Below are positions 1-64,000 of a stretch of 64,000 bases of DNA, piece by piece. Source of the DNA: a virus. Taxonomy: Duplodnaviria > Caudoviricetes. Every line of letters starts with the position of its first letter. Positions within the stretch are counted from its first letter, which is position 1. The position numbers and the translations under genes are program-made. The stretch lies in IMG/VR virus record IMGVR_UViG_3300035703_000088, positions 1,460 to 65,459 of that record, one strand, 5' to 3'. Under the pieces are notes generated by a model that was not told the DNA's origin, searched no databases, and was given only the letters and a program-made list of their open reading frames with translations.

Positions 1-1
1 A

Positions 2-1546
2 GCCAAGTCCCGTGTCGTCACGGGCATCGCTGAGTTCTCGGGGCGCATCGCTCCCGAGAGTGCGATTCACCACCGGCTCTCCATTGAGCCGATGCCCCAC
101 CAGTTGGTCATCGGTGAGGCGGTGCGTGCGGGACACACCCGCCTGCTCATCGCTGATGACATGGGCGTTGGCAAGACCTACAGCGCCCTGCTGGCGCTGG
201 ACGAGACCGAGGCGTACCCCGCCCTCATCGTGTGCCCACCGGCTCTCGTCATCAACTGGGAGCGCTCGTGCAAGTCGGCGCTCCCCAATCGCACGGTCGC
301 TCGCATCGGTGGCAAGACCCCGACGCAGGTGCCCGATGCCGACATCGTGATCGTCCCCGACTCGGTCGTGGGCGACTGGGCGCTCGCCCCCAAGGAGGTG
401 CTGGCGAAGTGGGAGAAGACCAACCGCCTGCTCCCCCGTGGGGAACAGCGACCGATGCCCACGAACATCCTCGCCCAGCACCCGTGGCGTGGTCTCGTGC
501 AGGACGAGGCGCACCGGAGCAAGACCCCCGATGCTCTCCGCACCAAGGGTGTCACCGCCATCGCCAAGGCCATGGACTCCGATGCGGTCATCCTGTGCCT
601 CACCGGCACACCGCTGACCAATCGCCCCGTGGAGTTGGTGCCCATCCTCAACATCCTCGGTCACCTGCCCCGCTTCGGTGGCAGTGCGAAGTTCAAGCAC
701 CGCTACTGCGACCCTCGCCCCGGGTTCCGTGGTCGCATGGACTTCACGGGTGCCAGCAACCTGCGGGAGTTGAACGACCTGCTCCGTCGCTGGGTGATGA
801 TTCGGCGCAAGCGCTCCGAGGTCATCACACTGCCCGACTTCAGCCGGTGGCTCACGCCTGTCACCATCACGGGCAAGCACCTCACCGACTACAAGCGTGC
901 GGTGCGTGACCTTGAGGAGTTCCTGCAAGACAAGCGTGGCGATGACGAGTACAACCTCAACGCCAACGCTGAGGCGCTCGTCCTGCTCGGTCAACTACGG
1001 CAGATCGCTGGGCTGTCCAAGGTAGAGACCGCCGTGTCCAACGCCAGCGAACTGCTGGACAACGGCGAGCAGGTGTTCCTCGTGACCGCCCACAAGGAGG
1101 TCGCTTGGCGCATCCGTGAGACGCTCATCAGCGACGGTGTCAAGCCCTCCGAGATCGTCTCGGTCACGGGTGACGACACCCAGCGTCAGAAGCAGGAAGC
1201 GGTGGACGCTTTCCAGTCCGGTCGGGCACGAGTCCTCATCGGCAACATCGTCGCCGTGTCCGAGGGTCTCACGCTCACCTCGTGCGCCAACATGATCACG
1301 GTGGAACTGCCGTGGACACCCAGCGCACTGAAGCAGGCCGAGGCTCGCATTGACCGCTTCACGCAGACCCGCAAGACGAGCAACAACATCCTCCTCGGTG
1401 CCATGGACGGCGACCTGTCCGTGGACGAGCGCCTGTGGGGGATGCTGGAGCGCAAGGAAGCCATCATCGGCACCGCCGTGGACGGTGGCTCCGAGGCGCT
1501 CGTCGGTGGGTCGGTCGTCAACGAGTTGCTGGACTCGTACCGCTGA
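2..1546 (+). CDS. SNF2/SWI2-family helicase (HARP/SMARCAL1-like), 5' end outside the window
   Basis: Motifs LIADDMGVGKT (I), DEAH (II), LTGTPLTNRP (III), QAEARIDR (VI). The frame is open from base 2, upstream of the ATG at 92. Confidence 0.9.
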   Translation, partial: AKSRVVTGIAEFSGRIAPESAIHHRLSIEPMPHQLVIGEAVRAGHTRLLIADDMGVGKTYSALLALDETEAYPALIVCPPALVINWERSCKSALPNRTVARIGGKTPTQVPDADIVIVPDSVVGDWALAPKEVLAKWEKTNRLLPRGEQRPMPTNILAQHPWRGLVQDEAHRSKTPDALRTKGVTAIAKAMDSDAVILCLTGTPLTNRPVELVPILNILGHLPRFGGSAKFKHRYCDPRPGFRGRMDFTGASNLRELNDLLRRWVMIRRKRSEVITLPDFSRWLTPVTITGKHLTDYKRAVRDLEEFLQDKRGDDEYNLNANAEALVLLGQLRQIAGLSKVETAVSNASELLDNGEQVFLVTAHKEVAWRIRETLISDGVKPSEIVSVTGDDTQRQKQEAVDAFQSGRARVLIGNIVAVSEGLTLTSCANMITVELPWTPSALKQAEARIDRFTQTRKTSNNILLGAMDGDLSVDERLWGMLERKEAIIGTAVDGGSEALVGGSVVNELLDSYR

Positions 1547-1554
1547 CCACCATC

Positions 1555-1581
1555 GGGGGTGTCCCGTAACGGGACACCCCC
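1555..1581. promoter_or_regulatory. Conserved palindrome copy 1 (GGGGG-TGTCCCGT A ACGGGACA-CCCCC)
   Basis: Perfect 13+1+13 inverted repeat, intergenic, 8 nt after the helicase stop; same 17-bp core as five other sites. Confidence 0.85.
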
Positions 1582-1627
1582 CTCTGACCAACCACCACCA
1601 ACCATCAAACCAATCAGGAGAACCACC

Positions 1628-2524
1628 ATGTACAGCGACAACGCCACCGACAAGCAGATCAACTTCGCCCTCTCTCTGTGGAAGACCCTCAACGAGGTCG
1701 TCATTGACACCGAGGACCCCGCCGTCAACTGGCAGGGCAACGCCGAGCAGACAGCCAAGGCTGACGCTCTGCTGTCCCGCACGCTGTCCGAGTTGGACAA
1801 GCCGGTCGTCAAGCGTCTCGGTGAGACCGAGTTCATCCTCAACACCGTGCAGGTGATTGAGGCGCTGGAGACTCACCTCACCGAGTTCACCAAGCCCGAG
1901 ATCAGTTCGGTCATTGACCGCCTCAAGAACCTCGTGGACTCAGCCCGTGCTGAAGTGGCACGCATCGGTATCACGATCAAGCCCGAGTGGGCTGACAAGT
2001 ACCCCGCCGTCCCCGCCGATGCGGAGCGGGTCATCAACTCCCGCTTCGCCAGCAAGTGCTCGGTGTGTGGCAAGCGTGACCAGTACATCGCCTACAACCG
2101 GCGTGGCTCGTGGTACCCGCTGTGCGAGATGTGCGCCCACCGCAACGGCGACGACAACGGCGACGACAAGTTGGACGAACTCATCCAGCAGGTGGCAGTG
2201 GCGCTGTCCAAGGGCAACAACGAGATGCTCAGCGTCGGTCTCGCCGTTGCCAACGCCGACGAACTGGACGGGTTCTCGTACTACCGAGTGTCCCGCTCCG
2301 GTGTCGCCAAGGTGAAGGGCGGTCAGCACTTCAACGCCACCGAGAACGTCTCGCCCAGCAAGGCTGTCGCACTGCTGGAGACCATCGTCACGGGTGACGT
2401 TGTCGCCATGGCGCAGGCGTTCGGACAGCACTTCACGATCTGTGGAGTGTGCAGTCGTGCCCTCAAGGATGCGGAGTCCAAGGCCCGAGGCATCGGTCCC
2501 GACTGCGCCAGCAATCTCTCCTGA
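1628..2524 (+). CDS. DUF6011-like Zn-finger domain protein
   Basis: C-terminal FGQHFTICGVCSRALKDAESKARGIGPDCA motif; internal CxxC...CxxC; start chosen from RBS AGGAG at 1616. Confidence 0.7.
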   Translation: MYSDNATDKQINFALSLWKTLNEVVIDTEDPAVNWQGNAEQTAKADALLSRTLSELDKPVVKRLGETEFILNTVQVIEALETHLTEFTKPEISSVIDRLKNLVDSARAEVARIGITIKPEWADKYPAVPADAERVINSRFASKCSVCGKRDQYIAYNRRGSWYPLCEMCAHRNGDDNGDDKLDELIQQVAVALSKGNNEMLSVGLAVANADELDGFSYYRVSRSGVAKVKGGQHFNATENVSPSKAVALLETIVTGDVVAMAQAFGQHFTICGVCSRALKDAESKARGIGPDCASNLS

Positions 2525-2533
2525 CACCTAGGT

Positions 2534-2587
2534 CGGGGGCGAGCATCTGTGGTGGGTGCTCGCCCCCGCTGTCCCGTTACGGGACAG
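2534..2587. promoter_or_regulatory. GC-rich hairpin (2534-2568) followed by conserved palindrome copy 2 (2569-2587)
   Basis: CGGGGGCGAGCA...TGCTCGCCCCCG, then C-TGTCCCGT T ACGGGACA-G. Confidence 0.8.
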
Positions 2588-2642
2588 TCAGGACAACCAA
2601 CCATCAAACCAATCATCAAACCAACCATCAAGGAGAACCATC

Positions 2643-3047
2643 ATGGGATACCTATCCGCACTCGGCATTGCCGACTCTAACCTCTCGCTGGAACAGCAAG
2701 TGCGCTGGCACCTGACCAGCAACTGCTACCCGCCCGTGCCGTTGATCATGGTGCCGGTCGCAGTGAATGCGATTGAGGCTGTCATCTCGGACGAGCCCAA
2801 TGCGGAGATTTCCCTCCCCGAGGGCGTGTCCTTTCGTGGGAACTCCGACTTCGCTCCTGCGTACGCCATCGTGGAAACGCTTCGGCTGGAAGCGTTCACC
2901 ATCACGGCGTTCAACCCGTGGGAACCGGACGAGGATGGAAACATCCTGTGCTTGGACTGCATGAACTCGTACGAGCCTGACGACATCGTTACCGACCCGC
3001 AGTGGAATGACCCCCGTTGCGAGGAATGTCACTACAAGAACAAGTGA
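2643..3047 (+). CDS. Hypothetical phage protein with C-terminal CxxC/CxxC
   Basis: RBS AGGAG at 2631; WHLTSNCYPPVP motif; CLDC...CEEC. Confidence 0.7.
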   Translation: MGYLSALGIADSNLSLEQQVRWHLTSNCYPPVPLIMVPVAVNAIEAVISDEPNAEISLPEGVSFRGNSDFAPAYAIVETLRLEAFTITAFNPWEPDEDGNILCLDCMNSYEPDDIVTDPQWNDPRCEECHYKNK

Positions 3048-3055
3048 GGAGAGAC

Positions 3056-3682
3056 ATGATCACCTGCATCTACTGTGGGCAACCGACTGTTCACCCTGAA
3101 CGTGTGTTTCGGTATTGCTCCGACGAGCGTTGTGTCCGTCGTGGTACAGCGTTTGACACACCCAAGCATGACAGCACTCCCGTCAGCGATGAGTCGGTTG
3201 TGCTGAGGGGGCAGGTTGACGCTCTTACCAAGGCACTGGAGGATGCCAACACCAAGGTGATGCAACTCACCGAACGGGTGGCATTGCTTCAGGCTCTCGT
3301 TGACGAGGGCTTTGACAACGCCCACAAGGTGCACGACACTGAGGTCAGCATCGCTAGGTTTGATTGCTACCGAGCGATGATTGACTCCCACAGGGAGTAT
3401 GTGTGGGCAGAAGACCTTGCCAACCATCCCGATGGGTATGTCAGTGGCACCTACAAGCAGATGCGCTCCACGCTGGAGCGTGGAATGAGCGCCGTGGGTA
3501 TCCGAACCTACGGCATCATCGGTGAGGCTGTGACTCTCAGCCCTGACGATGCCGATTTCAACCATGCTCGGTACCAATGTCACAACAATACCGGCACGGT
3601 AATCACGGTGGGATACGAAACCACCACGGGGGTGGTCATCCGACCATCCCTTGTTCACCCAACATGGAAAGGCACAGAATGA
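3056..3682 (+). CDS. Zn-finger + coiled-coil + GrpE-like C-terminal domain protein
   Basis: CIYC...CSDERC N-terminus, heptad-rich middle, C-terminus GTVITVGYETTTGVVIRPSLV resembling the GrpE beta domain. Confidence 0.5.
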   Translation: MITCIYCGQPTVHPERVFRYCSDERCVRRGTAFDTPKHDSTPVSDESVVLRGQVDALTKALEDANTKVMQLTERVALLQALVDEGFDNAHKVHDTEVSIARFDCYRAMIDSHREYVWAEDLANHPDGYVSGTYKQMRSTLERGMSAVGIRTYGIIGEAVTLSPDDADFNHARYQCHNNTGTVITVGYETTTGVVIRPSLVHPTWKGTE

Positions 3683-3858
3683 ACCTAAACCCCATAAAGC
3701 GTTACCACATTGAGTATGTGGTCCACATCTATGTGGACGCAGAAAACGAAACCGAGGCGAGGGAACTCGGCTCGTTGGCTCTTGCAGATGCCGACGACAT
3801 GGATTACCTAGCCAGCGACTGTGAGTTTGTTGCCATTGAGATTGAGGAGACAGAATGA
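3679..3858 (+). CDS. Small acidic hypothetical protein
   Basis: ATGA overlaps with both neighbours; V(D/E)AENExEA motif common in small phage early proteins. Confidence 0.65.
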   Translation: MNLNPIKRYHIEYVVHIYVDAENETEARELGSLALADADDMDYLASDCEFVAIEIEETE

Positions 3859-4358
3859 CCAAGTACATCGTGCACAAAGGAACCGGAACCATCATCGCTG
3901 TTGACGAGTGCGTCATCGTGGATGTCCCCGAAGAAGTGACCGACGAGATCACCGAACACGGCGGGGAGGATTACTTTGACGAAGAAGTAATCCTTGATCT
4001 CGCCGTGGAGACCGGCAAGCCCATCGTCGTCGGTCTGCCCTCGGACTCCACGGTGCACAACACCATGGTGTTCTCGCCCGAGGCTCTCCGCATGGAGGCT
4101 CGGGAGCGACTGGGCTGGGCCCACTACACCGACGACGAGGGTGACAACCCGTTCTACGACGAAGGTTGGGGCTTGTCCGAGGAACAGTACGAGTGGTGGA
4201 AGTGGCTCGCCAACGAAGCGTCAGACGAGGCGTTGGAATCCATCAGCCGTTCCATTGCTGTCTCCTCCCACCTGTGGGAAGAGTTTGACCTCGCCCTCAA
4301 GGACGCACTTCTTCGTGAGTTCATCAGACGACACGGAGGGCTTCGTACCACGAAGTAA
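3855..4358 (+). CDS. Hypothetical protein
   Basis: RBS GAGGAG; translational coupling; codon usage like neighbours. Confidence 0.7.
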   Translation: MTKYIVHKGTGTIIAVDECVIVDVPEEVTDEITEHGGEDYFDEEVILDLAVETGKPIVVGLPSDSTVHNTMVFSPEALRMEARERLGWAHYTDDEGDNPFYDEGWGLSEEQYEWWKWLANEASDEALESISRSIAVSSHLWEEFDLALKDALLREFIRRHGGLRTTK

Positions 4359-4363
4359 TCACT

Positions 4364-4392
4364 TGGGGGTGTCCCGTAACGGGACACCCCCA
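4364..4392. promoter_or_regulatory. Conserved palindrome copy 3
   Basis: TGGGGG-TGTCCCGT A ACGGGACA-CCCCCA, perfect 14+1+14, intergenic. Confidence 0.85.
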
Positions 4393-4417
4393 TCAACCAA
4401 CACAGGAGACCACCACC

Positions 4418-4651
4418 ATGATCAAGACATTCACCGTTTCGCTCAAGATTGCAGTGCAAGAGTTCCCCGAGGAAGTCATCAGCGAAGAAGACCAAATCTA
4501 CGCACTGCGTGACCTTCTCGTTGAAGGCTTGTACCAAGTCGGTGCCGGTCGTGAGGGAGACACCCTCAACGAGCACGGTGCCGGTGTGCACTGGTTCTAC
4601 ACCACCCTCAACATCACCCCAACCAACTACACCAACTCAACCGAGGAGTAA
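4418..4651 (+). CDS. Hypothetical protein
   Basis: RBS AGGAG at 4404; 77-aa ORF. Confidence 0.65.
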   Translation: MIKTFTVSLKIAVQEFPEEVISEEDQIYALRDLLVEGLYQVGAGREGDTLNEHGAGVHWFYTTLNITPTNYTNSTEE

Positions 4652-4654
4652 TCC

Positions 4655-4885
4655 ATGTCCGAATACAAGTGTGATCACTGTTCCCAAGAAGTGCCTGACG
4701 GCGACGGCTTGTACCTCGGAGACAACCGAGTGTGCGAGCCGTGCTACCTGACCTGCAACGAGTGCGGGAAGGTCGTCTCGCCTGACCGCTCCGAGTTGTG
4801 GGTCTCCGCTTCGGATGGTGCTGGTGCCCTCCGAGTGTGTCACATCTGTGAGCCTCCCGACAACGGAGATTGGGGGGACGAGTGA
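4655..4885 (+). CDS. Small Cys-rich (double Zn-finger-like) protein
   Basis: CDHC, CEPC, CNEC, CHIC; RBS GAGGAG. Confidence 0.65.
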   Translation: MSEYKCDHCSQEVPDGDGLYLGDNRVCEPCYLTCNECGKVVSPDRSELWVSASDGAGALRVCHICEPPDNGDWGDE

Positions 4886-5099
4886 AGACCGCCCTCGTTC
4901 TCCTAGCCCTGCTACTCGGTCTCTACACCTGCGCTGGTGCAGATGAGAAAGCCGAGTGCGACATCTCTTTCCACGCCGATGGAACGTGGTCTCCCGTAGG
5001 TTGGGACCCTTTCTTTGACGGTTACGGAAACTGTCAACTACCCACCGAGTACGGTGGCCACCCAGTCATAGTTCAGAACAACCAAACATGGAGGTACGC

Positions 5100-5103
<4 letters not shown>
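4882..5103 (+). CDS. Small secreted or membrane-anchored protein
   Basis: GTG start overlapping the upstream TGA; hydrophobic N-terminus KTALVLLALLLGLYTCAG. Confidence 0.55.
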
Positions 5104-7322
<2,219 letters not shown>

Positions 7323-7326
7323 CACG

Positions 7327-7355
7327 TTGCGTCTCCTAAATGGGGGCGCTACTAT
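7327..7355 (+). promoter_or_regulatory. Sigma70-type promoter for the AAA+ operon
   Basis: TTGCGT-17 nt-TACTAT in an intergenic gap. Confidence 0.6.
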
Positions 7356-7357
7356 CT

Positions 7358-7416
7358 CCTCCCCGCCTTCAGTACCCCTGATGGCGGGGAGGCTCGCACT
7401 GTCCCGTTACGGGACA
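7358..7416. promoter_or_regulatory. Hairpin (7358-7392) followed by conserved palindrome copy 4 (7400-7416)
   Basis: CCTCCCCGCC...GGCGGGGAGG, then TGTCCCGT T ACGGGACA, then an (AACCACC)3 leader. Confidence 0.8.
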
Positions 7417-7472
7417 CCAACCAATCAAACCACCAACCACCAACCACCAACCACACAAGAAAGAGAACCACC

Positions 7473-8747
7473 ATGGCAAAGATCAGTGACCTCCGTATCG
7501 GAGGCGAGTACGAAGTGACCGCCAAGAAGGCCAAGGCCGTCAATGCACGCTTGCTGGACGGCACGCCCGTGAGCATCCCCGTTGGAGAGCGGGTGGTCGT
7601 GAAGACCACCACCGTTGAGGCTGACGGCACGCAGTTCGCTCGGTGCATCAAGGCTGAGCGCATCTCGGGCGAGTTCGTGTACCTCCTGCCCAAGTTGTTG
7701 TCGGACGGCACCATCGTGACCCCGAGCGTCGTGGTCCCCGCCACTATCACGCAAAGCGCCCCGATTGCTCCGGTTGAAGTGAAGCCCATCGTGGATGCGA
7801 TGGATGTCCGGTTGGACCCCTACCGCCCCAACCCCGAGTTGGTGAAGCAGTATGTGTCCCGCAAGTTGTTCGGCTCCATCAAGGACACCGACCTCCTGCT
7901 CCACTACTGGCGTGACCGTAACTCTGATGGTTACTCCAGCAACGTCCTGCTGGTCGGTGACACGCAGGCTGGCAAGACTCTGCTCGTGCAGGTCCTCGCC
8001 ATCCTCGTCGCCAAGGAACTCGGGTACCCGAAGCCCTTGCCGGTGTTCACCCTCAGCGGTTCGGCTGGCGTGTCCGACCTTGACCTCTTCGGTCAGTCGG
8101 TGGCGCACATCGGACCCGATGGCGTGGAGCGCCTCGTGTTCCTCAACGGCATCGTGGAACTCGCCAGCAAGGTGGCGTGCATCCTGTACTTGGATGAGAT
8201 CAACATGATGCCCGAGCGGGTTACTTCAACCCTCCACCCCGTGGCTGACGACCGACGCTCGTTCGTCAACCGTCAGCGTGCGGTGGATGCCGAGGGCGAG
8301 TACCTCATGGCGCAGACCAAGATGCACAAGGACTGCTGGGTGATTGGCACGATGAACCCCCCGGGTTACCGTGGCACCTCGCCCCTGAACGAGGCGTTTG
8401 CGAACCGCTTCACGAAGCGTATCCCGTGGGGTTACGACCGTGATGTGGAGACCAAGTTGCTGGGTTCACCGGCCCTCGTCCTGCTGGGCGAGTCGCTTCG
8501 TGAGGCTCGCCGTCTTGGCTCGCTCACCACGCCGGTCGGCACGAAGTTGCTGATGGACCTGAAGCGTGACGTTGACACCCTCGGTGTGGACGTTGCCCTC
8601 GGTGTCTTCAGCGGGTTCTTTGACGACCGTGAGCGCACCAAGGTGGAAGCCATCCTCATGGACAAGTCCATCAAGACGTTCCTCGCTGAAGAGCGAGAGG
8701 GCACGGCTCCTCAGCCTGAACAGCAGGAGTCCCCAGTTCCTCAGTGA
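7473..8747 (+). CDS. MoxR/CobS-type AAA+ ATPase
   Basis: Walker A GDTQAGKT, Walker B LYLDEIN, GTMNP, EAFANRF; adjacent to the VWA partner. Confidence 0.88.
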   Translation: MAKISDLRIGGEYEVTAKKAKAVNARLLDGTPVSIPVGERVVVKTTTVEADGTQFARCIKAERISGEFVYLLPKLLSDGTIVTPSVVVPATITQSAPIAPVEVKPIVDAMDVRLDPYRPNPELVKQYVSRKLFGSIKDTDLLLHYWRDRNSDGYSSNVLLVGDTQAGKTLLVQVLAILVAKELGYPKPLPVFTLSGSAGVSDLDLFGQSVAHIGPDGVERLVFLNGIVELASKVACILYLDEINMMPERVTSTLHPVADDRRSFVNRQRAVDAEGEYLMAQTKMHKDCWVIGTMNPPGYRGTSPLNEAFANRFTKRIPWGYDRDVETKLLGSPALVLLGESLREARRLGSLTTPVGTKLLMDLKRDVDTLGVDVALGVFSGFFDDRERTKVEAILMDKSIKTFLAEEREGTAPQPEQQESPVPQ

Positions 8748-8816
8748 GTGGTTGTCGGAAGACACTCACTGAGTACCGCCTCCCCACCGGATTCCCCCCT
8801 ATGCCGGTGGGGAGGC
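8740..8816 (+). other. Two tandem stem-loops between the AAA+ and HTH genes
   Basis: CTCAGTGAGTG/CACTCACTGAG (8740-8773) and GCCTCCCCACCGG/CCGGTGGGGAGGC (8778-8816); no U-tract. Confidence 0.6.
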
Positions 8817-8848
8817 ACCCCCATTCAAACCACAACAAGGAGAAGAAG

Positions 8849-9343
8849 ATGAACATCTTCAAGAGGGTGGAAGTGGCGCACAAGATCGTCGCCCTCCACA
8901 ACGAAGGAAAGCCCCGAGCCGAGATCAAGCAGGCGCTGGGTGTCAGTGACAACCAAATCGTGTATGTGCTGAAGCACGCTCGTGAGGCAGGCATCCATGT
9001 GGAGCGCCGGTCGTCAGGTCGCCCCAGTGACCCGAAGATCGTCGCACGCCGTGAGGAAGTCGCACGCCGTTACAAGGCGGGTGAGTCCGGTCCCAGCATC
9101 GCTCGGGGCATGGGTATCCAAGTGGAGACCGTGTACGCAAGCCTGCGTGCCCTCGGTATTGAGCGCCGTAAGCCGGTCACCGATCTGCGTAATGAGACGA
9201 TTGTCCTGCGGTACACAGTCGGTGAATCCGGAGTCACAATCGCCAAGCAGTTGGGGGTCACCCCCAAGGTTGTGTACGACACGCTCCACCGTGCCGGTAT
9301 CACCGTTCGCCCCCGTGGCGCACGACGCAAATCAGGAAAGTGA
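8849..9343 (+). CDS. DNA-binding protein with three tandem HTH repeats
   Basis: Repeats GKPRAEIKQALGVS, GESGPSIARGMGIQ, GESGVTIAKQLGVT; RBS AAGGAG. Confidence 0.8.
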   Translation: MNIFKRVEVAHKIVALHNEGKPRAEIKQALGVSDNQIVYVLKHAREAGIHVERRSSGRPSDPKIVARREEVARRYKAGESGPSIARGMGIQVETVYASLRALGIERRKPVTDLRNETIVLRYTVGESGVTIAKQLGVTPKVVYDTLHRAGITVRPRGARRKSGK

Positions 9344-9354
9344 GGAGAAACAAC

Positions 9355-10170
9355 ATGAAATCAACCATCAAAACCATCACACCAGCAAACGCTGAGTCAC
9401 TGTTGAAGAAGAACAAGAACAACCGCACCGTTCGCCCACGGCGAGTAGACCAATACGCAAAGCAGATCGTCAGCGGTCAATGGCAGGTGACTGGAGAGGC
9501 GATCAAGATCGCCCTTGACGGGTCATTGCTTGACGGTCAGCACCGATTGCTCGCCGTGATCAAGGCTGGAATCCCCACCGAGTTCTTGGTGGTGGAGGGT
9601 CTTGACCCGAACGTCTTCAAGGTGTTGGACTCGGGCCTCATGCGTAGCGCTGGTGATGCACTCTCCAGCGTGGGCTTCACCTCCAGCAAGGAGACTGCGT
9701 CCATTGCTCGTCTCAGCATTGCTCATCAGTCGGGCATCTCGCCTCGCAACACCGAACTGATGTCGTTGATCACCCGTTCAGACATCTACGAGTTCTGCGT
9801 CAACAACCGTGACCTCATCACGGATGCTGTCCGAGAGTCGGGCCACATTTGGAAGAACGTGGCTGGGTCTCGCTCGGCGTGGGGAACCTTGTACATCGTG
9901 GCGACCATCAAGCATCAGGACAACGGCACCTACATTCAGGACTTCCTGAACTCGGTGGCGCAGGGTGCAAACCTGAGCGATGGAGACCCCCGACTGGCGC
10001 TCCGCAACTGGCTTGCCCGTCACCCCAAGGCACAGGAGCCTGTGACGAGCACCGAGCATCTCGGTACCTACATCACGGCGTACCGGAACTTTGCGACTGG
10101 GGTTCCGACGCATCGTCTCCGCACCTACCGTGCTGGTGGCGCTCTGCCCGAAATCCCCGAGCGCTGGTAA
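9355..10170 (+). CDS. ParB/Srx-fold (DGQHR) domain protein
   Basis: ITPxxAxxLL...NNR...LLDGQHRLLAV, typical of phage ParB-like proteins. Confidence 0.75.
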   Translation: MKSTIKTITPANAESLLKKNKNNRTVRPRRVDQYAKQIVSGQWQVTGEAIKIALDGSLLDGQHRLLAVIKAGIPTEFLVVEGLDPNVFKVLDSGLMRSAGDALSSVGFTSSKETASIARLSIAHQSGISPRNTELMSLITRSDIYEFCVNNRDLITDAVRESGHIWKNVAGSRSAWGTLYIVATIKHQDNGTYIQDFLNSVAQGANLSDGDPRLALRNWLARHPKAQEPVTSTEHLGTYITAYRNFATGVPTHRLRTYRAGGALPEIPERW

Positions 10171-10189
10171 GCGTCCCACACACGCTGAG

Positions 10190-10220
10190 GAGGGAGTGTC
10201 CCGTAACGGGACACTCCCTC
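10190..10220. promoter_or_regulatory. Conserved palindrome copy 5
   Basis: GAGGGAG-TGTCCCGT A ACGGGACA-CTCCCTC, perfect 15+1+15. Confidence 0.85.
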
Positions 10221-10240
10221 TGACCGCCACCGAGAGAACC

Positions 10241-10540
10241 ATGCACGAACTGATCTCCCACGATTCCCTATTCAAAGAAGCAATGCGCCTGCGCCACATC
10301 TGTGGCGTGCTGTACACGGGGCTAATGAACAGTCCCTGTACCTGCGACTCCGTCTGTGACGACCCTGATTGTGCAGAATGCGCCCCATACGCTCGGGGCG
10401 AAGCATTCTGCCAACGATGCCTGTCCATGAGTATCTATGAGTCATGGATGGGTGATTATTACCTAGATGTAATCCATCCCATGGACTCCCATGGGGCGTA
10501 CACCCCCGCCAAACCACCAGTAGAACAGGAACCCGAATGA
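10241..10540 (+). CDS. Cys-rich hypothetical protein
   Basis: ATG after GAGAGAACC; multiple Cys pairs. Confidence 0.6.
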   Translation: MHELISHDSLFKEAMRLRHICGVLYTGLMNSPCTCDSVCDDPDCAECAPYARGEAFCQRCLSMSIYESWMGDYYLDVIHPMDSHGAYTPAKPPVEQEPE

Positions 10541-10947
10541 CCATCAAAGCCTCACAGTACGGCCTCCATCCCGACGACGACCTGACCGACCCCGAGAAGC
10601 AGGCTGACCTGTACCGATACTGGGAAGCCCTCAAGATGCAGATCATCCAACACATGACAGAGCACAACGAGGTCATCCCGTTCAGCACCGTGTGGCTCAC
10701 CCTCGCCCGTGACTTCCCGACCTACCCCGTTGAGGAAATCCAAGATGCCTGCTACGCCGGTATGGACTTGGTCCTCGGGGTAGACGACGAAGACGAGGAC
10801 TGGGAAGAAGTCCCCGAACACGAACTCAGCGAGGCCGACAAAGCCGTCCGTGACGACTTCCTGAACTTCATCCAAGCGGTGATCAAGAAGAAGCGTGAAG
10901 AGGAAGAACTGTTCTACTCGCTCTTGGATGACCCCAATGGACGGTGA
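10537..10947 (+). CDS. Acidic hypothetical protein
   Basis: ATGA coupling; 136-aa ORF. Confidence 0.65.
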   Translation: MTIKASQYGLHPDDDLTDPEKQADLYRYWEALKMQIIQHMTEHNEVIPFSTVWLTLARDFPTYPVEEIQDACYAGMDLVLGVDDEDEDWEEVPEHELSEADKAVRDDFLNFIQAVIKKKREEEELFYSLLDDPNGR

Positions 10948-11179
10948 CTCCCACAACCTCCGAGTCGTACTGGAGTTGAGCGTTCCTGACGGGGTGTACT
11001 TCCCTGTCAGGAGCGTCGCCTCCTGCGACTCTGATCATTTCAACCCCGACGACACCTCAGAAATAATGCGGAATCTAACCCGATTCTTATCCCACTCCCT
11101 GACCGGAGTTGGCATAGAGTTAGTAGGCAGTATCTGCACAAAGTCCCAACAAACCCACAACACAGAAAGCAACCCATGA
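10937..11179 (+). CDS. Hypothetical protein
   Basis: Fills the gap and overlaps both neighbours. Confidence 0.5.
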   Translation: MDGDSHNLRVVLELSVPDGVYFPVRSVASCDSDHFNPDDTSEIMRNLTRFLSHSLTGVGIELVGSICTKSQQTHNTESNP

Positions 11180-11541
11180 ACACCACAACCCTCAAGAAGA
11201 CCGCCGAGAAATACATAGACCTTGTGTCCCAAGCCAAGGTCCTCTCCGAAGCCATCAAGGCGCTGGAAGAGGTCCTGAAGAACGAGGTCGCTGAAGGCAC
11301 CGAGATCGTCATCAACGGCGTGGCTCTCAAGCACATCGCCCAAGACCGGCGCTCGTTCAACGCCATCGTCCTCAAGGACTTGGTGTCCCCATCCATCTTC
11401 AAGAAACTGACCGAGGTCAGCGTGAAGGCATCCGCAGTGGACAGCGCCATTGAACTGGGCCACGTTGATGCTGACAGCCTCGCCCCAGCGACTGAAGTGA
11501 AGCATTCCTCCTACCTGAAAGTTGTGGTGAAGAAGTCATGA
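11176..11541 (+). CDS. Hypothetical protein (coiled-coil N-terminus, Gp157/Gam-like architecture)
   Basis: Helical N-terminus followed by RRSFN...; architecture similar to 32001-32435. Confidence 0.55.
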   Translation: MNTTTLKKTAEKYIDLVSQAKVLSEAIKALEEVLKNEVAEGTEIVINGVALKHIAQDRRSFNAIVLKDLVSPSIFKKLTEVSVKASAVDSAIELGHVDADSLAPATEVKHSSYLKVVVKKS

Positions 11542-11930
11542 AGACCAAACTGATCATCGGCCTCGGGGCCCTCGCACTGACCGCCTGTGGCGGTACCAAG
11601 ACCGTGTACGTTGAGCGCACCGACGCTCCTGCAAAGACCACGGACGCTCCGATTGCGACTCCTGCCCCGACTCAGGCTCCGTGGACAGAAGAAGACGAGT
11701 TCATTTACGACATTGAGAGCAACTACTCAGGAACAATCTATGTCGGTCGCTACGAGATGATTGAGACTGGCAGGATTGTCTGCGACTCCCTTCTTGACGG
11801 GATGACAGGGCAAGAAGTGGTTTGGGCCATTGAGAGCGCTGGTGGAGACCTTGAGTTTGTTCAGTTGGTGGCTTTGTCCGCAGTAGCAAACTTCTGCCCC
11901 AGTCAAATCTACAAGTTTGACGGGTTGTGA
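11538..11930 (+). CDS. Lipoprotein with DUF732-like domain
   Basis: Lipobox LTAC; Thr/Pro linker; G.xVC...AVANFCP two-Cys pattern. Confidence 0.7.
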   Translation: MKTKLIIGLGALALTACGGTKTVYVERTDAPAKTTDAPIATPAPTQAPWTEEDEFIYDIESNYSGTIYVGRYEMIETGRIVCDSLLDGMTGQEVVWAIESAGGDLEFVQLVALSAVANFCPSQIYKFDGL

Positions 11931-12325
11931 TGAGAAGGCTCATCCCGATTCTGTTCGTGGCGGTGGGTTGCTCGGTGTCACAGCCGAGCAACACCACCAC
12001 ACTGGCACCGTTGGTGACCACAACAACCACGACCACAACTCCCCAGGTCAAAGAACCGTTGTCATCCGCCGATCCAAACATGGCGTTCCTACTCAGCCTT
12101 ACCCAGTCTTTCGGTAACTTTGATGGTTACTACAGCCCCATTGAGGCGTTGTTACAGGGTCAGCAGTATTGCCTAGCGGCTCGTGGTGGCATGACGCGCT
12201 TCACCATCACGGATTCCATCAACGAAGGCGCAGAAACCACTGAGGAGATTCGCCTTGAACTAAACATTGTTACCTCGGCACTTACTTACTTGTGCCCCGA
12301 TCAGGAGTACCGCATCAACCCATGA
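11927..12325 (+). CDS. Lipoprotein with DUF732-like domain
   Basis: Lipobox-like AVGC; poly-Thr linker; GQQYC...ALTYLCP. Confidence 0.65.
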   Translation: MMRRLIPILFVAVGCSVSQPSNTTTLAPLVTTTTTTTTPQVKEPLSSADPNMAFLLSLTQSFGNFDGYYSPIEALLQGQQYCLAARGGMTRFTITDSINEGAETTEEIRLELNIVTSALTYLCPDQEYRINP

Positions 12326-12621
12326 GCACCAAGTTCATTCCCAACTACATGATTCGCCCTGTGGCAGGGTCTGATCAAGTCAACCTACGCATTATCAACC
12401 CATCCGACCCCAATGACTACATCTCCCTCCTCAAGGACGGTGTGGAGGGGGCGTGCTACGAGGTCATTGAGGCGCACAACTCCCAAATCGGAGACCCCAA
12501 CTTCTTCTACGAATGGAACGATGCTGTGGTCTTCTACGAGGAAGATGAGTTGTCCCAGTACGACGCCGACGAAGATGACTTTGACTGGGACAGCGATGAC
12601 GACGACGAGAACTATTTCTAA
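12322..12621 (+). CDS. Hypothetical protein with acidic tail
   Basis: ATGA coupling. Confidence 0.6.
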   Translation: MSTKFIPNYMIRPVAGSDQVNLRIINPSDPNDYISLLKDGVEGACYEVIEAHNSQIGDPNFFYEWNDAVVFYEEDELSQYDADEDDFDWDSDDDDENYF

Positions 12622-12636
12622 CCACAAGGGGGAACC

Positions 12637-13053
12637 ATGCAAACATTCATTCCATACGGCGACGACTTCCGAGCCAACGCCATGGTGCTGGACCGCCAGC
12701 GCCTCGGCAAACAACGTGTAGAGGGCCTTCAGATTCTCAACACTCTGACGGGCCGTAGCAAGGGCTGGCGCAGTCACCCTGCCGTCAAGATGTGGGCTGG
12801 ATACGCCGATGTGTTGGCCCAGTACACCATCGCCATGTGCGACCACTGGGTCAGCCTCGGATACAAAGACACCGTGGCTGACAAGGTCAGGGCGCTCGGT
12901 CTCAGGACGATGACGGACGGCGTACCGGAGTTCCTGTACGACGACGAGGTCATCGCCTCCCACCGCTCCAACCTGATTCGGAAACTCCCCGAGCACTACG
13001 GGGTCGTGTGGCCCGATGTGTCGCCCGATCTCCCGTACAAGTGGGTAGTGTGA
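12637..13053 (+). CDS. MSMEG_6728-family / pyrimidine-dimer DNA glycosylase-like protein
   Basis: MQTFIPY...LDRQRLGKQRVE...HPAVKMWAGY...SHRSNLIRK. Confidence 0.8.
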   Translation: MQTFIPYGDDFRANAMVLDRQRLGKQRVEGLQILNTLTGRSKGWRSHPAVKMWAGYADVLAQYTIAMCDHWVSLGYKDTVADKVRALGLRTMTDGVPEFLYDDEVIASHRSNLIRKLPEHYGVVWPDVSPDLPYKWVV

Positions 13054-13058
13054 TCGCC

Positions 13059-13340
13059 ATGGAGTACGAGAAGGAATCAGAAGACCCCTCGTTGCGTAAC
13101 CTCCTGAACTGGGTGGCAAAGCAAGAGGGGGGCTTCGCCCTGAAAGCAGAACAGAACCAATACAGCAAGCCTCTGTTCCCCAAACACACCAAGAACCCGC
13201 ACTTCCAACAACAGTTGTTTGAAACACCTAAGCCGTCCAACCGGCTCAGCGTTACCACTCACACCTGCGTTTGGTGTGGGGAAGAGTTGGAGTCGGAAGA
13301 CCTACTGGAGATGCACGAAGATGGGCACTTTGATGACTGA
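13059..13340 (+). CDS. Protein with C-terminal C2H2-like zinc finger
   Basis: CVWCGEELESEDLLEMHEDGH. Confidence 0.6.
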   Translation: MEYEKESEDPSLRNLLNWVAKQEGGFALKAEQNQYSKPLFPKHTKNPHFQQQLFETPKPSNRLSVTTHTCVWCGEELESEDLLEMHEDGHFDD

Positions 13341-13515
13341 CCACGACCACATGAGACAGGCGTACATGGAGGCTCTTACCCTTGGCCTTACTCAGGCTGA
13401 GGAAGACCTCAACGCCCTCGTCGTACTCGCCTACGACTTGGTGAACACCAACAGCCTCAACGAGGATGACCGGCAGTACTTGCTCGCCATACTGACGGCG
13501 TGTGAGTCACTCTGA
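13333..13515 (+). CDS. Small hypothetical protein
   Basis: Overlaps the upstream stop; ends just before the terminator. Confidence 0.55.
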   Translation: MTDHDHMRQAYMEALTLGLTQAEEDLNALVVLAYDLVNTNSLNEDDRQYLLAILTACESL

Positions 13516-13522
13516 GAAACAG

Positions 13523-13576
13523 AAAGACCCCCCTCTCGTAACCAACACGGTTGCGGGAGGGGGGTCTTTTTTTTTT
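13523..13576. terminator. Intrinsic, probably bidirectional terminator at the convergence of the + and - blocks
   Basis: AAAGACCCCCCTC...GAGGGGGGTCTTTTTTTTTT. Confidence 0.85.
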
Positions 13577-13577
13577 G

Positions 13578-13979
13578 TTATCTGCCCTCGGACAGCATCT
13601 CGTGTACTTCGTCTTCGCTCTTGATCAGCAACCGTGACACCTCTCGTACTGGGTCCTCGTGCTTCAGCCTGCGAAGGTCTTTGACCAGTTGCGTTGCCGT
13701 GATGTCCCGTGAAAGTTTCCCAGCATCAATCTGCTGGCGCTCCTCCTTGGAGAAGCCACCGAAGAAGCCATGCTGGATGTGGTTTGACAGGGCGAAGTCC
13801 AAGCAGTTGTCACGAACCGGACACAGGGCGCACAGCAGGCGCTCTGCTGAGTATCCGGTGCTCCCTCGCTCCCGAAAGAACTTGTTGGGGTCAGAACCCT
13901 TGCATGAAGCCAACTCTCTCCACGATGAGTCTTTGTCCGGAACGGCAAGCGATGGTAGGTCAATCAGCCCTACGAGCAT
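13578..13979 (-). CDS. whiB: WhiB-family transcription factor with C-terminal extension
   Basis: WRELASC...FF...CALCPVRDNCLDFAL...GFFGG...ER. Confidence 0.9.
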   Translation of the reverse strand: MLVGLIDLPSLAVPDKDSSWRELASCKGSDPNKFFRERGSTGYSAERLLCALCPVRDNCLDFALSNHIQHGFFGGFSKEERQQIDAGKLSRDITATQLVKDLRRLKHEDPVREVSRLLIKSEDEVHEMLSEGR

Positions 13980-15061
13980 TATGGTCTCCTGTATTGGTCA
14001 AACAGTTGCTGGTACGTCTGCACGCCGTGCTTGATGTCTCGGTGTTGCACTGCCTCGTAGCAGGCTTCCCCTTCTTCACGACGAGCATTGGGTGAGCGTA
14101 GCGCATTCAGGTGACGAATCCAATCCGTGGGGCGCTTGGCAACACGACCAATACCGAGCGAGCGCTGGAGATCAATGTACGCATCTAGGTTCTGCGCCAC
14201 GAACGGAATACCGCTAGCGCTGTACTCAAGGCCCTTGATGTCGGACTTCGCTCGGTTGAATGGGATGTTGTTCAACGGCACAACACCAACATCAAACTTG
14301 AGGTAAGACGGGTAAGTCAGGTGGTCAGTAAGCGGGAGCGTGGACACCTGATCATCACGGAGACCCACCAGCGATGCCACGCTATTCATGGACGGGTGCG
14401 CCCCAGTGTGGTGGAACTTGATGGAGCCTGCGTTCACCATGGGGCGAATAACGCCAGCGAGTGTCTCAAGGTCGTTGCTCCGGTGGCCCGTACTGCCTGC
14501 CCAGCCAACGAGGGGCACATCGGTGTCGGTGTGCTCGTGCTTGGTGAAGCGCTGGGTGTCCACATAGTTTGGAATAACCACAATCGGGCACTTGGTAACC
14601 CACGACTTAATGCGGTCAGCGAGGTACGGGGTGCTCACCGTGACGATGTCGGACTGAGCAAGGATGGCTCGGTAGTGGTTGATGTTGATCTCAGGGCTGT
14701 ACTTGGGGTGCGTGTTGAGAAAGGCGTTGTTGCTTGCCGACAGGCCCCAGTACCAGTCGTCTAGGTCGTTGATGATGACCTGTCCTGCTGAGCGGGAGAT
14801 TTTCATGTTGATTGAGGCGCCCGAGTGCATCAGGCGTTGCATCCACACCACATCAATGTCGTGAACGGCTTCGTCACCACTACGGATTTGGAATGACCCG
14901 TGCTTAGGGTCAAAGATAAGAGTTCCCGTGATGAACTCCATGCCGGTGAGGTGGGGAAGGTACTGGGCGACACGGGCCCATCCCGAGCCTCCCCACTTCT
15001 CTAGCCCGTCCTCAACACGGTCAGGGTGAATCCAGTCTCCGGATGCTACTCCTACCTTCAT
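13979..15061 (-). CDS. GT-B fold glycosyltransferase
   Basis: NDLDDWYW, VTVSTPYL, VGWAGSTGH, KSDIKGLEYSASGIPFV. Confidence 0.85.
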   Translation of the reverse strand: MKVGVASGDWIHPDRVEDGLEKWGGSGWARVAQYLPHLTGMEFITGTLIFDPKHGSFQIRSGDEAVHDIDVVWMQRLMHSGASINMKISRSAGQVIINDLDDWYWGLSASNNAFLNTHPKYSPEININHYRAILAQSDIVTVSTPYLADRIKSWVTKCPIVVIPNYVDTQRFTKHEHTDTDVPLVGWAGSTGHRSNDLETLAGVIRPMVNAGSIKFHHTGAHPSMNSVASLVGLRDDQVSTLPLTDHLTYPSYLKFDVGVVPLNNIPFNRAKSDIKGLEYSASGIPFVAQNLDAYIDLQRSLGIGRVAKRPTDWIRHLNALRSPNARREEGEACYEAVQHRDIKHGVQTYQQLFDQYRRP

Positions 15062-15072
15062 AACAACTCCTC

Positions 15073-15126
15073 ATAGTGGTGTCCCGTTACGGGACACCAC
15101 TATAGTACGGAGTCAGGGCAGGTCAA
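15073..15126 (-). promoter_or_regulatory. Conserved palindrome copy 6 (15073-15103) overlapping the -10 and start site of a - strand promoter
   Basis: ATAGTGG-TGTCCCGT T ACGGGACA-CCACTAT (15+1+15); on the - strand TTGACC-16 nt-TATAGT (15126 to 15099). Confidence 0.75.
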
Positions 15127-15643
15127 GGTATCGCCACGGCGACCAACCGGATGCCTCCTGTAGGCGCACAGCGAACGTGAGGTTCGGTCGGGCGGTCAGG
15201 ATCATCTCTCGGGTGATGCCCATGGACATCGCCCAATCCTTGTGGACCGACCACTGGATTTGAGCGAGGCCGAGAGAGCCGTTGCCCTCCAAGCCGTCAA
15301 TGCATCGGGACTCAACCCACAGCACTCGGCTCCAAATGGGCCAGTCCTCAATCTTCCCGCCGACCTCCAAGAGGAGCGGGAGCCACTCAGCACACCGTGG
15401 GTGGGAGGCGGTCATCACATCCACCTGAGCCTGCCATGCGGCGAGGGTCTCTAGGTACGCAATCTCCTCGGGCGAGAGTGTCGTCGTAGGGGCGACAGTC
15501 GTGGTGGTCGTCGGTGGCGGTGTGATTACCACGGTCACGGGAAGTGACTGCGGGATGGTGGTTGGAGACGTTGGAGCCTCCGAAGCCCCACAGCCGGTGG
15601 TTAGAGCCGTCAGGGCAATAAATGACAAGGTGGTTAATTTCAA
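15113..15643 (-). CDS. Lipoprotein with lytic transglycosylase (SLT-like) domain
   Basis: TTG start after AAGGAGG; lipobox TTGC; Thr linker; VESRC...GLAQI...N...GWSPW. Confidence 0.75.
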   Translation of the reverse strand: MKLTTLSFIALTALTTGCGASEAPTSPTTIPQSLPVTVVITPPPTTTTTVAPTTTLSPEEIAYLETLAAWQAQVDVMTASHPRCAEWLPLLLEVGGKIEDWPIWSRVLWVESRCIDGLEGNGSLGLAQIQWSVHKDWAMSMGITREMILTARPNLTFAVRLQEASGWSPWRYLDLP

Positions 15644-15732
15644 GGGTTTACCCTCCTTAGTTGGGGAGCACACCGGAAGGGATAGTCGTGTGCTCTCACG
15701 GGAGCGGGGATGGTTCCCCGCCCTTCCTCGGA

Positions 15733-16137
15733 CTACCTGTGCGGGAGGATTTGGTACTTCAGTTCGTCAATGTTGACTGGCTGACCCGCCCTTGGATAGA
15801 CCGAGAGATCAATGTATGGTCGCTTGGAGTTGTCGGCTCCCGAGCACTTAGCGCAGGCGCACCCTTGACGATAGCGGGTGATCGTGCCATGCGGTCGCAG
15901 AGCCGTCTTCTTTCCGTTCCTTTCTTGTGGAGTTAGTCCACCCCACATACCGTATTTTTCATCGTCTTTGTTACTATAACTATAGTTCAAACAAGACCGC
16001 CATGCGGGGCAACGGTTGCAAACCTCACGGGCTACGGCGTAGTAGTCGTTGGGGGTGGGTGATTCCAGCGGAGGGTACCACGGGTCGGGCGCAAGGCCAC
16101 GACACAACGCATCTTCGGTCCACTCCGCTAGGTCCAC
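15733..16137 (-). CDS. whiB: WhiB-family protein with C-terminal HGT..Y..GCxCxxC motif
   Basis: WTEDALC...CNRCPAWRSC...YGMWGGLTPQER; HGTITRYRQGCACAKC. Confidence 0.88.
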   Translation of the reverse strand: MDLAEWTEDALCRGLAPDPWYPPLESPTPNDYYAVAREVCNRCPAWRSCLNYSYSNKDDEKYGMWGGLTPQERNGKKTALRPHGTITRYRQGCACAKCSGADNSKRPYIDLSVYPRAGQPVNIDELKYQILPHR

Positions 16138-16356
16138 TCAGCCCTCACTCACCATGCGCTGTTCGTCGTGCCAGCGATCATCCACGATGTCCCACGCCGT
16201 GGGGGATTCATGCCATTCGTGCTTCAGCACGCTGTACATCCATCGGGTCTGCGGTTCCCCCACCACATCAGCGATGTGGTGGGCAACATCATTCCACCAG
16301 TCCTCAAAGGCAGACGGGTAGTCAAAGGCTTTTCTGTATTGGTCTAGGGGCATCAT
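16138..16356 (-). CDS. Small hypothetical protein
   Basis: Abuts the whiB start; Trp-rich 72-aa ORF. Confidence 0.55.
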   Translation of the reverse strand: MMPLDQYRKAFDYPSAFEDWWNDVAHHIADVVGEPQTRWMYSVLKHEWHESPTAWDIVDDRWHDEQRMVSEG

Positions 16357-16390
16357 AGGGGAGCGACCTTACCAGCAACTGGTTGGTAGG

Positions 16391-17809
16391 TCAATCCTCC
16401 TCATAGTTGATGATGTCCATGGCCATGTTGTCCATGATTTGCGGAGGGAGCGGGGAAGATAACTCTCGGGCGGTCTCGCCTGCCTTCTGCCCGAACAGGC
16501 GGGACAGCACGCCTGCCGAACCTCGGGCTTCCACCTCCATGCGGATGACATCACGGGTATCAGAGATGTCTTTGAACTTATTGACGAGGTTAAACATCCG
16601 ATCAATCTCACCGCTGAGGGTTGAGTCCAAGCCCTGACCTTCCATCTCTTCTGCGAAACGGGCGAACAGAACTCGGCTCACCTGCATCTCCAAGAGGGCA
16701 CGAAGCGTGGCTTGCAGTTGGTCCTTCGTACGGATTTCCACGGGCAAGTTAAACCCGCATTCTGAGCGTTCTTTATATGCGGGACATTTAGAAGCCAAAT
16801 AGCAATTATCACACTTTCGCAGGAGGGCGTTTGTGTGCCTGATTACGGGTATCTCTTCAGGGTCAATTTCATACTGTTCTCCCTGATCAGAACCGGTATG
16901 AGTGCCTATTGAAGTGATGCTTTCTACCCCGATAACTGGTAGCAATAAACGCTCACTTTCGTGCCGCTTCTCAGGGGGGGTCATAGCAATATTTGGTACC
17001 CCCGGAACCCCAACTTCTCCACTATAGGGTAAGGGGGTTATAGCAATTATATCGCCTTCAGAGTTAGTCATTGGGGCCTCCTTGTGCGTGCTCTTCGGAG
17101 GGTCATAGACCCGAGATTCCCATGCCTGCCACGAGCGGATGGCGAGCATTCCCACCTCGGTGGTGTCGTCTGCGAGCACGAGGTCAGGGTTCAATCCAAG
17201 GCGCATGATGTCAGCCCTGTGCTTTTTGCGAGCCGACTCTTTCTGTTGGGCGGGGTACCGCCGAAGTCCGTGACCGTCCCACACCTGAGTCTCTCCGTAG
17301 CGGAGGGCGCTGGTCCACGAGCCGACGACCACCGTGTGCCACGGGAGCGCCTCAATGACATCAGGCTTGCTGGTGAGCCCGTACAGTTGGGCGTTCCAGC
17401 GCTGGGCGAGGGACCGGATGCGGGGAATCGTCTTGCCGTTGACCGCCTTGTCGGAGATCGCAACCCGTCCGTGGCGTTGGCAGATGATTGCCAGCCGTTC
17501 AAGGTCTTCTCCGTCTGACCACACGGGGATGTACTTGTCCCCCAACCACGAGCCGTCATAGTCAGGGCGACCGATGATGGCGGTGATGCTGTGCTCGTGT
17601 TGCCTGACGAACTCGTCAAAGCGGTGGTGGTCCTCGTCGTTCTCGCTGGTGTACAGGATGACCTCTCCGGTCACCACCTCAGACAGGACTAACTCCTTGG
17701 TCTTAGGGATAGGAAAGTGCGTCAGGTTTACCCCGAAGCGGGTTACCCCCGCCCGTTCCAAGATGCGCCGTTGGGCGCCCTTCTCGGCACCGCCAAAGAA
17801 GACTCTCAC
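16391..17809 (-). CDS. Conserved phage protein: divergent TGT/DpdA-like N-terminal domain + Cys cluster + helical C-terminus
   Basis: LYGLTSKPDVIEALPWHTVVVGSWTSALRYG resembles phage TGT-like motifs (HGxG...PWxSVDSxSW); CDNCYLASKCPAYKERSEC. The CDS is solid; the function call is weak. Confidence 0.45.
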   Translation of the reverse strand: MRVFFGGAEKGAQRRILERAGVTRFGVNLTHFPIPKTKELVLSEVVTGEVILYTSENDEDHHRFDEFVRQHEHSITAIIGRPDYDGSWLGDKYIPVWSDGEDLERLAIICQRHGRVAISDKAVNGKTIPRIRSLAQRWNAQLYGLTSKPDVIEALPWHTVVVGSWTSALRYGETQVWDGHGLRRYPAQQKESARKKHRADIMRLGLNPDLVLADDTTEVGMLAIRSWQAWESRVYDPPKSTHKEAPMTNSEGDIIAITPLPYSGEVGVPGVPNIAMTPPEKRHESERLLLPVIGVESITSIGTHTGSDQGEQYEIDPEEIPVIRHTNALLRKCDNCYLASKCPAYKERSECGFNLPVEIRTKDQLQATLRALLEMQVSRVLFARFAEEMEGQGLDSTLSGEIDRMFNLVNKFKDISDTRDVIRMEVEARGSAGVLSRLFGQKAGETARELSSPLPPQIMDNMAMDIINYEED

Positions 17810-18288
17810 AGATCACCCCATGTGGCTTCGGACTTCTTCATAGCCCGTGACTCCAGTTCGTCTACGACAACGTCCCACGAGCGCTTGGTCTGAGGTTGGT
17901 GCCATTCCGGACGCAAGTACTTGGGCACGGTGAGGAGCAGGGTCGGCACCCCTTGGTCGTTGACAAGACGGCAAGTCTCGGGGTTTACATCAATATAAAA
18001 GTGGGGGCGAGCGACGGCTGAGAGGATGTGCCACACCGCCTCCGCCGCAGGGGTGTTCCCGTCACGGACCATGGCAGGGGTTTGGTGGATAGCGGAGACC
18101 TTAAAGTTCTCCCGCTTTAACCATCCCTTGACCAGTTCAAGATCGTACTGAGCGTCCACCACCACGAGGGTGCGCCCCATGTACTTCTGAAAGAGCGTGT
18201 CCCACAGGCGACGACCCTCGGTGCTCGGCTGGCGAGTTCCGAGAGTGTCGGAAGGGAGGGCTATGGCATCAAAGTTGAATACAATCAC
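17806..18288 (-). CDS. Degenerate HAD-superfamily-like protein
   Basis: MIVFNFDAIA resembles HAD motif I with D->N; FYIDVNP resembles motif IV. Confidence 0.5.
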   Translation of the reverse strand: MIVFNFDAIALPSDTLGTRQPSTEGRRLWDTLFQKYMGRTLVVVDAQYDLELVKGWLKRENFKVSAIHQTPAMVRDGNTPAAEAVWHILSAVARPHFYIDVNPETCRLVNDQGVPTLLLTVPKYLRPEWHQPQTKRSWDVVVDELESRAMKKSEATWGDL

Positions 18289-18743
18289 GAGTCATACATC
18301 CCCTTAGCCTTACGGTTCTGATGCACGACATACGAAGTGCAGGGGCAGTAATGACAGAGGTACTGGCGGTTAGCCTTCGGGACACCGATCTTGCGCCCGA
18401 TGGTCTTGCTGTCGTCCTCGTAGTCAATGCACATGTCGGCGGGACGGTTGTGGCGCTGGAAGCACTTCAGCGCCTCCACCTTGAGGTCATCACGCACCTC
18501 ACGAACCTCAATCTCGTTCTTCATCAACTCTTTCTTGACGGCAGTCTCGTCACCGAGTTTCTCCCACGTTGCGTCGTCACAGCGGAAGATCACCGACTTA
18601 TGGGCATCCGGGTCGGGGTTAACAGCCTGACCGAGGTGGCGGTTGATTATTTCAATCAACTCCATGTCGTACTCGGCAGGACCGTCATAGTCCCGCATTC
18701 GGTACATGGTTCCACACGACTGGCAAGTCAGTAGACGAGGCAT
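18285..18743 (-). CDS. Zn-binding hypothetical protein
   Basis: CQSC N-terminus; CFQRHNRP...C...LCHYCP; RBS AAGGAG. Confidence 0.7.
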   Translation of the reverse strand: MPRLLTCQSCGTMYRMRDYDGPAEYDMELIEIINRHLGQAVNPDPDAHKSVIFRCDDATWEKLGDETAVKKELMKNEIEVREVRDDLKVEALKCFQRHNRPADMCIDYEDDSKTIGRKIGVPKANRQYLCHYCPCTSYVVHQNRKAKGMYDS

Positions 18744-18775
18744 TTTGTGCTCCTTATGGGTTACGGTTAGTTAAA

Positions 18776-18973
18776 TCAGTTGTACGGCGAAGACTGAACG
18801 ACGCCCATCTTGAGGTCGTTCACGTTGTACTGCGGTTGCAGTAGCGAGGCTCGCTCGTGGACGGCCTGCATCTCCACCTCGCCACCACGACTGGGGGTGA
18901 GGCTCTTGAAGACACCATCGTTGAGACCCTTTTGCAGGTCAAGGTTCATGGATCGGGAATTGTTAACGCTCAT
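18776..18973 (-). CDS. Small hypothetical protein
   Basis: ATGA coupling; biased codon usage. Confidence 0.6.
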   Translation of the reverse strand: MSVNNSRSMNLDLQKGLNDGVFKSLTPSRGGEVEMQAVHERASLLQPQYNVNDLKMGVVQSSPYN

Positions 18974-19818
18974 GTGAATCGTCCCTTCTTGGGTGACCGC
19001 CGACCGGGGTTACGGGCATCGGCGGGGTTGGTGCCACGAGAAGAACCCGTGGCTGGCTTAGTCAGAGGCTTAGTCATAGGCTTAGTCATCGGCTTCACGC
19101 CACCCACTGTACCACCCACAGCGTCCTCACGGCGAGACCCTGAACGACGACCGCCACTCGGAATCTTCGGGGTTGGGGCTTGAGGCGCTTGGGCGGTGGG
19201 TGCTTGCGGTGCCTCGGCGGTGGGTGCCTTGGGCGCACTTCCAGCCGTGCTGGGTCTAGCCTTCTTGGTGGCCTTAGGCTTAGGTGTAGTTACGTCTTCC
19301 AAAGACTTGCTGGGCGTAGGGGCTGGGTTAGAACCCTCATCCTGCATGGGAGACTCATCCGAAGCGCTCTGCATCCGGCGCACGGCATCACCGTACGCAT
19401 CCTCATAAGCGTTACCCGTAGGTGCGCCATAAGCACGAGCGTAGTCTTCCCTAGTGGATTGGGCGCTGGCTTCTTGCTGGCGACGGGCTGAGCGAGTCGG
19501 GCGACCTTCCCTGCGAGCCGTCATCTCTTCACCAAAGATTCCCCCTGTGTCGTTGGCTCTTTGGTTCATATTGTCTATGGTTTCTTTCTTTGGCCCTTTC
19601 AAATTAGCATTTTGAAAGTACAAAGATATTTGTTTACCGCTGAAGTCTCGGTTGATACCGAGTTCACGAGGCTTCGGCATGGTGACCGAAGGCGCTGACG
19701 GGAACTGTAGGTCCTTCTGAGCAAAGGTTTCCCCCATGGAGTAATCCGTGGTGGGGATAGAACCTGTGCCAAGGTTCTTCATTGCGCTTTTAAGTTGACG
19801 TTCAAACTCTCTGCTCAT
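18970..19818 (-). CDS. Low-complexity basic protein with APxAPT and KPxT repeats
   Basis: 282-aa ORF, coupled to its neighbours. Confidence 0.65.
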   Translation of the reverse strand: MSREFERQLKSAMKNLGTGSIPTTDYSMGETFAQKDLQFPSAPSVTMPKPRELGINRDFSGKQISLYFQNANLKGPKKETIDNMNQRANDTGGIFGEEMTARREGRPTRSARRQQEASAQSTREDYARAYGAPTGNAYEDAYGDAVRRMQSASDESPMQDEGSNPAPTPSKSLEDVTTPKPKATKKARPSTAGSAPKAPTAEAPQAPTAQAPQAPTPKIPSGGRRSGSRREDAVGGTVGGVKPMTKPMTKPLTKPATGSSRGTNPADARNPGRRSPKKGRFT

Positions 19819-20108
19819 CCGAGTGAATCCATTGAGTAGCGTCCCGTGCCTGTCCAGTCGCCGTCAGCCAGTTGAGTACGGCGAACAGGCATACCAGACA
19901 ACCATGAACGGTTGGTGGCGGTGTAACGGTTAGTCGTAAGAATGTCCATAACCGTGGCGGTTTGTTTAATGAAACCACGGTTTTGGGGGAAGAGTTCCAG
20001 CGGGTGCTGGGGGCGCAATTCCCTGATCTCATCGGGGGTAAGACTCAACGCGGCCTCTAGGGCCTGATCAGTGAGGTACTCCTCGTGAGTCTGCCAAGGC
20101 TTCCCCAA
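19815..20108 (-). CDS. Hypothetical protein
   Basis: Coupled ORF. Confidence 0.6.
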   Translation of the reverse strand: MGKPWQTHEEYLTDQALEAALSLTPDEIRELRPQHPLELFPQNRGFIKQTATVMDILTTNRYTATNRSWLSGMPVRRTQLADGDWTGTGRYSMDSLG

Positions 20109-20111
20109 AGG

Positions 20112-20492
20112 TCAGACCTTCTTTTTGGCTGGGGGCTTCGGGGGGCCTTCTTTGAGAGGCTTTTGGGGAGCCTTCTTAGCCATACCCTGAGAATAACTGA
20201 AGCCCTTCTTAGAAGCACTAAAGCCCTTGCTCAGATCATAAGCCGCACCCGTCACGCCCGAGCGGCGAGGACGATGATCGTAGTACTCTCCGACTTGGCC
20301 CACTGCACGAGTATTACCGGCATGGTAAAAGCCTGCGCCGAAGTGGTCGTTGCGACCAATGCGTCGGATGTCATCGCCGTAGTCGGACTGATCTCCGGGG
20401 GCAAAGGGGCGATTCGGGGGAGTGGGGGGCTGACCAGCGCCGCCGCTTGCGGGGGCAGGCTTCAACTGACTAACGTCCTTAATGACTTCCAT
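20112..20492 (-). CDS. Gly/Pro/Lys-rich hypothetical protein
   Basis: TAATG coupling with the upstream small gene. Confidence 0.6.
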   Translation of the reverse strand: MEVIKDVSQLKPAPASGGAGQPPTPPNRPFAPGDQSDYGDDIRRIGRNDHFGAGFYHAGNTRAVGQVGEYYDHRPRRSGVTGAAYDLSKGFSASKKGFSYSQGMAKKAPQKPLKEGPPKPPAKKKV

Positions 20493-20659
20493 TATTTCTT
20501 ACCTCTCTTGGCAATCGTAGAGTTAGCAATACGCACCGCCTTAGCGTCACTCCCCGTCTTCTTCAAGACAGAGTTCGCTACCTTGGCCCACTCCTCTTTC
20601 TCTTTGGGAGTGTCAGCCTTCTTGGTCTTTTTCGGTGCGTCTTTCGGGGACCACGGCAT
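20492..20659 (-). CDS. Small basic protein (MPWSPKDAPKKTKKADT...), possibly ChaB-like
   Basis: 55-aa ORF read manually, below the ORF track cutoff; fills the gap exactly. Confidence 0.6.
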   Translation of the reverse strand: MPWSPKDAPKKTKKADTPKEKEEWAKVANSVLKKTGSDAKAVRIANSTIAKRGKK

Positions 20660-20668
20660 GATTAATGC

Positions 20669-20962
20669 TCAGTAACCAGCCCGAGGGTTGCTCTTGCAGG
20701 ACTTGCACGCCTCACTGCTGGCATCGTTGATCGTGCCACACGAACCGCACTTCTGCATCTTGACCATGGTCTTGTCGCCGGTAACACCAGCCTCGTTCAG
20801 TTCCTCACGGCGCTTCTCAGCACGGGGGACTTCCTGACTCGCACGGTAACTGTCAGCGTCCTTAGCCGCTCGTGAACGGGTCGGGCGAGGGGTCCGTCCG
20901 GTCTCGTACTCACCGTAAGTGGAACCCCCACGGGAATGGATAGCAGGAAGTATTTTTGCCAT
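20669..20962 (-). CDS. Hypothetical protein with C-terminal Zn ribbon
   Basis: CGSC...CKSC; RBS AAGGAG. Confidence 0.65.
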   Translation of the reverse strand: MAKILPAIHSRGGSTYGEYETGRTPRPTRSRAAKDADSYRASQEVPRAEKRREELNEAGVTGDKTMVKMQKCGSCGTINDASSEACKSCKSNPRAGY

Positions 20963-20976
20963 GGTTTCTCCTTATG

Positions 20977-21468
20977 TTAGCGCCATGCTGGTGCTAACGA
21001 TTTTAGCATGCTTCTACGTTGCATATCTATAACTTCAGGGTTAGGGCGCTCCAAACCACGGGCAATTCCACGGGGTCCGACCTTCCCGTCATTGACTAGG
21101 ACCGCAGGCTCAGCCCCTGTTGGGGCGTACTTTTTGCCCTTGGATTGCAGGACTAGCCCAGTGAGCAAATTGAACTCGTTAGGCCAAATGTAATCCCCTG
21201 CATTAATACGCTCACCCTTATGTACGCCTCTAGAATACGAGCGCTGGTTGGCTCGGGCGACGGCATTCGTCAGTTTGTCCTGACGGCGGTTGCTGGACAT
21301 CGTCCCGAGGTAACCATCGGGGTACTGGGTGTCCGGGGTGGAGCCAAATGCGGAAAGACGCTGGTCCTTAGCGTTACGGAATACGGGGGTAGGACCAAGT
21401 AGCGGAAGGGTGCTACCTGAGTTGCGATTGCCGTCAGGGCTGGGGCCGGTGGTAAATGCGTTAGTCAT
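20977..21468 (-). CDS. Hypothetical protein
   Basis: YPDGYLGT...RGVHKGERI; TAATG coupling. Confidence 0.65.
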   Translation of the reverse strand: MTNAFTTGPSPDGNRNSGSTLPLLGPTPVFRNAKDQRLSAFGSTPDTQYPDGYLGTMSSNRRQDKLTNAVARANQRSYSRGVHKGERINAGDYIWPNEFNLLTGLVLQSKGKKYAPTGAEPAVLVNDGKVGPRGIARGLERPNPEVIDMQRRSMLKSLAPAWR

Positions 21469-21608
21469 TACCTATCCATGCCAGTACCGGCACCGCTGAG
21501 CATACCTCCCTGAGAGCCACCACCGAGGGGGGTAATGGGGCGAGGTTTACGAACGCCCCGCTTCAAGAACTCATTGCGAGGGTCAGGTCGGTATGCATAT
21601 TTTGCCAT
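21468..21608 (-). CDS. Small hypothetical protein (MAKYAYRPDPRNEF...)
   Basis: 46 aa read manually; 1-nt stop/start overlaps on both sides. Confidence 0.5.
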   Translation of the reverse strand: MAKYAYRPDPRNEFLKRGVRKPRPITPLGGGSQGGMLSGAGTGMDR

Positions 21609-21766
21609 CAGTCGTACTCATCCCAGTCGTAATCTCGGAACTTTGTCTTCTTACTGTTCTTACCGCTCTTCTTATTGGAGTAGTAAGTCTCTTCGTCGTC
21701 ATCATCGGAATACCCAAGGTCATTGAGCATCTCGTCCCATGACAGGGGGTCTAACGGGCCTTGCAT
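21608..21766 (-). CDS. Small hypothetical protein (MQGPLDPLSWDEM...)
   Basis: 52 aa read manually; RBS AAGGA; TGATG coupling. Confidence 0.5.
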   Translation of the reverse strand: MQGPLDPLSWDEMLNDLGYSDDDDEETYYSNKKSGKNSKKTKFRDYDWDEYD

Positions 21767-21815
21767 GTTTAATCCTTATACTTCTTCTTTTTGATCATAG
21801 GGTTACTACGGTTTA

Positions 21816-22943
21816 TCATCTGCGGTTCATCAGGTTGGACAACACCTTGGGCGGCTTCAGAGTGGCGGGCTTAGCCGTACTCGCCATGTCAGCCATAGCG
21901 GCTTCTTTAGCCGCCTGTGCTTCCTCAGGACTAACGGTCTCTTCGTCACGTTGGTGTGCGATAGACCGCTTATCCACATAGGTAGTCGGGTCTTGTTCGG
22001 CGGCTTTCTTTTCTTCCCAAGCCTTCTTAATGTCGTCGTCAACCCAAGTCTGCATGGTGGAGTCACCAACACGACCACGGAGACCGGCGAGACCGCTGGG
22101 CTGGCTGGTAGCGCCCGTAGAAGGCCGGTACGGCTTGGTACCCGTGTCTTCCATCATGCTCTTGATGGACTCGTGGTAGTTCATCAAACGCTCGTAGATG
22201 TCAGCGTCTTCCTGCCGTGCCTGCTCAGGTGCGACTCGCCTACTGCGGATAAGGCGGGGCGCTTGGCTTTCTCGGGCAGTACTCTGCTGTGTACCAACAT
22301 CACGGAAAGCGCTTGGGTTAGTAACCTGCTCAGCAAACAAAGTGGGGTGAAGGTGGGGGGGAATAAACGTCCGTTCTTCTTCATCCGCATCCCAATCTTG
22401 ATGGATAGGGATGTTTAATGCCTTACGAGGCATTGCGGGTCCCGTCCTCGTGTCAGTGCGTCGGGGGGCAGAACCAACACTCAGGGTGCGGTCGCCAAGA
22501 GGCGTGGCTCGGTGCGTACCGACGAACGTGGGGACATCAGGACCAACTAGCGAAGGCGAAGGGCGGTCCCGAATCGGTTCAATCGGTGCTTCTCCTCGCT
22601 TACCCATCTCACCAAGGGCTCGCTGAACAGTAACGGTCTCGGGCTCGGGAGCCGAGCGACCACCTGCAACACGCTCACGGAACTCTTTGTCTGTCTCAGC
22701 CGGTCCAGCAGACTCACGCCACATCGTGGTGTCTTGTCGTGGTGTGCCGATACCCATGTAACGCTCAGCCCGACTGATCTTGCCCATAGCGACCTGATAC
22801 GCACGAGAACCCTCAGTGGGCGCAGAGGTACTAACAATCGGTGTGCCCACGACCGGCGTAGCAGTCGTTGCGCTAGGAGCACCAGCATCTTTGCGGGGGC
22901 GACCACGCTTCTTGGGGGCTTCACCGGGCTTCTTACGGGGCAT
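21816..22943 (-). CDS. Disordered protein with N-terminal AT-hook
   Basis: PKKRGRPRK; RBS GAGGT. Confidence 0.65.
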   Translation of the reverse strand: MPRKKPGEAPKKRGRPRKDAGAPSATTATPVVGTPIVSTSAPTEGSRAYQVAMGKISRAERYMGIGTPRQDTTMWRESAGPAETDKEFRERVAGGRSAPEPETVTVQRALGEMGKRGEAPIEPIRDRPSPSLVGPDVPTFVGTHRATPLGDRTLSVGSAPRRTDTRTGPAMPRKALNIPIHQDWDADEEERTFIPPHLHPTLFAEQVTNPSAFRDVGTQQSTARESQAPRLIRSRRVAPEQARQEDADIYERLMNYHESIKSMMEDTGTKPYRPSTGATSQPSGLAGLRGRVGDSTMQTWVDDDIKKAWEEKKAAEQDPTTYVDKRSIAHQRDEETVSPEEAQAAKEAAMADMASTAKPATLKPPKVLSNLMNRR

Positions 22944-22945
22944 AA

Positions 22946-23236
22946 TTACCTCACTACAGGCTTAAATGACATAGCACTTATTGTAGTCCCTTTTTCACCT
23001 TCAATATCATCAAATCCTATCACAAAGGTAAGATCAATACCCCGAGGGGCGACGAAACCTCGTGCGATAGCGCACGCCTTAGCGGCCTGATTCACGGCTG
23101 ATGCGCCGATGGCACGCATACGGGGGGATTGCCCAGCGATAACGGCTCGGGCCATGATAGAACCCACGCTTTGGGGGTTACTGCTTCCGGACACCTTGAT
23201 GATGTCATCAACGGATGCGTTCAGTTCTTGCGACAT
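22946..23236 (-). CDS. spoVS: SpoVS-family (Alba-fold) nucleic-acid-binding protein
   Basis: IKVSGSSNPQSVG...AIGASAVNQAAKACAIARGFVAPRGIDL. Confidence 0.9.
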   Translation of the reverse strand: MSQELNASVDDIIKVSGSSNPQSVGSIMARAVIAGQSPRMRAIGASAVNQAAKACAIARGFVAPRGIDLTFVIGFDDIEGEKGTTISAMSFKPVVR

Positions 23237-23276
23237 TCTGTACTCCAATATGTAAGGGTTGTGTAGCCCTTAAATA

Positions 23277-23642
23277 TTAGAAGTAACCGGCCTCTTTCAA
23301 TAAGTCTACGAGGTCACAAAGACGCAAAACAGCGTAAGTATCACCTAGAGAATTAACCCCTTTATTTGGGCGCTTAACAACTAGGGCAGGAACTGCGTCA
23401 CCTTTGACCTTGGCTTGCTTGACGGTGTCGTCTAGCCATTGACTCAACTGGAAGGCTTTTTGATTCTTGCACTGAATGATGGCATTACGACCCGTGTTAC
23501 GGTTTTTTATGCCATTTATATCACCAGTGTCATCACCGGCCTTGAGTGGGGTGCGCTCAGCATCGGGAAACCCGTTACTGTTGAGATAGTCCTTGATCAT
23601 TGTCTCAAAGGACGTACCTTTTTGCTTTGCTTTATTGGCCAT
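23277..23642 (-). CDS. Holliday junction resolvase (Hjc-like PD-(D/E)xK)
   Basis: KQKGTSFE...DTGDI...IQCKN. Confidence 0.75.
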   Translation of the reverse strand: MANKAKQKGTSFETMIKDYLNSNGFPDAERTPLKAGDDTGDINGIKNRNTGRNAIIQCKNQKAFQLSQWLDDTVKQAKVKGDAVPALVVKRPNKGVNSLGDTYAVLRLCDLVDLLKEAGYF

Positions 23643-23823
23643 CACGAGCCATTAGTTCAATTAAACGGCGAAGTAACACAGTAACTTCCTGCACGGACTC
23701 ACGAATCTCTTGGATTTCCGTATGAATCTTGTCCATGGCCTTACCACCACCGAACTGGTACAGGTCTTTTTGACGGGCTAGGCGAGCATTTGCTTCTTCA
23801 GCGGCTTTGTTAGGAGTCAACAT
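23632..23823 (-). CDS. Small coiled-coil protein
   Basis: 63-aa ORF in the operon. Confidence 0.55.
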   Translation of the reverse strand: MLTPNKAAEEANARLARQKDLYQFGGGKAMDKIHTEIQEIRESVQEVTVLLRRLIELMARDGQ

Positions 23824-23998
23824 GGGTAAGCCTTTCCTGCTTTAGTTGGTTAACTTCGGCCTGTAGCCGTGCAATCTCATCCTGAAGGGAGTCAATCAAG
23901 GCGACAGTTGCCTGAAACCGTGGTACATCGTAGGTTATGCCAGAAGGGCTGGAGATGGATTGGTGGTCTTTGAGCCAATCGTAAACATTAGGGTCCAA
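23810..23998 (-). CDS. Small coiled-coil protein
   Basis: TTG start chosen to minimise overlap; LQDEIARLQAEVNQLK. Confidence 0.5.
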   Translation of the reverse strand: MDPNVYDWLKDHQSISSPSGITYDVPRFQATVALIDSLQDEIARLQAEVNQLKQERLTHVDS

Positions 23999-24485
23999 AG
24001 CGTTGCATCCTTCCGTCTTTACCGCTAAGTCCAATGCGTCGTGAGAGTTCACGAGACAATAATTGTGCACCACGCTCGCAGGAGTCAAACATGGTCTCTA
24101 CGAGTTTACGGTAAGCACGAGCGGCTTGGTACGACTCCTGCTGTGCCACCACCATGGGATCAACGTCTCGCCGTGCCTTGGCTAAGGTAACTCGGTCTGC
24201 CTTATCGGCTGAGTTCCACTGCCCGATCAGGATCGTGGACTCAGACAGACGGCACTTGTGAGACTGTTTTTCCTCGTCAATCTCAGCCATCACCAGTTCT
24301 GACTGTGAGTACGAGACCCACGCCATGAACTCACGATACAGGCTCATCAAGTCCGCGTCGGACAACCCGTCTAGGTCCCGGGGTATCTCCGGAGGCGCTG
24401 ACCCCGGTCGTGCTGGGAGGCTGAACTTGCTCTTGAACTTCTCCACCGGGTCTGTCGCTGGTGTGGTTCGTACTATCCGTGTCAT
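23988..24485 (-). CDS. Helical protein, possibly a UvsY-like recombination mediator
   Basis: All-helical, in the RecA/nuclease cluster; function inferred from context. Confidence 0.45.
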   Translation of the reverse strand: MTRIVRTTPATDPVEKFKSKFSLPARPGSAPPEIPRDLDGLSDADLMSLYREFMAWVSYSQSELVMAEIDEEKQSHKCRLSESTILIGQWNSADKADRVTLAKARRDVDPMVVAQQESYQAARAYRKLVETMFDSCERGAQLLSRELSRRIGLSGKDGRMQRFGP

Positions 24486-25356
24486 CGTCTCCCCAACATT
24501 TACTCTTGTATGGACATGTTTTACAGGTGCTGTGCGTGATGCTGTTGGCCCACATGGGGCGCATTGGTGGGCGCTTGCCGTCTAAGTGCGCCATGATACT
24601 GGCGCAACCAGTCAATATGTCGTCAATGATCTCCGGCTGAAACCGGACATTGAACTCCTTGACATCCTGCGTCGGCTTCCACTCGTAGATGAACGCCAAA
24701 CTGTGGATGCCGGTGCAGAACATGTACAGGTTGGCCTGCCTCAGATGGGACGGGAAGGGCTTTCGTACCCTGTTCCACATCTCGTCAATAGTGATCTCAC
24801 CCTTAGAATAAGGTATGAAAATGTCAGGTGCTTCAAACCTGAGGGTCCCGACACCAACGCTCTTGATTTCAATCAGCGTTTCAAGGTCCTCCTGAACAAC
24901 GAGACCGTCAGCATGACCGGTGATGTTGTACTCCTCGTTGCGGATGGGCACTTCACGGTAACGGAGATGTGTGGAGTTGCAGGTGGGGCAGTGTTCTCCA
25001 CCGATGCCCTCCCAGCGGTGCTCACACTCTTGGCACTGCCACCAGCCCTTGAGGACACCGGCGTGCCACAGCCAAGTCTGCCACTTGTTATGGATGGCGT
25101 TACCTTCAGCAAAGATGTTGAGCAGGTTGAACCCCGGGGCAGTTGCTGGGCGTGGGAACCCCATGAGTCCGTACCACGAGGAACGAGGGCACCAGTTCTT
25201 TTTGCATATCTCGCTGGGGTGTAGCCCTGATGTGTCTCTCTTAGCCTGAGCCGTGGCGTTATCAAGGGCCGACTGAATGCGGACGATGGGGAGAATGACG
25301 CCCTTGGACTTGGCGTTCTCCTTGAGTTGCTCAAGTATCCACTTGTTATTCCCCAT
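24331..25356 (-). CDS. Cas4-like PD-(D/E)xK exonuclease with Fe-S Cys motif and Zn-ribbon insert
   Basis: HPSEI...CPR, GNAIH, GHADG, IEIKS, QANLYM, CKTCPYKSKC. Confidence 0.85.
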   Translation of the reverse strand: MGNNKWILEQLKENAKSKGVILPIVRIQSALDNATAQAKRDTSGLHPSEICKKNWCPRSSWYGLMGFPRPATAPGFNLLNIFAEGNAIHNKWQTWLWHAGVLKGWWQCQECEHRWEGIGGEHCPTCNSTHLRYREVPIRNEEYNITGHADGLVVQEDLETLIEIKSVGVGTLRFEAPDIFIPYSKGEITIDEMWNRVRKPFPSHLRQANLYMFCTGIHSLAFIYEWKPTQDVKEFNVRFQPEIIDDILTGCASIMAHLDGKRPPMRPMWANSITHSTCKTCPYKSKCWGDDDTDSTNHTSDRPGGEVQEQVQPPSTTGVSASGDTPGPRRVVRRGLDEPVS

Positions 25357-25684
25357 GGGTCATCTCCAAGAAGTCGTCCTCCGTGAGTATGACATAGCGC
25401 TTACCACCTAAGTCAAACTGCAATACAGGGATACGGTCTTCACGGAGAGCAACTGCCTCTAAGTCCCGCAGGTCTGTGAACTTGATGGAGTAGGACTTGG
25501 CGTTGTCAGTAAACTTATTCTCAATAAGAAAATGCTCAGACCGAACGTCGTTCTTCCTGAGCCATCCTGACCCTGAACCAGCGTTACGGCTACCACGGTA
25601 TGCCTTTGCGGTGCGCTCTTCCTGTTTCCGTGACTTCTTGTTGATAGCCCGTCTTGTGCTCTCTCCATCGGAGCCGATGATCAT
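25346..25684 (-). CDS. PD-(D/E)xK nuclease (resolvase-like)
   Basis: SRKQEER...GSGSG...NDV...LIENK. Confidence 0.7.
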   Translation of the reverse strand: MIIGSDGESTRRAINKKSRKQEERTAKAYRGSRNAGSGSGWLRKNDVRSEHFLIENKFTDNAKSYSIKFTDLRDLEAVALREDRIPVLQFDLGGKRYVILTEDDFLEMTHGE

Positions 25685-25842
25685 GCAGAAACCTCGGACT
25701 GTCGGCATTCGTGCTGTAGTTCGCAGTAGCAGTCGTAGTACGGAAACTTCGTAAAGCAGGTGTCGCACACGGTCACGTTTGGGTAATAAGTAAACCCTTC
25801 GGGGCGAGGTTCGTCGCAGGAGAACTCGTCGTCGTCACTCAC
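25681..25842 (-). CDS. Small Cys-rich protein
   Basis: 53 aa read manually (SDDDEFSC...CDTC...CYC...HEC); coupled at both ends. Confidence 0.5.
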   Translation of the reverse strand: MSDDDEFSCDEPRPEGFTYYPNVTVCDTCFTKFPYYDCYCELQHECRQSEVSA

Positions 25843-26023
25843 CACGCACCTCCGTCCACGCGTCTAGCGCATCATCCCATTGTCCTGTGCGGATGCCTTG
25901 TGCGAGAGCATCGCCTGCTTCCCGTAGGCGTTCAATCTCCTTGATGGCATCGCGCACATCCTGGGGGTCGGGGTGAATCATTTGTAGCGATTCCCGCAGT
26001 CGGGTCACAATGTCATCACTCAC
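25835..26023 (-). CDS. DDIVTRLR...EIERLR family small protein, copy 2
   Basis: Paralog of 26016-26360 with shared termini. Confidence 0.65.
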   Translation of the reverse strand: MSDDIVTRLRESLQMIHPDPQDVRDAIKEIERLREAGDALAQGIRTGQWDDALDAWTEVRGE

Positions 26024-26360
26024 CACGCACCGCCTTTTCTTCCTCTTTGAGTCGATGAATGTCGGTTCGTCGCCGTGCGGTAGAGAGAAAATCCGCACAG
26101 ACCCAGCAATGGAAGTCGGACGCTTGAAGGTCAAACCGTGCTTCCTTCAGACGCTGATTCTCGGCACGCAGTCGTTCAATCTCGTCGGCGGCCTTGATCC
26201 CGTCGCATGGCGACCATTGCTCGCAAACTTCGCATCGGTTCATGCGGTCACGAATTTGGGGGTCGGAGTTGTGTTCGGTGTGCTTGACCAACTCACCCAA
26301 CTTCCAGCCATATTGGATTGTGTGTTGTTTCCGCAGTCGGGTCACGATGTCGTCGGTCAT
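26016..26360 (-). CDS. DDIVTRLR...AADEIERLR family small protein, copy 1
   Basis: ATGA overlap with the recA stop; termini shared with the next gene. Confidence 0.7.
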   Translation of the reverse strand: MTDDIVTRLRKQHTIQYGWKLGELVKHTEHNSDPQIRDRMNRCEVCEQWSPCDGIKAADEIERLRAENQRLKEARFDLQASDFHCWVCADFLSTARRRTDIHRLKEEEKAVRGE

Positions 26361-27364
26361 GACGCAAAGTGCTTTCGGGCGATGTCAGCAAGTTTCTTCT
26401 GCAAGTCAACGTCTTCACGGACACCGAGGAGCAGGGCCTCTTTACCTTGCCACTTCTGACCCTCAAAATTATAGAAGGCACCGGCACGGGAGATTGCGTT
26501 GATGGAGATACCAATGTTGACGATGTCCTTGATCGTGTCAAAGTCACCGAGTTGGAACCCGTTGCCGTCAGCAAAGTAGAAGTCAACCTGTGCCGTCTGC
26601 TGGGGACGGTAGGTCTTGTTCTTCATGGTACGACCACGAATGGTCTGACCAATGGCTTCATCCTTGACCTTGATCCACTCATCACGCTTGACCTCTACAC
26701 GAGTGAAGTAATGGAAGTTCTTGGCCTTACCACCGGGGGTGGTCCGGTTGTCCCCGTACATGACGCCGATCTTTTCACGCCACTGGTTGATGATGAGGCC
26801 AGTACAACCACGATCATCACCAATGAGTGAGCGCTTCTGCGCCTTGCCGGACTTGCGGAAGAACTTGCCCGTCAGACGGGCTCCAAGACCAACCGTGAAC
26901 TCCTCCATTAGTTTCTCAGCCTCGTCGCCGGGGACGAGTGCGGGGAGGGAGTCCACCACGATGCAGTCAACCGCACGATTCTCAAGAGACTTGACGATCA
27001 GGTCGTAGGCGTGCTCCATCACGTTGGTTTCAACAATCCAAATGCGGTCTAGGTCCACACCAATAGCCTGTGCGTACTCGGGCACGAACTCCTCGGCGGC
27101 GATCCAGAGCACAACCCAGTCTGGGTCTAGGGCTTGGTTAGCGGCGATTGTCTTAAAAGCAATGGCGGTCTTACCGGATGACTCGTCCCCGATGATCTCA
27201 GACCATTGGTTAACCGGCCAGCCACCACCGAGCATTAGATCAAAAGCCAAGACCCCTGTCGTGATGCGGGGAAGTTCCTGATGCATCTCCGAGCCACGGA
27301 TGACGGTTCCCTCACCAAACTTCTTGTTCAATTGGGCAAAGATGGACTCAATGCTCTCGCTCAT
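26357..27364 (-). CDS. recA: RecA/UvsX recombinase
   Basis: EIIGDESSGKT, IVVDSLPAL, IINQWREKIGVMYGDNRTTPGG; RBS AAGGAG before MSESIES. Confidence 0.95.
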   Translation of the reverse strand: MSESIESIFAQLNKKFGEGTVIRGSEMHQELPRITTGVLAFDLMLGGGWPVNQWSEIIGDESSGKTAIAFKTIAANQALDPDWVVLWIAAEEFVPEYAQAIGVDLDRIWIVETNVMEHAYDLIVKSLENRAVDCIVVDSLPALVPGDEAEKLMEEFTVGLGARLTGKFFRKSGKAQKRSLIGDDRGCTGLIINQWREKIGVMYGDNRTTPGGKAKNFHYFTRVEVKRDEWIKVKDEAIGQTIRGRTMKNKTYRPQQTAQVDFYFADGNGFQLGDFDTIKDIVNIGISINAISRAGAFYNFEGQKWQGKEALLLGVREDVDLQKKLADIARKHFAS

Positions 27365-27383
27365 GTTGTGCTCCTTATTGTTG

Positions 27384-27755
27384 TCAGACGGCCCAAGAAG
27401 CCTGATCTGCTTGCATGTACTTCCCGTTCCACCCACACGAATAGCAACGTGGTGCAGGAGGATACCCGTTGACGGTGGTGCCTTTGGCACGGCTGAAGAC
27501 AAAGTTGCCTCCACACTCCGGACAACTCTGTGTCTCCTTACGAGCCGCCTCTCCACCCTTCCATGATCGGATGGCGTCTCCCATATGGATTTCTCCGTCC
27601 GGAGTAAGGCTAGGTGCCTCCTGCGGTGTCACCTGATGGACAGGCTGGGCCACGGCAGGAAACTGGATTGCCCCGGGGCGTGAGGGCATGGTTGACGGAG
27701 GTGTCCGTGGGGGGGAAGGCTGATTGCTCAGTTTCCGTGACCACCAGTCATTCAT
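27384..27755 (-). CDS. Zn-ribbon hypothetical protein
   Basis: CPECG...RCYSCG. Confidence 0.65.
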   Translation of the reverse strand: MNDWWSRKLSNQPSPPRTPPSTMPSRPGAIQFPAVAQPVHQVTPQEAPSLTPDGEIHMGDAIRSWKGGEAARKETQSCPECGGNFVFSRAKGTTVNGYPPAPRCYSCGWNGKYMQADQASWAV

Positions 27756-28260
27756 CGTCGTAATCCTCCCAATCGTCGTCTTCGTCGTCGTCCTCCATGA
27801 ACTCTATATCCCATTCGGCCGAGATGCCGGGAACCGAGAACAGTTGGATGATTTGGATAATCCTAGACAAGGGGTCTTGCTGGATAAGGAGTGGCAGGTC
27901 GTCAGCAAACTCTATGTCTTGGTTGACCTCTAACTTATTGCTATCTATGAGCATGCCCAGCAGAGAGACACCGAAGGAGGTGAAGAGGGCGACGGAAACA
28001 TCAGACTCGTCGTCTTCAAGTTTGTTTTGCTGACGGATGATCTCAGACAGCCACCGAGCGGACTTTTCTATGTCGTCCAATATGCCGGTGCGTTGAAGGC
28101 GTATCCACTTACCCAGCACATCGGTGGTTTCTTGCTCCATGACCTCCTCGGAGGGGGGAGAGAACCCTGCCAACTCGGCAATGCGCTGACCATCGGCGGG
28201 GGACATTGTGAGTAAGAAGGTGCGTTGATTCAACGGAGAAAGTTCGTCGTCGTCGTTCAT
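27748..28260 (-). CDS. Acidic hypothetical protein
   Basis: ATGA coupling to the polymerase gene. Confidence 0.65.
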   Translation of the reverse strand: MNDDDELSPLNQRTFLLTMSPADGQRIAELAGFSPPSEEVMEQETTDVLGKWIRLQRTGILDDIEKSARWLSEIIRQQNKLEDDESDVSVALFTSFGVSLLGMLIDSNKLEVNQDIEFADDLPLLIQQDPLSRIIQIIQLFSVPGISAEWDIEFMEDDDEDDDWEDYDDE

Positions 28261-30371
28261 TTACCTTTGGCCTCCGACCATGAGTTTGCTGAGTGGCAAG
28301 ATACTTTGAGTGGTATACCTTCAATGACCCGCCCGTGACCCATGGCGTCCACCATTACTTGTTGTGCTTCCTCCACGCAGTTATCGGGAACAGCGACGAC
28401 TAACTCGTCGTGGACCTGCACCAATATTTTAGCGTTAAAGGGTTTTAGTGCTTCGTGGACATCAATCATAGCAATCTTACAAATGTCAGCGGCTGACCCC
28501 TGTACGATGGCGTTAATCGCTTGGCGCTCCGCACGAGCACGAAGCGACTCGTCGGTACTATGAAGTTCGGACAGCCGACGCCGTCTGCCAGACAATGTGG
28601 TTACATACCCACGCTGTCTTGCTTTGATAATCTCAGTGGCTTTCCATGAAGAAATGCCACTAAATTGCCTGTAGTAGTTGTTAATTACTTCTCTAGCACG
28701 TTGTTCGGTAATTCCTGTTGTTCGTGCAAGTTTCTGAGCACCGCCACCGTAGGCGGTGAGGAAGTTAACGCCCTTACCTAACTGTCGCTCTTCAGAAGTA
28801 ACCTCATCAGGGCGCTTGCCGAGCACCAGAGCCGCCGCTCCGGCGTGAATGTCTTGTTCCTGAAGGAAGAACTTACTCATGTTCTTATCCTTGGAGAACA
28901 TACACATAACCCGTAGTTCAATCTGGTCGTAGTCAGCCACGAGAAGAGTGTGGTTGGCGGGGGCGACAAACAGGCTCCTGATCGTGGAGTCACGAGGGAT
29001 GTTTTGCAGGTTTGGGCTACTGGATGAGAGTCGTCCGGTCGCCGTGCGGTGCAGGTGGAAGGACGGGTGTAGGCAGTTGTTCACCAGTTTGAGGAGCAGA
29101 CCGTCAACGTAAGTTGATTTCGTCTTCTTGAGTTCCTGCCACTCCAGCAACATGGGAATAAGTGGGTGGGCGTTTTCCAAGTAGCGCAATGCCTCTTCGT
29201 CAACAGAGTTGGCACCCTTGTTGGTCTTTTTGTGGGACTTGAGCCCAAGACCGCCAGCGGACTTCTTGGTAAACAGGAGTTCTTGCTTACTCTTATTACT
29301 ATCCGGATTAAATCCGGGCGGGGTGTGCTTGCTCATCTGAAGGAGCAAGTCACGCATCTTCCCGTCCAGTTCACGCCCAAGAATGACCATGGCGCTCTTG
29401 GTCACCGGAATGCCTTCATCCTCCATGTCCATGAGGACTCGGAGAACGAGCATGTCCTGCTCCAAGGCGTTGCGTAGCCCCTCACGGTTTTTGATCTTGC
29501 GCCACAACCGTTTGTACAACGTCCATGTCCAGCGGACATCTAGGTGGACGTAACGGGTGGCTTTGGAGAACGGCACATGATCAATGATCTTGCCCAGTTT
29601 GCCGTCTCGGTAATAGGCGTCGTGGCCACCGTAGTTGTGAGCAATCAGGTCTGTCAGACCGTAGCCACGCAGGTTCTCATTGACGATGTGTTGCATGACC
29701 ATTGTGTCCATAAAGCCCGACATGGGCAGTGTGCTGGACAGGTACTTGCGGATTGAGCGAGCGTCAAACTTGACGTTGTGCCCAACCTTGATGATGTCGG
29801 GGTCAGAGAACAACGGTTCTAAGCAGGTGAATACATCTGACCGCTGTAACTGGGCCGGAGGTTCTGAGAATACTGCGGGTATGTGGTACCGAGCCTTGGC
29901 TTCGGACTCAGACCCGTCTTTAAGAAGTTTGCGATAACCCGGTGGTGGCACCGTGGAGCCGTCACCCGTCTCTTCGGGAACGATGATCTCCCCGTGTGAG
30001 TGCCCCATAGGTATCGCCCATGAGTGCCCGTCCGTGGCTATACCAATCCAGAAGACTTCATTGCGTAGAGGGTCAAGGGCAAGTATCTCCCGCCACTTTT
30101 GCATGAGCCGTTCACGGGTGGCCTCACGCACAGACGGCGACTTAGAAACCATCGTAGATAGATGGTCCTGTAACTCGGTATTGAATGCATCCATAGCGTC
30201 TTTATGACGCTCAACAACACCACGGGTCTCTACGTCAAAGGCAAATGCCCCAACACCTCGGACAATCTCAACAAGGCGATGAAGTTCCTCTACCGTAGAA
30301 ACCACTGAGGGAGGGGAACTGAGTCCCCTCCCTCTCGGGTCTTGTTCGGGTGTTAGACCCGACACGGTCAC
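28257..30371 (-). CDS. polA: Family A DNA polymerase with 3'-5' exonuclease
   Basis: FDVET, GHNVKFD, TGRLSSSSPNLQNIPR, ADYDQIELR, KGVNFLTAYG, QVHDEL. Start uncertain because a stem-loop lies at 30307-30334. Confidence 0.95.
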   Translation of the reverse strand: MTVSGLTPEQDPRGRGLSSPPSVVSTVEELHRLVEIVRGVGAFAFDVETRGVVERHKDAMDAFNTELQDHLSTMVSKSPSVREATRERLMQKWREILALDPLRNEVFWIGIATDGHSWAIPMGHSHGEIIVPEETGDGSTVPPPGYRKLLKDGSESEAKARYHIPAVFSEPPAQLQRSDVFTCLEPLFSDPDIIKVGHNVKFDARSIRKYLSSTLPMSGFMDTMVMQHIVNENLRGYGLTDLIAHNYGGHDAYYRDGKLGKIIDHVPFSKATRYVHLDVRWTWTLYKRLWRKIKNREGLRNALEQDMLVLRVLMDMEDEGIPVTKSAMVILGRELDGKMRDLLLQMSKHTPPGFNPDSNKSKQELLFTKKSAGGLGLKSHKKTNKGANSVDEEALRYLENAHPLIPMLLEWQELKKTKSTYVDGLLLKLVNNCLHPSFHLHRTATGRLSSSSPNLQNIPRDSTIRSLFVAPANHTLLVADYDQIELRVMCMFSKDKNMSKFFLQEQDIHAGAAALVLGKRPDEVTSEERQLGKGVNFLTAYGGGAQKLARTTGITEQRAREVINNYYRQFSGISSWKATEIIKARQRGYVTTLSGRRRRLSELHSTDESLRARAERQAINAIVQGSAADICKIAMIDVHEALKPFNAKILVQVHDELVVAVPDNCVEEAQQVMVDAMGHGRVIEGIPLKVSCHSANSWSEAKGK

Positions 30372-31102
30372 TCGTCTTCAGCGATGACGCCGAGGAGCGA
30401 TGAGCGCGTGGGAATCGGCACAATCTCGTCGGTGTAGGCCAACTTGAGGAAGTGGTTGAGCATGTCTTCCGTCAGGTCAATCACACCCCACTCTTCCTCA
30501 AGGTCACGAGCCTTGACCAACTGATGGTTGGTTGCGGTCGTGGCACCCTTACCGGAGCGACTGATCGCCCAGTAGTGCTTCGGCAACGGTCCCTGACGGG
30601 GGTCGTCGTTGAAGTTCTTCAACTGATCAATGGCACGGGAACCGACCTCGTAGGAGCGGAGGACCGGGTCTTCGCCGGGGGTCAACAAGACCACGTTGAA
30701 CGCAAACTTGTTGCTCGGGCGGTTGCCAGAGTCGCACAACGGGCAACCCTTGGGGTCAATGTTGCCGATGCAGGTGAAGGACTTCTGTCCGGTGCGCTCC
30801 ACCCAGTGCTGGCGATACGCCGCATAGGGGGCCGCTTCAAGGAACTTCACGATGATGGGCTCTTCCGAGACCTTGAGGCGCTGGGCGTAGGAGGAGTCCG
30901 AAACATCGGACTTCAACTGCTTGACGCCTTCCCAACCGCCACGAATCACTCGGCGGGGGGCAGGCTCGGAGGCACGGGGTGCGCTGGCCTTGCGGACAGG
31001 GGCATCGTCGTCATCGTCCTGATCGTCAACAACACGCAAGCGCCGAGGCGCTTCGTACTGTTCTTCGTCTTTCTCAAATTCGTCGTCGTCGTACTTGGGC
31101 AT
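30368..31102 (-). CDS. ssb: Single-stranded DNA-binding protein (T4 gp32-like, Zn-binding)
   Basis: QHW...FTC...CPLC...FAFNVV; replication context; CA-rich leader. Confidence 0.75.
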   Translation of the reverse strand: MPKYDDDEFEKDEEQYEAPRRLRVVDDQDDDDDAPVRKASAPRASEPAPRRVIRGGWEGVKQLKSDVSDSSYAQRLKVSEEPIIVKFLEAAPYAAYRQHWVERTGQKSFTCIGNIDPKGCPLCDSGNRPSNKFAFNVVLLTPGEDPVLRSYEVGSRAIDQLKNFNDDPRQGPLPKHYWAISRSGKGATTATNHQLVKARDLEEEWGVIDLTEDMLNHFLKLAYTDEIVPIPTRSSLLGVIAEDE

Positions 31103-31173
31103 GATGTGTGTCTTTCTCGTGTGTGTTTGTGTTTGTGTTGGTTACTCGGAGGCCACGGTGTGGCCACCTGAGT

Positions 31174-31602
31174 CTATTTCGGCCAATGGGTTATGGCGTA
31201 GGTCTTGAACGCTTCCCAATGCTCGGAGTTTTTGTTGTCCAAGTTGAAGCGCACGATACAGTCTTTCAGGAACTCTACCTGTGCTCGGCTGTAAAGGCGC
31301 CTCCCTTTCGGAACTTTTCCCGGAAGTTGGTTCTTCCGAGGTGCTGGCGATCTGTATGTGGCTCTCGGTATCCACCCTTGGTTCTCCCACATCCGTAATG
31401 TGCTGGCGGTGCGCCCAAGTGCTCGGGCGGCTTCACCGATGGAGAACATCTCAATGTCCTCACCGTTGATGCGGTACATCTTAGATCGGGCACCGTTGGT
31501 CGTGTCAAGGGCTACGGGAACAGACTTTGTTCGGTTTTTGGGTGGGCGAGACCCCGGCCAGTCCGGCAGGTCACCCAACATGTCAAGTGGGTCAGGAGCC
31601 AT
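31174..31602 (-). CDS. MerR-type HTH DNA-binding protein
   Basis: FSIGEAARALGRTASTLRMWENQGWIP...RRLYS. Confidence 0.85.
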   Translation of the reverse strand: MAPDPLDMLGDLPDWPGSRPPKNRTKSVPVALDTTNGARSKMYRINGEDIEMFSIGEAARALGRTASTLRMWENQGWIPRATYRSPAPRKNQLPGKVPKGRRLYSRAQVEFLKDCIVRFNLDNKNSEHWEAFKTYAITHWPK

Positions 31603-31754
31603 GTCGTTATTCCTCTAGTGCGTGGCTAGTTGTTCGTAAAGGGACTCACACCACATGATGAGTCGGGCCCTTTCCTCCAAAGTAACTGCGTGCTCCCCTG
31701 AGACCAATGCTGAAGCAAGGTTACTCGGGGGACAGACACTGATTACGCGCAACA

Positions 31755-31774
31755 AATTGACAATAGTGTCAATT
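31755..31774. promoter_or_regulatory. AT-rich dyad AATTGACA-ATAG-TGTCAATT (operator/-35 candidate)
   Basis: 8-bp inverted repeat carrying TTGACA on both strands, upstream of the MerR-like gene. Confidence 0.5.
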
Positions 31775-31781
31775 GTGAGAA

Positions 31782-31961
31782 TCAACTCGGGGGTGCTTTT
31801 GGCTTTGGAAACGGCTTTGTCGTTGGAGCCATACTGACTGCTCCACCAGTGTGGCGGGAACAGGTCGGAGGTCCAATCGTCTGCACCATCGTCTCCACTA
31901 GAGTTCCACATTTCGGACATTCCCATCTCCCCGGAGGTGTTCGTTCTTCATTTTTGGGCAC
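31782..31961 (-). CDS. Small Zn-binding protein (WECPKC...CSRH)
   Basis: 59 aa read manually; strong RBS AAGGAGG before GTG. Confidence 0.6.
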   Translation of the reverse strand: MPKNEERTPPGRWECPKCGTLVETMVQTIGPPTCSRHTGGAVSMAPTTKPFPKPKAPPS

Positions 31962-32000
31962 GGCGTACTACCTCCTTATCGGGTGTAAGGATAGCAGTTA

Positions 32001-32435
32001 TTACTTTTTGGGCTCTATTACCTTAAATGCCCATGTTTCTTTCTCTTTGTACAGCCCTTGAATCTCAACTTGCAGTTCAGGGCGCTCAACCGCCACGGTG
32101 GCAAGGGCATCTTCGTCAAGCATACGAACCGGGATGGAAATCTCCTCCCAAAGATCGTTGGCTTGTGCCCAGTCTTGCGCCGCAGAGTGGTCCAAGTTGA
32201 TGGAGACTCGGCGCTCACGCTTGAGTTGCACTCCGGAAGCAACCTCAATCCACTTGTGTCCGACATGATCGGTGTATCCGTCAATGTCCACGATGTTGGA
32301 CAGTTCCTTCTTCATTTCCTCGGTGCGCTTTACCGCGGCGTCGCTGAACTCCTTGGCCTTGACGTACTCGTCAACAAGCCGAGACAAATAAGCCTCGTCT
32401 GTGGGCTCAGGGCTTTGGCGAATAATCTTGGGCAT
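32001..32435 (-). CDS. Hypothetical protein (Gp157/Gam-like architecture)
   Basis: RBS AAGGAG; helical N-terminus; ends ETWAFKV. Confidence 0.6.
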   Translation of the reverse strand: MPKIIRQSPEPTDEAYLSRLVDEYVKAKEFSDAAVKRTEEMKKELSNIVDIDGYTDHVGHKWIEVASGVQLKRERRVSINLDHSAAQDWAQANDLWEEISIPVRMLDEDALATVAVERPELQVEIQGLYKEKETWAFKVIEPKK

Positions 32436-32459
32436 TGGTGTCTCCTTTGGTAGTTGTGG

Positions 32460-33383
32460 TTACAGATTCCATGGCAGAACTCGGGACGCAGAAGTGAATC
32501 CCTCAGCCATTTCACGAGCAGTCATATCCCCGATGTCCTTCGCTGAAGTACCGGAGTAGTTCCACCATAGCGTGCCTCGTCGGAAATGTGGCAGACGGTT
32601 AAACAAAGATTTGCTGGAGCGGATGCCTGCTTCATCGTTATCCATAGCGATGATGACACGGTCTGCCACCGTTGATAGCAAACTAAGTTGCTTGTCTGAA
32701 ACAGCGGCCCCGAAGGTTGCTAAGGCTTGTGGCTTTTCAAAGACGCTGGCAAACCGGACAACGTCCAGAGGTGACTCCACCAGTACCGCAGTACCGCCGA
32801 GGAACCGCTCAATCCCAAACAGGCTGTCAGACTTCTTGACGCCAACTGGAAAGTTACGCACCCAGCCGTGTGCCTTTGTCTGCCAGCCCTGTAGGTCGCC
32901 AAACTGGTTGACGATAGGAATAATCCACGCCTTATTCATGGTGTCCCAACGAACGCCATGCATGAGCACTTGCTCGGCGTCAAGCCCACGCTTATCCATC
33001 GCAGACTCCGGTGGCATCACAAATTTGGAGAAGGACACCCAGTCAATGTCGGGCTTCTTCGCTGGAGCCTCAACGCCAAGCGTGAGCCTTTCCAAGTTGC
33101 GGTCAATCAGGAAGTGGTGCACCGCCATGATGGCGTCGGGCTCACCCGTGAGTTCTGACACCAGCATGCTGAGGGTGCCTCGGGCGCCACAAGAAAAGCA
33201 AATCCAAAGACCCGTCTGTGCGTTCATGCTCCACGAAGGGGAGCCGTCTTCCCGACCCGTGACACGGCGGTGTACCGGACACCGACCTGAGATTTCTCTT
33301 CCGTCAGCACGGCGAACGTCTACGCCGATGCTCTTGAGAACGGAAGCAAGATCAGTCAAATGCGTCTCCGACACCGTAGCCAT
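32460..33383 (-). CDS. dnaG: DNA primase (CHC2 Zn finger + Toprim)
   Basis: CPVH...CFSC; LVESPLD; MDNDEAG; KDIGD. Confidence 0.9.
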   Translation of the reverse strand: MATVSETHLTDLASVLKSIGVDVRRADGREISGRCPVHRRVTGREDGSPSWSMNAQTGLWICFSCGARGTLSMLVSELTGEPDAIMAVHHFLIDRNLERLTLGVEAPAKKPDIDWVSFSKFVMPPESAMDKRGLDAEQVLMHGVRWDTMNKAWIIPIVNQFGDLQGWQTKAHGWVRNFPVGVKKSDSLFGIERFLGGTAVLVESPLDVVRFASVFEKPQALATFGAAVSDKQLSLLSTVADRVIIAMDNDEAGIRSSKSLFNRLPHFRRGTLWWNYSGTSAKDIGDMTAREMAEGFTSASRVLPWNL

Positions 33384-34605
33384 CAGCAGTCACCTCCGAA
33401 AAGTCCATGTTCTCCCAGTCCCATTTGATGTGCACTTCTCCGGTTGGTGCGGTACGGGCCGCAACAACACGGATGATGGCTTGGTCATCCAAGTCAGGGT
33501 TGCGCTCAACACCGAGCACGAGGTCGGCGTCTTGAACGAACGATGACGAGTAGCCGATGGCATCGGCGGTGATGGCACGAGTTTTCTTGTTGTTCAACTT
33601 CCACGAGAGGGCTTGTGTCGTGGAGACGATGGGGATGTCCAACTTCTGCGCCATGCGCTTGAGCCCACGGGTGATGTTGGTCAGCGCTTGTGGAGAACCC
33701 TTGGGCTCTCCCTCCTCGTCGTCCATGAGGTACACGCCGTCAACCACGAGAAGATCGGGTTGGTACTCCTTGGCTTTGCCCATGAGCGCTGAGATCGTCG
33801 TGAGCGATGAGGTGTCTTCGCTGAAGATGAACGGTTGCATATTCTTGCGTACTCGCAAGGCTTTGGAGATGCGCTCCATCTCTGTCTTCGTAAGATCGCC
33901 ACGGAGAATCTTGTTGTACGGCGTCTTGGAGATGATTGCGTCGTAGCGAGCCTCTTGCTCTTCAATGCTCATCTCAAACGAAACGAACATCGGGGTCTTG
34001 CCGTGAACGTGGCAGGAGTTGGCGATGATGAGTGCGAACAACGATTTACCACGCTTGGGCTCACCAACGAACACGATGTACTGCTGTGGGCGCAGGCCCG
34101 AGGTGATGCGGTCAAGCCCGTAGAAGCCGGTGGGAATACCACGGAGTGCATTCGGTGTGTTACGCATCTCTTCGTAACGAGCAACACGAGACTCCCAGTT
34201 TTGGATGATGTCAACGTCCCGCATACGGGACACTTCAACGGAGGCGGTCTGCACTCCGGAGGACAGGTGCTCAAGTGCGTCCTTTGTCTTGCCCTCGTTG
34301 ATGAGCGGCATGACTTCAGAGATGACCTCAACGAGGCGGTGCTGGGTGTGCGCTTGAAAGATTTCGTCAATCAAGCGAGAGAACGGTTCGGCCTCAGCGT
34401 CGTACAACTGAATGTCGGCGTACTGCGTCTTGAACACTCGTGGCGTGGGCACCGTGCCGTGAGTGCGGTAGAACTCGGTGAGCCACATCCACACTTCCGA
34501 CCATGCGCCAGTCAGGTGTTCAAACTTGAGACCCGCCTTGATGGGCGTGGAGATGTCCGAAGTCTGGATGACTTTAGAAATCAGCAAATGTTCCGGCGAC
34601 GCCAT
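33352..34605 (-). CDS. dnaB: DnaB-like replicative helicase
   Basis: GIPTGF, GEPKRGKS, SFEMS, VVDGVYLM, QDAD. Confidence 0.92.
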   Translation of the reverse strand: MASPEHLLISKVIQTSDISTPIKAGLKFEHLTGAWSEVWMWLTEFYRTHGTVPTPRVFKTQYADIQLYDAEAEPFSRLIDEIFQAHTQHRLVEVISEVMPLINEGKTKDALEHLSSGVQTASVEVSRMRDVDIIQNWESRVARYEEMRNTPNALRGIPTGFYGLDRITSGLRPQQYIVFVGEPKRGKSLFALIIANSCHVHGKTPMFVSFEMSIEEQEARYDAIISKTPYNKILRGDLTKTEMERISKALRVRKNMQPFIFSEDTSSLTTISALMGKAKEYQPDLLVVDGVYLMDDEEGEPKGSPQALTNITRGLKRMAQKLDIPIVSTTQALSWKLNNKKTRAITADAIGYSSSFVQDADLVLGVERNPDLDDQAIIRVVAARTAPTGEVHIKWDWENMDFSEVTADGYGVGDAFD

Positions 34606-34607
34606 GA

Positions 34608-35042
34608 CTACCATGCCCTTTCAGAGCCGAGCACTGTAGCACGGATGCCGAGGATTGCCTGCTCTTCTTGCGTCGGAACGTAGATGACACGCACGCTTCT
34701 GTTGTACCGCAGGTCATCTGCGAGCGCTTCAATGTCCGTGTAGGACTCAACCGGCGTGGAGATGCCCTTGCGAATCAGCCAATGCTCAATGGCGTCAATG
34801 GCCTCGGGGGGCATGAACGTGTACACGATGGTTCCGATACCACGGCGGTTGACCGAGTCAGCAAGAGACTTCAAAGGCAACTCACTCGGCTTCATAGCGT
34901 TGATGACTGTCTTCCAGTCACCCGTGCGTTGCGCTACTCGTGTGCGCCACGACTTCAATCCCTCGGGAGGGTTGGCGAGCACGCCCTCAAAGATGACGGC
35001 TTGCTGTAGCGGTGCAAATGCGGCGAGATCGTTGCCTTCCAT
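34608..35042 (-). CDS. Hypothetical protein (possible degenerate HAD fold)
   Basis: VIFEGVL N-terminus; lies between loader and helicase. Confidence 0.55.
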   Translation of the reverse strand: MEGNDLAAFAPLQQAVIFEGVLANPPEGLKSWRTRVAQRTGDWKTVINAMKPSELPLKSLADSVNRRGIGTIVYTFMPPEAIDAIEHWLIRKGISTPVESYTDIEALADDLRYNRSVRVIYVPTQEEQAILGIRATVLGSERAW

Positions 35043-35662
35043 CACGCCACCCGAACGATTGTCATGTCTTCAAGAACCGAAGCCACCCGATCTCCGTACC
35101 GACGAATGAACTCGGTGGGCGACAAGTGCGTTGTCACAATGGTGGCACGGCAATCCTCGTTACGCCGACGCAACAGGCTCCCGATTTCGTGGTACGAAAA
35201 CTCGGTGGCTCGCTCTTGCCCAACAGCGTCCAACACAATGATGTCAAACACGCCCTTGAGGTACTTGACGATGTGAGGCATGGAGTACATCTCGGGCAAC
35301 TCGTTGTCGTTGTCAAACTGGTCCTTGAGCATCTCAACGTAGCGCTCAGCAGTGATGAACCTGCCGGACATTTTGTGAGAAGTGAGGATGTGGCGAAGGA
35401 GACCGACAGCAGTGGGTGTCTTACCGCAACCACTCGGCCCATGAAGGAACAGCCCGTTGCTGTCGGCCAACCCGTTGCTGTCGGCTTTGAATCCGAGGAA
35501 CTCCCCAATCGCATAAGAGTTCGTAGACGACAACCTGCTTGGCATGTACATTGCCGAGTTCCATCGCGGTGGGAGATGCGCCCATGTCAACCGCTCTTCA
35601 AGAGAACGGTTCTGCCACCAACGTGCTGACTTCCATTCTGTGGGCGGTGATCCTACGGTCAC
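35042..35662 (-). CDS. DnaC/IstB-like helicase-loader ATPase
   Basis: LHGPSGCGKT, IVLDAVGQE, LLRRR...TIVTTH, DRVAS. Confidence 0.85.
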   Translation of the reverse strand: MTVGSPPTEWKSARWWQNRSLEERLTWAHLPPRWNSAMYMPSRLSSTNSYAIGEFLGFKADSNGLADSNGLFLHGPSGCGKTPTAVGLLRHILTSHKMSGRFITAERYVEMLKDQFDNDNELPEMYSMPHIVKYLKGVFDIIVLDAVGQERATEFSYHEIGSLLRRRNEDCRATIVTTHLSPTEFIRRYGDRVASVLEDMTIVRVA

Positions 35663-36876
35663 TGGGTTCTCCTGATTTGCTGGTAGTGCGCTACGGCTTG
35701 GCGAAGCGAAGCGGTGGGTTTGCGGAGAGTACCATGCCCCATGAGGTCCGTGGGGACATTCACGCCATGGGCGTTCAGTTGCTCCACCGCTGAGGCGTCT
35801 CCGGGTTCGCTCAACAGCGTGCTCGCACAGAGCAAAAGCGTGGCCAGAACGTCAGTACCGTCCGGATGCGCCGAGGCGTCGTACTCGGGAATGATCACGA
35901 TGTCTGCAAGGAGTTCGGGGTAGGTGTACGCCAAGTCCATCGCTCGGCGCCAAACCAGTTTCCGGATGCGGGAGTTGATCTCCTCGTCCCACGGCAGGAC
36001 GTCGGTGTACTCAAACTCGTCGGCAACCCACCCGAGGATCGGGCTGACGGCAATGATCTCCGTGGTTTCGGCTAGCAGGGATGCCTGAACGCTGGTGGCG
36101 CAGAAGGACTTCCACGGGGTACTGGACTCCACGTTCCGAGAGAAGGTGAAGAACTTGTCAATCATGCGCTGGAGATCGGCGGGGGTCACTCCGTTTTTCA
36201 GGAGGCGCTTGAGTTGAATCCTGAAGGCGGGGCGGTCCTTTACAGCCACGGGGGTACCCCCAACCTGACGCGCCACGAAGTTGAAGTGCTGGAGCACATC
36301 GGTCGTGTCGTGGGCCAACTTCTCCAACGCAGGGGTCTCATCCCATTCTCTAGTGTCATCGGGGTCAGCGCCGAAAATAGGCATAGATTGTTCTCCTTCG
36401 TAAAATGGGCGAAGCCCACAAAGGGAAATGTCTTTAGACATTTCCCTTTGTACTATGTCTCTAATACTATCTCTACTATGGAATTCGCCCTGCTCAGGGG
36501 CTCGGGGTGGGGTCATGGGTGACCCCCCTGATGGGTCATGGGTGACCCCCCCTTGGGGTAGGGTGGGGTCACTGGTGACCCCCCTCTTGGGTGGCTTGAA
36601 GCGCACAACGATGTGCTTCCCACGGTTTCCCGACAGGCGCTCAGACGAGATAATCCCGGCTGATTCCAGCCACCGAAGAGAACGCTTGACCGTCTCGGGG
36701 GACATCCCCGACGACTTGGCGATACCGGCAACCGTCAAAGGCTTGGCACCAGACAATGGCGTCAAGCGGATGACGGTCATCAAGATGTGCGTGTGCGTTG
36801 GCGTTCCACGCTTGCTGATGAGGTCAAATGCCCATATTGGCATTGGGGCAAACGGCCCCTGAATCTTGTTGGTCAA
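35659..36876 (-). CDS. Replication initiator (N-terminal wHTH, lambda O-like position)
   Basis: TVAGIAKSSGMSPETVKRSLRWLESAGII; directly upstream of loader/helicase/primase; contains iterons; TTG start after GAGGAG. Confidence 0.75.
   Translation of the reverse strand: MTNKIQGPFAPMPIWAFDLISKRGTPTHTHILMTVIRLTPLSGAKPLTVAGIAKSSGMSPETVKRSLRWLESAGIISSERLSGNRGKHIVVRFKPPKRGVTSDPTLPQGGVTHDPSGGSPMTPPRAPEQGEFHSRDSIRDIVQREMSKDISLCGLRPFYEGEQSMPIFGADPDDTREWDETPALEKLAHDTTDVLQHFNFVARQVGGTPVAVKDRPAFRIQLKRLLKNGVTPADLQRMIDKFFTFSRNVESSTPWKSFCATSVQASLLAETTEIIAVSPILGWVADEFEYTDVLPWDEEINSRIRKLVWRRAMDLAYTYPELLADIVIIPEYDASAHPDGTDVLATLLLCASTLLSEPGDASAVEQLNAHGVNVPTDLMGHGTLRKPTASLRQAVAHYQQIRRTQ
36418..36584. repeat. Putative replication origin: 3 iterons + AT-rich tract + 16-bp perfect inverted repeat
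   Basis: GGGTCA(TG/CT)GGTGACCCCCC at 36510, 36533, 36566; ACAAAGGGAAATGTCT-TT-AGACATTTCCCTTTGT at 36418-36451. Confidence 0.75.
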
Positions 36877-36928
36877 CGGTGGCTCCTCGGTGTGGCCGAG
36901 ACTATACACACAAACCGGTCGCCAAGTG

Positions 36929-36957
36929 TTGCATACACCGATTGTTGGGGCTAATCT
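36929..36957 (+). promoter_or_regulatory. Sigma70-type promoter for the sRNA/dps island
   Basis: TTGCAT-17 nt-TAATCT; a divergent TATAGT -10 for the initiator lies on the - strand at 36901-36906. Confidence 0.65.
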
Positions 36958-36963
36958 TCGCTC

Positions 36964-37065
36964 ACCGAGTTGGTGGTTCTCCTCGGTAACCGGTTTGTCC
37001 GGTGGTGGTTAAACAGGCTGGGGCGCTTTGGTGTAGAGTTACTGAGGCGCCCCAGCCCTGTTTTT
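36964..37065 (+). ncRNA. Candidate ~102-nt trans-acting antisense sRNA (or structured dps leader)
   Basis: Starts 7 nt after the -10; hairpin ACCGAG/CTCGGT with loop TTGGTGGTTCTC; second hairpin; terminal 11-bp stem + TTTTT; no ORF; complementary to early-gene RBS leaders. Confidence 0.6.
37011..37065 (+). terminator. Intrinsic terminator/attenuator just upstream of the dps RBS
   Basis: GGCTGGGGCGC...GCGCCCCAGCC followed by CTGTTTTT. Confidence 0.7.
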
Positions 37066-37076
37066 AAGGAGACCAC

Positions 37077-37520
37077 ATGGCATCCAACACCGGACTCACA
37101 AAGTCGCTCAAGGCCCTTCTCTCAGACGTTGTGACCTTCTACTTCATGGCCCACGGATTCCATTGGAACGTGGAGGGTCCGGACTTCAGCCAATACCATG
37201 GGCTTTTCTCCGACATTTATGAGGACGCCTACAGTTCTATTGACCCCATCGCAGAGAACCTGCGGAAGTTGGACGAGTACGCCCCGTTCAACCTCCAGAA
37301 GTTTATTGACATGCGGACCATCACTTTTAAAGATGTGTCCCCCACTCCGAAAGCGATGGCCGGGGCTTTGTTGACGGCAAATGAGGCCCTCATCAAGCAG
37401 TTGTATGTTACATTTAAAGATGCTGAGAAAGAAAATCAGCAAGGTATTCTTAATTTCATTTCCGAGCGGATTGACATGCACATGAAGTGGTCGTGGCAAC
37501 TCCGAGCATCAACTAAGTGA
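37077..37520 (+). CDS. dps: Dps (ferritin-like DNA protection protein)
   Basis: HGFHWNVEGPDFSQYHGLF...DPIAENLR. Confidence 0.92.
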   Translation: MASNTGLTKSLKALLSDVVTFYFMAHGFHWNVEGPDFSQYHGLFSDIYEDAYSSIDPIAENLRKLDEYAPFNLQKFIDMRTITFKDVSPTPKAMAGALLTANEALIKQLYVTFKDAEKENQQGILNFISERIDMHMKWSWQLRASTK

Positions 37521-37530
37521 GGTAACCATC

Positions 37531-37824
37531 ATGGCTGAGAGTAAGAAAGACCCCCGTCTGGCCCGTGCAGGTGTCTCTGGGTACAACAAGCCCAAGGCAA
37601 CGCCGGATCATCCGACTAAGTCGCACATCGTCGTCGCCAAAGTGGGCGATCAAGTTAAGACCATCCGCTTTGGTGAGCAGGGCGCTGAGACGGCGGGTAA
37701 GCCCAAGGCGGGTGAGTCCGAGCGCATGAAGGACAAGCGTGCATCGTTTAAGTCTCGCCATGCTAAGAACATCGCTAAGGGCAAGATGTCGGCCGCTTAC
37801 TGGGCCGACAAGGTGAAGTGGTAA
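37531..37824 (+). CDS. Small basic conserved phage protein
   Basis: GVSGYNKPK...IRFGEQG...SFKSRH...SAAYWADKVKW; RBS GAGGT. Confidence 0.75.
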   Translation: MAESKKDPRLARAGVSGYNKPKATPDHPTKSHIVVAKVGDQVKTIRFGEQGAETAGKPKAGESERMKDKRASFKSRHAKNIAKGKMSAAYWADKVKW

Positions 37825-38087
37825 TGGCTCCCCGAAAGACCAGCACCCCTAAGAAGACCACGCAGTACTACCGGGATAATCCGGAGGCTCGTGATAAGAA
37901 GGACGCCTACAACAAGGATTACAACGCTAAGCCTGAGGAGAAGGAGAAGCGTCGTGAACTTGCTGAAGAGCGCCGTAAGCGTGGGGTTATGGGAAAAGGT
38001 GGTAAGGATATGTCCCATACCAAGGATGGTCGCATCGTGGCGGAAGAACCATCTAAGAATCGTGCACGGAATAGAGGAAAAAAGTAA
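37824..38087 (+). CDS. Small basic protein with degenerate HNH-like C-terminus
   Basis: GKDMSH...SKNRARN; TAATG coupling. Confidence 0.6.
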   Translation: MAPRKTSTPKKTTQYYRDNPEARDKKDAYNKDYNAKPEEKEKRRELAEERRKRGVMGKGGKDMSHTKDGRIVAEEPSKNRARNRGKK

Positions 38088-38089
38088 CG

Positions 38090-38281
38090 ATGGCCGCTAA
38101 AAAGAAGACCGAATCAAAGGTCAACGAAGCCGGTAACTACACCAAGCCTGCTCTGCGTAAGCGTTTGTTTAATGAGATCAAGGCAGGCACCAAGGGTGGT
38201 GACCCCGGTGAATGGTCCGCTCGCAAGGCTCAACTTCTGGCAAAGAAGTACAAAGAAGCCGGTGGCGGGTACAAGGACTGA
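38090..38281 (+). CDS. Small basic protein (DUF5872 N-terminal-like half)
   Basis: NYTKPALR...GEWSARKAQLLAKKYKEAGGGY. Confidence 0.7.
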   Translation: MAAKKKTESKVNEAGNYTKPALRKRLFNEIKAGTKGGDPGEWSARKAQLLAKKYKEAGGGYKD

Positions 38282-38283
38282 CT

Positions 38284-38532
38284 ATGGCTAAGAAAGACCC
38301 GCAAAAGTCCTTGGACAAGTGGACCAAGGAAGACTGGCGTACCTCTGACGGCTCAGAGTCAAAAGGCAAGAAACGCTATCTTCCAGACAAGGCGTGGAAG
38401 GCACTGTCTCCGGAAGAGAAGGCGGCTACCAACAAGGCCAAGGCTGAGGGCAACCGCAAAGGTAAGCAGTTTGTGGACCAGCCAAAGCAGATCGCAAAGA
38501 AGACGAGCAAGTACCGGAAAGGAGGACAGTAA
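38284..38532 (+). CDS. Small basic protein (DUF5872 C-terminal-like half)
   Basis: QKSLDKWTKEDWRT...RYLPDKAW...GKQFV. Confidence 0.7.
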   Translation: MAKKDPQKSLDKWTKEDWRTSDGSESKGKKRYLPDKAWKALSPEEKAATNKAKAEGNRKGKQFVDQPKQIAKKTSKYRKGGQ

Positions 38533-38533
38533 T

Positions 38534-38647
38534 ATGTGTAAGGAATGTGGTTGCGGATTGAGCAACAAGAAGGACCCCGGCTACGGCAAGGGACCGGCGA
38601 AGGGCAAGAAGGCTCCTGCCAAGAAGACCCCCGCTAAGAAGAAGTGA
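38534..38647 (+). CDS. Tiny Lys-rich protein (MCKECGCG...PAKK repeats)
   Basis: 37 aa read manually; RBS GGAGG; histone H1-like PAKK tail. Confidence 0.6.
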   Translation: MCKECGCGLSNKKDPGYGKGPAKGKKAPAKKTPAKKK

Positions 38648-38655
38648 AGCAGTTC

Positions 38656-39447
38656 TTAACCCTGAAGAAGTTTCTTCAGACCGTTGAACATCTCTTGAAC
38701 TGCACCAACCGTCTCGGCGCTGACCGTGATGGTTTCCACTTTGTCGTTCCACGACAAGGCTAGGCACCCTGTCTTGGGTGTGGGGAAGTCTTCAGCAACT
38801 TCCTGCGGGTCCTCTAGTACGAGGTTGATCTCCCGCAACCCACCCATCAACAGGGTGATCAAGTCGCTCTTGGTAGCAGACTTATCATGCTCCAGCCCCA
38901 ACAGTTTCGCTTGGCGACGAAGTGCCGCGATGGGCTGTGACTGCAACTCCTCCTCAGAGAACTTGTCAATCTCAGACTCGGCCTTCTCTTCCTCCACCAC
39001 TGCTTCTACCGCTTCGGGCTGATCAGGGTCAACAACGTCAATCGGCGCAAGAGCGTTCGTCAGGTCAAGCAGGCGCATGCCCTTGGCGTGTGCCTTCAGG
39101 ATGGCGACTTCCGTACTCGGCTCGTCATCCCACAACACGAGGATGGTGTTACCACCGAGATCACTGGTTGCTCGGACGGTGGCGTCCAACGGGTCCGTGG
39201 CTTGGTGGTGCTCCAACGCATCCTTGACCAATGCCTTCGGGATACCTTCTCCAACAATGTGGTAGGGGTGCTCAAAGTCAATGATGGCGGTGTACACACG
39301 GTCCATACTGTCGCTGGGCTTGCCCCCATACCACGGCAGTACGAAGTCGTTGTTGCCGACGAGTTCGGACAGGCTGTCTTCAATGACATTGGCGGTGGCT
39401 CGGCCATTGCCGATGACACCAATAACGCCTCGCTGGGCTTTGGTCAT
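38656..39447 (-). CDS. Hypothetical protein with Rho-N/HeH-like motif
   Basis: LQSQPIAALRRQAKLLGLEHDKSATKSDLI; RBS AGGAG. Confidence 0.6.
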   Translation of the reverse strand: MTKAQRGVIGVIGNGRATANVIEDSLSELVGNNDFVLPWYGGKPSDSMDRVYTAIIDFEHPYHIVGEGIPKALVKDALEHHQATDPLDATVRATSDLGGNTILVLWDDEPSTEVAILKAHAKGMRLLDLTNALAPIDVVDPDQPEAVEAVVEEEKAESEIDKFSEEELQSQPIAALRRQAKLLGLEHDKSATKSDLITLLMGGLREINLVLEDPQEVAEDFPTPKTGCLALSWNDKVETITVSAETVGAVQEMFNGLKKLLQG

Positions 39448-39456
39448 GTTGTTCTC

Positions 39457-39711
39457 CTATTTGAGCGACCGGCGCAAAGAGAGGTCGCCTGTGAGCGTGA
39501 CCAGTCTCAGCACCGAGTGGGTGGCACCCGCGATTGTACTGATCGCCAATCCTGAAAGCAATACATTGTTTTCGGACAGCCACCACGACGCACCAACGCC
39601 CAACACGACCCCGAGGAGCACGGTAACCCAAGCACTCAGTTCCTTCGGTATGAGCGTTGTCAAAACATGGAGGGCTTTATAGACGGCTAGTCCACCAATA
39701 AGTATTGTCAC
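39457..39711 (-). CDS. Small membrane protein (holin candidate)
   Basis: Two to three hydrophobic segments and a basic C-terminus; located at the end of the tail operon. Confidence 0.5.
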   Translation of the reverse strand: MTILIGGLAVYKALHVLTTLIPKELSAWVTVLLGVVLGVGASWWLSENNVLLSGLAISTIAGATHSVLRLVTLTGDLSLRRSLK

Positions 39712-39719
39712 GCTGGGTA

Positions 39720-42083
39720 CTATACACCCGGGATACTGTTGAAAATCAGTTTGGCGTAACTACTCGCGGCGATGTACGCCTGTTCGGTGGTGGGCACCGC
39801 ATACGCAATGTTGTTTTCCACCAGTCGGCGTGAACGCATGTAGTCCGGCGAGTAATACGAGAAGTCCGCATTTGCGCCGTTTGCGCCCCAACGGTAGTCG
39901 TGAGTTCCGTAACTACCTCCTGAACCACCGGCCAACCAACCACCGTTGACACTGTTTCCGTCAAAGAAGTCGCCAATAACTTTGGGCTCAAAGACGGCAT
40001 CAGCGACGGTCAAGGGGGTCGTGGAGTTGATTGAGGCATTGATAATCAAGGAACAATTGTTAATGCCCCGTGGCCACTCGTAGTAACTGGTGTCGGGCAC
40101 CCGCAGTTTCCACCACTTCCGTGTACCACGGAGCGCAGACTCCGTACGCACTGGTGAAGATGAACTAACCATTGAGACGCCTATTTCGTTGTTGTACAGT
40201 TCCACAGATGTAATTCGGTCGTTTACATCGTCTATTGAGAAGTAATAGTCAATACCTCGCATAATAGGCACATGCTTGTAGACACCAGATTGGCGAACAA
40301 GGTCGGTTAACTGTACAGCGACAGCGGATGCTGATGAGGTGGTCCCAACCGTTTGATAACGCTTGATGTTTGCGGTAACGCTGACATCATAGAAAGCACT
40401 GATTGCCGCCTCTTCGTACTCAACCACTTCCGGAGAGGGGAATGTCAGAGATGCCCCGGATGCACGCCAAAAAGACGCGGTGTCTACGGACGCGGCGGTG
40501 CCTACAATGCCACCAGCGAACTTAGGGTCACGGCACAAGTTCACACGGTTTGAATAAACCTTAATGTTATACGGGTACTTGTCCATTGCTGACACGCTTT
40601 GCACCCTGAGGAACAGGTCAACTGACTTCATGGTGTCGTACGCAATAAACATGTGGAAGAACTTAGTACCAGTAGTAAGTGTTCCGTCACCCACAATACC
40701 CATATTAAGTTGTACGTTTGTCTTCATCTCCGTACTTGGGTATCTGACATTAGTGATGAATCCTGCCGGACCAACAACCGATGCTGAGTTGATGTAGTTC
40801 ACCACACTGGCAGACTGGGTGGTGTCCGAAACCATAAAGCCAATAACAGAGGCCCCCTGCCCAGCCGTAAGGGACTGCGCCGAGTACTCAACGAGAATGG
40901 ATGACGCTTGGCTGGCATTTAGAAGTTCAGCCTTGAGACAAGCAATGTTGATCTCTGATACGGATGCCCCAGAAACAGAGGAGGCCGTTAAAGATACACC
41001 CGTGTAGTTTTGTAGTGTGCTGGCGTTCCACCCCGTGGTAGAAGGTGGGGTAGTAACGGCAGTTGCTGATATCGGCTGTGAAGACGGGCGCTCCAGACGC
41101 CACTTTTCAGTGGCAGGGGCTAGAGTACTCGGACTGTTTGCGGTGGTTACTGTGCCGTAACTCAAATGGACAGATGTCAGGTAGTTAGGGTTCACAGGAA
41201 CGATCTCGGTGTCACAACCCGTAAGAGCCGTGATGAACTCTTCAACACCTCGTACACGGCCCTTAATCTGAGATTGGTACTTGTACAGAGAAAGAAGGTT
41301 ACGGGCTCGTGCTCCGCCAATCTCAGTTGCGTTAACCGGAATACCCAACTGGAAAGTAAGTTCGTCAAGCGCCTCAGTGTTGGCAATGCTGGGGTCGTTC
41401 TTCTCCATCAAGTAAGCGGTCGTAGTACGCAGGTAGTCCATGTCCCATCCGATGACGTCCAGCATGCGGTACAACGGGCCCTTGTCCTTGAGGTCGTCAG
41501 GCAAGTTACCGTCCAAGCCGGTTGCGTAATTCAATAGCCCGAGGGATTCGTCGTCAAACCGGTAGTGCATCGGGATTCGGCTATACAGCAAGTTACGAGA
41601 GCCGTAGTTGGTGGGCACCAGCACTTCCGTAGAAGCAACCTTTTCGTACCAACTGCGGGTGGCAACTGACTCATACTTGATAAACATGCTGTAGTACGCC
41701 CACTTACCAGACGGCACACCCTCGTGGTAGTACAAAGACACATCATTGCGTTTTGTGGTCAGGATGGTGTCCCCCTCAGCGACTGTCTGAGGTTGGCCAA
41801 GCGCTGAATACACAATCCGCACTTCAGAGGGCTGTGGTGTAGCGGTCAGGCTTGTGGCGAGGGCGATGCTTACTCCCCACGACAATTTGGTGGCGTTGTA
41901 ATCAGAGGGTATAACCGCAAAGAACCCACGACCAGCCTCGTTCGGGGGGATCGTGTAGCCATCGCCCTTTAGGGGCGAACTGTCGTCAAGCCCAGCGCCA
42001 CTAAACGCTGAGGGGTCCTGCTGAAGGAAGGACCCAGTACTTGCGTTGGTGGGAGTCTTGAGTTGAAAAGATGCGTATGCCAT
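39720..42083 (-). CDS. Baseplate/tail protein (P2 gpI-like domain + beta-rich C-terminus)
   Basis: LYSRIPMHYR...LDELTFQLG...KGRVRGVE; follows the J-like gene. Confidence 0.7.
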   Translation of the reverse strand: MAYASFQLKTPTNASTGSFLQQDPSAFSGAGLDDSSPLKGDGYTIPPNEAGRGFFAVIPSDYNATKLSWGVSIALATSLTATPQPSEVRIVYSALGQPQTVAEGDTILTTKRNDVSLYYHEGVPSGKWAYYSMFIKYESVATRSWYEKVASTEVLVPTNYGSRNLLYSRIPMHYRFDDESLGLLNYATGLDGNLPDDLKDKGPLYRMLDVIGWDMDYLRTTTAYLMEKNDPSIANTEALDELTFQLGIPVNATEIGGARARNLLSLYKYQSQIKGRVRGVEEFITALTGCDTEIVPVNPNYLTSVHLSYGTVTTANSPSTLAPATEKWRLERPSSQPISATAVTTPPSTTGWNASTLQNYTGVSLTASSVSGASVSEINIACLKAELLNASQASSILVEYSAQSLTAGQGASVIGFMVSDTTQSASVVNYINSASVVGPAGFITNVRYPSTEMKTNVQLNMGIVGDGTLTTGTKFFHMFIAYDTMKSVDLFLRVQSVSAMDKYPYNIKVYSNRVNLCRDPKFAGGIVGTAASVDTASFWRASGASLTFPSPEVVEYEEAAISAFYDVSVTANIKRYQTVGTTSSASAVAVQLTDLVRQSGVYKHVPIMRGIDYYFSIDDVNDRITSVELYNNEIGVSMVSSSSPVRTESALRGTRKWWKLRVPDTSYYEWPRGINNCSLIINASINSTTPLTVADAVFEPKVIGDFFDGNSVNGGWLAGGSGGSYGTHDYRWGANGANADFSYYSPDYMRSRRLVENNIAYAVPTTEQAYIAASSYAKLIFNSIPGV

Positions 42084-43618
42084 TAGGGTGCAGACACTCC
42101 GTTGATTGCAGTAATCGTGACGGCAGGTTTATTGTTTGCGGTATCCCAACCGATCTTAAACAGGCTGGTTTCCCCAGATCGGATAGTTCCCGACAACCCA
42201 CTGGTACTTGTGATTGTGTCGCTGGTAGCGCTGACCGTATTAAATCCAGTCACAACAGCGTAATCCACACCTTCAACGGCGAGAATCGCACGGTACACAT
42301 CACCGATAGTCATGGTTTGGTTAAACGATACGTTGCTAAACTCAAACAGTTTAAGTATCGCTGTATTGACCTTTTCTGTTACTGATGTTTGTATATAGTT
42401 ATTCTTTACATACAAAGTAACATTGATGTAAATCTGAGTCAAAGACACCGTGGCCGGGACAGTTACCGTGGTAATACCCAGCATGGCCTTAGACAACAAC
42501 TCAAACTGCACGGCATTGCGTAGCGCTGACGGAACGGCAATAGAAGATGCCGAGGCGGTCGTATAACCATCTTGGTCATTCAGGGCGTACACGGTAACCG
42601 AGGCACCAGACGTAGACGCGCCAGTGTATACTGCCGTGGACTTTGCCACAGACGGCACGCCGAGGGCCAAATCCACGAAGTCGGACAAGGTAATCCCAGC
42701 GTCTCGCACCCGCATCATGCTCGGCAAAGCGTTCTTGATGGACTCCGCAGATTCGTGGTCACGACCACCACTAGCCGCAACAGGGTTTGTAATGCTACGG
42801 ATAGCGGGAAACGACGTTGAATTGATGCTGGTAATAGTGTTTGGCTCCACGTTTCCGGATGCCCCGTCGCATGTCGCAAAAGTAGCGGTGATTGTCGTAC
42901 CGACTGGTGGTATACGGCCGTTCAAGCCGTCACCAAACACCACCTGTGTACGGCCAGCACCGTCATATGAAATTGTGAATGCGGATTCACTAGAGGTAGC
43001 AAACGCCAGTTGTGGGGTAACCAACCACTCCACAGGAGCCCCTCCTACTCCTTCACCGACATAAACCTTGATTGAAGCAACGTCAACTTTTGTACCGTAG
43101 ATGTAAAACCGTTGACCGGGGAAACCATCGCTGGTCGTTGACCCCGACTCATTCACCAAAGTAGAGGGGGCCGTGGACTGGGTACCCTGACGCAACGGGA
43201 TTTGCACCGTGGTGCTCGTAGGCGCGGTAACGTCGCTTGTACTGTAGAAAGCGATGTTTCCGTACTTAGGCGACTTAGAAACAAACTTTGTACCGGACGG
43301 GACGATGACCGAAGCGCCTGTATTCTCAACCGTTACATAAGCAGTTGCGGCGCTAACTGGGTTAGGCACATACCCGTACAGGTTGGCAAAGGCCAACACG
43401 GAAGATGGCTGGGTGGCGGTGGGGAGAAACGCCTCAGTAGCGGCTCGGTCAATGTAATAGTGCATGACATCAGCCGCATACGCCCACAGATCAACCAAGG
43501 CCATGGTGAAGTCGGAAGGGTCACGGTCAGTCCAATCAGGGATGGACCGACTGGCCCGCTCCAAGAGAGACTCTCGGATGGTGGAGTAATCTCTATTCGT
43601 ATAATCAAAAGTAGCCAT
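42083..43618 (-). CDS. Baseplate wedge protein (gpJ/T4 gp6-like)
   Basis: DYTNRDY...DPSDF...EAFLPTA...FGDGLNGRIP...GGRDHES. Confidence 0.9.
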   Translation of the reverse strand: MATFDYTNRDYSTIRESLLERASRSIPDWTDRDPSDFTMALVDLWAYAADVMHYYIDRAATEAFLPTATQPSSVLAFANLYGYVPNPVSAATAYVTVENTGASVIVPSGTKFVSKSPKYGNIAFYSTSDVTAPTSTTVQIPLRQGTQSTAPSTLVNESGSTTSDGFPGQRFYIYGTKVDVASIKVYVGEGVGGAPVEWLVTPQLAFATSSESAFTISYDGAGRTQVVFGDGLNGRIPPVGTTITATFATCDGASGNVEPNTITSINSTSFPAIRSITNPVAASGGRDHESAESIKNALPSMMRVRDAGITLSDFVDLALGVPSVAKSTAVYTGASTSGASVTVYALNDQDGYTTASASSIAVPSALRNAVQFELLSKAMLGITTVTVPATVSLTQIYINVTLYVKNNYIQTSVTEKVNTAILKLFEFSNVSFNQTMTIGDVYRAILAVEGVDYAVVTGFNTVSATSDTITSTSGLSGTIRSGETSLFKIGWDTANNKPAVTITAINGVSAP

Positions 43619-43632
43619 TAGTTACCTCAGTC

Positions 43633-44019
43633 CTAACCGTTCTCTGTAAGTGTAACATCAAGAGTCCTAACAGCATTACTGCTCGGCAACCTATATTGTA
43701 CGTTTACCTGCACCGACGACCATGCGTCACCCATGTAGGGCATGGCTTCCGGTTTAATCACGATGTCTACAATCTGGACGCCCGAAACTACCCTGCCGAT
43801 CTCTGACAACACGGTGGCCCGGTAGTCAGCCCAAATCAGGTCACTGACCGGCTCAAATAGCATGTTGTAGGCGTTACCACCGTAGTTCGGGCGCATTACA
43901 CGTTCGCCGTAGTTTGTAACCATAAAATTGACTATCTTTTGCTCTATTATCTTAAAATAGTCATATGTATCTGAAGTACTACCGTTAACATAATTAAACG
44001 GCATTTTTAGTGCGATCAT
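43633..44019 (-). CDS. Baseplate wedge subunit (gp25/GpW-like)
   Basis: TNYGERVMRPNYG...LFEP. Confidence 0.88.
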   Translation of the reverse strand: MIALKMPFNYVNGSTSDTYDYFKIIEQKIVNFMVTNYGERVMRPNYGGNAYNMLFEPVSDLIWADYRATVLSEIGRVVSGVQIVDIVIKPEAMPYMGDAWSSVQVNVQYRLPSSNAVRTLDVTLTENG

Positions 44020-45176
44020 AATGCGTACATCTCCTCCATGGGGTACGTTGACTGCCAAACGCTGTTGATCAAAACGGGGGGCGCAGGCTCAACGTAAGTT
44101 GACACGGGGTAAACCGTCTTACTTGAATCCTTAATAGCGTCACTAATCAAGCGGGCCTCAGTCAGCATGCGGTCGTGCGTAATGGTTTGGCAGACACTCT
44201 GGACATACCAGAGACCGTCAAACTTAGAACTAAAGTCTCCAACACGAACAACACCCCCGGGACTGACTCCGGCGATACCGATGGTGCTGACGTTCAACAT
44301 GAACACATCACGGGCACGGCTCTGGCCACGAACAATGGCTTCTGCCAACTCAAGGGTTGAGGCGTTACTGTTCAGGACATCGGTACCGGTTTCTCCGTAG
44401 CGTTGACCAAACTCGGAGTCGGGGCGCTGGTAGGTGTCTGAGTAAAAGTTACCTTGCTCATTTAGTGAGTACAGAGACTTAAGATTAGACTTTTTAAACG
44501 GATCACCAAATTCGCCATTCAACTCCAGAATAGACCCCGGTAAGTTCATCTCTGCCGCGCCGCGGGCGTGCACATTAAGCATCGCATGATAAGAGATTTG
44601 GCGTGAGATGGATTTAGTCGGGTCCCACACATGGATATGCGTTCCGTGGACGCTGAAGTGTAGACCGTGCAACTCGCACACCTTTGTGAGCAAAGACCAA
44701 TCAGTTTCACTGGCTTGAACCAGCCTCGGAAGAGTAACGCCAGTTGTGGGTACAGAGAATGTGAACTTGTGCTTTGTCGCAAGGTCCTTTACGACCTGCT
44801 CCAACGTGACAGCCTGCCACACGTTATTTTCTTTGTTAGACATCACTCGGGATGCACCGAGGCACACAAGGTTTAGTTTTTGGATGGTGTACCCGCCGAT
44901 AACACCACCAGTCGTGGTGTACTCGGGCTCCACGCTAACAACATAGCCGTAAAAGGAATGACCATCGTCCCCTTGGTAGCACTTAATGCGTATACCACGA
45001 TCAAGGTAATCGGTAACCAATGCCCCCGGAACTCCAGCCAAAGTAACCACGGCCATGTCATGGTGGTTTACCTCCAGATCAAGACGAACGCGAACGATGG
45101 AGTTTTCATAAATGTCAACTCCATCAATGATCACCTCAGTACTGGGTGAACTTGGCTCGTTCGTCCTAAAGATCAT
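44016..45176 (-). CDS. Baseplate hub protein (gp27/GpD/VgrG N-terminal-like)
   Basis: QASETDWSLL; FDGLWYVQSV; position in the operon. Confidence 0.8.
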   Translation of the reverse strand: MIFRTNEPSSPSTEVIIDGVDIYENSIVRVRLDLEVNHHDMAVVTLAGVPGALVTDYLDRGIRIKCYQGDDGHSFYGYVVSVEPEYTTTGGVIGGYTIQKLNLVCLGASRVMSNKENNVWQAVTLEQVVKDLATKHKFTFSVPTTGVTLPRLVQASETDWSLLTKVCELHGLHFSVHGTHIHVWDPTKSISRQISYHAMLNVHARGAAEMNLPGSILELNGEFGDPFKKSNLKSLYSLNEQGNFYSDTYQRPDSEFGQRYGETGTDVLNSNASTLELAEAIVRGQSRARDVFMLNVSTIGIAGVSPGGVVRVGDFSSKFDGLWYVQSVCQTITHDRMLTEARLISDAIKDSSKTVYPVSTYVEPAPPVLINSVWQSTYPMEEMYAL

Positions 45177-45439
45177 CGTTCAGGAATACGAATCGGTGTT
45201 CCCGCAGGAATACGGTCGGGAAATGGAACATGAGGATTTATGTCAGCGATCTCCCAGTACTGTTCGGGGTCACTAAAGTATTTGAACGCAAGGGAATCAA
45301 ACGTCTCGCCTTCCCCCGCGATGATCGTTGAGTATGACCGTGGATTACGTTGCTTACGAAGTGCTTCAATGGCAACAGACCCCGTTGTGTTCGTTGGGGA
45401 CTTTACATACCTAGACTTGCTTTTAAATATGATTGCCAT
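45173..45439 (-). CDS. LysM-like tail/baseplate protein
   Basis: GETFDSLAFKYFSDPEQYWEIADINP...IRIP. Confidence 0.85.
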   Translation of the reverse strand: MAIIFKSKSRYVKSPTNTTGSVAIEALRKQRNPRSYSTIIAGEGETFDSLAFKYFSDPEQYWEIADINPHVPFPDRIPAGTPIRIPER

Positions 45440-45446
45440 AAAAATC

Positions 45447-47450
45447 CTAACGCTCTTGTGGAGGAATAACTGGGCTGTTTGAATCGCGTGCCGGACTGGT
45501 AGTGGGGACGGACAAGCGCGGCTTTACATACATGTTCTTTTTACGGTTCAGGCCATATTTAACAAGGCTACCCGTTGATCTAACTATATTTCCGTCAACG
45601 TCTTCAAAAGTCACCGAGACGTTTACTGTTGCATATACCTTGACTTCATCAACCGATTGCCCGTCCGGTATTGCACTAGCAAAGTATAAATTTCTTGCTA
45701 GGTTCTTAGCATCTTCGGAACCCATACCACCGTCTATAAGACCCATAAGAATTGTATTTGATACATTGGTAATCTGACTATTCTTTGTTGCCCCACTTCC
45801 ACCGAGTGCCCCATTACGGATGAAGTCGCTGTATGAGGTAATAGCGGGGGCCGTGATAGGGCCTAATTCCAAAATTGTAACAGGGGAGGACTCACTAGGG
45901 TCAGCAAGGTCACGAGTCAGCACAATGGAGTCTATTTGATGCGTTATTGATCGCATGTTACCTTCTGCCATAAACTTGATAAAAGGTTGTGAAGATTGCG
46001 CGGCGTCATCCGCGTCCGTGTCTCTAAAGTTGTACGCGGTACGGAACCCAAATTGAACAACTATTGTGTTGAACGACAATACGTCATCTATATAGTAATT
46101 GTCGTTGTAAGAATGACCTAACGGATTACACCACTTTGCAGGATTATCATCGTTGTCCGTACCACATAGAAGTATCTCGTAGTCATTCTTAATGGAGTCA
46201 ACCGCCACAAGTAGTTTGCGGAAAGACGGGTTTACAGGAGTAAGCGCTGGGGGAGCAGTTGGAGTCGTGATGTTGGGCTCATTGGCTTGCTCAAGAATCT
46301 CAGTGAGGAACGTCTTTTCACGAGCAAATCCGATGTAACGGGCCTCCATTTGTATCGCCAAAGTCGCAGTTACAGGGACCATGTTCCGAGAGAACTTGGT
46401 GAACAGCAAGTTCACACCCGTCACATACCCGTCAACCATGTACAACGACGAGAACACCACACGAACAGGGTTAGGAATCAAGAATGCGCGGTTAGATTCG
46501 GCACCCAAAGAAGTTAACCGTGTACGCACCTGCTCTATATCAAACCCCTCGGTAGAGTTTGTGTCCTCACCGTCACCCGCAATCTCTTTAACAACAGAAC
46601 CAAGTGTCGTAGCACTTGCCCCGGGTTCGCTGTCATAAGTGACCACAAATGAGTGGGGCGTGACATTACTTACTTGACTAACAGTTGCCCCAGTGACATT
46701 AAATCCCACCGGAACACATCCAGAAATATTTATAGTCTGTCCGTTAGTGACAAAGTCTTTCGTAGCATGTTCAAACTTAACAGGAAACTTACCGTCATCT
46801 TCATCTAATACCTCTATTTTTGTGATGGCTGATGTCTCACTGTCGCCATCGGCATCAGAAGCCTGATTAGCAAATTGAATCTCGGCACGCTTAAGAGCCA
46901 CCTCAACTGCTTCAGGGTCAACACCGACACCAATAACTTTGTCCAGCACGTTGATATCCGCCAACACACCAATTTCATAAGCGGATGCGGTGTCGCCGCC
47001 CAAGTCGTTTACATTTCGGGCGCGTAGAGCGTTATTTATACCGGCGTTAACTTCCGCTTGGCGATCCAACATAATTTCAAACGAGAAGTTTGCTTGGCCC
47101 GGTACTGGAAGGGTCAACTCACCCGGGGTTAGCAATAGAGGGTTAAGCATGTCGGTATTCATTGCCAAGTTACGCATAAGCGCTGGAGGGTTGAACTGAA
47201 AGAAGAAACGCCTATCTGCGTTGGTTACCCCAGCAATGCGGTTCAAGGAACGTATGAAGCCTTTTGTTTGACGATCAAAACTCGTGTTTGACTGCGACCC
47301 AATACCCAGTTTTTCTTGGTACCTACTAACACCGGGGTATAGGAAGGGCTCGTTGTCACGCTCTGAAGGTGTGAGTCCTCCTGCGCCAGCGATTCCGGTA
47401 AGGTTTTCTTCCGGAGGCAGATACCACTGATTGTCACGGTACCCAGTCAT
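45447..47450 (-). CDS. Tail tube initiator/baseplate protein
   Basis: FFFQFNP...; GYVTGVNLLFTKFSRNMVP; follows the tape measure. Confidence 0.65.
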   Translation of the reverse strand: MTGYRDNQWYLPPEENLTGIAGAGGLTPSERDNEPFLYPGVSRYQEKLGIGSQSNTSFDRQTKGFIRSLNRIAGVTNADRRFFFQFNPPALMRNLAMNTDMLNPLLLTPGELTLPVPGQANFSFEIMLDRQAEVNAGINNALRARNVNDLGGDTASAYEIGVLADINVLDKVIGVGVDPEAVEVALKRAEIQFANQASDADGDSETSAITKIEVLDEDDGKFPVKFEHATKDFVTNGQTINISGCVPVGFNVTGATVSQVSNVTPHSFVVTYDSEPGASATTLGSVVKEIAGDGEDTNSTEGFDIEQVRTRLTSLGAESNRAFLIPNPVRVVFSSLYMVDGYVTGVNLLFTKFSRNMVPVTATLAIQMEARYIGFAREKTFLTEILEQANEPNITTPTAPPALTPVNPSFRKLLVAVDSIKNDYEILLCGTDNDDNPAKWCNPLGHSYNDNYYIDDVLSFNTIVVQFGFRTAYNFRDTDADDAAQSSQPFIKFMAEGNMRSITHQIDSIVLTRDLADPSESSPVTILELGPITAPAITSYSDFIRNGALGGSGATKNSQITNVSNTILMGLIDGGMGSEDAKNLARNLYFASAIPDGQSVDEVKVYATVNVSVTFEDVDGNIVRSTGSLVKYGLNRKKNMYVKPRLSVPTTSPARDSNSPVIPPQER

Positions 47451-50230
47451 CAGTAACTCCTCATCAAGTAGCGTCGTGCTTCTTTTTCAAGCAACATGGT
47501 GAGTTGCTTTGCGGCCTTTTCATAATCAGCGGTTGGGTTATTTGTTGCTTGAATGTTGATAGTCGGGGCGATATTTATGGTAGTACCACCAACCACACTC
47601 ATCTGCGAACCCCCACCGCCACCGTGGGAGGACGCAACACTCGGCACCATGGGGTCACCAGTTCTGTCGGCCTCACGAACAGTGGCCGCGGCGGCGGCAA
47701 GGTCCACACCACGGAACTGGGTACCATTCGGGCCCCATGGGTTCCAACCACGCCCATTGAACATCTCGCGGGCAATCCGGGAGTTGGTTGATGGATCGTA
47801 TAGTGCCTCATTGTTAGGGATACCCCATGCCTTACGATTGGCCTCGGCACTCGTCTCGTTCGGGTTCATGTTGATCTGGAACAAGCCGTACGAGTCGTCA
47901 CGACCACCGCGCAAGTAACTGTCGTTATGGGAGCGGGGGTTCCACCGAGATTCACGCCATGTCACACCCACAGCCTCGGTGAGTTGTGGGCCCCAGCCAT
48001 TGGCACGAAGAATACTGATGAGGCTCTTCGGGTCCAGCGACTGACCGCCACCAATCAGGGGAGAAGCATTCTGCGTCATGGGGGTACGAGCCTTACGCCC
48101 CGCCGTCGCTCGTGCTGGGCCACCACCCGGGTTAGACAAACCGCTGAGGCGGTTGGCGTTGATGAACGAGTCAATCATTTCAGCCTGTGTCTGACCACGG
48201 AAAGCGGTGATTGTCAGACCACCACCGCCACCGTGCGCTCCGCTTTCCTCTGCGGCACCCCTTCGGCCTCGGCGTTCACCAAACTTGTCACCCGGCTTAA
48301 AATTGCCGTCAGTACCCCATGGCGATCCATTTTCTTCGTACTCACGACGAGAGTTAGGCAATTCCGAAGGCTGAACGTGGTAGTCCTCGCCGTTAACTGC
48401 GCCAAAGTGCTTTAGCCCGAACCTGTGGGCGTTTGCTTTCACCCATTCCATGTCACCCGTAAGGTCAGCCGCCAAACCGATCTCGTGCATTGATCGTCCG
48501 GGGGGAGCGGCGGGGTCACCGGAGGTGTGCTTGTAGTACTGTCCGTTCCATTGAATGTCAGTAACTTCATCGGTTGGGGTGTACCGCGACCGGAACAGAT
48601 TCTCCTGCTCTGAAGCGCTTCGCCATCCTCCACCAAAACCAACTCGGCCACCAGAGGCGACTATCATGCGTGTTAGGCGATCACGCATCTGGGGGTGTAG
48701 TTTGCTGAACTTAGAATTACTCTTGATTTGATCAAGGGTTACTTGCTTACCACCACGAGACGGGAACGTCGTTCGTGCTGATGCGTTAGCCGGAGGTTGT
48801 GACGTCTCAGGCGGGTCACCTTGCTGTGAAACCCCAGTAACCAATGCGCCAGCACCCATGAGGAATGGAGCAAATGGCTGTCCACCGGGGATAAACGCCG
48901 CCGCCATACCGGCCGCAGATAGCGCAGGTCCAGCGAACTTGCCAACTGACCTAAGGAGACCTTTTTCGTTCTGGTATTTAATGTCCTGACCGATGATTCC
49001 AGAAAGTTTGTCTTCCAATGCCGCGAAGGCTTCGGTCAGGTTCTGCGTACGTCGCTCAAGGGCCGCAAAGTTGTCTTGCTGACGTCCGTAGAATCGTTCT
49101 TCACGGTTGACCTTGAAGGACTCCGTAACTTCTTGCTGAAGGGCGAAGTTATCTTGGATACCCATGATCTTGCGATGCTCTCTGTTCGCCGGATCATAGA
49201 GTTGGTTGCCGTTATCCTTACCGCCAACTTTGTCCTTAAACTGGGCGTTAGCCATGGCGTACTGGATGACTTGGTCCTGAATGTCACTACCAACACCCAT
49301 GTAGGACAGGGTCGTACGGGTACGCGAACCCTGAACAAGGGCGCCTTCCAAGTCCTTACCCGAGCGGTCCAACAATCCCGAACTACGGGCAAGTTGCTGG
49401 ATGACTTCCATGCTGGAGCGCTGACCGCCACCGGGCTTGTACAGGCTCATGCCGCTGGTCATAAGCATGCGGTTGGCGGTCTGGGCAGACCCCAACTCTG
49501 TGACCATCTGAGCACCCTGACCAGCGGTAATTGAGAATCCGCTGAGAACTCGCATTGCCTCTATGGACTTTGCCTGCTGTTGAGCGTTAATGCCGTACTG
49601 GGCCTGCATTCCCAACAGTTGGTTAGCACCACCCATGCCGAGAAGCATGTACTTCTGCGTTAGAGGCTTGCGAAACTCCTCACGGTATTCTTTATTACTG
49701 ACTCCCATGATCTGCTGATACATGACAGCCATTTTGTCTGCCGAAGAAGAATACTCGTAACCGCGGGCAATACGGGCGTCAAGGCTCTTATCTATGGCAC
49801 CAATGGCACCACCAACAGCACCACCAACGGCAGAAAACATATCCGCCTTACCCATGCCCATCATGCCGCCCATGCCGCCCATGAGCCCACCGCCGCCACC
49901 ACCACCCATACCGCCACCTGAGCGGACGGCGTCCATGATGTAGGAAGTGCGCGTTGGGGTCGTGGCGTTACCCATGTTGGCGGTTACATGGCCCGCATTG
50001 GCTATACCGCCAGAGCCTGCGATACCACCGCCACCACCTGAGAAGGCGCCCTTGGCCCTGCTGATGCCTTGGGTTAGGCGCTCAGTAACACGAAGTTCTT
50101 GGTTAAGTGCTTTTACTTGGTTGACTACAGCCTTAATACCCTTAGCAGAAACGCCACCGGTAGAAGAGCCGGACACAGAGGCGAAGGGGTCTGCCCCACT
50201 CCCACCTCCTGTGATACTAGGTTCTGCCAT
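47450..50230 (-). CDS. Tape measure protein with M15 peptidase and lytic transglycosylase domains
   Basis: Helical A/G/M-rich N-terminus; APPGRSMHEIGLAAD...EDYH; RESRWNP...DSYGLFQIN...GWNPW. Confidence 0.85.
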   Translation of the reverse strand: MAEPSITGGGSGADPFASVSGSSTGGVSAKGIKAVVNQVKALNQELRVTERLTQGISRAKGAFSGGGGGIAGSGGIANAGHVTANMGNATTPTRTSYIMDAVRSGGGMGGGGGGGLMGGMGGMMGMGKADMFSAVGGAVGGAIGAIDKSLDARIARGYEYSSSADKMAVMYQQIMGVSNKEYREEFRKPLTQKYMLLGMGGANQLLGMQAQYGINAQQQAKSIEAMRVLSGFSITAGQGAQMVTELGSAQTANRMLMTSGMSLYKPGGGQRSSMEVIQQLARSSGLLDRSGKDLEGALVQGSRTRTTLSYMGVGSDIQDQVIQYAMANAQFKDKVGGKDNGNQLYDPANREHRKIMGIQDNFALQQEVTESFKVNREERFYGRQQDNFAALERRTQNLTEAFAALEDKLSGIIGQDIKYQNEKGLLRSVGKFAGPALSAAGMAAAFIPGGQPFAPFLMGAGALVTGVSQQGDPPETSQPPANASARTTFPSRGGKQVTLDQIKSNSKFSKLHPQMRDRLTRMIVASGGRVGFGGGWRSASEQENLFRSRYTPTDEVTDIQWNGQYYKHTSGDPAAPPGRSMHEIGLAADLTGDMEWVKANAHRFGLKHFGAVNGEDYHVQPSELPNSRREYEENGSPWGTDGNFKPGDKFGERRGRRGAAEESGAHGGGGGLTITAFRGQTQAEMIDSFINANRLSGLSNPGGGPARATAGRKARTPMTQNASPLIGGGQSLDPKSLISILRANGWGPQLTEAVGVTWRESRWNPRSHNDSYLRGGRDDSYGLFQINMNPNETSAEANRKAWGIPNNEALYDPSTNSRIAREMFNGRGWNPWGPNGTQFRGVDLAAAAATVREADRTGDPMVPSVASSHGGGGGSQMSVVGGTTINIAPTINIQATNNPTADYEKAAKQLTMLLEKEARRYLMRSY

Positions 50231-50242
50231 AACGCGCCTCCG

Positions 50243-50383
50243 CTATAAGGGTTTCCACTTTGTCATATCCACCCAGTACCGTCTTTCTCGGGCAGACATT
50301 TGCTTTATTTCTGTAATTGTAAACCCATTATACGCGGAGGCTATAGAGTCGTAGTCCCAGTAAAGATTTTGAATGTTAACCAA
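50243..50383 (-). CDS. Tail chaperone C-terminal extension (+1 frame relative to the upstream gene)
   Basis: 46-aa ORF LVNIQNLYWDYDSIASAYNGFTITEIKQMSARERRYW... overlapping the upstream stop, with no ATG start. Confidence 0.6.
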   Translation of the reverse strand: MVNIQNLYWDYDSIASAYNGFTITEIKQMSARERRYWVDMTKWKPL

Positions 50384-51152
50384 ATAGAAGTGAGACCCAA
50401 TCAAGCATCAGCACTACGGGTTCTCCGCAATGGGCGCAAGGGGCGTTCACCTCCTGAGGCTCCGGACCAACCTTGGTTTCAAAGATGGCGTTAATAACCT
50501 TAGAGCGATCCCCGACAGACAGGTTCTTAGCCCACTGGAGGGGGTCACCAACTCGCGCATCCTTAACGAGGCACCGAGAGATCATCAATGTGTTCTGCTG
50601 GGGGCCGTTCAGGTTGGGTTGAGCAACACGCTTGCTGTCGTCGGCATTGGGGAGACGAAACTTGTAGGTTTCCCCATCTCGGAGAGTTACCTCAATAGGC
50701 TTGCGTGCCACCTCAGCCGTCCCCACAACGGGGAAGTCCTTCTCAATGTCAACCACCAAGTCATTGTCCTTACGACAATGGGGGCAGGTGACCTTGAACT
50801 CTCTAGTGCTACCGTATGTTGCCTTGATGATGGCCAAGAACAAGATGTCTCGGTCACCAATAACCAACTGGTCAATGATCTCCGGTGACTTCTTAATATC
50901 AATTTCACCGATTGATACCACTGCTCGCTTCAAAAGTTCCACGGAGTACGAGGCATATTGCAGACCTCCCGCGGGGTTCATGGAAGCCAAGAACTCCTCG
51001 TCCGTACCCGTCATCTCACGCACCACAGCGGTGTCTTGCCACCCCTCCACGCTCCTGTAGCCTGCGATCAGGGCCACCGAGAGGTTCGGGGGTGGGGCGA
51101 TAGACGGCGGGGCGTCATCGTTCAACACGCGATCCAAGTTGTCAACAGTCAT
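50376..51152 (-). CDS. Tail/baseplate-hub assembly chaperone (T4 gp26/gp51-like)
   Basis: REMTGTDEE, GDRDIL, CPHC, FRLP, CAHC; lies between tube and tape measure. Confidence 0.75.
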   Translation of the reverse strand: MTVDNLDRVLNDDAPPSIAPPPNLSVALIAGYRSVEGWQDTAVVREMTGTDEEFLASMNPAGGLQYASYSVELLKRAVVSIGEIDIKKSPEIIDQLVIGDRDILFLAIIKATYGSTREFKVTCPHCRKDNDLVVDIEKDFPVVGTAEVARKPIEVTLRDGETYKFRLPNADDSKRVAQPNLNGPQQNTLMISRCLVKDARVGDPLQWAKNLSVGDRSKVINAIFETKVGPEPQEVNAPCAHCGEPVVLMLDWVSLLFG

Positions 51153-51174
51153 TTTGTTCTCCTATTTATTTATT

Positions 51175-51789
51175 TCAGGATTCCTTGAGCCAATCAATAG
51201 TAAAGCCTTCATGGTTCAACGTCATCTGCTGAATCATGATGGAACTACTACCAGCGTTAAGGTCACTCAGAGCATAACCTGCGGGCCATGCGTTGTAAAT
51301 CGTGAACTTCAGACGAGCGTTACCCGGCTTGACAGCACCGTCCAAGTTAGACGGGCTGTAGGCGTAACCACCATTGGCGTTGCCGATAACCGCGGTGTTC
51401 GGGTGGTCGTACACCGTAACGGTGACGTCACAGCGGTAGTCGGTGGTGGTGCCGTTGGAGGTACCAGCGGCGCCCTGCGACCACGAGTGGATGAACCTCT
51501 GCCAGTTCCACAGTTGATCCTGCTTTTCAATCACACCACGGCTAAAGGTGATGGGGTTGAAGTCGGACTGGCCGACCATCTTATGCGGGTGGGTGTTCAT
51601 ACCACCCTCGCGGTACGGGATCATCTCGTTCGTCACCGACAAGCCGGTGACCACGGCAAAGCCGAGGTTACCGATGCCTTCCGTGGACTGGCGAAGTTCT
51701 TCGTCAATCGGAACAATATTGACCGTGAACTTAAAGTCCCTCAACGGGTCAGTTCGTGTCAACCGAGTCAGGTTGGGTGTTGCGGGCAT
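51175..51789 (-). CDS. Tail tube protein (T4 gp19 family)
   Basis: DPLRDFKF...YREGG...ITFSRGV...NAWP...LNHEG. Confidence 0.92.
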   Translation of the reverse strand: MPATPNLTRLTRTDPLRDFKFTVNIVPIDEELRQSTEGIGNLGFAVVTGLSVTNEMIPYREGGMNTHPHKMVGQSDFNPITFSRGVIEKQDQLWNWQRFIHSWSQGAAGTSNGTTTDYRCDVTVTVYDHPNTAVIGNANGGYAYSPSNLDGAVKPGNARLKFTIYNAWPAGYALSDLNAGSSSIMIQQMTLNHEGFTIDWLKES

Positions 51790-51805
51790 AATTACTTCCT
51801 CCTAA

Positions 51806-53359
51806 TTACAGGTTCTCAGCGGTGTTTGCGCCGCCGATCCATTGGCTGACATTGATAACGATGAACTCTGCCGGGTACAGCAAGGAGACGCCCACTTCAA
51901 CATTCACCTGTCCAGCCGAGATGGAGGCGTTGGTGTTGTTGGTGTCGTCGCAGAGGATGTAGAACGCCTCGTCAGCCGTACGCCCACGGAGTCCACCGGA
52001 GCCCCAGAAGTCCGTCAGGAAACGATTCAGGCGAGCCTCAATCGTGCCCCACAAACGCTCATCGTTCGGCTCAAACACGGCAAACTGCGTCAGCGACTTC
52101 ACCGAAGACTTGACGTAGTTCAACGAACGGCGGATCGGGACGTACTTGTCCGGGTAATTCTTCTTCAGGGTACGGGCACCGTTGATGCTGATGCCACCAC
52201 CGGGGATCGCACGGAAGGTGTTCACACCCGCCTCATACAGAGTTCCGGCAACCGACTCCGTGTAGGGAGTTTCCAAGCCGATGGCGTTGGCGATCTGGAC
52301 GCCAAAGCCAGCAGGGGCCTTAGCGACGGTGCGCTCACGCTCCATACGGGAGTAGATACCTGCAACAGCACCACCGGGGTAGCAGTTGCGGATAGCGCCG
52401 ATTCCGGTCTTGGCCGGGTCCAGCATCTTCAACATCGGGTAGTACACGGCACCATAGCCCGTGGAGGTGCTGTAAGTTGAGGTGACCGCGGTGACGGCAC
52501 CAGCGGTGGTTGCGCCTGCAACCGGATCAACAATCACAAACGAGTCGCCACGGGCCTCAGCCTTAGCCAAAGCCGCATTGACGACCGTGGCGTCGCTGAT
52601 ACCAACGACATTGATCATGATCGGCTCTTCAATGGACGCAAGTGCGTCCAAAGCGGCGGTGTATCCCGTGGGGAGAACCGTTCCTCCGTTGCTACCACCC
52701 GTGAAGTATGCACTGGTGGACAACGTGGTCCACGCCGCAACAGCGCTAGTTCCGGGGCTTGCCAGAACATTGGACACCGTGACGTATGCCGAGTACTCAT
52801 TCAGGATCGTAGCCACATATCGGCTAGAGGTGGGGTCCAGCGACAACTCCGTCCACGACTCAACTTCCGAGCCGTTCAACGAAAGAACCAAGTTGAACGT
52901 GGGGTACACGGTTGAGGTGGGGGTAACAACGCCAGCCGTGGGCGTAGCCACCAGTCCGACATTGGCCACGCTGGCCGCACTGTTCGCCCAAGTTCCGGCG
53001 CTACGAGCACTCAAGGTAAAGGCAACAGAGGCCGCGGTGGCCGAGGCTCCGCTCGTAACAGGGTTGTACTCAATCGTGGCGTTGGTAGCGACCGCCGAAC
53101 TGGCTCCGACAGCGCGGGTCACATAGCAAACACGACCACCGTTGGCGAAGTACGAGTAAACCGCGTAACCAAGGTCGTAAGCGTTAGTGATCTTTCCAAA
53201 GGTCTGCTGGTAAGCGGCCCAACTGTCAATCAGCGTCGGCGTAGTCGGACCACGCTCTGCCGTACCGATAAAAGCCGCGGTGCCCGTGCCATCACGGCGG
53301 GCAACAACGGACTGCATGGGTGATTCGCTTACATAAACGCCCGGGCGTGTATAAGGCAT
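51806..53359 (-). CDS. Contractile tail sheath protein
   Basis: RPGVYVSE...AFIGTAERGP...YFANGG...KAPAG...VFEPND...PAEFI. Confidence 0.95.
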   Translation of the reverse strand: MPYTRPGVYVSESPMQSVVARRDGTGTAAFIGTAERGPTTPTLIDSWAAYQQTFGKITNAYDLGYAVYSYFANGGRVCYVTRAVGASSAVATNATIEYNPVTSGASATAASVAFTLSARSAGTWANSAASVANVGLVATPTAGVVTPTSTVYPTFNLVLSLNGSEVESWTELSLDPTSSRYVATILNEYSAYVTVSNVLASPGTSAVAAWTTLSTSAYFTGGSNGGTVLPTGYTAALDALASIEEPIMINVVGISDATVVNAALAKAEARGDSFVIVDPVAGATTAGAVTAVTSTYSTSTGYGAVYYPMLKMLDPAKTGIGAIRNCYPGGAVAGIYSRMERERTVAKAPAGFGVQIANAIGLETPYTESVAGTLYEAGVNTFRAIPGGGISINGARTLKKNYPDKYVPIRRSLNYVKSSVKSLTQFAVFEPNDERLWGTIEARLNRFLTDFWGSGGLRGRTADEAFYILCDDTNNTNASISAGQVNVEVGVSLLYPAEFIVINVSQWIGGANTAENL

Positions 53360-53376
53360 GGGATTCCTCCAATAAG

Positions 53377-54066
53377 TTAGATGATTACTGTTTCGTCATT
53401 CAGATTTTGGTCAATGTCAGTAATTGTACTACGAACCGTAGAAACGCGCCGCGATCCTACAAGATCAGATGTAATGATTTCTGCTGACATTTTCAGTGTG
53501 TAAACTTTTCTAAATATCCGTTTCCGGTAACCTGCCTCAGGGTCAAGAAGGTCGGCGGTAACCCAGTCCAGAAGGTCAAACCTTCGGATCGTGTTATCGG
53601 CGGGCACATCTATATAACCCCAGCGCATCCGCGCATATGAGTGTAGCATTTGCGCGGTAAGTTGTCTGTCGTGTAGTGCAGATCGGGTATAAGTAGACAC
53701 CTGATATAGGATATCTACGGGTATAAATTCGTTGGCTTTAACAACTGGACCCATGCTGGCGTACTGGGTAAATCCAGACGCTTGGCTGGGCCAGTACTCC
53801 ATGGCCATGGGGCCAGAGAACTGGGTTGAGGCGGCGGTGCTCGTAGAAGCGTAAATCGTCACCTCGGAATGCTGGCGCTCAGTTGCCTGAACGATGTCCA
53901 ACATTTCAATCGTAATAAAGGGATAAATACGTTCCGTGTCGCCTTCTGGATAACGGAAGAACACCTGTACGGGGCGCGAACCGTTACGGTCATCCGAGAC
54001 GGTCAAGCCACTAAACCGCGCCTTGACGGCGGCGTCTTCGGCAAGCAGGAAGCCGGTGGTGGTCAC
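53377..54066 (-). CDS. Tail terminator/completion protein
   Basis: YPFITI...YQVSTY; position before the sheath. Confidence 0.65.
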   Translation of the reverse strand: MTTTGFLLAEDAAVKARFSGLTVSDDRNGSRPVQVFFRYPEGDTERIYPFITIEMLDIVQATERQHSEVTIYASTSTAASTQFSGPMAMEYWPSQASGFTQYASMGPVVKANEFIPVDILYQVSTYTRSALHDRQLTAQMLHSYARMRWGYIDVPADNTIRRFDLLDWVTADLLDPEAGYRKRIFRKVYTLKMSAEIITSDLVGSRRVSTVRSTITDIDQNLNDETVII

Positions 54067-54473
54067 TTCAAGAACCTGCCCAGCGCCGAGTCAATCGCGG
54101 ACTCAACCTTCTTAGCCGAGGAGAACTTCAACTTACGGATAGTTCCCTTAGCGGCCGCTGACGGTCCCCCGTACTCCAGTTCCTTAACCCGAGCGATCTG
54201 GTCAGGAGAACCCGAGAACTTGTAGTCAAACCCGCCCTTCTCAGACACGCTGACAGAGAGGTTATTTGCTACCTCAGACCACTCAGGATCATTAGCAAGG
54301 TACTGCTTGGTGCGCTCTTCTTCCTGTTCAACAGCCGCCATGACCGCACGGTAGATGTTGCTGTTGGCGCCCTTTTTGAGATCAGCGCCCATTCTGAGCA
54401 GGGCAAACGACTTATCAAAACTGATAAGGGAAGGGTTAGAAGATGAGGATATAGACGAATAATCAGCCGTCAT
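54063..54473 (-). CDS. Neck/tail completion protein
   Basis: LEYGG motif; RBS GAGGAGG; position. Confidence 0.55.
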   Translation of the reverse strand: MTADYSSISSSSNPSLISFDKSFALLRMGADLKKGANSNIYRAVMAAVEQEEERTKQYLANDPEWSEVANNLSVSVSEKGGFDYKFSGSPDQIARVKELEYGGPSAAAKGTIRKLKFSSAKKVESAIDSALGRFLK

Positions 54474-54537
54474 ACGGCACCTCCTCAGGTCTTCTAAGCA
54501 AATGTCCTTAGGGACGCGCATCCCTAATACAGGTATT

Positions 54538-55077
54538 CTACCCTAAATTTGCAATGGTTGCAGGCCAAGGATAGTTAGCGACGGCATATGAGGCTGGGCC
54601 TATATCGTTGACCATTTCCTGAGAGATGTAGGTCTCAATACCCTCAACCACCAGCATGACGTCATCCCGGGCGCGTCCACGGACTCGGTAGGACACCACG
54701 CTGAAGTACCGACCGTCATACAAGAACATGTCGTTCAGGCGGGGCTGGTACTCCCACGGAGCGGTTACTCCAGCCGCCCGGAAGTCGTCAAGAGAGGCTA
54801 CAAAGTTGACCAACTGGACGGGCTGGCGACCTTCGGGGATAGCCCGCTTCTGGTCCTCAGACTCGGTGATCATGAGCACCGGGACGGTTACTCCAGCCTT
54901 GTACCGGCGCCCGCCAGCACCCCCAGTACCCTCGTCGTACACATCGTCGTACAAACTGGAGGCCGAGGCGCTCGTACCCAGAGGGACGAATTCAAACCAC
55001 ACAATGGATTCACCAGACTGCTTTTGATAGGACGCATAGTGCTTCCTAATCATGGAGAGTTCGCGCCGGACGTCCAT
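54538..55077 (-). CDS. Head closure/neck protein
   Basis: Beta-rich, NDMFLYDGRYFSV; position. Confidence 0.6.
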   Translation of the reverse strand: MDVRRELSMIRKHYASYQKQSGESIVWFEFVPLGTSASASSLYDDVYDEGTGGAGGRRYKAGVTVPVLMITESEDQKRAIPEGRQPVQLVNFVASLDDFRAAGVTAPWEYQPRLNDMFLYDGRYFSVVSYRVRGRARDDVMLVVEGIETYISQEMVNDIGPASYAVANYPWPATIANLG

Positions 55078-55082
55078 GGCTA

Positions 55083-55886
55083 TCAGTAGTACGCGATGTT
55101 AGAGAACGAACCGGTCGGGATTGCACCGTCTATAAGAACGTCAGTTCGCAGGTCCTCTTCCTTAACTTCCTTCTCAATAACACCCGGGTCAATGCTGGGC
55201 CACAGGCGTTCCGGAGGACTGTAGTCGCCCAGTTCGCGGGGACGGTACAGCGGGATGAGGTAGTTCGTGGTACGGGAAACACGACGAAGGGTGAAGACCT
55301 CCATACGGTCCAGACCAATATTGAGGGCCGTGGCGTGCTTCTTGTACTCCTCTTCCCACTGGGCCAAGAGGGATTGAACCATGCGGAAGCGCTGGCTAGC
55401 GGGGATGTGGATGGACTCTGAGGTCATCACATCAATGTCACGGCTGAACTCCGTCATAAGGGCCCACAGGCACTCTGTAATAGCCGCAATACCGATTGCG
55501 TTGATCACCACATCAGCCAGTTCCTCAATCGCTAAATCAAGGTTTACGAGGTGCTTTGCGACGGCCTTCTGCGTGTAAAAGTCAAGGTCATCAGGGGTAA
55601 CCCACTCGTAGTAGTAACCCTCAACCAAGATCGTCAAAGAAGACGACACGGTGTTAGCCAACCGCAAAATACCGTTGCGTGAGTCAATCGTGTAGTCGGT
55701 AGTCGCCAGCGTAGACGCGGCGGTACCCGGCCCACCAACGACAGCCACCCACAAGGTGTCTGCGTCAATGTTGATATGGCCGAGTTCGTAGGTACGACCA
55801 ACAACGGGAAAAGAAACTTGGAAGAACTTTGGGAAGTCTCTTAAGTAGTTTCTTGCGATTTTAGAAATATCGGAGATTGTCGCCAT
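55083..55886 (-). CDS. Head-tail adaptor/neck protein
   Basis: RNYLRD...IPASQRF; position after the capsid genes. Confidence 0.6.
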   Translation of the reverse strand: MATISDISKIARNYLRDFPKFFQVSFPVVGRTYELGHINIDADTLWVAVVGGPGTAASTLATTDYTIDSRNGILRLANTVSSSLTILVEGYYYEWVTPDDLDFYTQKAVAKHLVNLDLAIEELADVVINAIGIAAITECLWALMTEFSRDIDVMTSESIHIPASQRFRMVQSLLAQWEEEYKKHATALNIGLDRMEVFTLRRVSRTTNYLIPLYRPRELGDYSPPERLWPSIDPGVIEKEVKEEDLRTDVLIDGAIPTGSFSNIAYY

Positions 55887-55900
55887 GAATCTCTATATTA

Positions 55901-56056
55901 CTACTGATCGCCCGAGCCTGCTCCGGGAATAGTGTCCTGAGCGGGCTGATTTACAGCGGGCTGAGTTTCCCGAAGGCGATGCACCATAAAACCACGCTTA
56001 AGAATGATCTGTTCTGAGGTCCCCGCCTCAATCGGTTCAATCGGCGTGTCGCTCAT
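55901..56056 (-). CDS. Small hypothetical protein
   Basis: 51 aa read manually; ATGA coupling. Confidence 0.5.
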   Translation of the reverse strand: MSDTPIEPIEAGTSEQIILKRGFMVHRLRETQPAVNQPAQDTIPGAGSGDQ

Positions 56057-57471
56057 AGCGCCTGAATGAACCACCGCATTTTCAGGTGGCTAGGTTGGGT
56101 GGGCACAGCAGTCACAGGGCTTGCACCAAAGTTGCTCTCAGTAACGGTGTGATTAGAAATAGAATGGTTACCGATTGTAACTGTGTGGGTGTGGGCCCCA
56201 TTACCAACGGTGTCGGGAGCGGACTGGAAGAACACCGCACCCCCGGCCTCCGTAAGGTCACCCGCTTCTCCGGCAGTCGGAGGTCCCGGGTTAAGAGGGT
56301 TTGGATAGAACTCTTCATTGACGCCAAGGACATCCACATGAAAAGCGTCTGCGGTAGAGCCAGAACCGTGTGTGGAATCGGCATCGTCAACAACGTGAAA
56401 CCCATTATGGTCGCTGGGTGGGCGATAAATAACCGCGCCGTTGTGAACATGGGCTACCGTGGCATGGGTGTGGTTAGGCTCGGTGCTCACAGTCGTTGAG
56501 TGCGTCAGCACGGCGTGGTTTGCAACTGCCACGCTGTGGTTGTGACGAGGAATGTTTGCCTCAACGAGGCTCACTGAGTTTGCTCCGCCAGCCGAGCCAA
56601 GGGACGAGGTAGCGCCCACAATCGTGCGGTCGTTGTTTAGATTGGGCAAAGTGAAGGTAGTTCCAACACTTGCGCCATAAGTAGTTCCCAACACAATGGC
56701 AAGTTGGGGGTAGTCACCGCTATCAAAGGTCTGACCATTACACGGGAGGCAGGTCGTCAAACCGCCCACGGTCGGGGGCAACGACGACCCCGGCCACGCA
56801 AAGATGGCGCCAATCGGAAGAATCATCTTCCGCAAAGAAGAAGCCGTAACCAACTCTTCCCAAGTGCTATTCAGGCGTGCGTAGGGCTTATTGTTTGTCG
56901 TGTCTACGACAATGTCGCCCACCTTGTCCTTAGCGTCAACAGACGGAGTTCCCGCAATGGTGTAGGTAACGGGGGAGTCAGCGAATATGCGCTTATCTAC
57001 AATGTGTCCTGCGTCCAAGTCCACGCCAACAGAGCGGAATACCGACGCTAAAAGAACGTCAGTAGCCGGATCGTAATGATCCGTAGCGGAGAACGACTCC
57101 CCAGAGTTGAGAACCGTACGGCTCTTTGGCAGGGTGGGGTTACTAACATGGTCTACGCCAACAATGTGGGTGACTGCGGCGGTGGACCCCGACAGACGGA
57201 CGACGATCAGGTCAAAGCGGTAATTAGTAGCGGCGCTAATTGTGATTGACGAGTTGGCAGTAAAGGTGTAGGGCTTACCACCAATAACTGCCACACCCGC
57301 CGAAACACTGGCCGCTGTGTTAGAGATATGCGAAACCACACCACCACTACGGATGTAGTTGAGGGGGTTTCCAAGGGCCTCAATATCTACCGAGTCGGGC
57401 TCGGCCTGATTGATGTTGGCGTACTTATTGGGCGATCCCGTAGAACCAGCATTCGGAATAATGTACGCCAT
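56053..57471 (-). CDS. Fibre protein with tail-collar domain and HxH metal-binding repeats
   Basis: LPIGAIFAWPG...LPCNGQ...YPQL...TFTLPNL; HNH, HTH, HVH, HTH boxes. Confidence 0.85.
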   Translation of the reverse strand: MAYIIPNAGSTGSPNKYANINQAEPDSVDIEALGNPLNYIRSGGVVSHISNTAASVSAGVAVIGGKPYTFTANSSITISAATNYRFDLIVVRLSGSTAAVTHIVGVDHVSNPTLPKSRTVLNSGESFSATDHYDPATDVLLASVFRSVGVDLDAGHIVDKRIFADSPVTYTIAGTPSVDAKDKVGDIVVDTTNNKPYARLNSTWEELVTASSLRKMILPIGAIFAWPGSSLPPTVGGLTTCLPCNGQTFDSGDYPQLAIVLGTTYGASVGTTFTLPNLNNDRTIVGATSSLGSAGGANSVSLVEANIPRHNHSVAVANHAVLTHSTTVSTEPNHTHATVAHVHNGAVIYRPPSDHNGFHVVDDADSTHGSGSTADAFHVDVLGVNEEFYPNPLNPGPPTAGEAGDLTEAGGAVFFQSAPDTVGNGAHTHTVTIGNHSISNHTVTESNFGASPVTAVPTQPSHLKMRWFIQAL

Positions 57472-57479
57472 GCGCTACC

Positions 57480-57743
57480 TCAGACGGTGTCGTAAATGTT
57501 GGAGTGACGAACGAGGTAGTCGTACAGATCGCGGGGGATGCGGTAACGCTTACCATCTTCAAAATCGTAGGTCGCACGGCCCCAGAACATCTTCCATGTT
57601 CCTTTAACACGAGCCGTAACGAGGTTGTCCTGCACGGGGGCAGACTTCGGGGCAGAGACCACGGGGGTCTCTTCGCTGACTTCCACCACATCCGCGGTGT
57701 CGTCAAGTTCGGCAAAAGCCGGGTTCTTTTTGTTGGTTGCCAT
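57480..57743 (-). CDS. Small head-associated protein
   Basis: Follows the capsid gene; YDFEDGKRYRIP; RBS AAGGAG. Confidence 0.6.
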   Translation of the reverse strand: MATNKKNPAFAELDDTADVVEVSEETPVVSAPKSAPVQDNLVTARVKGTWKMFWGRATYDFEDGKRYRIPRDLYDYLVRHSNIYDTV

Positions 57744-57779
57744 GTGTTTTCTCCTTGTTGTTTGGTATTTAGATTATCA

Positions 57780-57806
57780 GCGGTGAGGGCCAAAGGCCCC
57801 CACCGC
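57780..57806 (-). terminator. Stem-loop after the capsid gene
   Basis: GCGGTGAGGGCC-AAA-GGCCCCCACCGC; weak U-tract. Confidence 0.45.
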
Positions 57807-57829
57807 CGACATCTCTTCTGAACCTAAGT

Positions 57830-58939
57830 TCAGGAAATCGCACCACCGAGGGTGTTGAGGATCACGCGGCTCTCGTGAGTGATGACTCCGAAGCCCCAGA
57901 TCGCGTACCACGCCAGACCGTGCTCACGACCGAAGTCAATGACACCACCGTCGCGGAGTTCAACCGGGAGGGCGATGGCGTGACCGAAGGCGTTGTCACC
58001 GATCATGATGGCGTTGTAAGCGTCAGCGTTCTCTTGGAAGCCAGCCGCCGAGGCCGAGTCAAGGGTCGCACCGAGGTCGTACAGCGACGAGGAAGCCGCG
58101 GTGGCGTCCAAGCCCTTCTTGACCTGAGTGGTCTCAATGAACACCACATCGTACAGACGGCCGATTTCACCGAGCATGAAGTTGCCGGGGGCGGCGTACT
58201 TCGTGACCTCAATGAACTCCGGCCAGTCACGGAGCGAGCGGCTCTGCGACGGGTGCACGAAGCACACATAGGTGTCACCCAAGCGCGGGATGTTCTGACC
58301 AGCGAGCACCTCCACGGCGTCCTTGATGGACGCGGGGCTGAGGTAGCCGGGGGCCGAAGCGGTGCCGAGGGTACCAGCGTCGTAGGGGCTGATGGCGCCA
58401 CGAGCCGAAGCCGCGGTGCGACCGAACACGACGCTCGGAGCCACAGCCGACCCGCCGCCGAACGGCACGCCAGCCTTGTACAGGGTGTTACGAGCCTGAA
58501 TGTCCATGCTCTGAGCCATGTGACGGCCGAGGAGGCGCGACGACGAGGCCATGACGTCGTCAAACGACGCATTGAGCAGGAGTTCAGTCACGGCAACAGC
58601 CTGACCATGCTCAGACACGGTGATCTGAATCTGGCTAGCCGACAGCGAGGTGGGCTCCATACGAACACCTTCGGTAAGGGTCGCGCCGGAGTCCTCGTTG
58701 ACGCTGAGGTTGTTGTAGCGCATGAAGTTGATGGTCAGACCGGGCATGACGCCGAGTTCGGTCTTCTTCACGGCGAACTGCTCAAAGCGAAGCACGGGCA
58801 TCGCCTGAAACAGAATCTCCTTGGACCAGATTTGCTGGATTGCGGGTGAGAGGGTAGCGTCGCTGGAGTAGCCGGTCGTGGTAATGGAACCGAGGTTTGC
58901 TCCGGTGATCGCACCCCCTACAGGGGCGGGAAGGGCCAT
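57830..58939 (-). CDS. Major capsid protein (N4 gp56-like HK97 fold)
   Basis: WSKEILFQAMP...LTEG...EHG...CFVHP...GEIGRLYDVVFIET; strongly biased codons; follows scaffold and portal. Confidence 0.92.
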   Translation of the reverse strand: MALPAPVGGAITGANLGSITTTGYSSDATLSPAIQQIWSKEILFQAMPVLRFEQFAVKKTELGVMPGLTINFMRYNNLSVNEDSGATLTEGVRMEPTSLSASQIQITVSEHGQAVAVTELLLNASFDDVMASSSRLLGRHMAQSMDIQARNTLYKAGVPFGGGSAVAPSVVFGRTAASARGAISPYDAGTLGTASAPGYLSPASIKDAVEVLAGQNIPRLGDTYVCFVHPSQSRSLRDWPEFIEVTKYAAPGNFMLGEIGRLYDVVFIETTQVKKGLDATAASSSLYDLGATLDSASAAGFQENADAYNAIMIGDNAFGHAIALPVELRDGGVIDFGREHGLAWYAIWGFGVITHESRVILNTLGGAIS

Positions 58940-58978
58940 GTGAATATCCTCCGGGATAAGTTGTTGTTGTTGGGTTGG

Positions 58979-59758
58979 TTAGAAGCGTCCTCGGGTTCCC
59001 CGAGCCGCTTGCATGAGCCGTTCACGCATTTTCATGTACTGATCCATCGGCATATTGCGGATGTCATCCGCAGAAAGCGTCTGGTATTCCGATTGGTTTT
59101 CCATTGGCCCAGTCGGGGGCGCAGTTACCTGCGGTCCCCGCAGACGACTTTGGGAAGTCGCCTGTTGGATTGATTCAATTATAGCATTACTGCGCTCACG
59201 GAGCACAGCAATACTATTATCAATATCTTCTTCACTATTTCCCGAAATCAAATCACGGAGTTCGGGGATAATAGTCTCTTGCTCTTCCGCCATACGACGC
59301 TGGCGGTAAGAATCAATCTGCTGGATGCGACGCTCCTTTTCAAGGAGGGCTTCCTGCGCTTGGCGCTGGCGCTCAATGTCTTCAAACTTGGCACGCCATT
59401 CCTGCTCAACCTGATTGATGCGCTGATTGAACTCGTCCTCACGCTTGGAGAGAAGTTCCTTGGCGCTCAATTCCTCGGCTTCACGCTGACGGAGGATTTC
59501 CGCCTCAGCACGGGCTCGTTCTGCGGCCTCTTGACGGGCCGACTCGCGCTCCTGAGAGATGACAGACAACTGCTCTTCAAGGCTACGGACACGACCGTCA
59601 GCGTCTTCAACACGCTTGTACAGTTTGTCCTTCTCCTGACGGCGAATTGCTTCAACCTCGGATTCGGTGAAAACACGGCCTTCCGAGCGGGTCGGGGCTG
59701 TTTCCTGAGTGTCGTTGGATACCGGGATCATGATCCCGTCACCGTCCTGAATATTCAT
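58979..59758 (-). CDS. Capsid scaffolding protein
   Basis: Coiled coil, FTESEVEAIRRQEKDKLY...IRNMPMDQY; lies between portal and capsid. Confidence 0.8.
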   Translation of the reverse strand: MNIQDGDGIMIPVSNDTQETAPTRSEGRVFTESEVEAIRRQEKDKLYKRVEDADGRVRSLEEQLSVISQERESARQEAAERARAEAEILRQREAEELSAKELLSKREDEFNQRINQVEQEWRAKFEDIERQRQAQEALLEKERRIQQIDSYRQRRMAEEQETIIPELRDLISGNSEEDIDNSIAVLRERSNAIIESIQQATSQSRLRGPQVTAPPTGPMENQSEYQTLSADDIRNMPMDQYMKMRERLMQAARGTRGRF

Positions 59759-59811
59759 TTCTTTTACCTCTTGCTTGTTGGGCTTTTACTGACTGTTTTG
59801 GGATAACGAGT

Positions 59812-61473
59812 TTATTCTTCGTTTGGCACACGGCGCTGGGCGAACCTTGCTCCGTATGCTCTTTGAATTATGTTGTTAATCATCTGTCCTTCGGCTTCAC
59901 CGATGCCGGGTAGTGGCCCAGCACCTGCTTCACCTCCAGCAGATACTACACTACTTTCTCCCTCTTGTCCGGGGATAATACCGGTAGTTAGCATTACGGC
60001 TTGCTGAATCTGTGCGCGTAGCATATCCAGCGCACCTTGGTCAATAGCATCATCACGAAGTTCCTCAAAGATTTCAAGCATTTTCTCGTTCGGGAACTCT
60101 TCGCCAAGAATCTTGAGAGCACCGCGCTTGGATTCCAAGCCGAGACCCAGTTTGGCCTGAACTTCGTTAAGTTTGATAAGAACATCCACCGGGAGAGGCT
60201 CCGGCCAATGGATTTGCGTCTGGTAGACCACGGGATCGGCGGGGTCAAGAACCAACGCTTGATCGGGCTCGGGAGGTGCCGCCACCCCGGGATTAAACTG
60301 GAGCATTTGGGGCTCAAATACCGCGCATGTACGGATGATGATCTCATTAACCTTCTCCAGACCCTTAGTGAAATGAATCTTCTTCTGGTTATACCGATTC
60401 ATCATGGGCTGGTACTGAATAGCCAAAGCGACACCCGAGGTGTTGGACACCGGCTGGAACTGCCCCAAGGCGGTCTCCGGAACACCTGTGATCTCATGCA
60501 TTGCACGCTTAATGAACTGGATGTATTCAAGGGCTCCAGCCATCTCACCGCGGGATTCCAAGTTGTACACCGAGGCGTCCTTCGGAAGACCCGCCCACAC
60601 CTTCTTGGGTCCGCGCTCCAACTGGCTGGCCTTGGCGCCGGTAATGATCGTCACCGGGGCGGCGTGGTAGTTGATGATGTCCGAAACCTCGGTCATCTTC
60701 TCGTTGAGTTCACGGTTGAGGGAGATGATGTCCCAAATGTCTGACTGGCCCCACGGCGACGAGGAGATCGTCATGTTAGGGATATGCACAATCGGAATAA
60801 GACCAATGGCGTTGGGGTACTGGTCAATCAGTTCATCGTTGATGTACTGCTCCACCGACTCGTCGGTAAGGATTTCCGTGAAGGTGTAGACCTGCCGAGT
60901 ACCCTCGGGGCTGGTTCCCCAAAAGCGATACTTCAGTTTGAATCGCAGGATGCGGTCACGGTCGTGGGGGTGGTACTCAGGGAAACAGTGTGCGGGGTTA
61001 AGCGGGATGATACGAACGCGCCCCGGATGGCCGATACCAGCCGGATCAACGTAGGGCTCTTCGTAGGCGACCTTGACGAAGCAGTCACCGGCAACGCCAG
61101 CCAACTGGCCCATTTCCCACAGCACATAGTGCTTAGAGTTATGGTTCTCCCAAACCTCATGGAGCATGTGGGGGATGATCGCGGCGTTCTGTTCCGGAAC
61201 CTTGAACTGAATACCCTTACCAAAACAGAAGTTGGTGATGTAGTCCGACATGGTTCGGACATAGTTCATGGTGATGTTCTGTTCGCCCATCTCACGGCGG
61301 TACGACCAGTGGTGGCCAAGGTACCAAGCCCAGCACGAGGCATAACGGTTCAAGCGAGGGCCATGAACCTCAAACTCCTCATCGGCTAGTTCAACCAAGC
61401 CAAGAGGGGAGATAGCGACCGTTAGGTCACTGGACGAGGCTCTATAAGATGGCGACCAAAAATCAACAGGCAT
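59812..61473 (-). CDS. Portal protein (SPP1 gp6-like)
   Basis: NYVRTM...GDCFVKV...IPIVHIPN...WGQSD...SGVAL. Confidence 0.9.
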   Translation of the reverse strand: MPVDFWSPSYRASSSDLTVAISPLGLVELADEEFEVHGPRLNRYASCWAWYLGHHWSYRREMGEQNITMNYVRTMSDYITNFCFGKGIQFKVPEQNAAIIPHMLHEVWENHNSKHYVLWEMGQLAGVAGDCFVKVAYEEPYVDPAGIGHPGRVRIIPLNPAHCFPEYHPHDRDRILRFKLKYRFWGTSPEGTRQVYTFTEILTDESVEQYINDELIDQYPNAIGLIPIVHIPNMTISSSPWGQSDIWDIISLNRELNEKMTEVSDIINYHAAPVTIITGAKASQLERGPKKVWAGLPKDASVYNLESRGEMAGALEYIQFIKRAMHEITGVPETALGQFQPVSNTSGVALAIQYQPMMNRYNQKKIHFTKGLEKVNEIIIRTCAVFEPQMLQFNPGVAAPPEPDQALVLDPADPVVYQTQIHWPEPLPVDVLIKLNEVQAKLGLGLESKRGALKILGEEFPNEKMLEIFEELRDDAIDQGALDMLRAQIQQAVMLTTGIIPGQEGESSVVSAGGEAGAGPLPGIGEAEGQMINNIIQRAYGARFAQRRVPNEE

Positions 61474-61479
61474 TCAGTA

Positions 61480-62130
61480 TTAGTCCTTAGTTAGGCCCAG
61501 TTCGTCAGCAATAATTCCGGCTTCTACGCCAATCATTTCATCACGACTTGGGGTAATGGCCACACGGCGCTTTGCGACACCAGCAGAGTCCACGGCAAAC
61601 TTCTGCTCCACCTTCGGGCTGGTGCCCTCATGCCAAAACTGGTCGGGGTGCAGGTGCTTAGGGATATTGACATCTTGAATGTACGGATTCTTGGCGTTGG
61701 GCCCAAGCATGCCGATTGCTTCCTGTCGGCTCTGCGCCCCAATGTGCATAGCGGCTTCAAGCCCAGAAGCGGTCAGGGGCAGGGAAACTGAAGTGTCCTG
61801 CTGAACAACGCCACTGCTCGGGTCGTGCCACCCACCTTGGATCATGTTGACACCGGGGGTACCAAGGACCTCGGCATTGGCACGGTTAAACGCAAGCAAC
61901 TGCGCGGGAGCGGGCTCTCGGGGGTCTATGGCGACTTCAGCACCACGGCCTGCCTCAGGAGCGTACCCAACCGAAAATACGCTACGAGCGGGACGACCGG
62001 CGCCACGACCAGAGGTACGAATGGAGAAGCCCTCACCGGGTTGCTGGGGGCCGTACGCGGTAACCTCGGCTTCCGACAACTCTCCTCGGCGGAGACCCGC
62101 TCGCTTACCTCGTGCCTTGCGTCGTGCCAT
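61480..62130 (-). CDS. Hypothetical protein
   Basis: 216-aa ORF, TAATG coupling; GGWHD motif. Confidence 0.65.
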   Translation of the reverse strand: MARRKARGKRAGLRRGELSEAEVTAYGPQQPGEGFSIRTSGRGAGRPARSVFSVGYAPEAGRGAEVAIDPREPAPAQLLAFNRANAEVLGTPGVNMIQGGWHDPSSGVVQQDTSVSLPLTASGLEAAMHIGAQSRQEAIGMLGPNAKNPYIQDVNIPKHLHPDQFWHEGTSPKVEQKFAVDSAGVAKRRVAITPSRDEMIGVEAGIIADELGLTKD

Positions 62131-62411
62131 TACCGGCCCCCGATCTTCCTCGTTTTAATGGGAGTAATGGACTTAATCATACCACGAGGAATGTGCATAG
62201 GATTTGAGCATATTAATGCACCATCCTCGTCATAGTAATACGAGGAGTAGAGAGTCAGGTACTTCTCATCGTCGTTGTTCAGCAACCACCCAATGGTGAT
62301 TGGGTCAACGATAAAGGGGCGGTACTTATCGGGGTACACCCAACCACCGGGACCGTCAAAAGCGTCATCCCAGACCACCATGACTGCCTTGATCTTGTTC
62401 TTTCTTGACAT
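62130..62411 (-). CDS. Small beta-barrel phage protein (VVWDDA...IGWL...IPRGMI)
   Basis: Widespread phage motif pattern. Confidence 0.65.
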   Translation of the reverse strand: MSRKNKIKAVMVVWDDAFDGPGGWVYPDKYRPFIVDPITIGWLLNNDDEKYLTLYSSYYYDEDGALICSNPMHIPRGMIKSITPIKTRKIGGR

Positions 62412-62424
62412 GGCGATCCCCTTA

Positions 62425-63564
62425 TTACGGCTGATAAACCCTACCACGGAAAAAGGCGCTCGTATTATGGATCGGGACCTGCTCATACCAGAACTGGCCT
62501 TCGCCTTCCTCGTAAGTGACCACACCGAGGCCCTGTTGCCAGTCCTCTACGATGCTCAGGGGGCGCCCATCCAAGTCAATTCCGCCCTTGGTGCTGGGTA
62601 CAGCACCGTCACAACGGGCTAGCGTCCCCGGTGACGCCGCCATGACGGTCTTTGCACCGTCCCAGTCCTGCCGGGTCTTTTCGCACCACTCACGGCGATG
62701 TATGTGCCCGTAGATGACGGAGACTTTGCTGTCGTTGAGGTAGGCGTGAGCGGTTGAACCGTTAGACCGCACTTTGTTGCCATGAATGACTTTAAGCCTT
62801 TGGTTAATCCAGACCTGTCCAGCCGGATAGCCAGCCACATAGTTAACCCCGTAATCATCAAAACGACATAGATAAGGAACGCTAAGCACAGGCCAAGAAT
62901 CTGGAGTGTTACCCTTCCGAATGCCGAACGAGGCTTTTGCGTTGTCAAGAAGGAAGTTACTAAGGCGTTCCTCATGGTTACCTGAAATCCAATCTATTTC
63001 TGCGTTCGGTGCCGCCGCCCGAACTTCCGCGCAGAGCGTGGTTGCTCGGTCAATTGAGGCTTGGGTTGTGAGAGCGTAGGCACTAGATAGCCGGTACTTT
63101 CCAAACTCGGGGAAATCCAGATTATCTCCGACCATGACGACTCTATCGGGGTTAAGTTTTCGGGTAATTGCCAAAGCAATGGCAAGCGCTTCTTCGTCAT
63201 GCGTAGGCTCCAGTCCGTTGGGTCCCCGATAATAGCCGATCTGCATGTCGGGGAGAATGACCGCCGTCTTGTAGCCATCGGTGTCTTTGGCGGTGGCCTT
63301 ACGAGCGGGCAACTTGATTGCGGGTCCGGGCTGTACCACCGGCCACTCGGGGCCGTCAGCCCACTTGGGGTTGAACTGGATGCCCATGAGGTCGTGGACC
63401 TCGGCCTGACCAACGTCATTCTTGATCATGCTCTGGTAGAGGGAGACCCGCTTGATAGAGCCCACCTCGTCAACGTCAATGTTGTTTCGGTTCAACAACT
63501 CGGCAATCTTGCCGAGAGTCACCTTTGACGGCGGTGTGTTGAGGTCATCGCTGAGACTTGTCAC
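62425..63564 (-). CDS. Calcineurin-like metallophosphoesterase
   Basis: PDMQ, GDNLD, GNHEER, IHG, GHIHR. Confidence 0.9.
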   Translation of the reverse strand: MTSLSDDLNTPPSKVTLGKIAELLNRNNIDVDEVGSIKRVSLYQSMIKNDVGQAEVHDLMGIQFNPKWADGPEWPVVQPGPAIKLPARKATAKDTDGYKTAVILPDMQIGYYRGPNGLEPTHDEEALAIALAITRKLNPDRVVMVGDNLDFPEFGKYRLSSAYALTTQASIDRATTLCAEVRAAAPNAEIDWISGNHEERLSNFLLDNAKASFGIRKGNTPDSWPVLSVPYLCRFDDYGVNYVAGYPAGQVWINQRLKVIHGNKVRSNGSTAHAYLNDSKVSVIYGHIHRREWCEKTRQDWDGAKTVMAASPGTLARCDGAVPSTKGGIDLDGRPLSIVEDWQQGLGVVTYEEGEGQFWYEQVPIHNTSAFFRGRVYQP

Positions 63565-63817
63565 AACTGCACTTCCCTTTTATGTGTCGCTCAATCGTGC
63601 TTCTGCTGATTGAGTGCCCGTGATTGTTTAGCACTTTCTCTAGCCATGCTGACGAATACACCTTAGACCTACCGCGACCAGTGTCTGCCGCAATACGGTC
63701 AAGAGATGCATCAAGCGTGACCCTGTCTTCGTCACTAAGACTTCCGCGTAGAGTCGCAATAGCGCAACCCCAGTTCACGGGCGTACGCGAGAGTAACTCC
63801 TTACTTAACTCGCTCAA
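63545..63817 (-). CDS. Small HTH/Zn-binding protein
   Basis: C...ISRSTIERHIKGKCSC; RBS AAGGAG + TTG. Confidence 0.65.
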   Translation of the reverse strand: MSELSKELLSRTPVNWGCAIATLRGSLSDEDRVTLDASLDRIAADTGRGRSKVYSSAWLEKVLNNHGHSISRSTIERHIKGKCSCDKSQR

Positions 63818-63959
63818 CTTTCTGCTCCTTATGGTAAGACTTCTTCTGAATGCTCTCAAGCACTGACAGTAACCGTAGCACTTCCTGCTCCTCTTGATAG
63901 CCTCTGGGGGCAATTCGTGTCAAGTATGTTCCAAGCAGTTCTGCATCTCCGGGGTGCAT
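63801..63959 (-). CDS. Small hypothetical protein
   Basis: 52 aa read manually; RBS AAGGAG. Confidence 0.55.
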   Translation of the reverse strand: MHPGDAELLGTYLTRIAPRGYQEEQEVLRLLSVLESIQKKSYHKEQKVERVK

Positions 63960-64000
63960 TTGTCTCTCCTTATATCGTTGGGAAGGAGAGGTTATCAGAG

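Follow-up and report, generated by a model that had tools for sequence, protein, structure and literature searches.

The conserved inverted repeats (CIR) of phage φC31 are operators of its c repressor; this phage is temperate, its repressor is known and conserved early promoters lie downstream of the CIR sites. The stoperators of Cluster A phages (L5) are 13-bp, asymmetric and orientation-dependent repressor sites, many copies of which lie inside transcription units and away from promoters, and their specificity co-evolves between related phages. A 17-bp repeat, 5'-TGTTCGGNNNCCGAACA, has been described in Cluster O mycobacteriophages, for which the authors suggest a dimeric regulator (PMC4351075), and Cluster EG Microbacterium phages carry an 18-bp inverted repeat, GATCAACCNNGGTTGATC (PMC7302621). 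At the RNA level, it has been proposed that hammerheads clustered around prophage genes cleave long transcripts into mRNAs the length of single genes (PMC3088659).

The DNA analysed here (the window, 64,000 nucleotides) comprises bases 1460-65459 of a 65,459-bp IMG/VR phage record. The phage is a freshwater, actinobacterial one. Almost all gene junctions along one operon-like arm were marked by the same 17-base palindrome. An exact search placed TGTCCCGTWACGGGACA at 1560, 2570, 4370, 7400, 10197 and 15080 of the window (six copies seen versus 0.00 expected from 100 shuffles), and a tolerance of up to three mismatches added no further site in the window. All six copies claimed in an earlier note were therefore present and exact. 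Three further exact copies lay 5' of the window, at record positions 411, 977 and 1332, which brought the record to nine. All of these fell within its first 16.6 kb, and the remaining 49 kb contained no copy. Their claimed intergenic position was borne out for the whole record, as 9/9 copies fell between our own ORF calls. The central triplet was TAA or TTA in a ratio of 4:5, and either orientation occurred. The flank extensions described earlier (GGGGG/CCCCC, TGGGGG/CCCCCA, GAGGGAG/CTCCCTC and ATAGTGG/CCACTAT) were all found, and the second and fourth window copies were indeed unextended, with a separate GC hairpin 5' of each. The original observation was real and understated what the record and its relatives carry. 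The features of the window are as follows.

1560..1576, plus strand: core copy, fourth in the record, centre TAA, with five flank pairs (1555-1581)
1577..1627, plus strand: example of a G-poor, C/A-rich leader, from core to ATG
2535..2567, plus strand: accessory GC hairpin adjoining the 2570 core on its 5' side; in five related sequences the pairing is kept through compensatory changes as well as U·G pairs
2570..2586, plus strand: core copy, centre TTA, no direct flank extension
4370..4386, plus strand: core copy, centre TAA, with six flank pairs (4364-4392), 11 nt past a stop codon
7358..7392, plus strand: accessory GC hairpin on the 5' side of the 7400 core; conserved through compensatory changes in four related sequences
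7400..7416, plus strand: core copy, centre TTA, flanks not extended
8849..9343, plus strand: gene for a triple-HTH protein, pI 10.8, three tandem HTH modules
10197..10213, plus strand: core copy, centre TAA, with seven flank pairs and one G·U (10189-10221)
2587-2642, 4387-4417, 7417-7472 and 10214-10240, plus strand: other leaders
13521..13578, both directions: two-way intrinsic terminator at the convergence of the plus arm with the minus-strand genes; its stem of 20 bp comes with an A-tract and a U-tract
15080..15096, minus strand: core copy separating two genes of the minus strand; seven flank pairs (15073-15103)
15099..15126, minus strand: sigma-70-like site TTGACC-16-TATAGT, 10/12, a consensus match only

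The motif search of the whole record and of relatives, as proposed in the earlier note, extended the palindrome to a family, TGTCCC-R-NNN-Y-GGGACA, which was also present in six related phage records and amounted to 57 exact copies over the seven. In the complete 91.4-kb relative G034, 12/12 copies were located inside 69,466-86,829, a single 17-kb arm. Among 42 distinct aligned rows, the outer 6+6 bases did not vary in any (42/42). Positions 7 and 11 were G:C in 22 rows and A:U in 20, were never unpaired and never formed a hybrid, and their state was uniform within each genome. Positions 8 and 10 were complementary in 36/42 rows, although a hairpin cannot make use of this pair, which would leave a loop of a single nucleotide. 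The centre varied: the 12 copies of G006 contained ACT (4), AGT (4), TGT (3) and ACA (1), and strain variant L224 had TTA instead of TAA at the 4370 site. Two pairs of close relatives were compared. G006, with a G-type core, and G034, with an A-type core, were 91-97.5% identical over the arm, with most proteins at 94-100%; G000 and G032 were similarly close (helicase 94%, major capsid protein 100% identical). In both pairs, positions 7-11 differed in every copy while the flanks were otherwise identical, and the leftmost genes of the arm were the most diverged. Close relatives have rewritten the centre of the palindrome at all copies together. Such a pattern points to a trans-acting, phage-specific reader; gene conversion (concerted evolution) could imitate one.

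The sequences flanking the core were analysed for pairing. The mean number of contiguous flank pairs was 3.22, versus 0.98 ± 0.26 when partners were swapped (reached in 0/10,000 shuffles), and the flank covariation score was 0.321 versus 0.140 ± 0.014 (0/500 shuffles; 42 rows). Overall, 80% of flank cells were paired, compared with at most 47% after sliding the partner. Within the helices, the sense strand contained five G·U and no A·C pairs; together with the compensatory changes, these G·U pairs point to a transcribed hairpin. The accessory hairpin at 2535-2567 behaved alike, with 5/20 predicted pairs altered on both sides yet kept in five related sequences, and the hairpin segments folded at about -42 to -51 kcal/mol. 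With covarying flanks, G·U on the sense strand only and an invariant core, the palindrome shows two layers of selection, one on its exact sequence and one on the RNA hairpin, which supports the selection on sequence and structure proposed earlier.

The position of the element relative to the genes was also constrained. A core copy was present in 8/11 plus-arm gaps of at least 49 nt in this record. The distance from stop codon to core was 11-13 nt in 5/8 plus-arm copies, and that from core to ATG 47-56 nt in 6/8 (overall range here, 27-56 nt). The 1560 core, for instance, begins 13 nt past the stop codon of an SNF2-like helicase gene, with the next ATG 51 nt on. Read on its own strand, the minus-strand 15080 core has a TGA stop codon 16 nt upstream and a GAGGAG Shine-Dalgarno sequence with an ATG directly downstream, where a glycosyltransferase-like gene starts (13979-15061, minus strand). 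A sigma-70-like scan returned three sites versus 4.9 ± 2.1 expected, as consensus matches only. The best match in 17 kb adjoins this same copy on the minus strand, which agrees with the promoter overlap described earlier; its -10 hexamer is part of the left flank of the core, so that the start site would fall inside the core. The promoter previously placed about 45 nt upstream of the fourth copy was not recovered, as no plus-strand promoter-like site was found in 1-17000. Promoter-like sequence was missing from the surroundings of most copies; an operator at these sites could work only as a roadblock. In the terminator scan, 0/6 window copies scored as terminator-like: an intrinsic terminator is a GC-rich hairpin directly followed by a U-tract, whereas the palindromes lack a U-tract and the sequence 3' of the copies was C/A-rich, with 2-11% T. 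The sequence was present in none of the RNA runs checked.

The element was compared with the described systems. In φC31 (AJ006589), we counted 15 copies of ACTCACGTGAGT with an invariant palindromic core and ACCT/AGGT extensions; they were mostly intergenic, with 8/15 lying 10-29 nt past an annotated stop codon, and their flanks paired at 9.33 versus 7.95 ± 0.40 of 14 positions (3/5000 shuffles). The copy at 34784 sits at the apex of a hairpin, with a T-run after it. The palindrome studied here is likewise a conserved core repeated at intergenic, early-region sites, with variable flanks that extend the dyad beyond shuffled flanks. It differs from the φC31 CIR, which are even-length and unrelated in sequence, and from φC31 in that no integrase or repressor homologue was found and no promoter-like sequence follows most copies; the c repressor had no tblastn match at E ≤ 1e-3 in G000, G006, G032 or G034. 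The likeness to the L5 stoperators is one of concept: in both, many short sites lie within transcription units and away from promoters, and their specificity would co-evolve between related phages. That much of the analogy drawn in the earlier note stands, but the stoperator is an asymmetric, one-orientation 13-bp site, and the site here is a perfect or near-perfect palindrome, symmetric and situated in an RNA hairpin.

With the Cluster O repeat it shares a 7-3-7 architecture over 17 bp that begins with TGT and ends with ACA, arms that do not change from copy to copy, a central triplet that varies and is found either way round, and G/C-rich flanks, as well as many sites in the short intergenic regions of one long operon and indels through recombination between copies (PMC4351075). 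In our alignment the inverted repeat was of this 7-3-7 kind, with the outer 6 bp invariant and the seventh position G:C or A:T, and its central triplet was variable and unoriented. However, the Cluster O arms are TGTTCGG...CCGAACA and occur in more than 30 copies genome-wide, including coding sequence, whereas 9-12 copies confined to one 17-kb arm were found here. Corndog, unlike this phage, carries 34 copies genome-wide, about a third of them inside genes, and its flanks do not pair (0.71 contiguous pairs versus 1.01 ± 0.16 shuffled; AY129335); no homologue of the Corndog DNA-binding proteins (gp53, gp76, gp90 and gp96 were searched) was detected here, which counts against a shared type of reader. 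Like the palindrome, the Cluster EG repeat occupies short intergenic regions towards one end of the genome, in 8-10 copies, and is kept even where the surrounding DNA diverges, but its distance to the downstream start codon is 14-22 bp, not 27-56 nt, and it has an even-length spacer (PMC7302621).

The element is best explained as a putative punctuation of gene junctions that would be specific to this phage clade. For the four options listed in the earlier note (a hairpin read by a protein, an RNA stem, a transcriptional roadblock, a cassette-shuffling site), sequence alone does not decide, and the evidence favours a merger of two of them, in which a site for a phage factor would be embedded in an RNA stem. 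Our leading reading, held tentatively, likens the element to the φC31 CIR or the Cluster O repeats: a site bound by a phage-specific factor would lie inside an intercistronic RNA hairpin. At the DNA level, the two-fold symmetric 17-bp sequence would be bound by a sequence-specific, phage-encoded factor, most likely a dimeric DNA-binding regulator as for the φC31 CIR and the Cluster O repeats. We infer that a protein reads the core and that it acts on duplex DNA, not on RNA. Symmetric reading of a duplex is suggested by a centre that occurs in both orientations and flips between strains at one site, by the complementarity of positions 8/10 that a hairpin could not use, and by positions 7/11, which exchange G:C for A:U without ever being unpaired. 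Repression or a roadblock of the arm is our guess for the effect of binding. Since the site lies within a long transcription unit without internal promoters, the palindrome would also be transcribed, and with its variable flanks or the adjacent accessory hairpin it would form a 12-15-bp GC-rich triloop hairpin starting a few bases past the stop codon. This hairpin would end or protect the upstream message and set it off from the following gene's leader, which is G-poor and unstructured; the hairpin may influence RNA stability or 3'-end formation.

The triple-HTH protein is a candidate reader, being the only recognisable nucleic-acid binder that tracks the motif. Its gene was present in 5/5 IMG/VR loci retrieved with it, all of which carry the motif, and absent from 3/3 relatives without the motif; its earlier nomination as a binder is supported to this extent, as presence and absence. 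The co-occurrence is limited to one clade and is thus confounded by ancestry. The G-type phage G006 and the A-type phage G034 differ in this protein by two conservative substitutions only, T33S and F40L, so it may not set specificity. Its only matches in isolated phages were endonuclease or GIY-YIG homing endonuclease regions of Burkholderia phages and one hypothetical protein. Of the other two proposed binders, the MerR-like protein was found in all relatives regardless of the motif, and the ParB-like protein (9355-10170) has no homologue in G006. The palindromes as centromere-like parS sites of the latter protein were also considered, and this explanation is scarcely tenable. Several palindromes are grouped in one region, and homologues of the neighbouring gene are labelled 'ParB-like nuclease domain protein' in some actinophages. 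However, parS sites co-occur with a cognate ParB, and this pattern was contradicted in both directions, since G006 has 12 copies and no ParB-like gene while G002 and G003 possess the gene without the motif; moreover, Pfam detected no ParB domain in the protein.

A close rival to the binding site within a hairpin is an RNA-only reader or processing site, which we regard as possible and somewhat less likely. The hairpin would then be the target of a phage or host RNA-binding protein or endoribonuclease cutting or marking the polycistronic transcript at each junction, a protein-dependent counterpart of hammerheads, with the apical closing pair and loop as a phage-specific address. The sister phage G005 carries eight type II hammerhead-like elements at eight consecutive junctions of the homologous arm, one of which precedes a 31% homologue of the gene following the 2570 copy. 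Hammerheads at equivalent junctions suggest that the need at the junction is an RNA event, which favours this rival; gene-length mRNA cutting has been proposed for clustered type II prophage hammerheads, which likewise occur as one element per gene junction of a phage operon (PMC3088659). Flank covariation with sense-strand G·U, structural conservation of the accessory hairpins, the element's start 11-13 nt past the stop codon in 5/8 copies, the concentration of between-phage variation at the stem tip (positions 7-11) and a tRNA-like CCA end directly adjoining a core in G001 and G006 are all consistent with it. On the other hand, the ORFs scanned showed no RNA-binding domain, whether of an RNase, Cas6-like or other kind, the 12 stem positions are invariant with zero compensatory changes, which is unusual for an RNA-read stem, the complementarity of positions 8/10 has no explanation in RNA, and the loop sequence differs within one genome. 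Unlike hammerheads, the palindrome has no ribozyme core, and any cutting would need a protein. A new self-cleaving ribozyme based on the hairpin, for which the position matching the G005 hammerheads is the sole support, is barely conceivable: Rfam yielded no ribozyme family, either at its gathering threshold or with E relaxed to 10, a hammerhead search of G000 gave no matches, every invariant base sits in a plain Watson-Crick stem, and the sequence adjoining the stem is not conserved among copies or strains.

Hairpins without any reader, acting as partial terminators or attenuators lacking a U-tail or as barriers to 3'-exonucleases, and kept identical by gene conversion and template-switch correction of palindromes, are a distinctly unlikely explanation. 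The strength of the hairpins suits it, and the centre flips between strains and the hybrid centres TGT/ACA and TCG/CGA would be expected of conversion in either orientation. The early terminators of φC31 reportedly lack poly-U tails, to judge from the title of a 1995 paper. Against it, the outer 12 bases are identical although the arms are only about 69-77% identical and other intergenic sequence is unalignable, and no G:C/A:T hybrid occurs at positions 7/11. Where transcription has to end, this phage uses a canonical terminator with a U-tract, and the mycobacterial RNA polymerase requires a U-tract (PMC3993855). Still more improbable is a selfish or recombinational repeat that spreads to junctions, or a linker promoting cassette exchange between phages. 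Gene exchange beside copies, as the shuffling option implied, does occur: the two genes between record positions 411 and 1332 are swapped for two unrelated genes in G006, where the core-gene-core-gene-core layout is kept, and the ParB-like gene, present here and missing from G006, is an indel adjoining a copy. Indels between the repeats are likewise described for Cluster O (PMC4351075). The exchange nevertheless looks like a by-product. The fixed spacing to stop and start codons argues for function and against a selfish repeat, and one deletion between strains, which removes the gene at 3056-3682, is not flanked by copies. The 65-kb record and the additional 26 kb of G034 yielded no transposase, integrase or recombinase; in particular, the Y1 transposase or integron integrase that accompanies REP/RAYT or attC-like repeats was not detected by Pfam or PHROGs among the called ORFs of both, a search that may miss small or uncalled ORFs.

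A more speculative and doubtful extension would make the core a switchable 'address label', part of a protein-dependent system that punctuates messages. A phage factor would recognise the tip of the hairpin wherever two cistrons of the early arm meet, and would cut, stabilise or silence each message. A protein would then take the role that eight hammerhead ribozymes have in the sister phage. If this were true, immunity-like diversifying selection would act on positions 7-11 and would account for the concerted rewriting of all 8-12 copies in near-identical, co-circulating phages, a change that has taken place in at least two separate pairs of close relatives.

The leaders between core and ATG, which the earlier note matched to a candidate sRNA, were confirmed as G-poor and CA-rich, being composed of 5-19% G, 34-52% C and 22-48% A. 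Their length differed between strains, with insertions at 1590 and 4395 and a 7-nt deletion at 7428. One plus-strand G/T-rich complement to the CA-rich leaders was noted at 30522-30534.

The window held exactly six copies of TGTCCCGTWACGGGACA, a 17-bp palindrome that an earlier reading of the sequence had placed at these same positions (100 shuffles gave a chance expectation of 0.00), and tolerating up to three mismatches brought in no near-copy. Three further exact copies were located upstream of the window, at positions 411, 977 and 1332 of the viral record (G000), which brought the total to nine; all of these fell within the first 16.6 kb, and the other 49 kb was free of the palindrome. The palindrome was by far the most repeated word of this genome. 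The record, 65,459 bp long and estimated to be 70% complete, encodes a contractile-tailed phage gene set (tail sheath, tube, baseplate, major capsid and portal) and replication genes (DNA polymerase, primase, DnaB-like helicase and UvsX-like recombinase), as well as two WhiB-like proteins, DUF732 and DUF6011. Judged from this gene content, the host is an actinobacterium. The major capsid protein was 59% identical to its counterpart in Streptomyces phage BRock, and the capsid search led to a large family of 91–97-kb phages; nucleotide searches returned no nucleotide-level relative among isolated phages. Freshwater and lake metagenomes from a large number of studies contained near-identical DNA. 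The plus-strand genes occupied positions 1–14,974 of the record, the remainder being on the minus strand, and the two sets met at a terminator, which Rfam scored as a weak ctRNA_p42d look-alike:

Window 13521–13578, both strands: canonical two-way intrinsic terminator with a 20-bp stem, an A-tract and a T-tract (U-tract), at the meeting point of the plus arm and the minus genes

The copies were placed regularly in the plus-strand, operon-like region, hereafter the arm. Eight of its 11 gaps of at least 49 nt held one copy each. The core started 11–13 nt past the stop codon in five of these eight copies and 26–77 nt past it in the remaining three, two of which had an extra hairpin in between. 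The distance from core to ATG was 47–56 nt in six of the eight, and the leader thus spanned was G-poor and C/A-rich, with a GGAG-type ribosome-binding site at its end. The ninth copy (window 15080) kept the stop–hairpin–start order on the minus strand. No copy overlapped a gene in G000; one copy in its relative G006 (position 7559) apparently overlapped the final codons of a 56-aa predicted ORF. CCAA/CCAC-type repeats made up the leaders at window 1577–1627, 2587–2642, 4387–4417 and 7417–7472 (G content 5–11%), and the G000 record itself begins inside such a repeat. Leader lengths varied among strains (a 12-nt insertion, a 5-nt insertion and a 7-nt deletion).

Pattern and protein searches identified six further records with the element, and the exact copies summed to 57 in the seven records.

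Exact copies of the core in the seven IMG/VR records
G000: 9 copies, G-type (TGTCCCG…CGGGACA)
G006: 12 copies, G-type
G001: 2 copies, plus one 1-mismatch copy in non-coding DNA preceding the arm, G-type
G032: 8 copies, A-type (TGTCCCA…TGGGACA)
G033: 12 copies, A-type
G034: 12 copies, A-type
G035: 2 copies, A-type

In G034, a complete genome with terminal repeats (91,403 bp), all 12 copies lay within positions 69,466–86,829. Elsewhere in IMG/VR the exact 17-mer occurred on one other contig, as a single copy that is probably due to chance. Scanning IMG/VR with TGTCCCGNNNCGGGACA returned 74 loci, including G006 (12 copies) and G001 (two); single matches outside these two were taken as chance, leaving aside contig L158, which had two matches 36 nt apart. 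The metagenome scan gave at least 121 loci, with the context of this phage in five among the matches listed (L170, L220 and L222–L224), and the listed holders of the sequence included no RNA run. Comparison of four DNA runs revealed strain variation only; many contigs ended at the repeats, as is expected of assemblies.

The constraint on the element was evaluated in an alignment of 43 copies in sense orientation (42 distinct rows). The outer six bases of each arm of the palindrome did not vary. Of the 42 rows, 22 had G:C and 20 had A:U at positions 7 and 11, with no unpaired row and no single-sided change; positions 8 and 10 were complementary in 36 rows (including one U·G) and unpaired in six, and the central base was unconstrained. 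Over the eight flank pairs, 80.1% of cells were paired, compared to 67.2 ± 1.2% with shuffled partners (0/500) and at most 46.8% with the partner slid, the covariation score was 0.321 versus 0.140 ± 0.014 when shuffled (0/500), and contiguous Watson–Crick flank pairs numbered 3.22 versus 0.98 ± 0.26 with swapped partners (23 copies; 0/10,000); these shuffle counts are not probabilities, because the aligned rows share descent and probably also inter-copy conversion. Wobble within the helices comprised five sense-strand G·U pairs (seven counting the G001 duplicates) and no A·C, the latter being the would-be G·U of the opposite strand. The two cores without flank extension each had a separate hairpin just upstream, which other phages retained through compensatory substitutions and U·G pairs. 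The junction segments folded at about −42 to −51 kcal/mol. On these alignments, the covarying flanks and the strand bias of the wobble pairs show selection for folding of a single-stranded sense molecule, for which the mRNA is the simplest candidate. We regard the element as real and conserved, with selection of two kinds acting on it.

A stabilising stem alone would not need twelve invariant bases, given that the arms of some element-bearing phages were only about 69–77% identical. The complementarity of positions 8 and 10 does not represent an RNA pair, since the loop would be one base. The centre was found in both orientations and changed orientation at a given site from strain to strain. 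A symmetry that reaches the centre, together with a centre free of orientation, looks like a duplex site for a symmetric dimer, and replication errors that correct palindromes could have contributed to the pattern. Our tentative preference is a dual reading, in which the core would be the site of a phage-specific factor, most likely as duplex DNA, inside an intercistronic RNA hairpin that would act on the message. A reader of RNA only, or an RNA processing site, is possible and nearly as likely; folding of the sense strand is in line with it, and the duplex-like centre is the feature it leaves aside. Hairpins without a reader that were homogenised by conversion, and selfish or recombinational repeats, share what likelihood is left with some minor options. 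In the ORFs scanned, searches for RNase-like or Cas6-like domains, integrases and transposases were negative.

The most surprising result of the analysis was a concerted switch of the core between close relatives. The arms of G006 and G034 were 91–97.5% identical, with most proteins at 94–100%, and G000 and G032 were similarly close. In both pairs, positions 7–11 differed at every copy (e.g., GAGTC versus ACGGT), the bases around the switched centres being otherwise identical over tens of bases, and no mixing of G-type and A-type cores was seen within one genome. The switch resembles the co-evolution of repressor and operators in heteroimmune phages, and it speaks for a reader that the phage itself encodes and that acts in trans. 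The alternative to such a reader is that a master copy efficiently converts the others. Restriction avoidance was rejected as the origin of the centres, as the GANTC, GTNAC and ACNGT pentamers were abundant across all four genomes.

Among the proteins that the earlier note had proposed as binders, the ParB-like one was excluded, being absent from G006 and present in the motif-free relatives G002 and G003. Another, a protein with three tandem HTH modules (window 8849–9343, pI 10.8), was present in all clade members with the region available and absent from G002, G003 and G005, and all five loci found with it in IMG/VR carried the motif. Its G006 and G034 versions differed solely by T33S and F40L. 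Position 40 alone differed in both pairs (V/F in G-type, I/L in A-type phages), and no residue tracked the core type alike in both. Its only matches among isolated phages were Burkholderia phage regions annotated as endonuclease or GIY-YIG homing endonuclease and one hypothetical protein. The leftmost arm genes were the most diverged in both pairs, so the reader may be encoded among them, beyond the start of the G000 record. The first arm gene, located there, encodes a 253-aa candidate reader that was 64% identical between G006 and G034 and had no Pfam or PHROG match.

The arm was preceded by a long structured, non-coding leader. It measured about 1 kb in G001, and 550 nt or more of it remained in G006, which is cut at its start:

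L169 1–571 (G006): structured leader
L088 about 17760–18826 (G001): structured leader
G034 about 69300–69921: structured leader

It ended in a tRNA-like minihelix (a 7-bp acceptor-like stem, a small hairpin, a T-arm-like hairpin and ACCA) directly adjoined by a core, and ARAGORN and Rfam did not recognise this tRNA-like element. One further core lay inside the leader of G034. A second conserved word, GATAGTGA, followed 31–35 nt past the core start at four junctions in each of G006 and G034 and may be an internal promoter element. These junctions accounted for four of its six occurrences per genome, and the word was absent from G000:

G006 record 2040, 3668, 5349 and 12592: junctions with GATAGTGA
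G034 71509, 72532, 74216 and 82091: junctions with GATAGTGA

Sister lineages placed other elements at the equivalent junctions:

G005 90876–94098 (locus L094 15928–19150): array of type II hammerhead-like elements at eight junctions
G002 (L092 559–6674): palindromes with stop codons at stop/ribosome-binding-site junctions
G003 (L090 539–8049): palindromes with stop codons at stop/ribosome-binding-site junctions

The eight G005 elements occupied eight consecutive junctions, one each, just upstream of an SNF2 helicase gene. Six of them reached E ≤ 0.01 against Rfam RF02276 (25.8–36.4 bits, cut-off 37), and their stem II covaried among copies (ATGAC/GTCAT versus ACGAC/GTCGT). Of 32 related records, one had hammerheads, and one of these ribozymes stood before a gene whose homologue (31%) comes after the copy at window 2570. 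Clustered hammerheads next to prophage genes are known, and they have been proposed to divide long transcripts into mRNAs of gene length (PMC3088659). In G002 and G003, short odd palindromes containing stop codons (CTAATSATTAG nine times, CTAGYSRCTAG seven times) stood right before the ribosome-binding sites of the homologous arm. From what these lineages place at equivalent junctions, the arm therefore seems to require some junction element, and in one lineage that element is one that acts on RNA. One of the G002 palindromes formed the anticodon-arm-like part of a tRNA-like gene (ARAGORN tRNA-SeC(tca), L092 781–850).

Actinobacteriophage genomes pose a recurring puzzle in the short, invariant inverted repeats found at their gene junctions. 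Like the G000 element, the repeat TGTTCGGNNNCCGAACA of Cluster O mycobacteriophages has a 7-3-7 design with invariant arms, a centre free of orientation and flanks rich in G/C; its function was left open by the authors (PMC4351075). The 18-bp start-associated inverted repeat of Cluster EG Microbacterium phages is likewise unexplained in its description (PMC7302621). When the Cluster O repeat was computed on the Corndog genome (34 copies), flank pairing was not found, whereas flanks pair in the G000 clade. Most Corndog sites (AY129335; L306/L307) had a one-sided top-strand GGGG flank and no paired extension. The nearest system with a known function is the φC31 CIR, whose sites are operators of the c repressor. 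Computation on AJ006589 gave 15 CIR copies that share an invariant palindromic core, and eight lay 10–29 nt past an annotated stop; their flanks paired above shuffled expectation, and one copy capped a hairpin with a T-run. The φC31 proteins are unrelated to those found here. The present element belongs with these known actinophage repeats, its added interest being RNA-level selection, the concerted switches and a ribozyme-bearing sister. The clade adds evidence that selection also acts on a junction repeat as a hairpin in the sense-strand RNA. It further provides two natural ‘specificity swap’ pairs, more than 90% identical and with all copies differing at five central bases, as ready-made cognate and non-cognate controls, and these pairs narrow the search for a reader to the most diverged left-end genes. 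The sister phage with hammerheads at equivalent junctions hints at what the junctions need. If found, the reader would be a compact orthogonal tool, addressed by sequence, with which operons of Actinobacteria could be punctuated or regulated.

Several other loci of the genome were recorded. A 208-aa gene (window 3056–3682) was missing in contigs from two other metagenome runs through a clean joint of 3052/3056 to 3697, a strain-level indel without palindromes at its borders. Window 5100–8747 encodes an AAA_5 ATPase (PHROG ‘porphyrin biosynthesis’) and, ahead of it, a 740-aa protein in which acidic D/E residues form a long repeat. We take the pair to be CobT/CobS-like or MoxR–VWA-like in look; it was present in the palindrome phages G006, G002 and G003 and absent from the hammerhead phage G005. 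Two plus-strand genes (window 37077–37824) lay within the minus-strand block: one is ferritin/Dps-like (Pfam Ferritin), and the other encodes a very basic 97-aa protein with 81–100% identity in G006, G002, G003 and G032 and no match in G005. On the minus strand, window 16391–17809 encodes a 472-aa protein matching PHROG 887 (‘queuine tRNA-ribosyltransferase’), 59–81% conserved in all relatives; such DpdA-like phage proteins can mark deazaguanine DNA modification.

What the first reader, a model, noticed from the sequence alone, without database searches (positions are those of the whole stretch)
36929..37065. Candidate phage sRNA antisense to the translation-initiation leaders of multiple distant early genes
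Seen: a promoter (TTGCAT-17-TAATCT) and an intrinsic terminator bound a ~102-nt ORF-free unit. Its reverse complement (36971-37010), AACCACCACC-gga-CAAACC-ggttaccg-AGGAGAACCACCA, matches the leader at 1590-1628, AACCACCACC-aaccat-CAAACC-aatc-AGGAGAACCACCA(TG), in three colinear blocks (10, 6 and 13 nt) that cover the SD and reach the start codon. The hairpin-1 loop region (UUGGUGGUUCUCCU) also pairs with the RBS at 2631-2643 (13 nt, one G-U), 7463-7473 (11 nt), 4404 onward (one bulge), 10234-10241 (8 nt) and ~12628-12637 (with G-U). Several target variants are C->T, which G-U wobble tolerates. Established: loop-exposed antisense RNAs control immunity in phages P1 (C4) and P4 (CI). Inference: one trans-acting RNA shuts off a regulon of early genes 24-35 kb away; I know of no description of this in actinobacterial myoviruses. 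Caveats: CA-rich leaders are low-complexity, and the loop could instead act in cis on the dps RBS (AGGAGACCAC).
Basis: partly seen in the sequence, partly recalled or inferred. Interest (0 to 1): 0.92.

Follow-up and report, generated by a model that had tools for sequence, protein, structure and literature searches.

The report
Phage leader RNA mirroring early ribosome-sites
A family of uncultured freshwater phages carries a conserved, folded RNA of about 100 bases whose never-changing loop is the exact mirror of the ribosome-binding sites of the phage's own early genes, so it may switch those genes off by base pairing, although it could instead only control the genes that lie directly behind it.

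Summary
The promoter-like hexamers, the ORF-free ~102-nt unit, the hairpin plus U5, and the complementarity to the leaders at 1616, 2631, 4404 and 7461 are all in the sequence. The complementarity is well above chance.

New here: the unit is a conserved structured RNA element.
- It occurs once per genome in three clades of uncultured freshwater myovirus-like phages. Their neighbouring initiator proteins are only ~49% identical.
- Hairpins 2 and 3 keep their pairing through compensatory changes.
- Hairpin 1 is invariant over 23 consecutive bases.
- In a clade-B genome the same loop again best matches the early-gene RBSs.

- The U-tract exists only in clade A. In clades B and C the element runs straight into the next RBS, so it is a 5' leader rather than a terminator-bounded sRNA.
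- The middle block of the three-block match is not conserved.
- Loop and targets never change, so no co-variation can be scored.
- No transcript data exist.
- RNAalifold prefers a cis helix between the loop region and the element's own RBS.

Best reading (0.4): a c4-like leader-encoded anti-RBS RNA acting in trans on early genes. Main rival (0.33): a purely cis SD-sequestering leader. The scan has noted similar loop/early-RBS pairs in other phage genomes (unchecked notes).

The parts
36929..36957 (+). Promoter-like site: -35 TTGCAT (36929-34), 17-nt spacer, -10 TAATCT (36952-57). The predicted start at about A36964 is the first base of hairpin 1.
   Evidence: Read. Position and spacing are conserved in all relatives: TTGCAT/TTGCGT/TTGCAC, 17 nt, then TAATCT/TAGTCT/TATGAT. 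The E. coli-consensus scan did not report it.
36964..36987 (+). Hairpin 1: stem ACCGAG/CUCGGU and 12-nt loop UUGGUGGUUCUC (36970-36981). The loop plus the next CU is the exact complement of AGGAGAACCACCA.
   Evidence: 23 consecutive invariant positions in 9 distinct sequences from 3 clades. 5 of 6 stem pairs never vary. The exact 18-mer is present in 17 of 17 IMG/VR contigs found independently through the initiator protein, and in 9 of 9 metagenome stretches found with a pattern that left it free.
36989..37003 (+). Hairpin 2: ACCGG-UUUGU-CCGGU. Its sequence and loop vary between relatives.
   Evidence: Only 1 of 34 alignment columns is invariant, yet a hairpin is kept. 3 of 5 pairs show changes on both sides. 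Stems seen: ACCGG/CCGGU, CGCUGA/UCAGCG, CGCCGGU/ACCGGCG, CGUCGGUA/UAUCGGCG.
37001..37010 (+). GGUGGUGGUU segment, whose last seven bases form the single-stranded linker. It is a second copy of the GGUGGUU motif and the complement of AACCACC(ACC).
   Evidence: Exact complement of 1590-1599. 6 of 8 linker columns are invariant. Clade C reads GGUGGAU.
37011..37065 (+). Hairpin 3: 21 pairs with one bulge and loop UGUAGAGUUA (37032-41), followed by U5 (37061-65). It looks like an intrinsic terminator in this clade only.
   Evidence: Terminator scan. 4 pairs change on both sides and 97.6% of cells are paired. G-U pairs favour the + strand. The reverse strand scores 22-26 bits against 144-150 for the forward strand. 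The U-tract is absent in clades B and C. The complement of the loop is not enriched in the genome: 9 matches against 11.2 expected.
37066..37079 (+). RBS and start codon of the dps-like gene (AAGGAGACCACAUG). This is the possible cis partner of the loop-1 region.
   Evidence: Ferritin-like domain, E 3.9e-14. RNAalifold pairs GUGG..CUCCU with AGGAG.CCAC: 8 pairs are kept in 9 of 9 sequences and 1 pair in 7 of 9, and none co-vary. Duplex energy -15.8, rank 7 of 89.
1616..1630 (+). Best predicted trans target: RBS and start of the 298-aa gene at 1628-2524 (DUF6011 at its C-terminus).
   Evidence: 13 of 13 complementary, -24.7 kcal/mol. Orthologues: -20.0 in G005 (1-nt deletion in the site) and -24.7 in G009.
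2631..2645 (+). Predicted target: RBS of the gene at 2643-3047 (AGGAGAACCATCATG).
   Evidence: One mismatch, tolerated as G-U; -22.2. Not conserved: the G005 orthologue scores -12.0 and G009 has no orthologue.
4404..4420 (+). Predicted target: RBS of the gene at 4418-4651 (AGGAGACCACCACCATG).
   Evidence: -20.0 with the loop and -19.9 with the linker. No orthologue found in G005 or G009.
7461..7475 (+). Predicted target: RBS of the 424-aa ATPase-like gene at 7473-8747. It is preceded by (AACCACC)3 at 7428-7450.
   Evidence: -20.2. Orthologues: -17.9 in G005 and -22.2 in G009. PHROG 249 / ATPase match.
36874..36893 (-). RBS and probable TTG start of the divergent wHTH initiator-like gene (CCGAGGAGCCACCGTTG). 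This is a further possible target.
   Evidence: -18.1, 5th of 89. -19.0, 7th of 103 in G009. HTH families.

Best explanation
The unit is the gene for a conserved, structured + strand RNA. It consists of three hairpins and is about 100 nt long.

Transcription starts at a host-type promoter that sits back to back with the initiator promoter, and the RNA begins exactly at the base of hairpin 1.

The RNA displays the antisense of a shared early-gene ribosome-binding tag, AGGAGAACCAYC(AUG). The tag's complement lies in the invariant 12-nt loop of hairpin 1, and part of it recurs in the GGUGGUU linker.

Proposed mechanism (inferred, not shown):
- Loop-initiated base pairing covers the Shine-Dalgarno sequence, the spacer and the first base of the start codon.
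- The affected genes are the first gene behind each early-region palindrome, possibly also the initiator and helicase-loader genes.
- Pairing blocks 30S binding, so one RNA damps a set of early genes.

In this clade most transcripts would stop at hairpin 3 plus U5 and yield a free RNA of about 102 nt. In clades B and C the same element stays attached as a 5' leader, or is cut off at the long hairpin 3.

Because its own downstream RBS carries a weaker version of the tag, the RNA probably also inhibits the Dps/basic-protein island in cis. This resembles the c4 RNA of phage P1, which is encoded upstream of the RBS it blocks.
For: Shown by tools:
1. Complementarity far above chance and specific to early-left genes, in the window and in clade-B genome G009. 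In the window the top 4 of 89 start regions are early-left (Mann-Whitney p 0.007). In G009 the top 5 of 103 are early-left (p 1.2e-6).
2. Conservation: 23 consecutive invariant bases across 9 distinct sequences in 3 clades. By contrast only 1 of 34 columns is invariant in hairpin 2 and 0 of 4 in the 5' lead.
3. RNA structure: 92.9% of cells are paired, against 35-49% when partners are slid. 7 pairs have changes on both sides, covering 22 cells against 0-5 when slid. The G-U pairs and the one-sided covariance-model scores point to the + strand.
4. The promoter is conserved in register, and its -10 is better in clades B and C (TATGAT).
5. The loop matches the early consensus better than its own RBS. 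The own RBS ranks 7th of 89 in the window and 22nd of 103 in G009. It also differs between clades (AGGAGACCAC, AGGAGUCCAC, AGGAGAACAC) while the loop stays fixed.
6. Two orthologous targets stay strong in all 3 genomes compared: the 1628 gene (-24.7, -20.0, -24.7) and the 7473 gene (-20.2, -17.9, -22.2).
7. An exact 11-mer target, in the orientation opposite to the copy at the RNA locus, occurs in the window and in 3 of the 5 relatives' records searched (G008, G009, G010). The other two, G006 and G007, are 67% and 77% complete.
8. One strong copy per genome.
9. Not found in 185,579 prokaryote species genomes.

From the literature (passages read): c4 RNA blocks translation through loop-exposed sequences that pair around an RBS.
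Against: - No transcript evidence of any kind.
- Loop and tag are both invariant, so the pairing has no co-variation support.
- G005 has a 1-nt deletion inside the best target with no change in the loop.
- Two of the four strong targets in the window are not conserved. The 2643 orthologue drops to -12.0 in G005, and the 4418 gene has no orthologue.
- The U-tract is missing in clades B and C, so a free sRNA is not a conserved feature.
- A/C-rich spacers behind AGGAG are a general habit of this phage's RBSs. Any anti-RBS sequence selected for cis control would therefore also match the early genes.
- RNAalifold's own consensus replaces hairpin 1 with a cis helix to the element's RBS.
- Single-sequence folds pair the own SD with the loop at p about 0.98 in clade C and 0.67 in L029.
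- The start regions come from my own heuristic gene calls, not from an established gene finder.
Confidence: 0.4

Rival explanations
1. Purely cis-acting leader. The element is the 5' UTR of the Dps/basic-protein island and acts only on that transcript.

The loop-1 region (GUGG..CUCCU) pairs with the island's own RBS (AGGAG.CCAC). Hairpin 1 is the alternative, 'on' conformation. In clade A there is in addition premature termination at hairpin 3 plus U5.

The island would then stay silent until some signal opens the leader or lets RNA polymerase read through. The match to early-gene RBSs would be a by-product of all these RBSs sharing one style.
For: - The element always ends 12-14 nt before an RBS. 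This holds even where dps is missing and a small basic protein gene follows (L017, L068/69).
- There is no room for another promoter between the hairpin and the RBS.
- RNAalifold predicts the cis helix: 8 pairs kept in 9 of 9 sequences and one in 7 of 9.
- Partition-function folds pair the own SD with the loop at about 0.98 in clade C and 0.67 in L029. In L013 the SD pairs with a second anti-SD in the hairpin-2 loop at 0.99.
- The one RBS position that differs between clades A and B (A/U) lies opposite the unpaired UU of that helix.
- Clade C re-creates an 8-nt perfect match in another register.
Against: - The loop is a better complement of distant early RBSs (11-13 contiguous nt) than of its own RBS (6+4, 5+4 or 8 nt). 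The own RBS ranks only 7th of 89 and 22nd of 103.
- In clade A the own SD is predicted to be mostly unpaired, or paired elsewhere.
- The 5' part of the loop (UUGGUGG) and the GGUGGUU linker stay conserved in clade C, where they have no partner in the own RBS.
- None of the cis pairs co-vary.
- A conserved stable hairpin that presents the anti-SD in its loop is not the usual design of an SD-sequestering stem.
Confidence: 0.33
2. A protein-binding element rather than an antisense RNA.

The invariant hairpin 1, the GGUGGUU repeats and the conserved hairpin-3 loop would be recognition sites for a phage or host protein. One option is an RNA-binding regulator or antiterminator. Another is a double-stranded DNA binder of GGTGGTT/AACCACC, which would also bind the AACCACC repeats in the early leaders and the back-to-back promoter region.
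For: - The whole of hairpin 1 is invariant, including its stem, although hairpins 2 and 3 co-vary freely. That suggests sequence-specific recognition.
- The hairpin-3 loop is invariant but has no enriched complement in the genome.
- The two GGTGGTT copies are 32, 41 or 43 bp apart in different relatives, by my count on the sequences. That is roughly whole helical turns.
- A conserved 13-bp palindrome, GTGTTGCATACAC, overlaps the -35.
- The authors of the Cluster K study favoured DNA-binding proteins for the analogous ESAS repeats (PMC3203893, passages read).
Against: - A GGTGGTT site does not explain why the identity runs on through the SD to a 13-mer.
- It does not explain why the leader motifs always lie on the sense strand of G-poor leaders.
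- G-U pairs and variable loop sizes argue for RNA-level rather than DNA-level structure.
- No candidate protein was identified here.
Confidence: 0.15
3. A functionless inverted relic. An early-gene leader cassette (hairpin, CA-rich leader, RBS) was once copied in inverted orientation into the divergent intergenic region, and the similarity is plain homology.
For: - The element is colinear with the reverse complement of leader 1: GGTGGTTCTCCT, about 20 nt, GGTGGTGGTT, then a GC-rich hairpin.
- The covariance model gives weak hits (E 0.13-0.96) to the reverse strand of early leader cassettes at window 1532-1633 and 2510-2614 and at L062 5290-5393.
Against: - 23 invariant bases, beside flanks that have diverged to about 10-50% identity, across clades whose initiator proteins are ~49% identical.
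- Compensatory changes that maintain hairpins 2 and 3.
- A promoter conserved in register.
- All three points indicate purifying selection on an RNA. An origin by inverted duplication remains possible, but not neutrality.
Confidence: 0.04

Closest known systems
c4 antisense RNA of phages P1 and P7 (Citron and Schuster 1990, as described in review PMC12197685; passages read)
   Same: Both are small structured phage RNAs whose complementary sequences are thought to sit in loops. Both pair around a ribosome-binding site to block translation. From my own recall, not from a call: c4 is encoded upstream in the same operon as the RBS it blocks and is released by processing. That would match an element sitting directly upstream of a weaker copy of its own target.
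   Different: There is no sequence or structure match to Rfam C4 or to any other Rfam family. c4 controls one antirepressor operon and phage immunity in a temperate phage. Here the predicted targets are several dispersed early genes 24-35 kb away, and I identified no integrase or repressor among the proteins I scanned (20 proteins, not the whole genome).
[quoted passage not shown] 2011, PMC3203893, passages read; PMC12699233 and PMC11373665, passages read)
   Same: - Both have a private, asymmetric motif of about 13 nt that contains AGGAG. It lies 3-9 nt before the start codons of a subset of non-structural genes and is nearly always in one orientation.
- In both, about half of these genes also carry an upstream inverted repeat whose consensus differs between sub-lineages. 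Here that is GTCCC-N5-GGGAC with clade-specific centres.
[quoted passage not shown]
- I found that in phage Anaya this reverse copy lies in the 10-nt loop of a GC hairpin. The hairpin sits in a 385-nt non-coding gap and is on the mRNA-sense strand.
- The function of SAS/ESAS is still stated as unknown in 2024-2025.
   Different: - The motif sequence is different: GGGATAGGAGCCC against AGGAGAACCACCA.
- The phages are unrelated.
- No RNA has been proposed for SAS in the passages I read.
- The parallel is imperfect. The anti-SAS loop is intact in 4 of 7 aligned Cluster K phages, degenerate in 2 (Amgine, Amohnition) and absent in 1 (SirPhilip). Amgine still carries 12 exact SAS copies in the 37-kb right part that I scanned.
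Leader RNAs made by early termination upstream of phage genes (lambda/Stx pR'-tR' transcript; StxS)
   Same: The architecture is promoter, short structured RNA, terminator, genes. The terminated leader can act in trans as an sRNA. [quoted passage not shown]
   Different: Those leaders are read through by a Q antiterminator, and StxS is reported to act on host mRNA (recalled). Here no antiterminator is known, the U-tract is clade-specific, and the predicted targets are the phage's own early genes.
T4 RegA and RegB, protein-based shut-off of early mRNAs at their ribosome-binding sites (PMC3014915; only the search listing and the start of the abstract were seen; details recalled)
   Same: The proposed outcome is the same: post-transcriptional silencing of many early genes through their translation-initiation regions.
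   Different: RegA is a repressor protein and RegB an endoribonuclease that cuts in GGAG. Here the specificity would be carried by an RNA loop.

Membership tests
Rfam C4 (P1/P7 c4 antisense RNA), or any other curated RNA family | A match to the family's covariance model | tested here: not met
   cmscan of 36000-38000 at E <= 10 returned only two chance miRNA hits elsewhere (17.7 and 16.7 bits against gathering scores of 90 and 82) and nothing at 36929-37079.
c4-like loop-exposed anti-RBS RNA (functional class) | Loop sequence complementary to the RBS region of the target mRNA(s) | tested here: met
   13 of 13 nt to the 1616-1628 site, with 11 of them in the 12-nt loop. Top 4 of 89 start regions score -20 to -24.7 kcal/mol. 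Controls.
c4-like loop-exposed anti-RBS RNA (functional class) | The RNA exists as a stable transcript and represses its target | not testable with these tools
   No RNA run holds the locus, and the host is uncultured.
Independent sRNA gene (promoter plus intrinsic terminator) | Own promoter, conserved | tested here: met
   TTGCNT, 17 nt, TANNNT in all 9 distinct sequences. This is a prediction only, and the E. coli-consensus scan was negative.
Independent sRNA gene (promoter plus intrinsic terminator) | GC-rich hairpin followed by a U-tract, conserved in relatives | tested here: inconclusive
   Present in the 3 distinct clade-A sequences (U5 or U4C). Absent in the 6 distinct clade-B and clade-C sequences, which read CCAUACAAGGAG.
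Cis-acting SD-sequestering leader or riboswitch-like element | An anti-SD in the 5' UTR able to pair with the SD of the gene immediately downstream, conserved | tested here: met
   RNAalifold helix between columns 14-24 and 132-141, kept in 7-9 of 9 sequences with no co-variation. Pairing probabilities range from 0.25 to 0.99 in clades B and C and are low in clade A.
Cis-acting SD-sequestering leader or riboswitch-like element | A known ligand- or protein-binding aptamer | tested here: not met
   No Rfam family matches.
Cluster K SAS/ESAS system | The 13-bp consensus GGGATAGGAGCCC upstream of start codons | not tested
   I did not search the window for this consensus. The tag found here has a different sequence, AGGAGAACCAYC. 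The relation is one of analogy only.
Cluster K SAS/ESAS system | Tag restricted to non-structural genes, in one orientation, with upstream inverted repeats and a single reverse copy | tested here: met
   - Exact and 1-mismatch tags occur only on the + strand of the left arm, plus one reverse copy at 36971-36983.
- Palindromes at 1561, 2571, 4371, 7401, 10198 and 15081.
- The same layout occurs in G009.

The most novel reading that the evidence does not exclude
One leader-encoded RNA is the master timer of a privately tagged early regulon. The phage marks the first gene of each early unit with the tag AGGAGAACCAYC. It then silences all of them together through an invariant hairpin loop. This would be an RNA counterpart of T4 RegA/RegB.

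The same logic may explain the long-unexplained start-associated sequences of Cluster K mycobacteriophages. Their single reverse copy also sits in a hairpin loop in a non-coding gap. Similar loop/tag pairs have been noted by this scan in several unrelated uncultured phages. Tag-plus-anti-tag riboregulation would then be a widespread and undescribed layer of phage temporal control.
Probability: 0.3. Interest if true: 0.85.

Novelty: new variant of a known kind. Interest (0 to 1): 0.66.

Why it matters
Temporal control in lytic phages is explained almost entirely by proteins: sigma factors, antiterminators, and RegA/RegB-type repressors. A phage RNA that reads a private tag on the ribosome-binding sites of its own early genes would add an RNA-based mechanism for coordinated shut-off. 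The 2025 review of phage sRNAs has no occurrence of 'early genes', 'actinobacteri' or 'mycobacteriophage'. The listings of my three other searches showed no such description.

It would also give a testable hypothesis for the SAS/ESAS motifs of Cluster K mycobacteriophages. These phages are used in therapy and in mycobacterial genetics, and the role of the motifs is still called unknown.

Even if the element acts only in cis, it is a new, well-conserved structured leader RNA. It controls a Dps/basic-protein island in abundant freshwater phages and is absent from Rfam 15.

Tried and rejected
- Known RNA family: none matched. No tRNA or tmRNA in the window.
- Annotated relatives: blastn of 36500-37600 and tblastn of the initiator against 50,697 phage records gave no match. 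The dps protein gave only distant hits, all under 60% identity in 19 records.
- Expression: no RNA holder listed among 21 runs. Read laying was not used because only DNA contigs were on offer.
- Host or prophage copies: two scans of the genome collection found nothing, one with the 22-mer of hairpin 1 and one with the hairpin-3 pattern.
- More distant relatives: loci L051-L061 match the initiator at 24-27% identity over its C-terminal part only. They have a different gene layout and no element (best covariance-model E 0.54). They were dropped from all counts.
- Natural variants of loop 1: three searches that did not require the loop returned only the invariant loop. These used the initiator protein, the hairpin-3 pattern, and the promoter palindrome plus stem with the loop as N12 (16 stretches). 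Loop/target co-variation therefore cannot be tested with the present data.
- Five of the 22 stretches holding the 18-mer (L015, L020, L021, L024, L032) are unrelated contexts and were left out of the family.
- Three-block duplex: rejected as a conserved feature.
- Antisense targets of the hairpin-3 loop: none enriched.
- Small ORF on either strand: rejected because indels among relatives break the frame.
- MAFFT alone misaligned the clades. The structural alignment was therefore made with a covariance model built from the three clade-A sequences and a structure I wrote by hand. Such an alignment leans towards that structure, and the slid-partner control is the guard against this.
- Cluster K analogy as a general rule: weakened. 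Amgine keeps SAS but has a degenerate loop, and SirPhilip has no anti-SAS loop.
They may already record the reverse sites in more phages.
Full report
CONTEXT.
The window is bases 1460-65459 of a 65,459-bp virus record. It encodes a tail sheath, major head protein, portal and DNA polymerase. DNA runs that hold the stretch are labelled mostly as freshwater, lake and subsurface metagenomes, and no run is RNA.

Genes run rightward from 1 to about 13.5 kb (the 'early-left' arm). They run leftward from 13.6 to 36.9 kb (replication genes), rightward from 37.08 to 38.65 kb (a small island) and leftward from 38.66 to 64 kb (structural genes).

The finding lies in the 200-bp gap between two divergent genes. 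One is a wHTH initiator-like gene, followed by an IstB-like loader, whose probable TTG start at 36876 follows GAGGAG. The other is a ferritin-like dps gene starting at 37077.

THE OBSERVATION.
- The 13-mer AGGAGAACCACCA is exact only at 1616(+) and 36971(-). One-mismatch copies lie at 2631 and 7461. There are 11 matches at <=2 mismatches against 2.0 expected, and 0 of 100 shuffles reach 11.
- AACCACCACC is exact only at 1590(+) and 37001(-).

I called 89 genes with a heuristic of my own and corrected two starts by hand. Against their start regions, the 15-nt loop segment pairs best with four early-left genes: 1628, 2643, 7473 and 4418 (-24.7 to -20.0 kcal/mol). Each of these is the first gene behind a GTCCC-N5-GGGAC palindrome. 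The initiator RBS follows at -18.1, and the dps RBS is 7th at -15.8.

Shuffle controls:
- 0 of 400 full shuffles reach the observed score.
- 4 of 400 shuffles that keep the anti-SD part reach it.
- 5 of 500 genomic 15-mers with CTCC in register reach it, and the best of those are reverse complements of true start sites.

The loop therefore behaves like the antisense of an early start site, beyond what composition explains.

WHAT IT IS.
The initiator protein recovered 17 IMG/VR contigs: 5 at 88-89% identity (clade A) and 12 at 48-51% (clade B). All 17 carry the exact 18-mer of hairpin 1, and all 17 match the hairpin-3 pattern.

A metagenome scan anchored on hairpin 3 alone gave 9 stretches, all with the same hairpin 1. 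Two of them form a third type (clade C: L068, L069). A scan that left the loop as N12 found 16 stretches and no variant.

The closest large relative, G005, is 74-88% identical to the window over its long aligned blocks. The intergenic region is 93% identical on average across the clade-A sequences.

Across the 9 distinct sequences:
- Hairpin 1 is invariant over 23 consecutive positions.
- The hairpin-2 region keeps 1 of 34 columns.
- The 4 bases in front of hairpin 1 keep none.

A covariance model built from clade A finds one strong copy per genome (59-150 bits). The reverse strand gives only partial, weak hits.

On the resulting alignment, 92.9% of cells form pairs, against 35-49% when partners are slid. 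7 pairs change on both sides, covering 22 cells against 0-5 when slid. The support comes from hairpins 2 and 3, while 5 of the 6 pairs of hairpin 1 never vary. Several pairs are G-U on the + strand. This alignment was fitted to a structure I supplied, so the slid controls are the relevant guard.

The promoter is conserved in register as TTGCAT/TTGCGT/TTGCAC, 17 nt, TAATCT/TAGTCT/TATGAT. The predicted start falls on the first base of hairpin 1.

No frame is conserved. There is no Rfam, tRNA or tmRNA match and no copy in prokaryote genomes.

The element is therefore a real, selected, + strand structured RNA of about 100 nt.

- The U-tract behind hairpin 3 is confined to clade A. Clades B and C read CCAUACAAGGAG, so there the element is the 5' leader of the next gene.
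- That next gene is dps in most relatives. In L017 and L068/69 it is a small basic protein, so the element travels with the island's first RBS and not with dps.
- The middle block of the three-block match lies in hairpin 2 and is not conserved. The clade-B orthologue of the 1628 gene keeps only the 13-mer.
- G005 has a one-base deletion in the best target without any change in the loop.

TRANS OR CIS.
For trans action:
- In clade-B genome G009 the same loop again prefers early-left start sites. The top 5 of 103 are early-left, and 29 early genes differ from 70 middle and late genes at p 1.2e-6.
- Two orthologous genes stay strong in all three genomes compared.
- The own RBS is a poorer match (rank 7 of 89 and 22 of 103) and differs between clades, while the loop stays fixed.
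- The 5' half of the loop and the GGUGGUU linker are conserved in clade C, where the own RBS offers them no partner.

For cis action:
- The element always abuts an RBS.
- RNAalifold replaces hairpin 1 with a helix between GUGG..CUCCU and AGGAG.CCAC, kept in 7-9 of 9 sequences and never co-varying.
- Partition-function folds pair the own SD with the loop at about 0.98 in clade C and 0.67 in L029. In L013 the SD pairs with a second anti-SD in the hairpin-2 loop at 0.99. In clade A this pairing is weak.
- The one RBS position that differs between clades A and B faces the unpaired UU of that helix.
- A/C-rich spacers are a general habit of this phage's RBSs.

My reading is that the RNA is an anti-RBS regulator of the c4 type, with its strongest partners in the early arm and a weaker one directly downstream (0.4). 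A purely cis leader follows closely (0.33). A protein-binding or DNA-level site (0.15) and a neutral relic (0.04) come after.

An origin by inverted duplication of an early leader cassette is plausible. The covariance model weakly recognises the reverse strand of such cassettes.

COMPARISON WITH WHAT IS KNOWN.
The element is not a member of Rfam C4 or of any other curated family.

Functionally it resembles c4 of P1/P7: loop-exposed sequences pairing around an RBS (PMC12197685, passages read).

The target side closely resembles the SAS/ESAS motifs of Cluster K mycobacteriophages. These comprise a private 13-bp tag containing AGGAG before the starts of non-structural genes, upstream inverted repeats with lineage-specific consensus, and one reverse copy not at a gene start. 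Their function is unknown (PMC3203893, PMC12699233 and PMC11373665; passages read).

I followed this lead.
- In phage Anaya the reverse copy lies at 59870-59882 of the record, in a 385-nt gap. It forms the 10-nt loop of a GC hairpin on the sense strand.
- The region is conserved in 133 Mycobacterium phage records.
- The anti-SAS loop is intact in 4 of 7 aligned phages, degenerate in 2 and absent in 1. Amgine, one of the degenerate cases, still has 12 exact SAS copies in the part scanned.
- The parallel is therefore suggestive but not general.

I saw no description of a phage RNA directed at a shared early-gene RBS in the listings or in the review passages.

Earlier notes of this scan report similar loop/early-RBS pairs in at least eight other phage genomes, some said to co-vary. 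These are unchecked AI notes and are not counted as evidence here.

VERDICT.
- The element is a new, conserved structured RNA.
- Its trans-acting role is plausible and co-conserved with its targets, but it is unproven and has a serious cis rival.

Noticed in passing
window 1561-1575, 2571-2585, 4371-4385, 7401-7415, 10198-10212, 15081-15095 (also 34216-34231); G005 and G009 early arms: GTCCC-N5-GGGAC palindromes precede the tagged early genes. The stem is constant, but the five central bases are clade-specific in every copy: GTAAC/GTTAC in the window, ACGAT/ACGGT/ACCGT/ATCGT in G005, and GTGTC/GACTC/GAGTC/GACAC in G009. This looks like concerted change of a recognition site, comparable to ESAS or a boxB-like hairpin.
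   Followed up: partly
window 36926-36938: A 13-bp palindrome, GTGTTGCATACAC, overlaps the -35 hexamer. It is conserved in clades A, B and C (one base differs in L017). It is unique in the window, where near-matches are no more frequent than chance (23 against 31.9 expected at <=3 mismatches). It may be an operator for the back-to-back promoters.
   Followed up: partly
L075 39871-39883 (Mycobacterium phage Anaya, record 59870-59882): The single reverse-oriented start-associated sequence of this Cluster K1 phage lies in a 385-nt gap between gp96 and gp97. On the sense strand it forms the 10-nt loop (CCUCCUAUCC) of a 6-bp GC stem inside a longer hairpin. The 201-nt region folds with z = -4.7. 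It is conserved in Deby, Niklas and Amelie, degenerate in Amgine and Amohnition, and absent in SirPhilip.
   Followed up: partly
L017 5210-5595; L068 2165-2292 and its downstream region: Some relatives lack dps altogether. In them the leader element and its RBS sit directly before the small basic protein gene that is homologous to window 37824-38087 (PHROG 6437).
   Followed up: partly
L015 2891-2949 and L021 3870-3955 (unrelated IMG/VR contigs): The same 12-nt loop, TTGGTGGTTCTC, is closed by a different 9-bp stem (CCCCGCGAG/CTCGCGGGG). On the opposite strand this reads as a hairpin followed by GTTTTTCGTC, which resembles an intrinsic terminator. It may be chance, because a few random 18-mer hits are expected in a collection of this size.
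   Followed up: no
window 1532-1633(-) and 2510-2614(-); L062 5290-5393(-): The covariance model of the element gives weak hits (E 0.13-0.96) to the reverse strand of early leader cassettes (palindrome, CA-rich leader, RBS). This suggests the RNA gene arose as an inverted copy of such a cassette.
   Followed up: no
L013 5855-5980 and other clade-B sequences: The hairpin-2 loop of most clade-B elements carries a second anti-SD-like sequence (UCUCCUUGC). In L013 it is predicted to pair with the element's own SD at probability 0.99.
   Followed up: partly
window 7327-7355: This is the only other match to TTGCRT, 16-18 nt, TANNNT in the window (TTGCGT...TACTAT). It lies just upstream of the palindrome and leader of the 7473 gene. 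The count is at chance level (2 against 1.6 expected).
   Followed up: no
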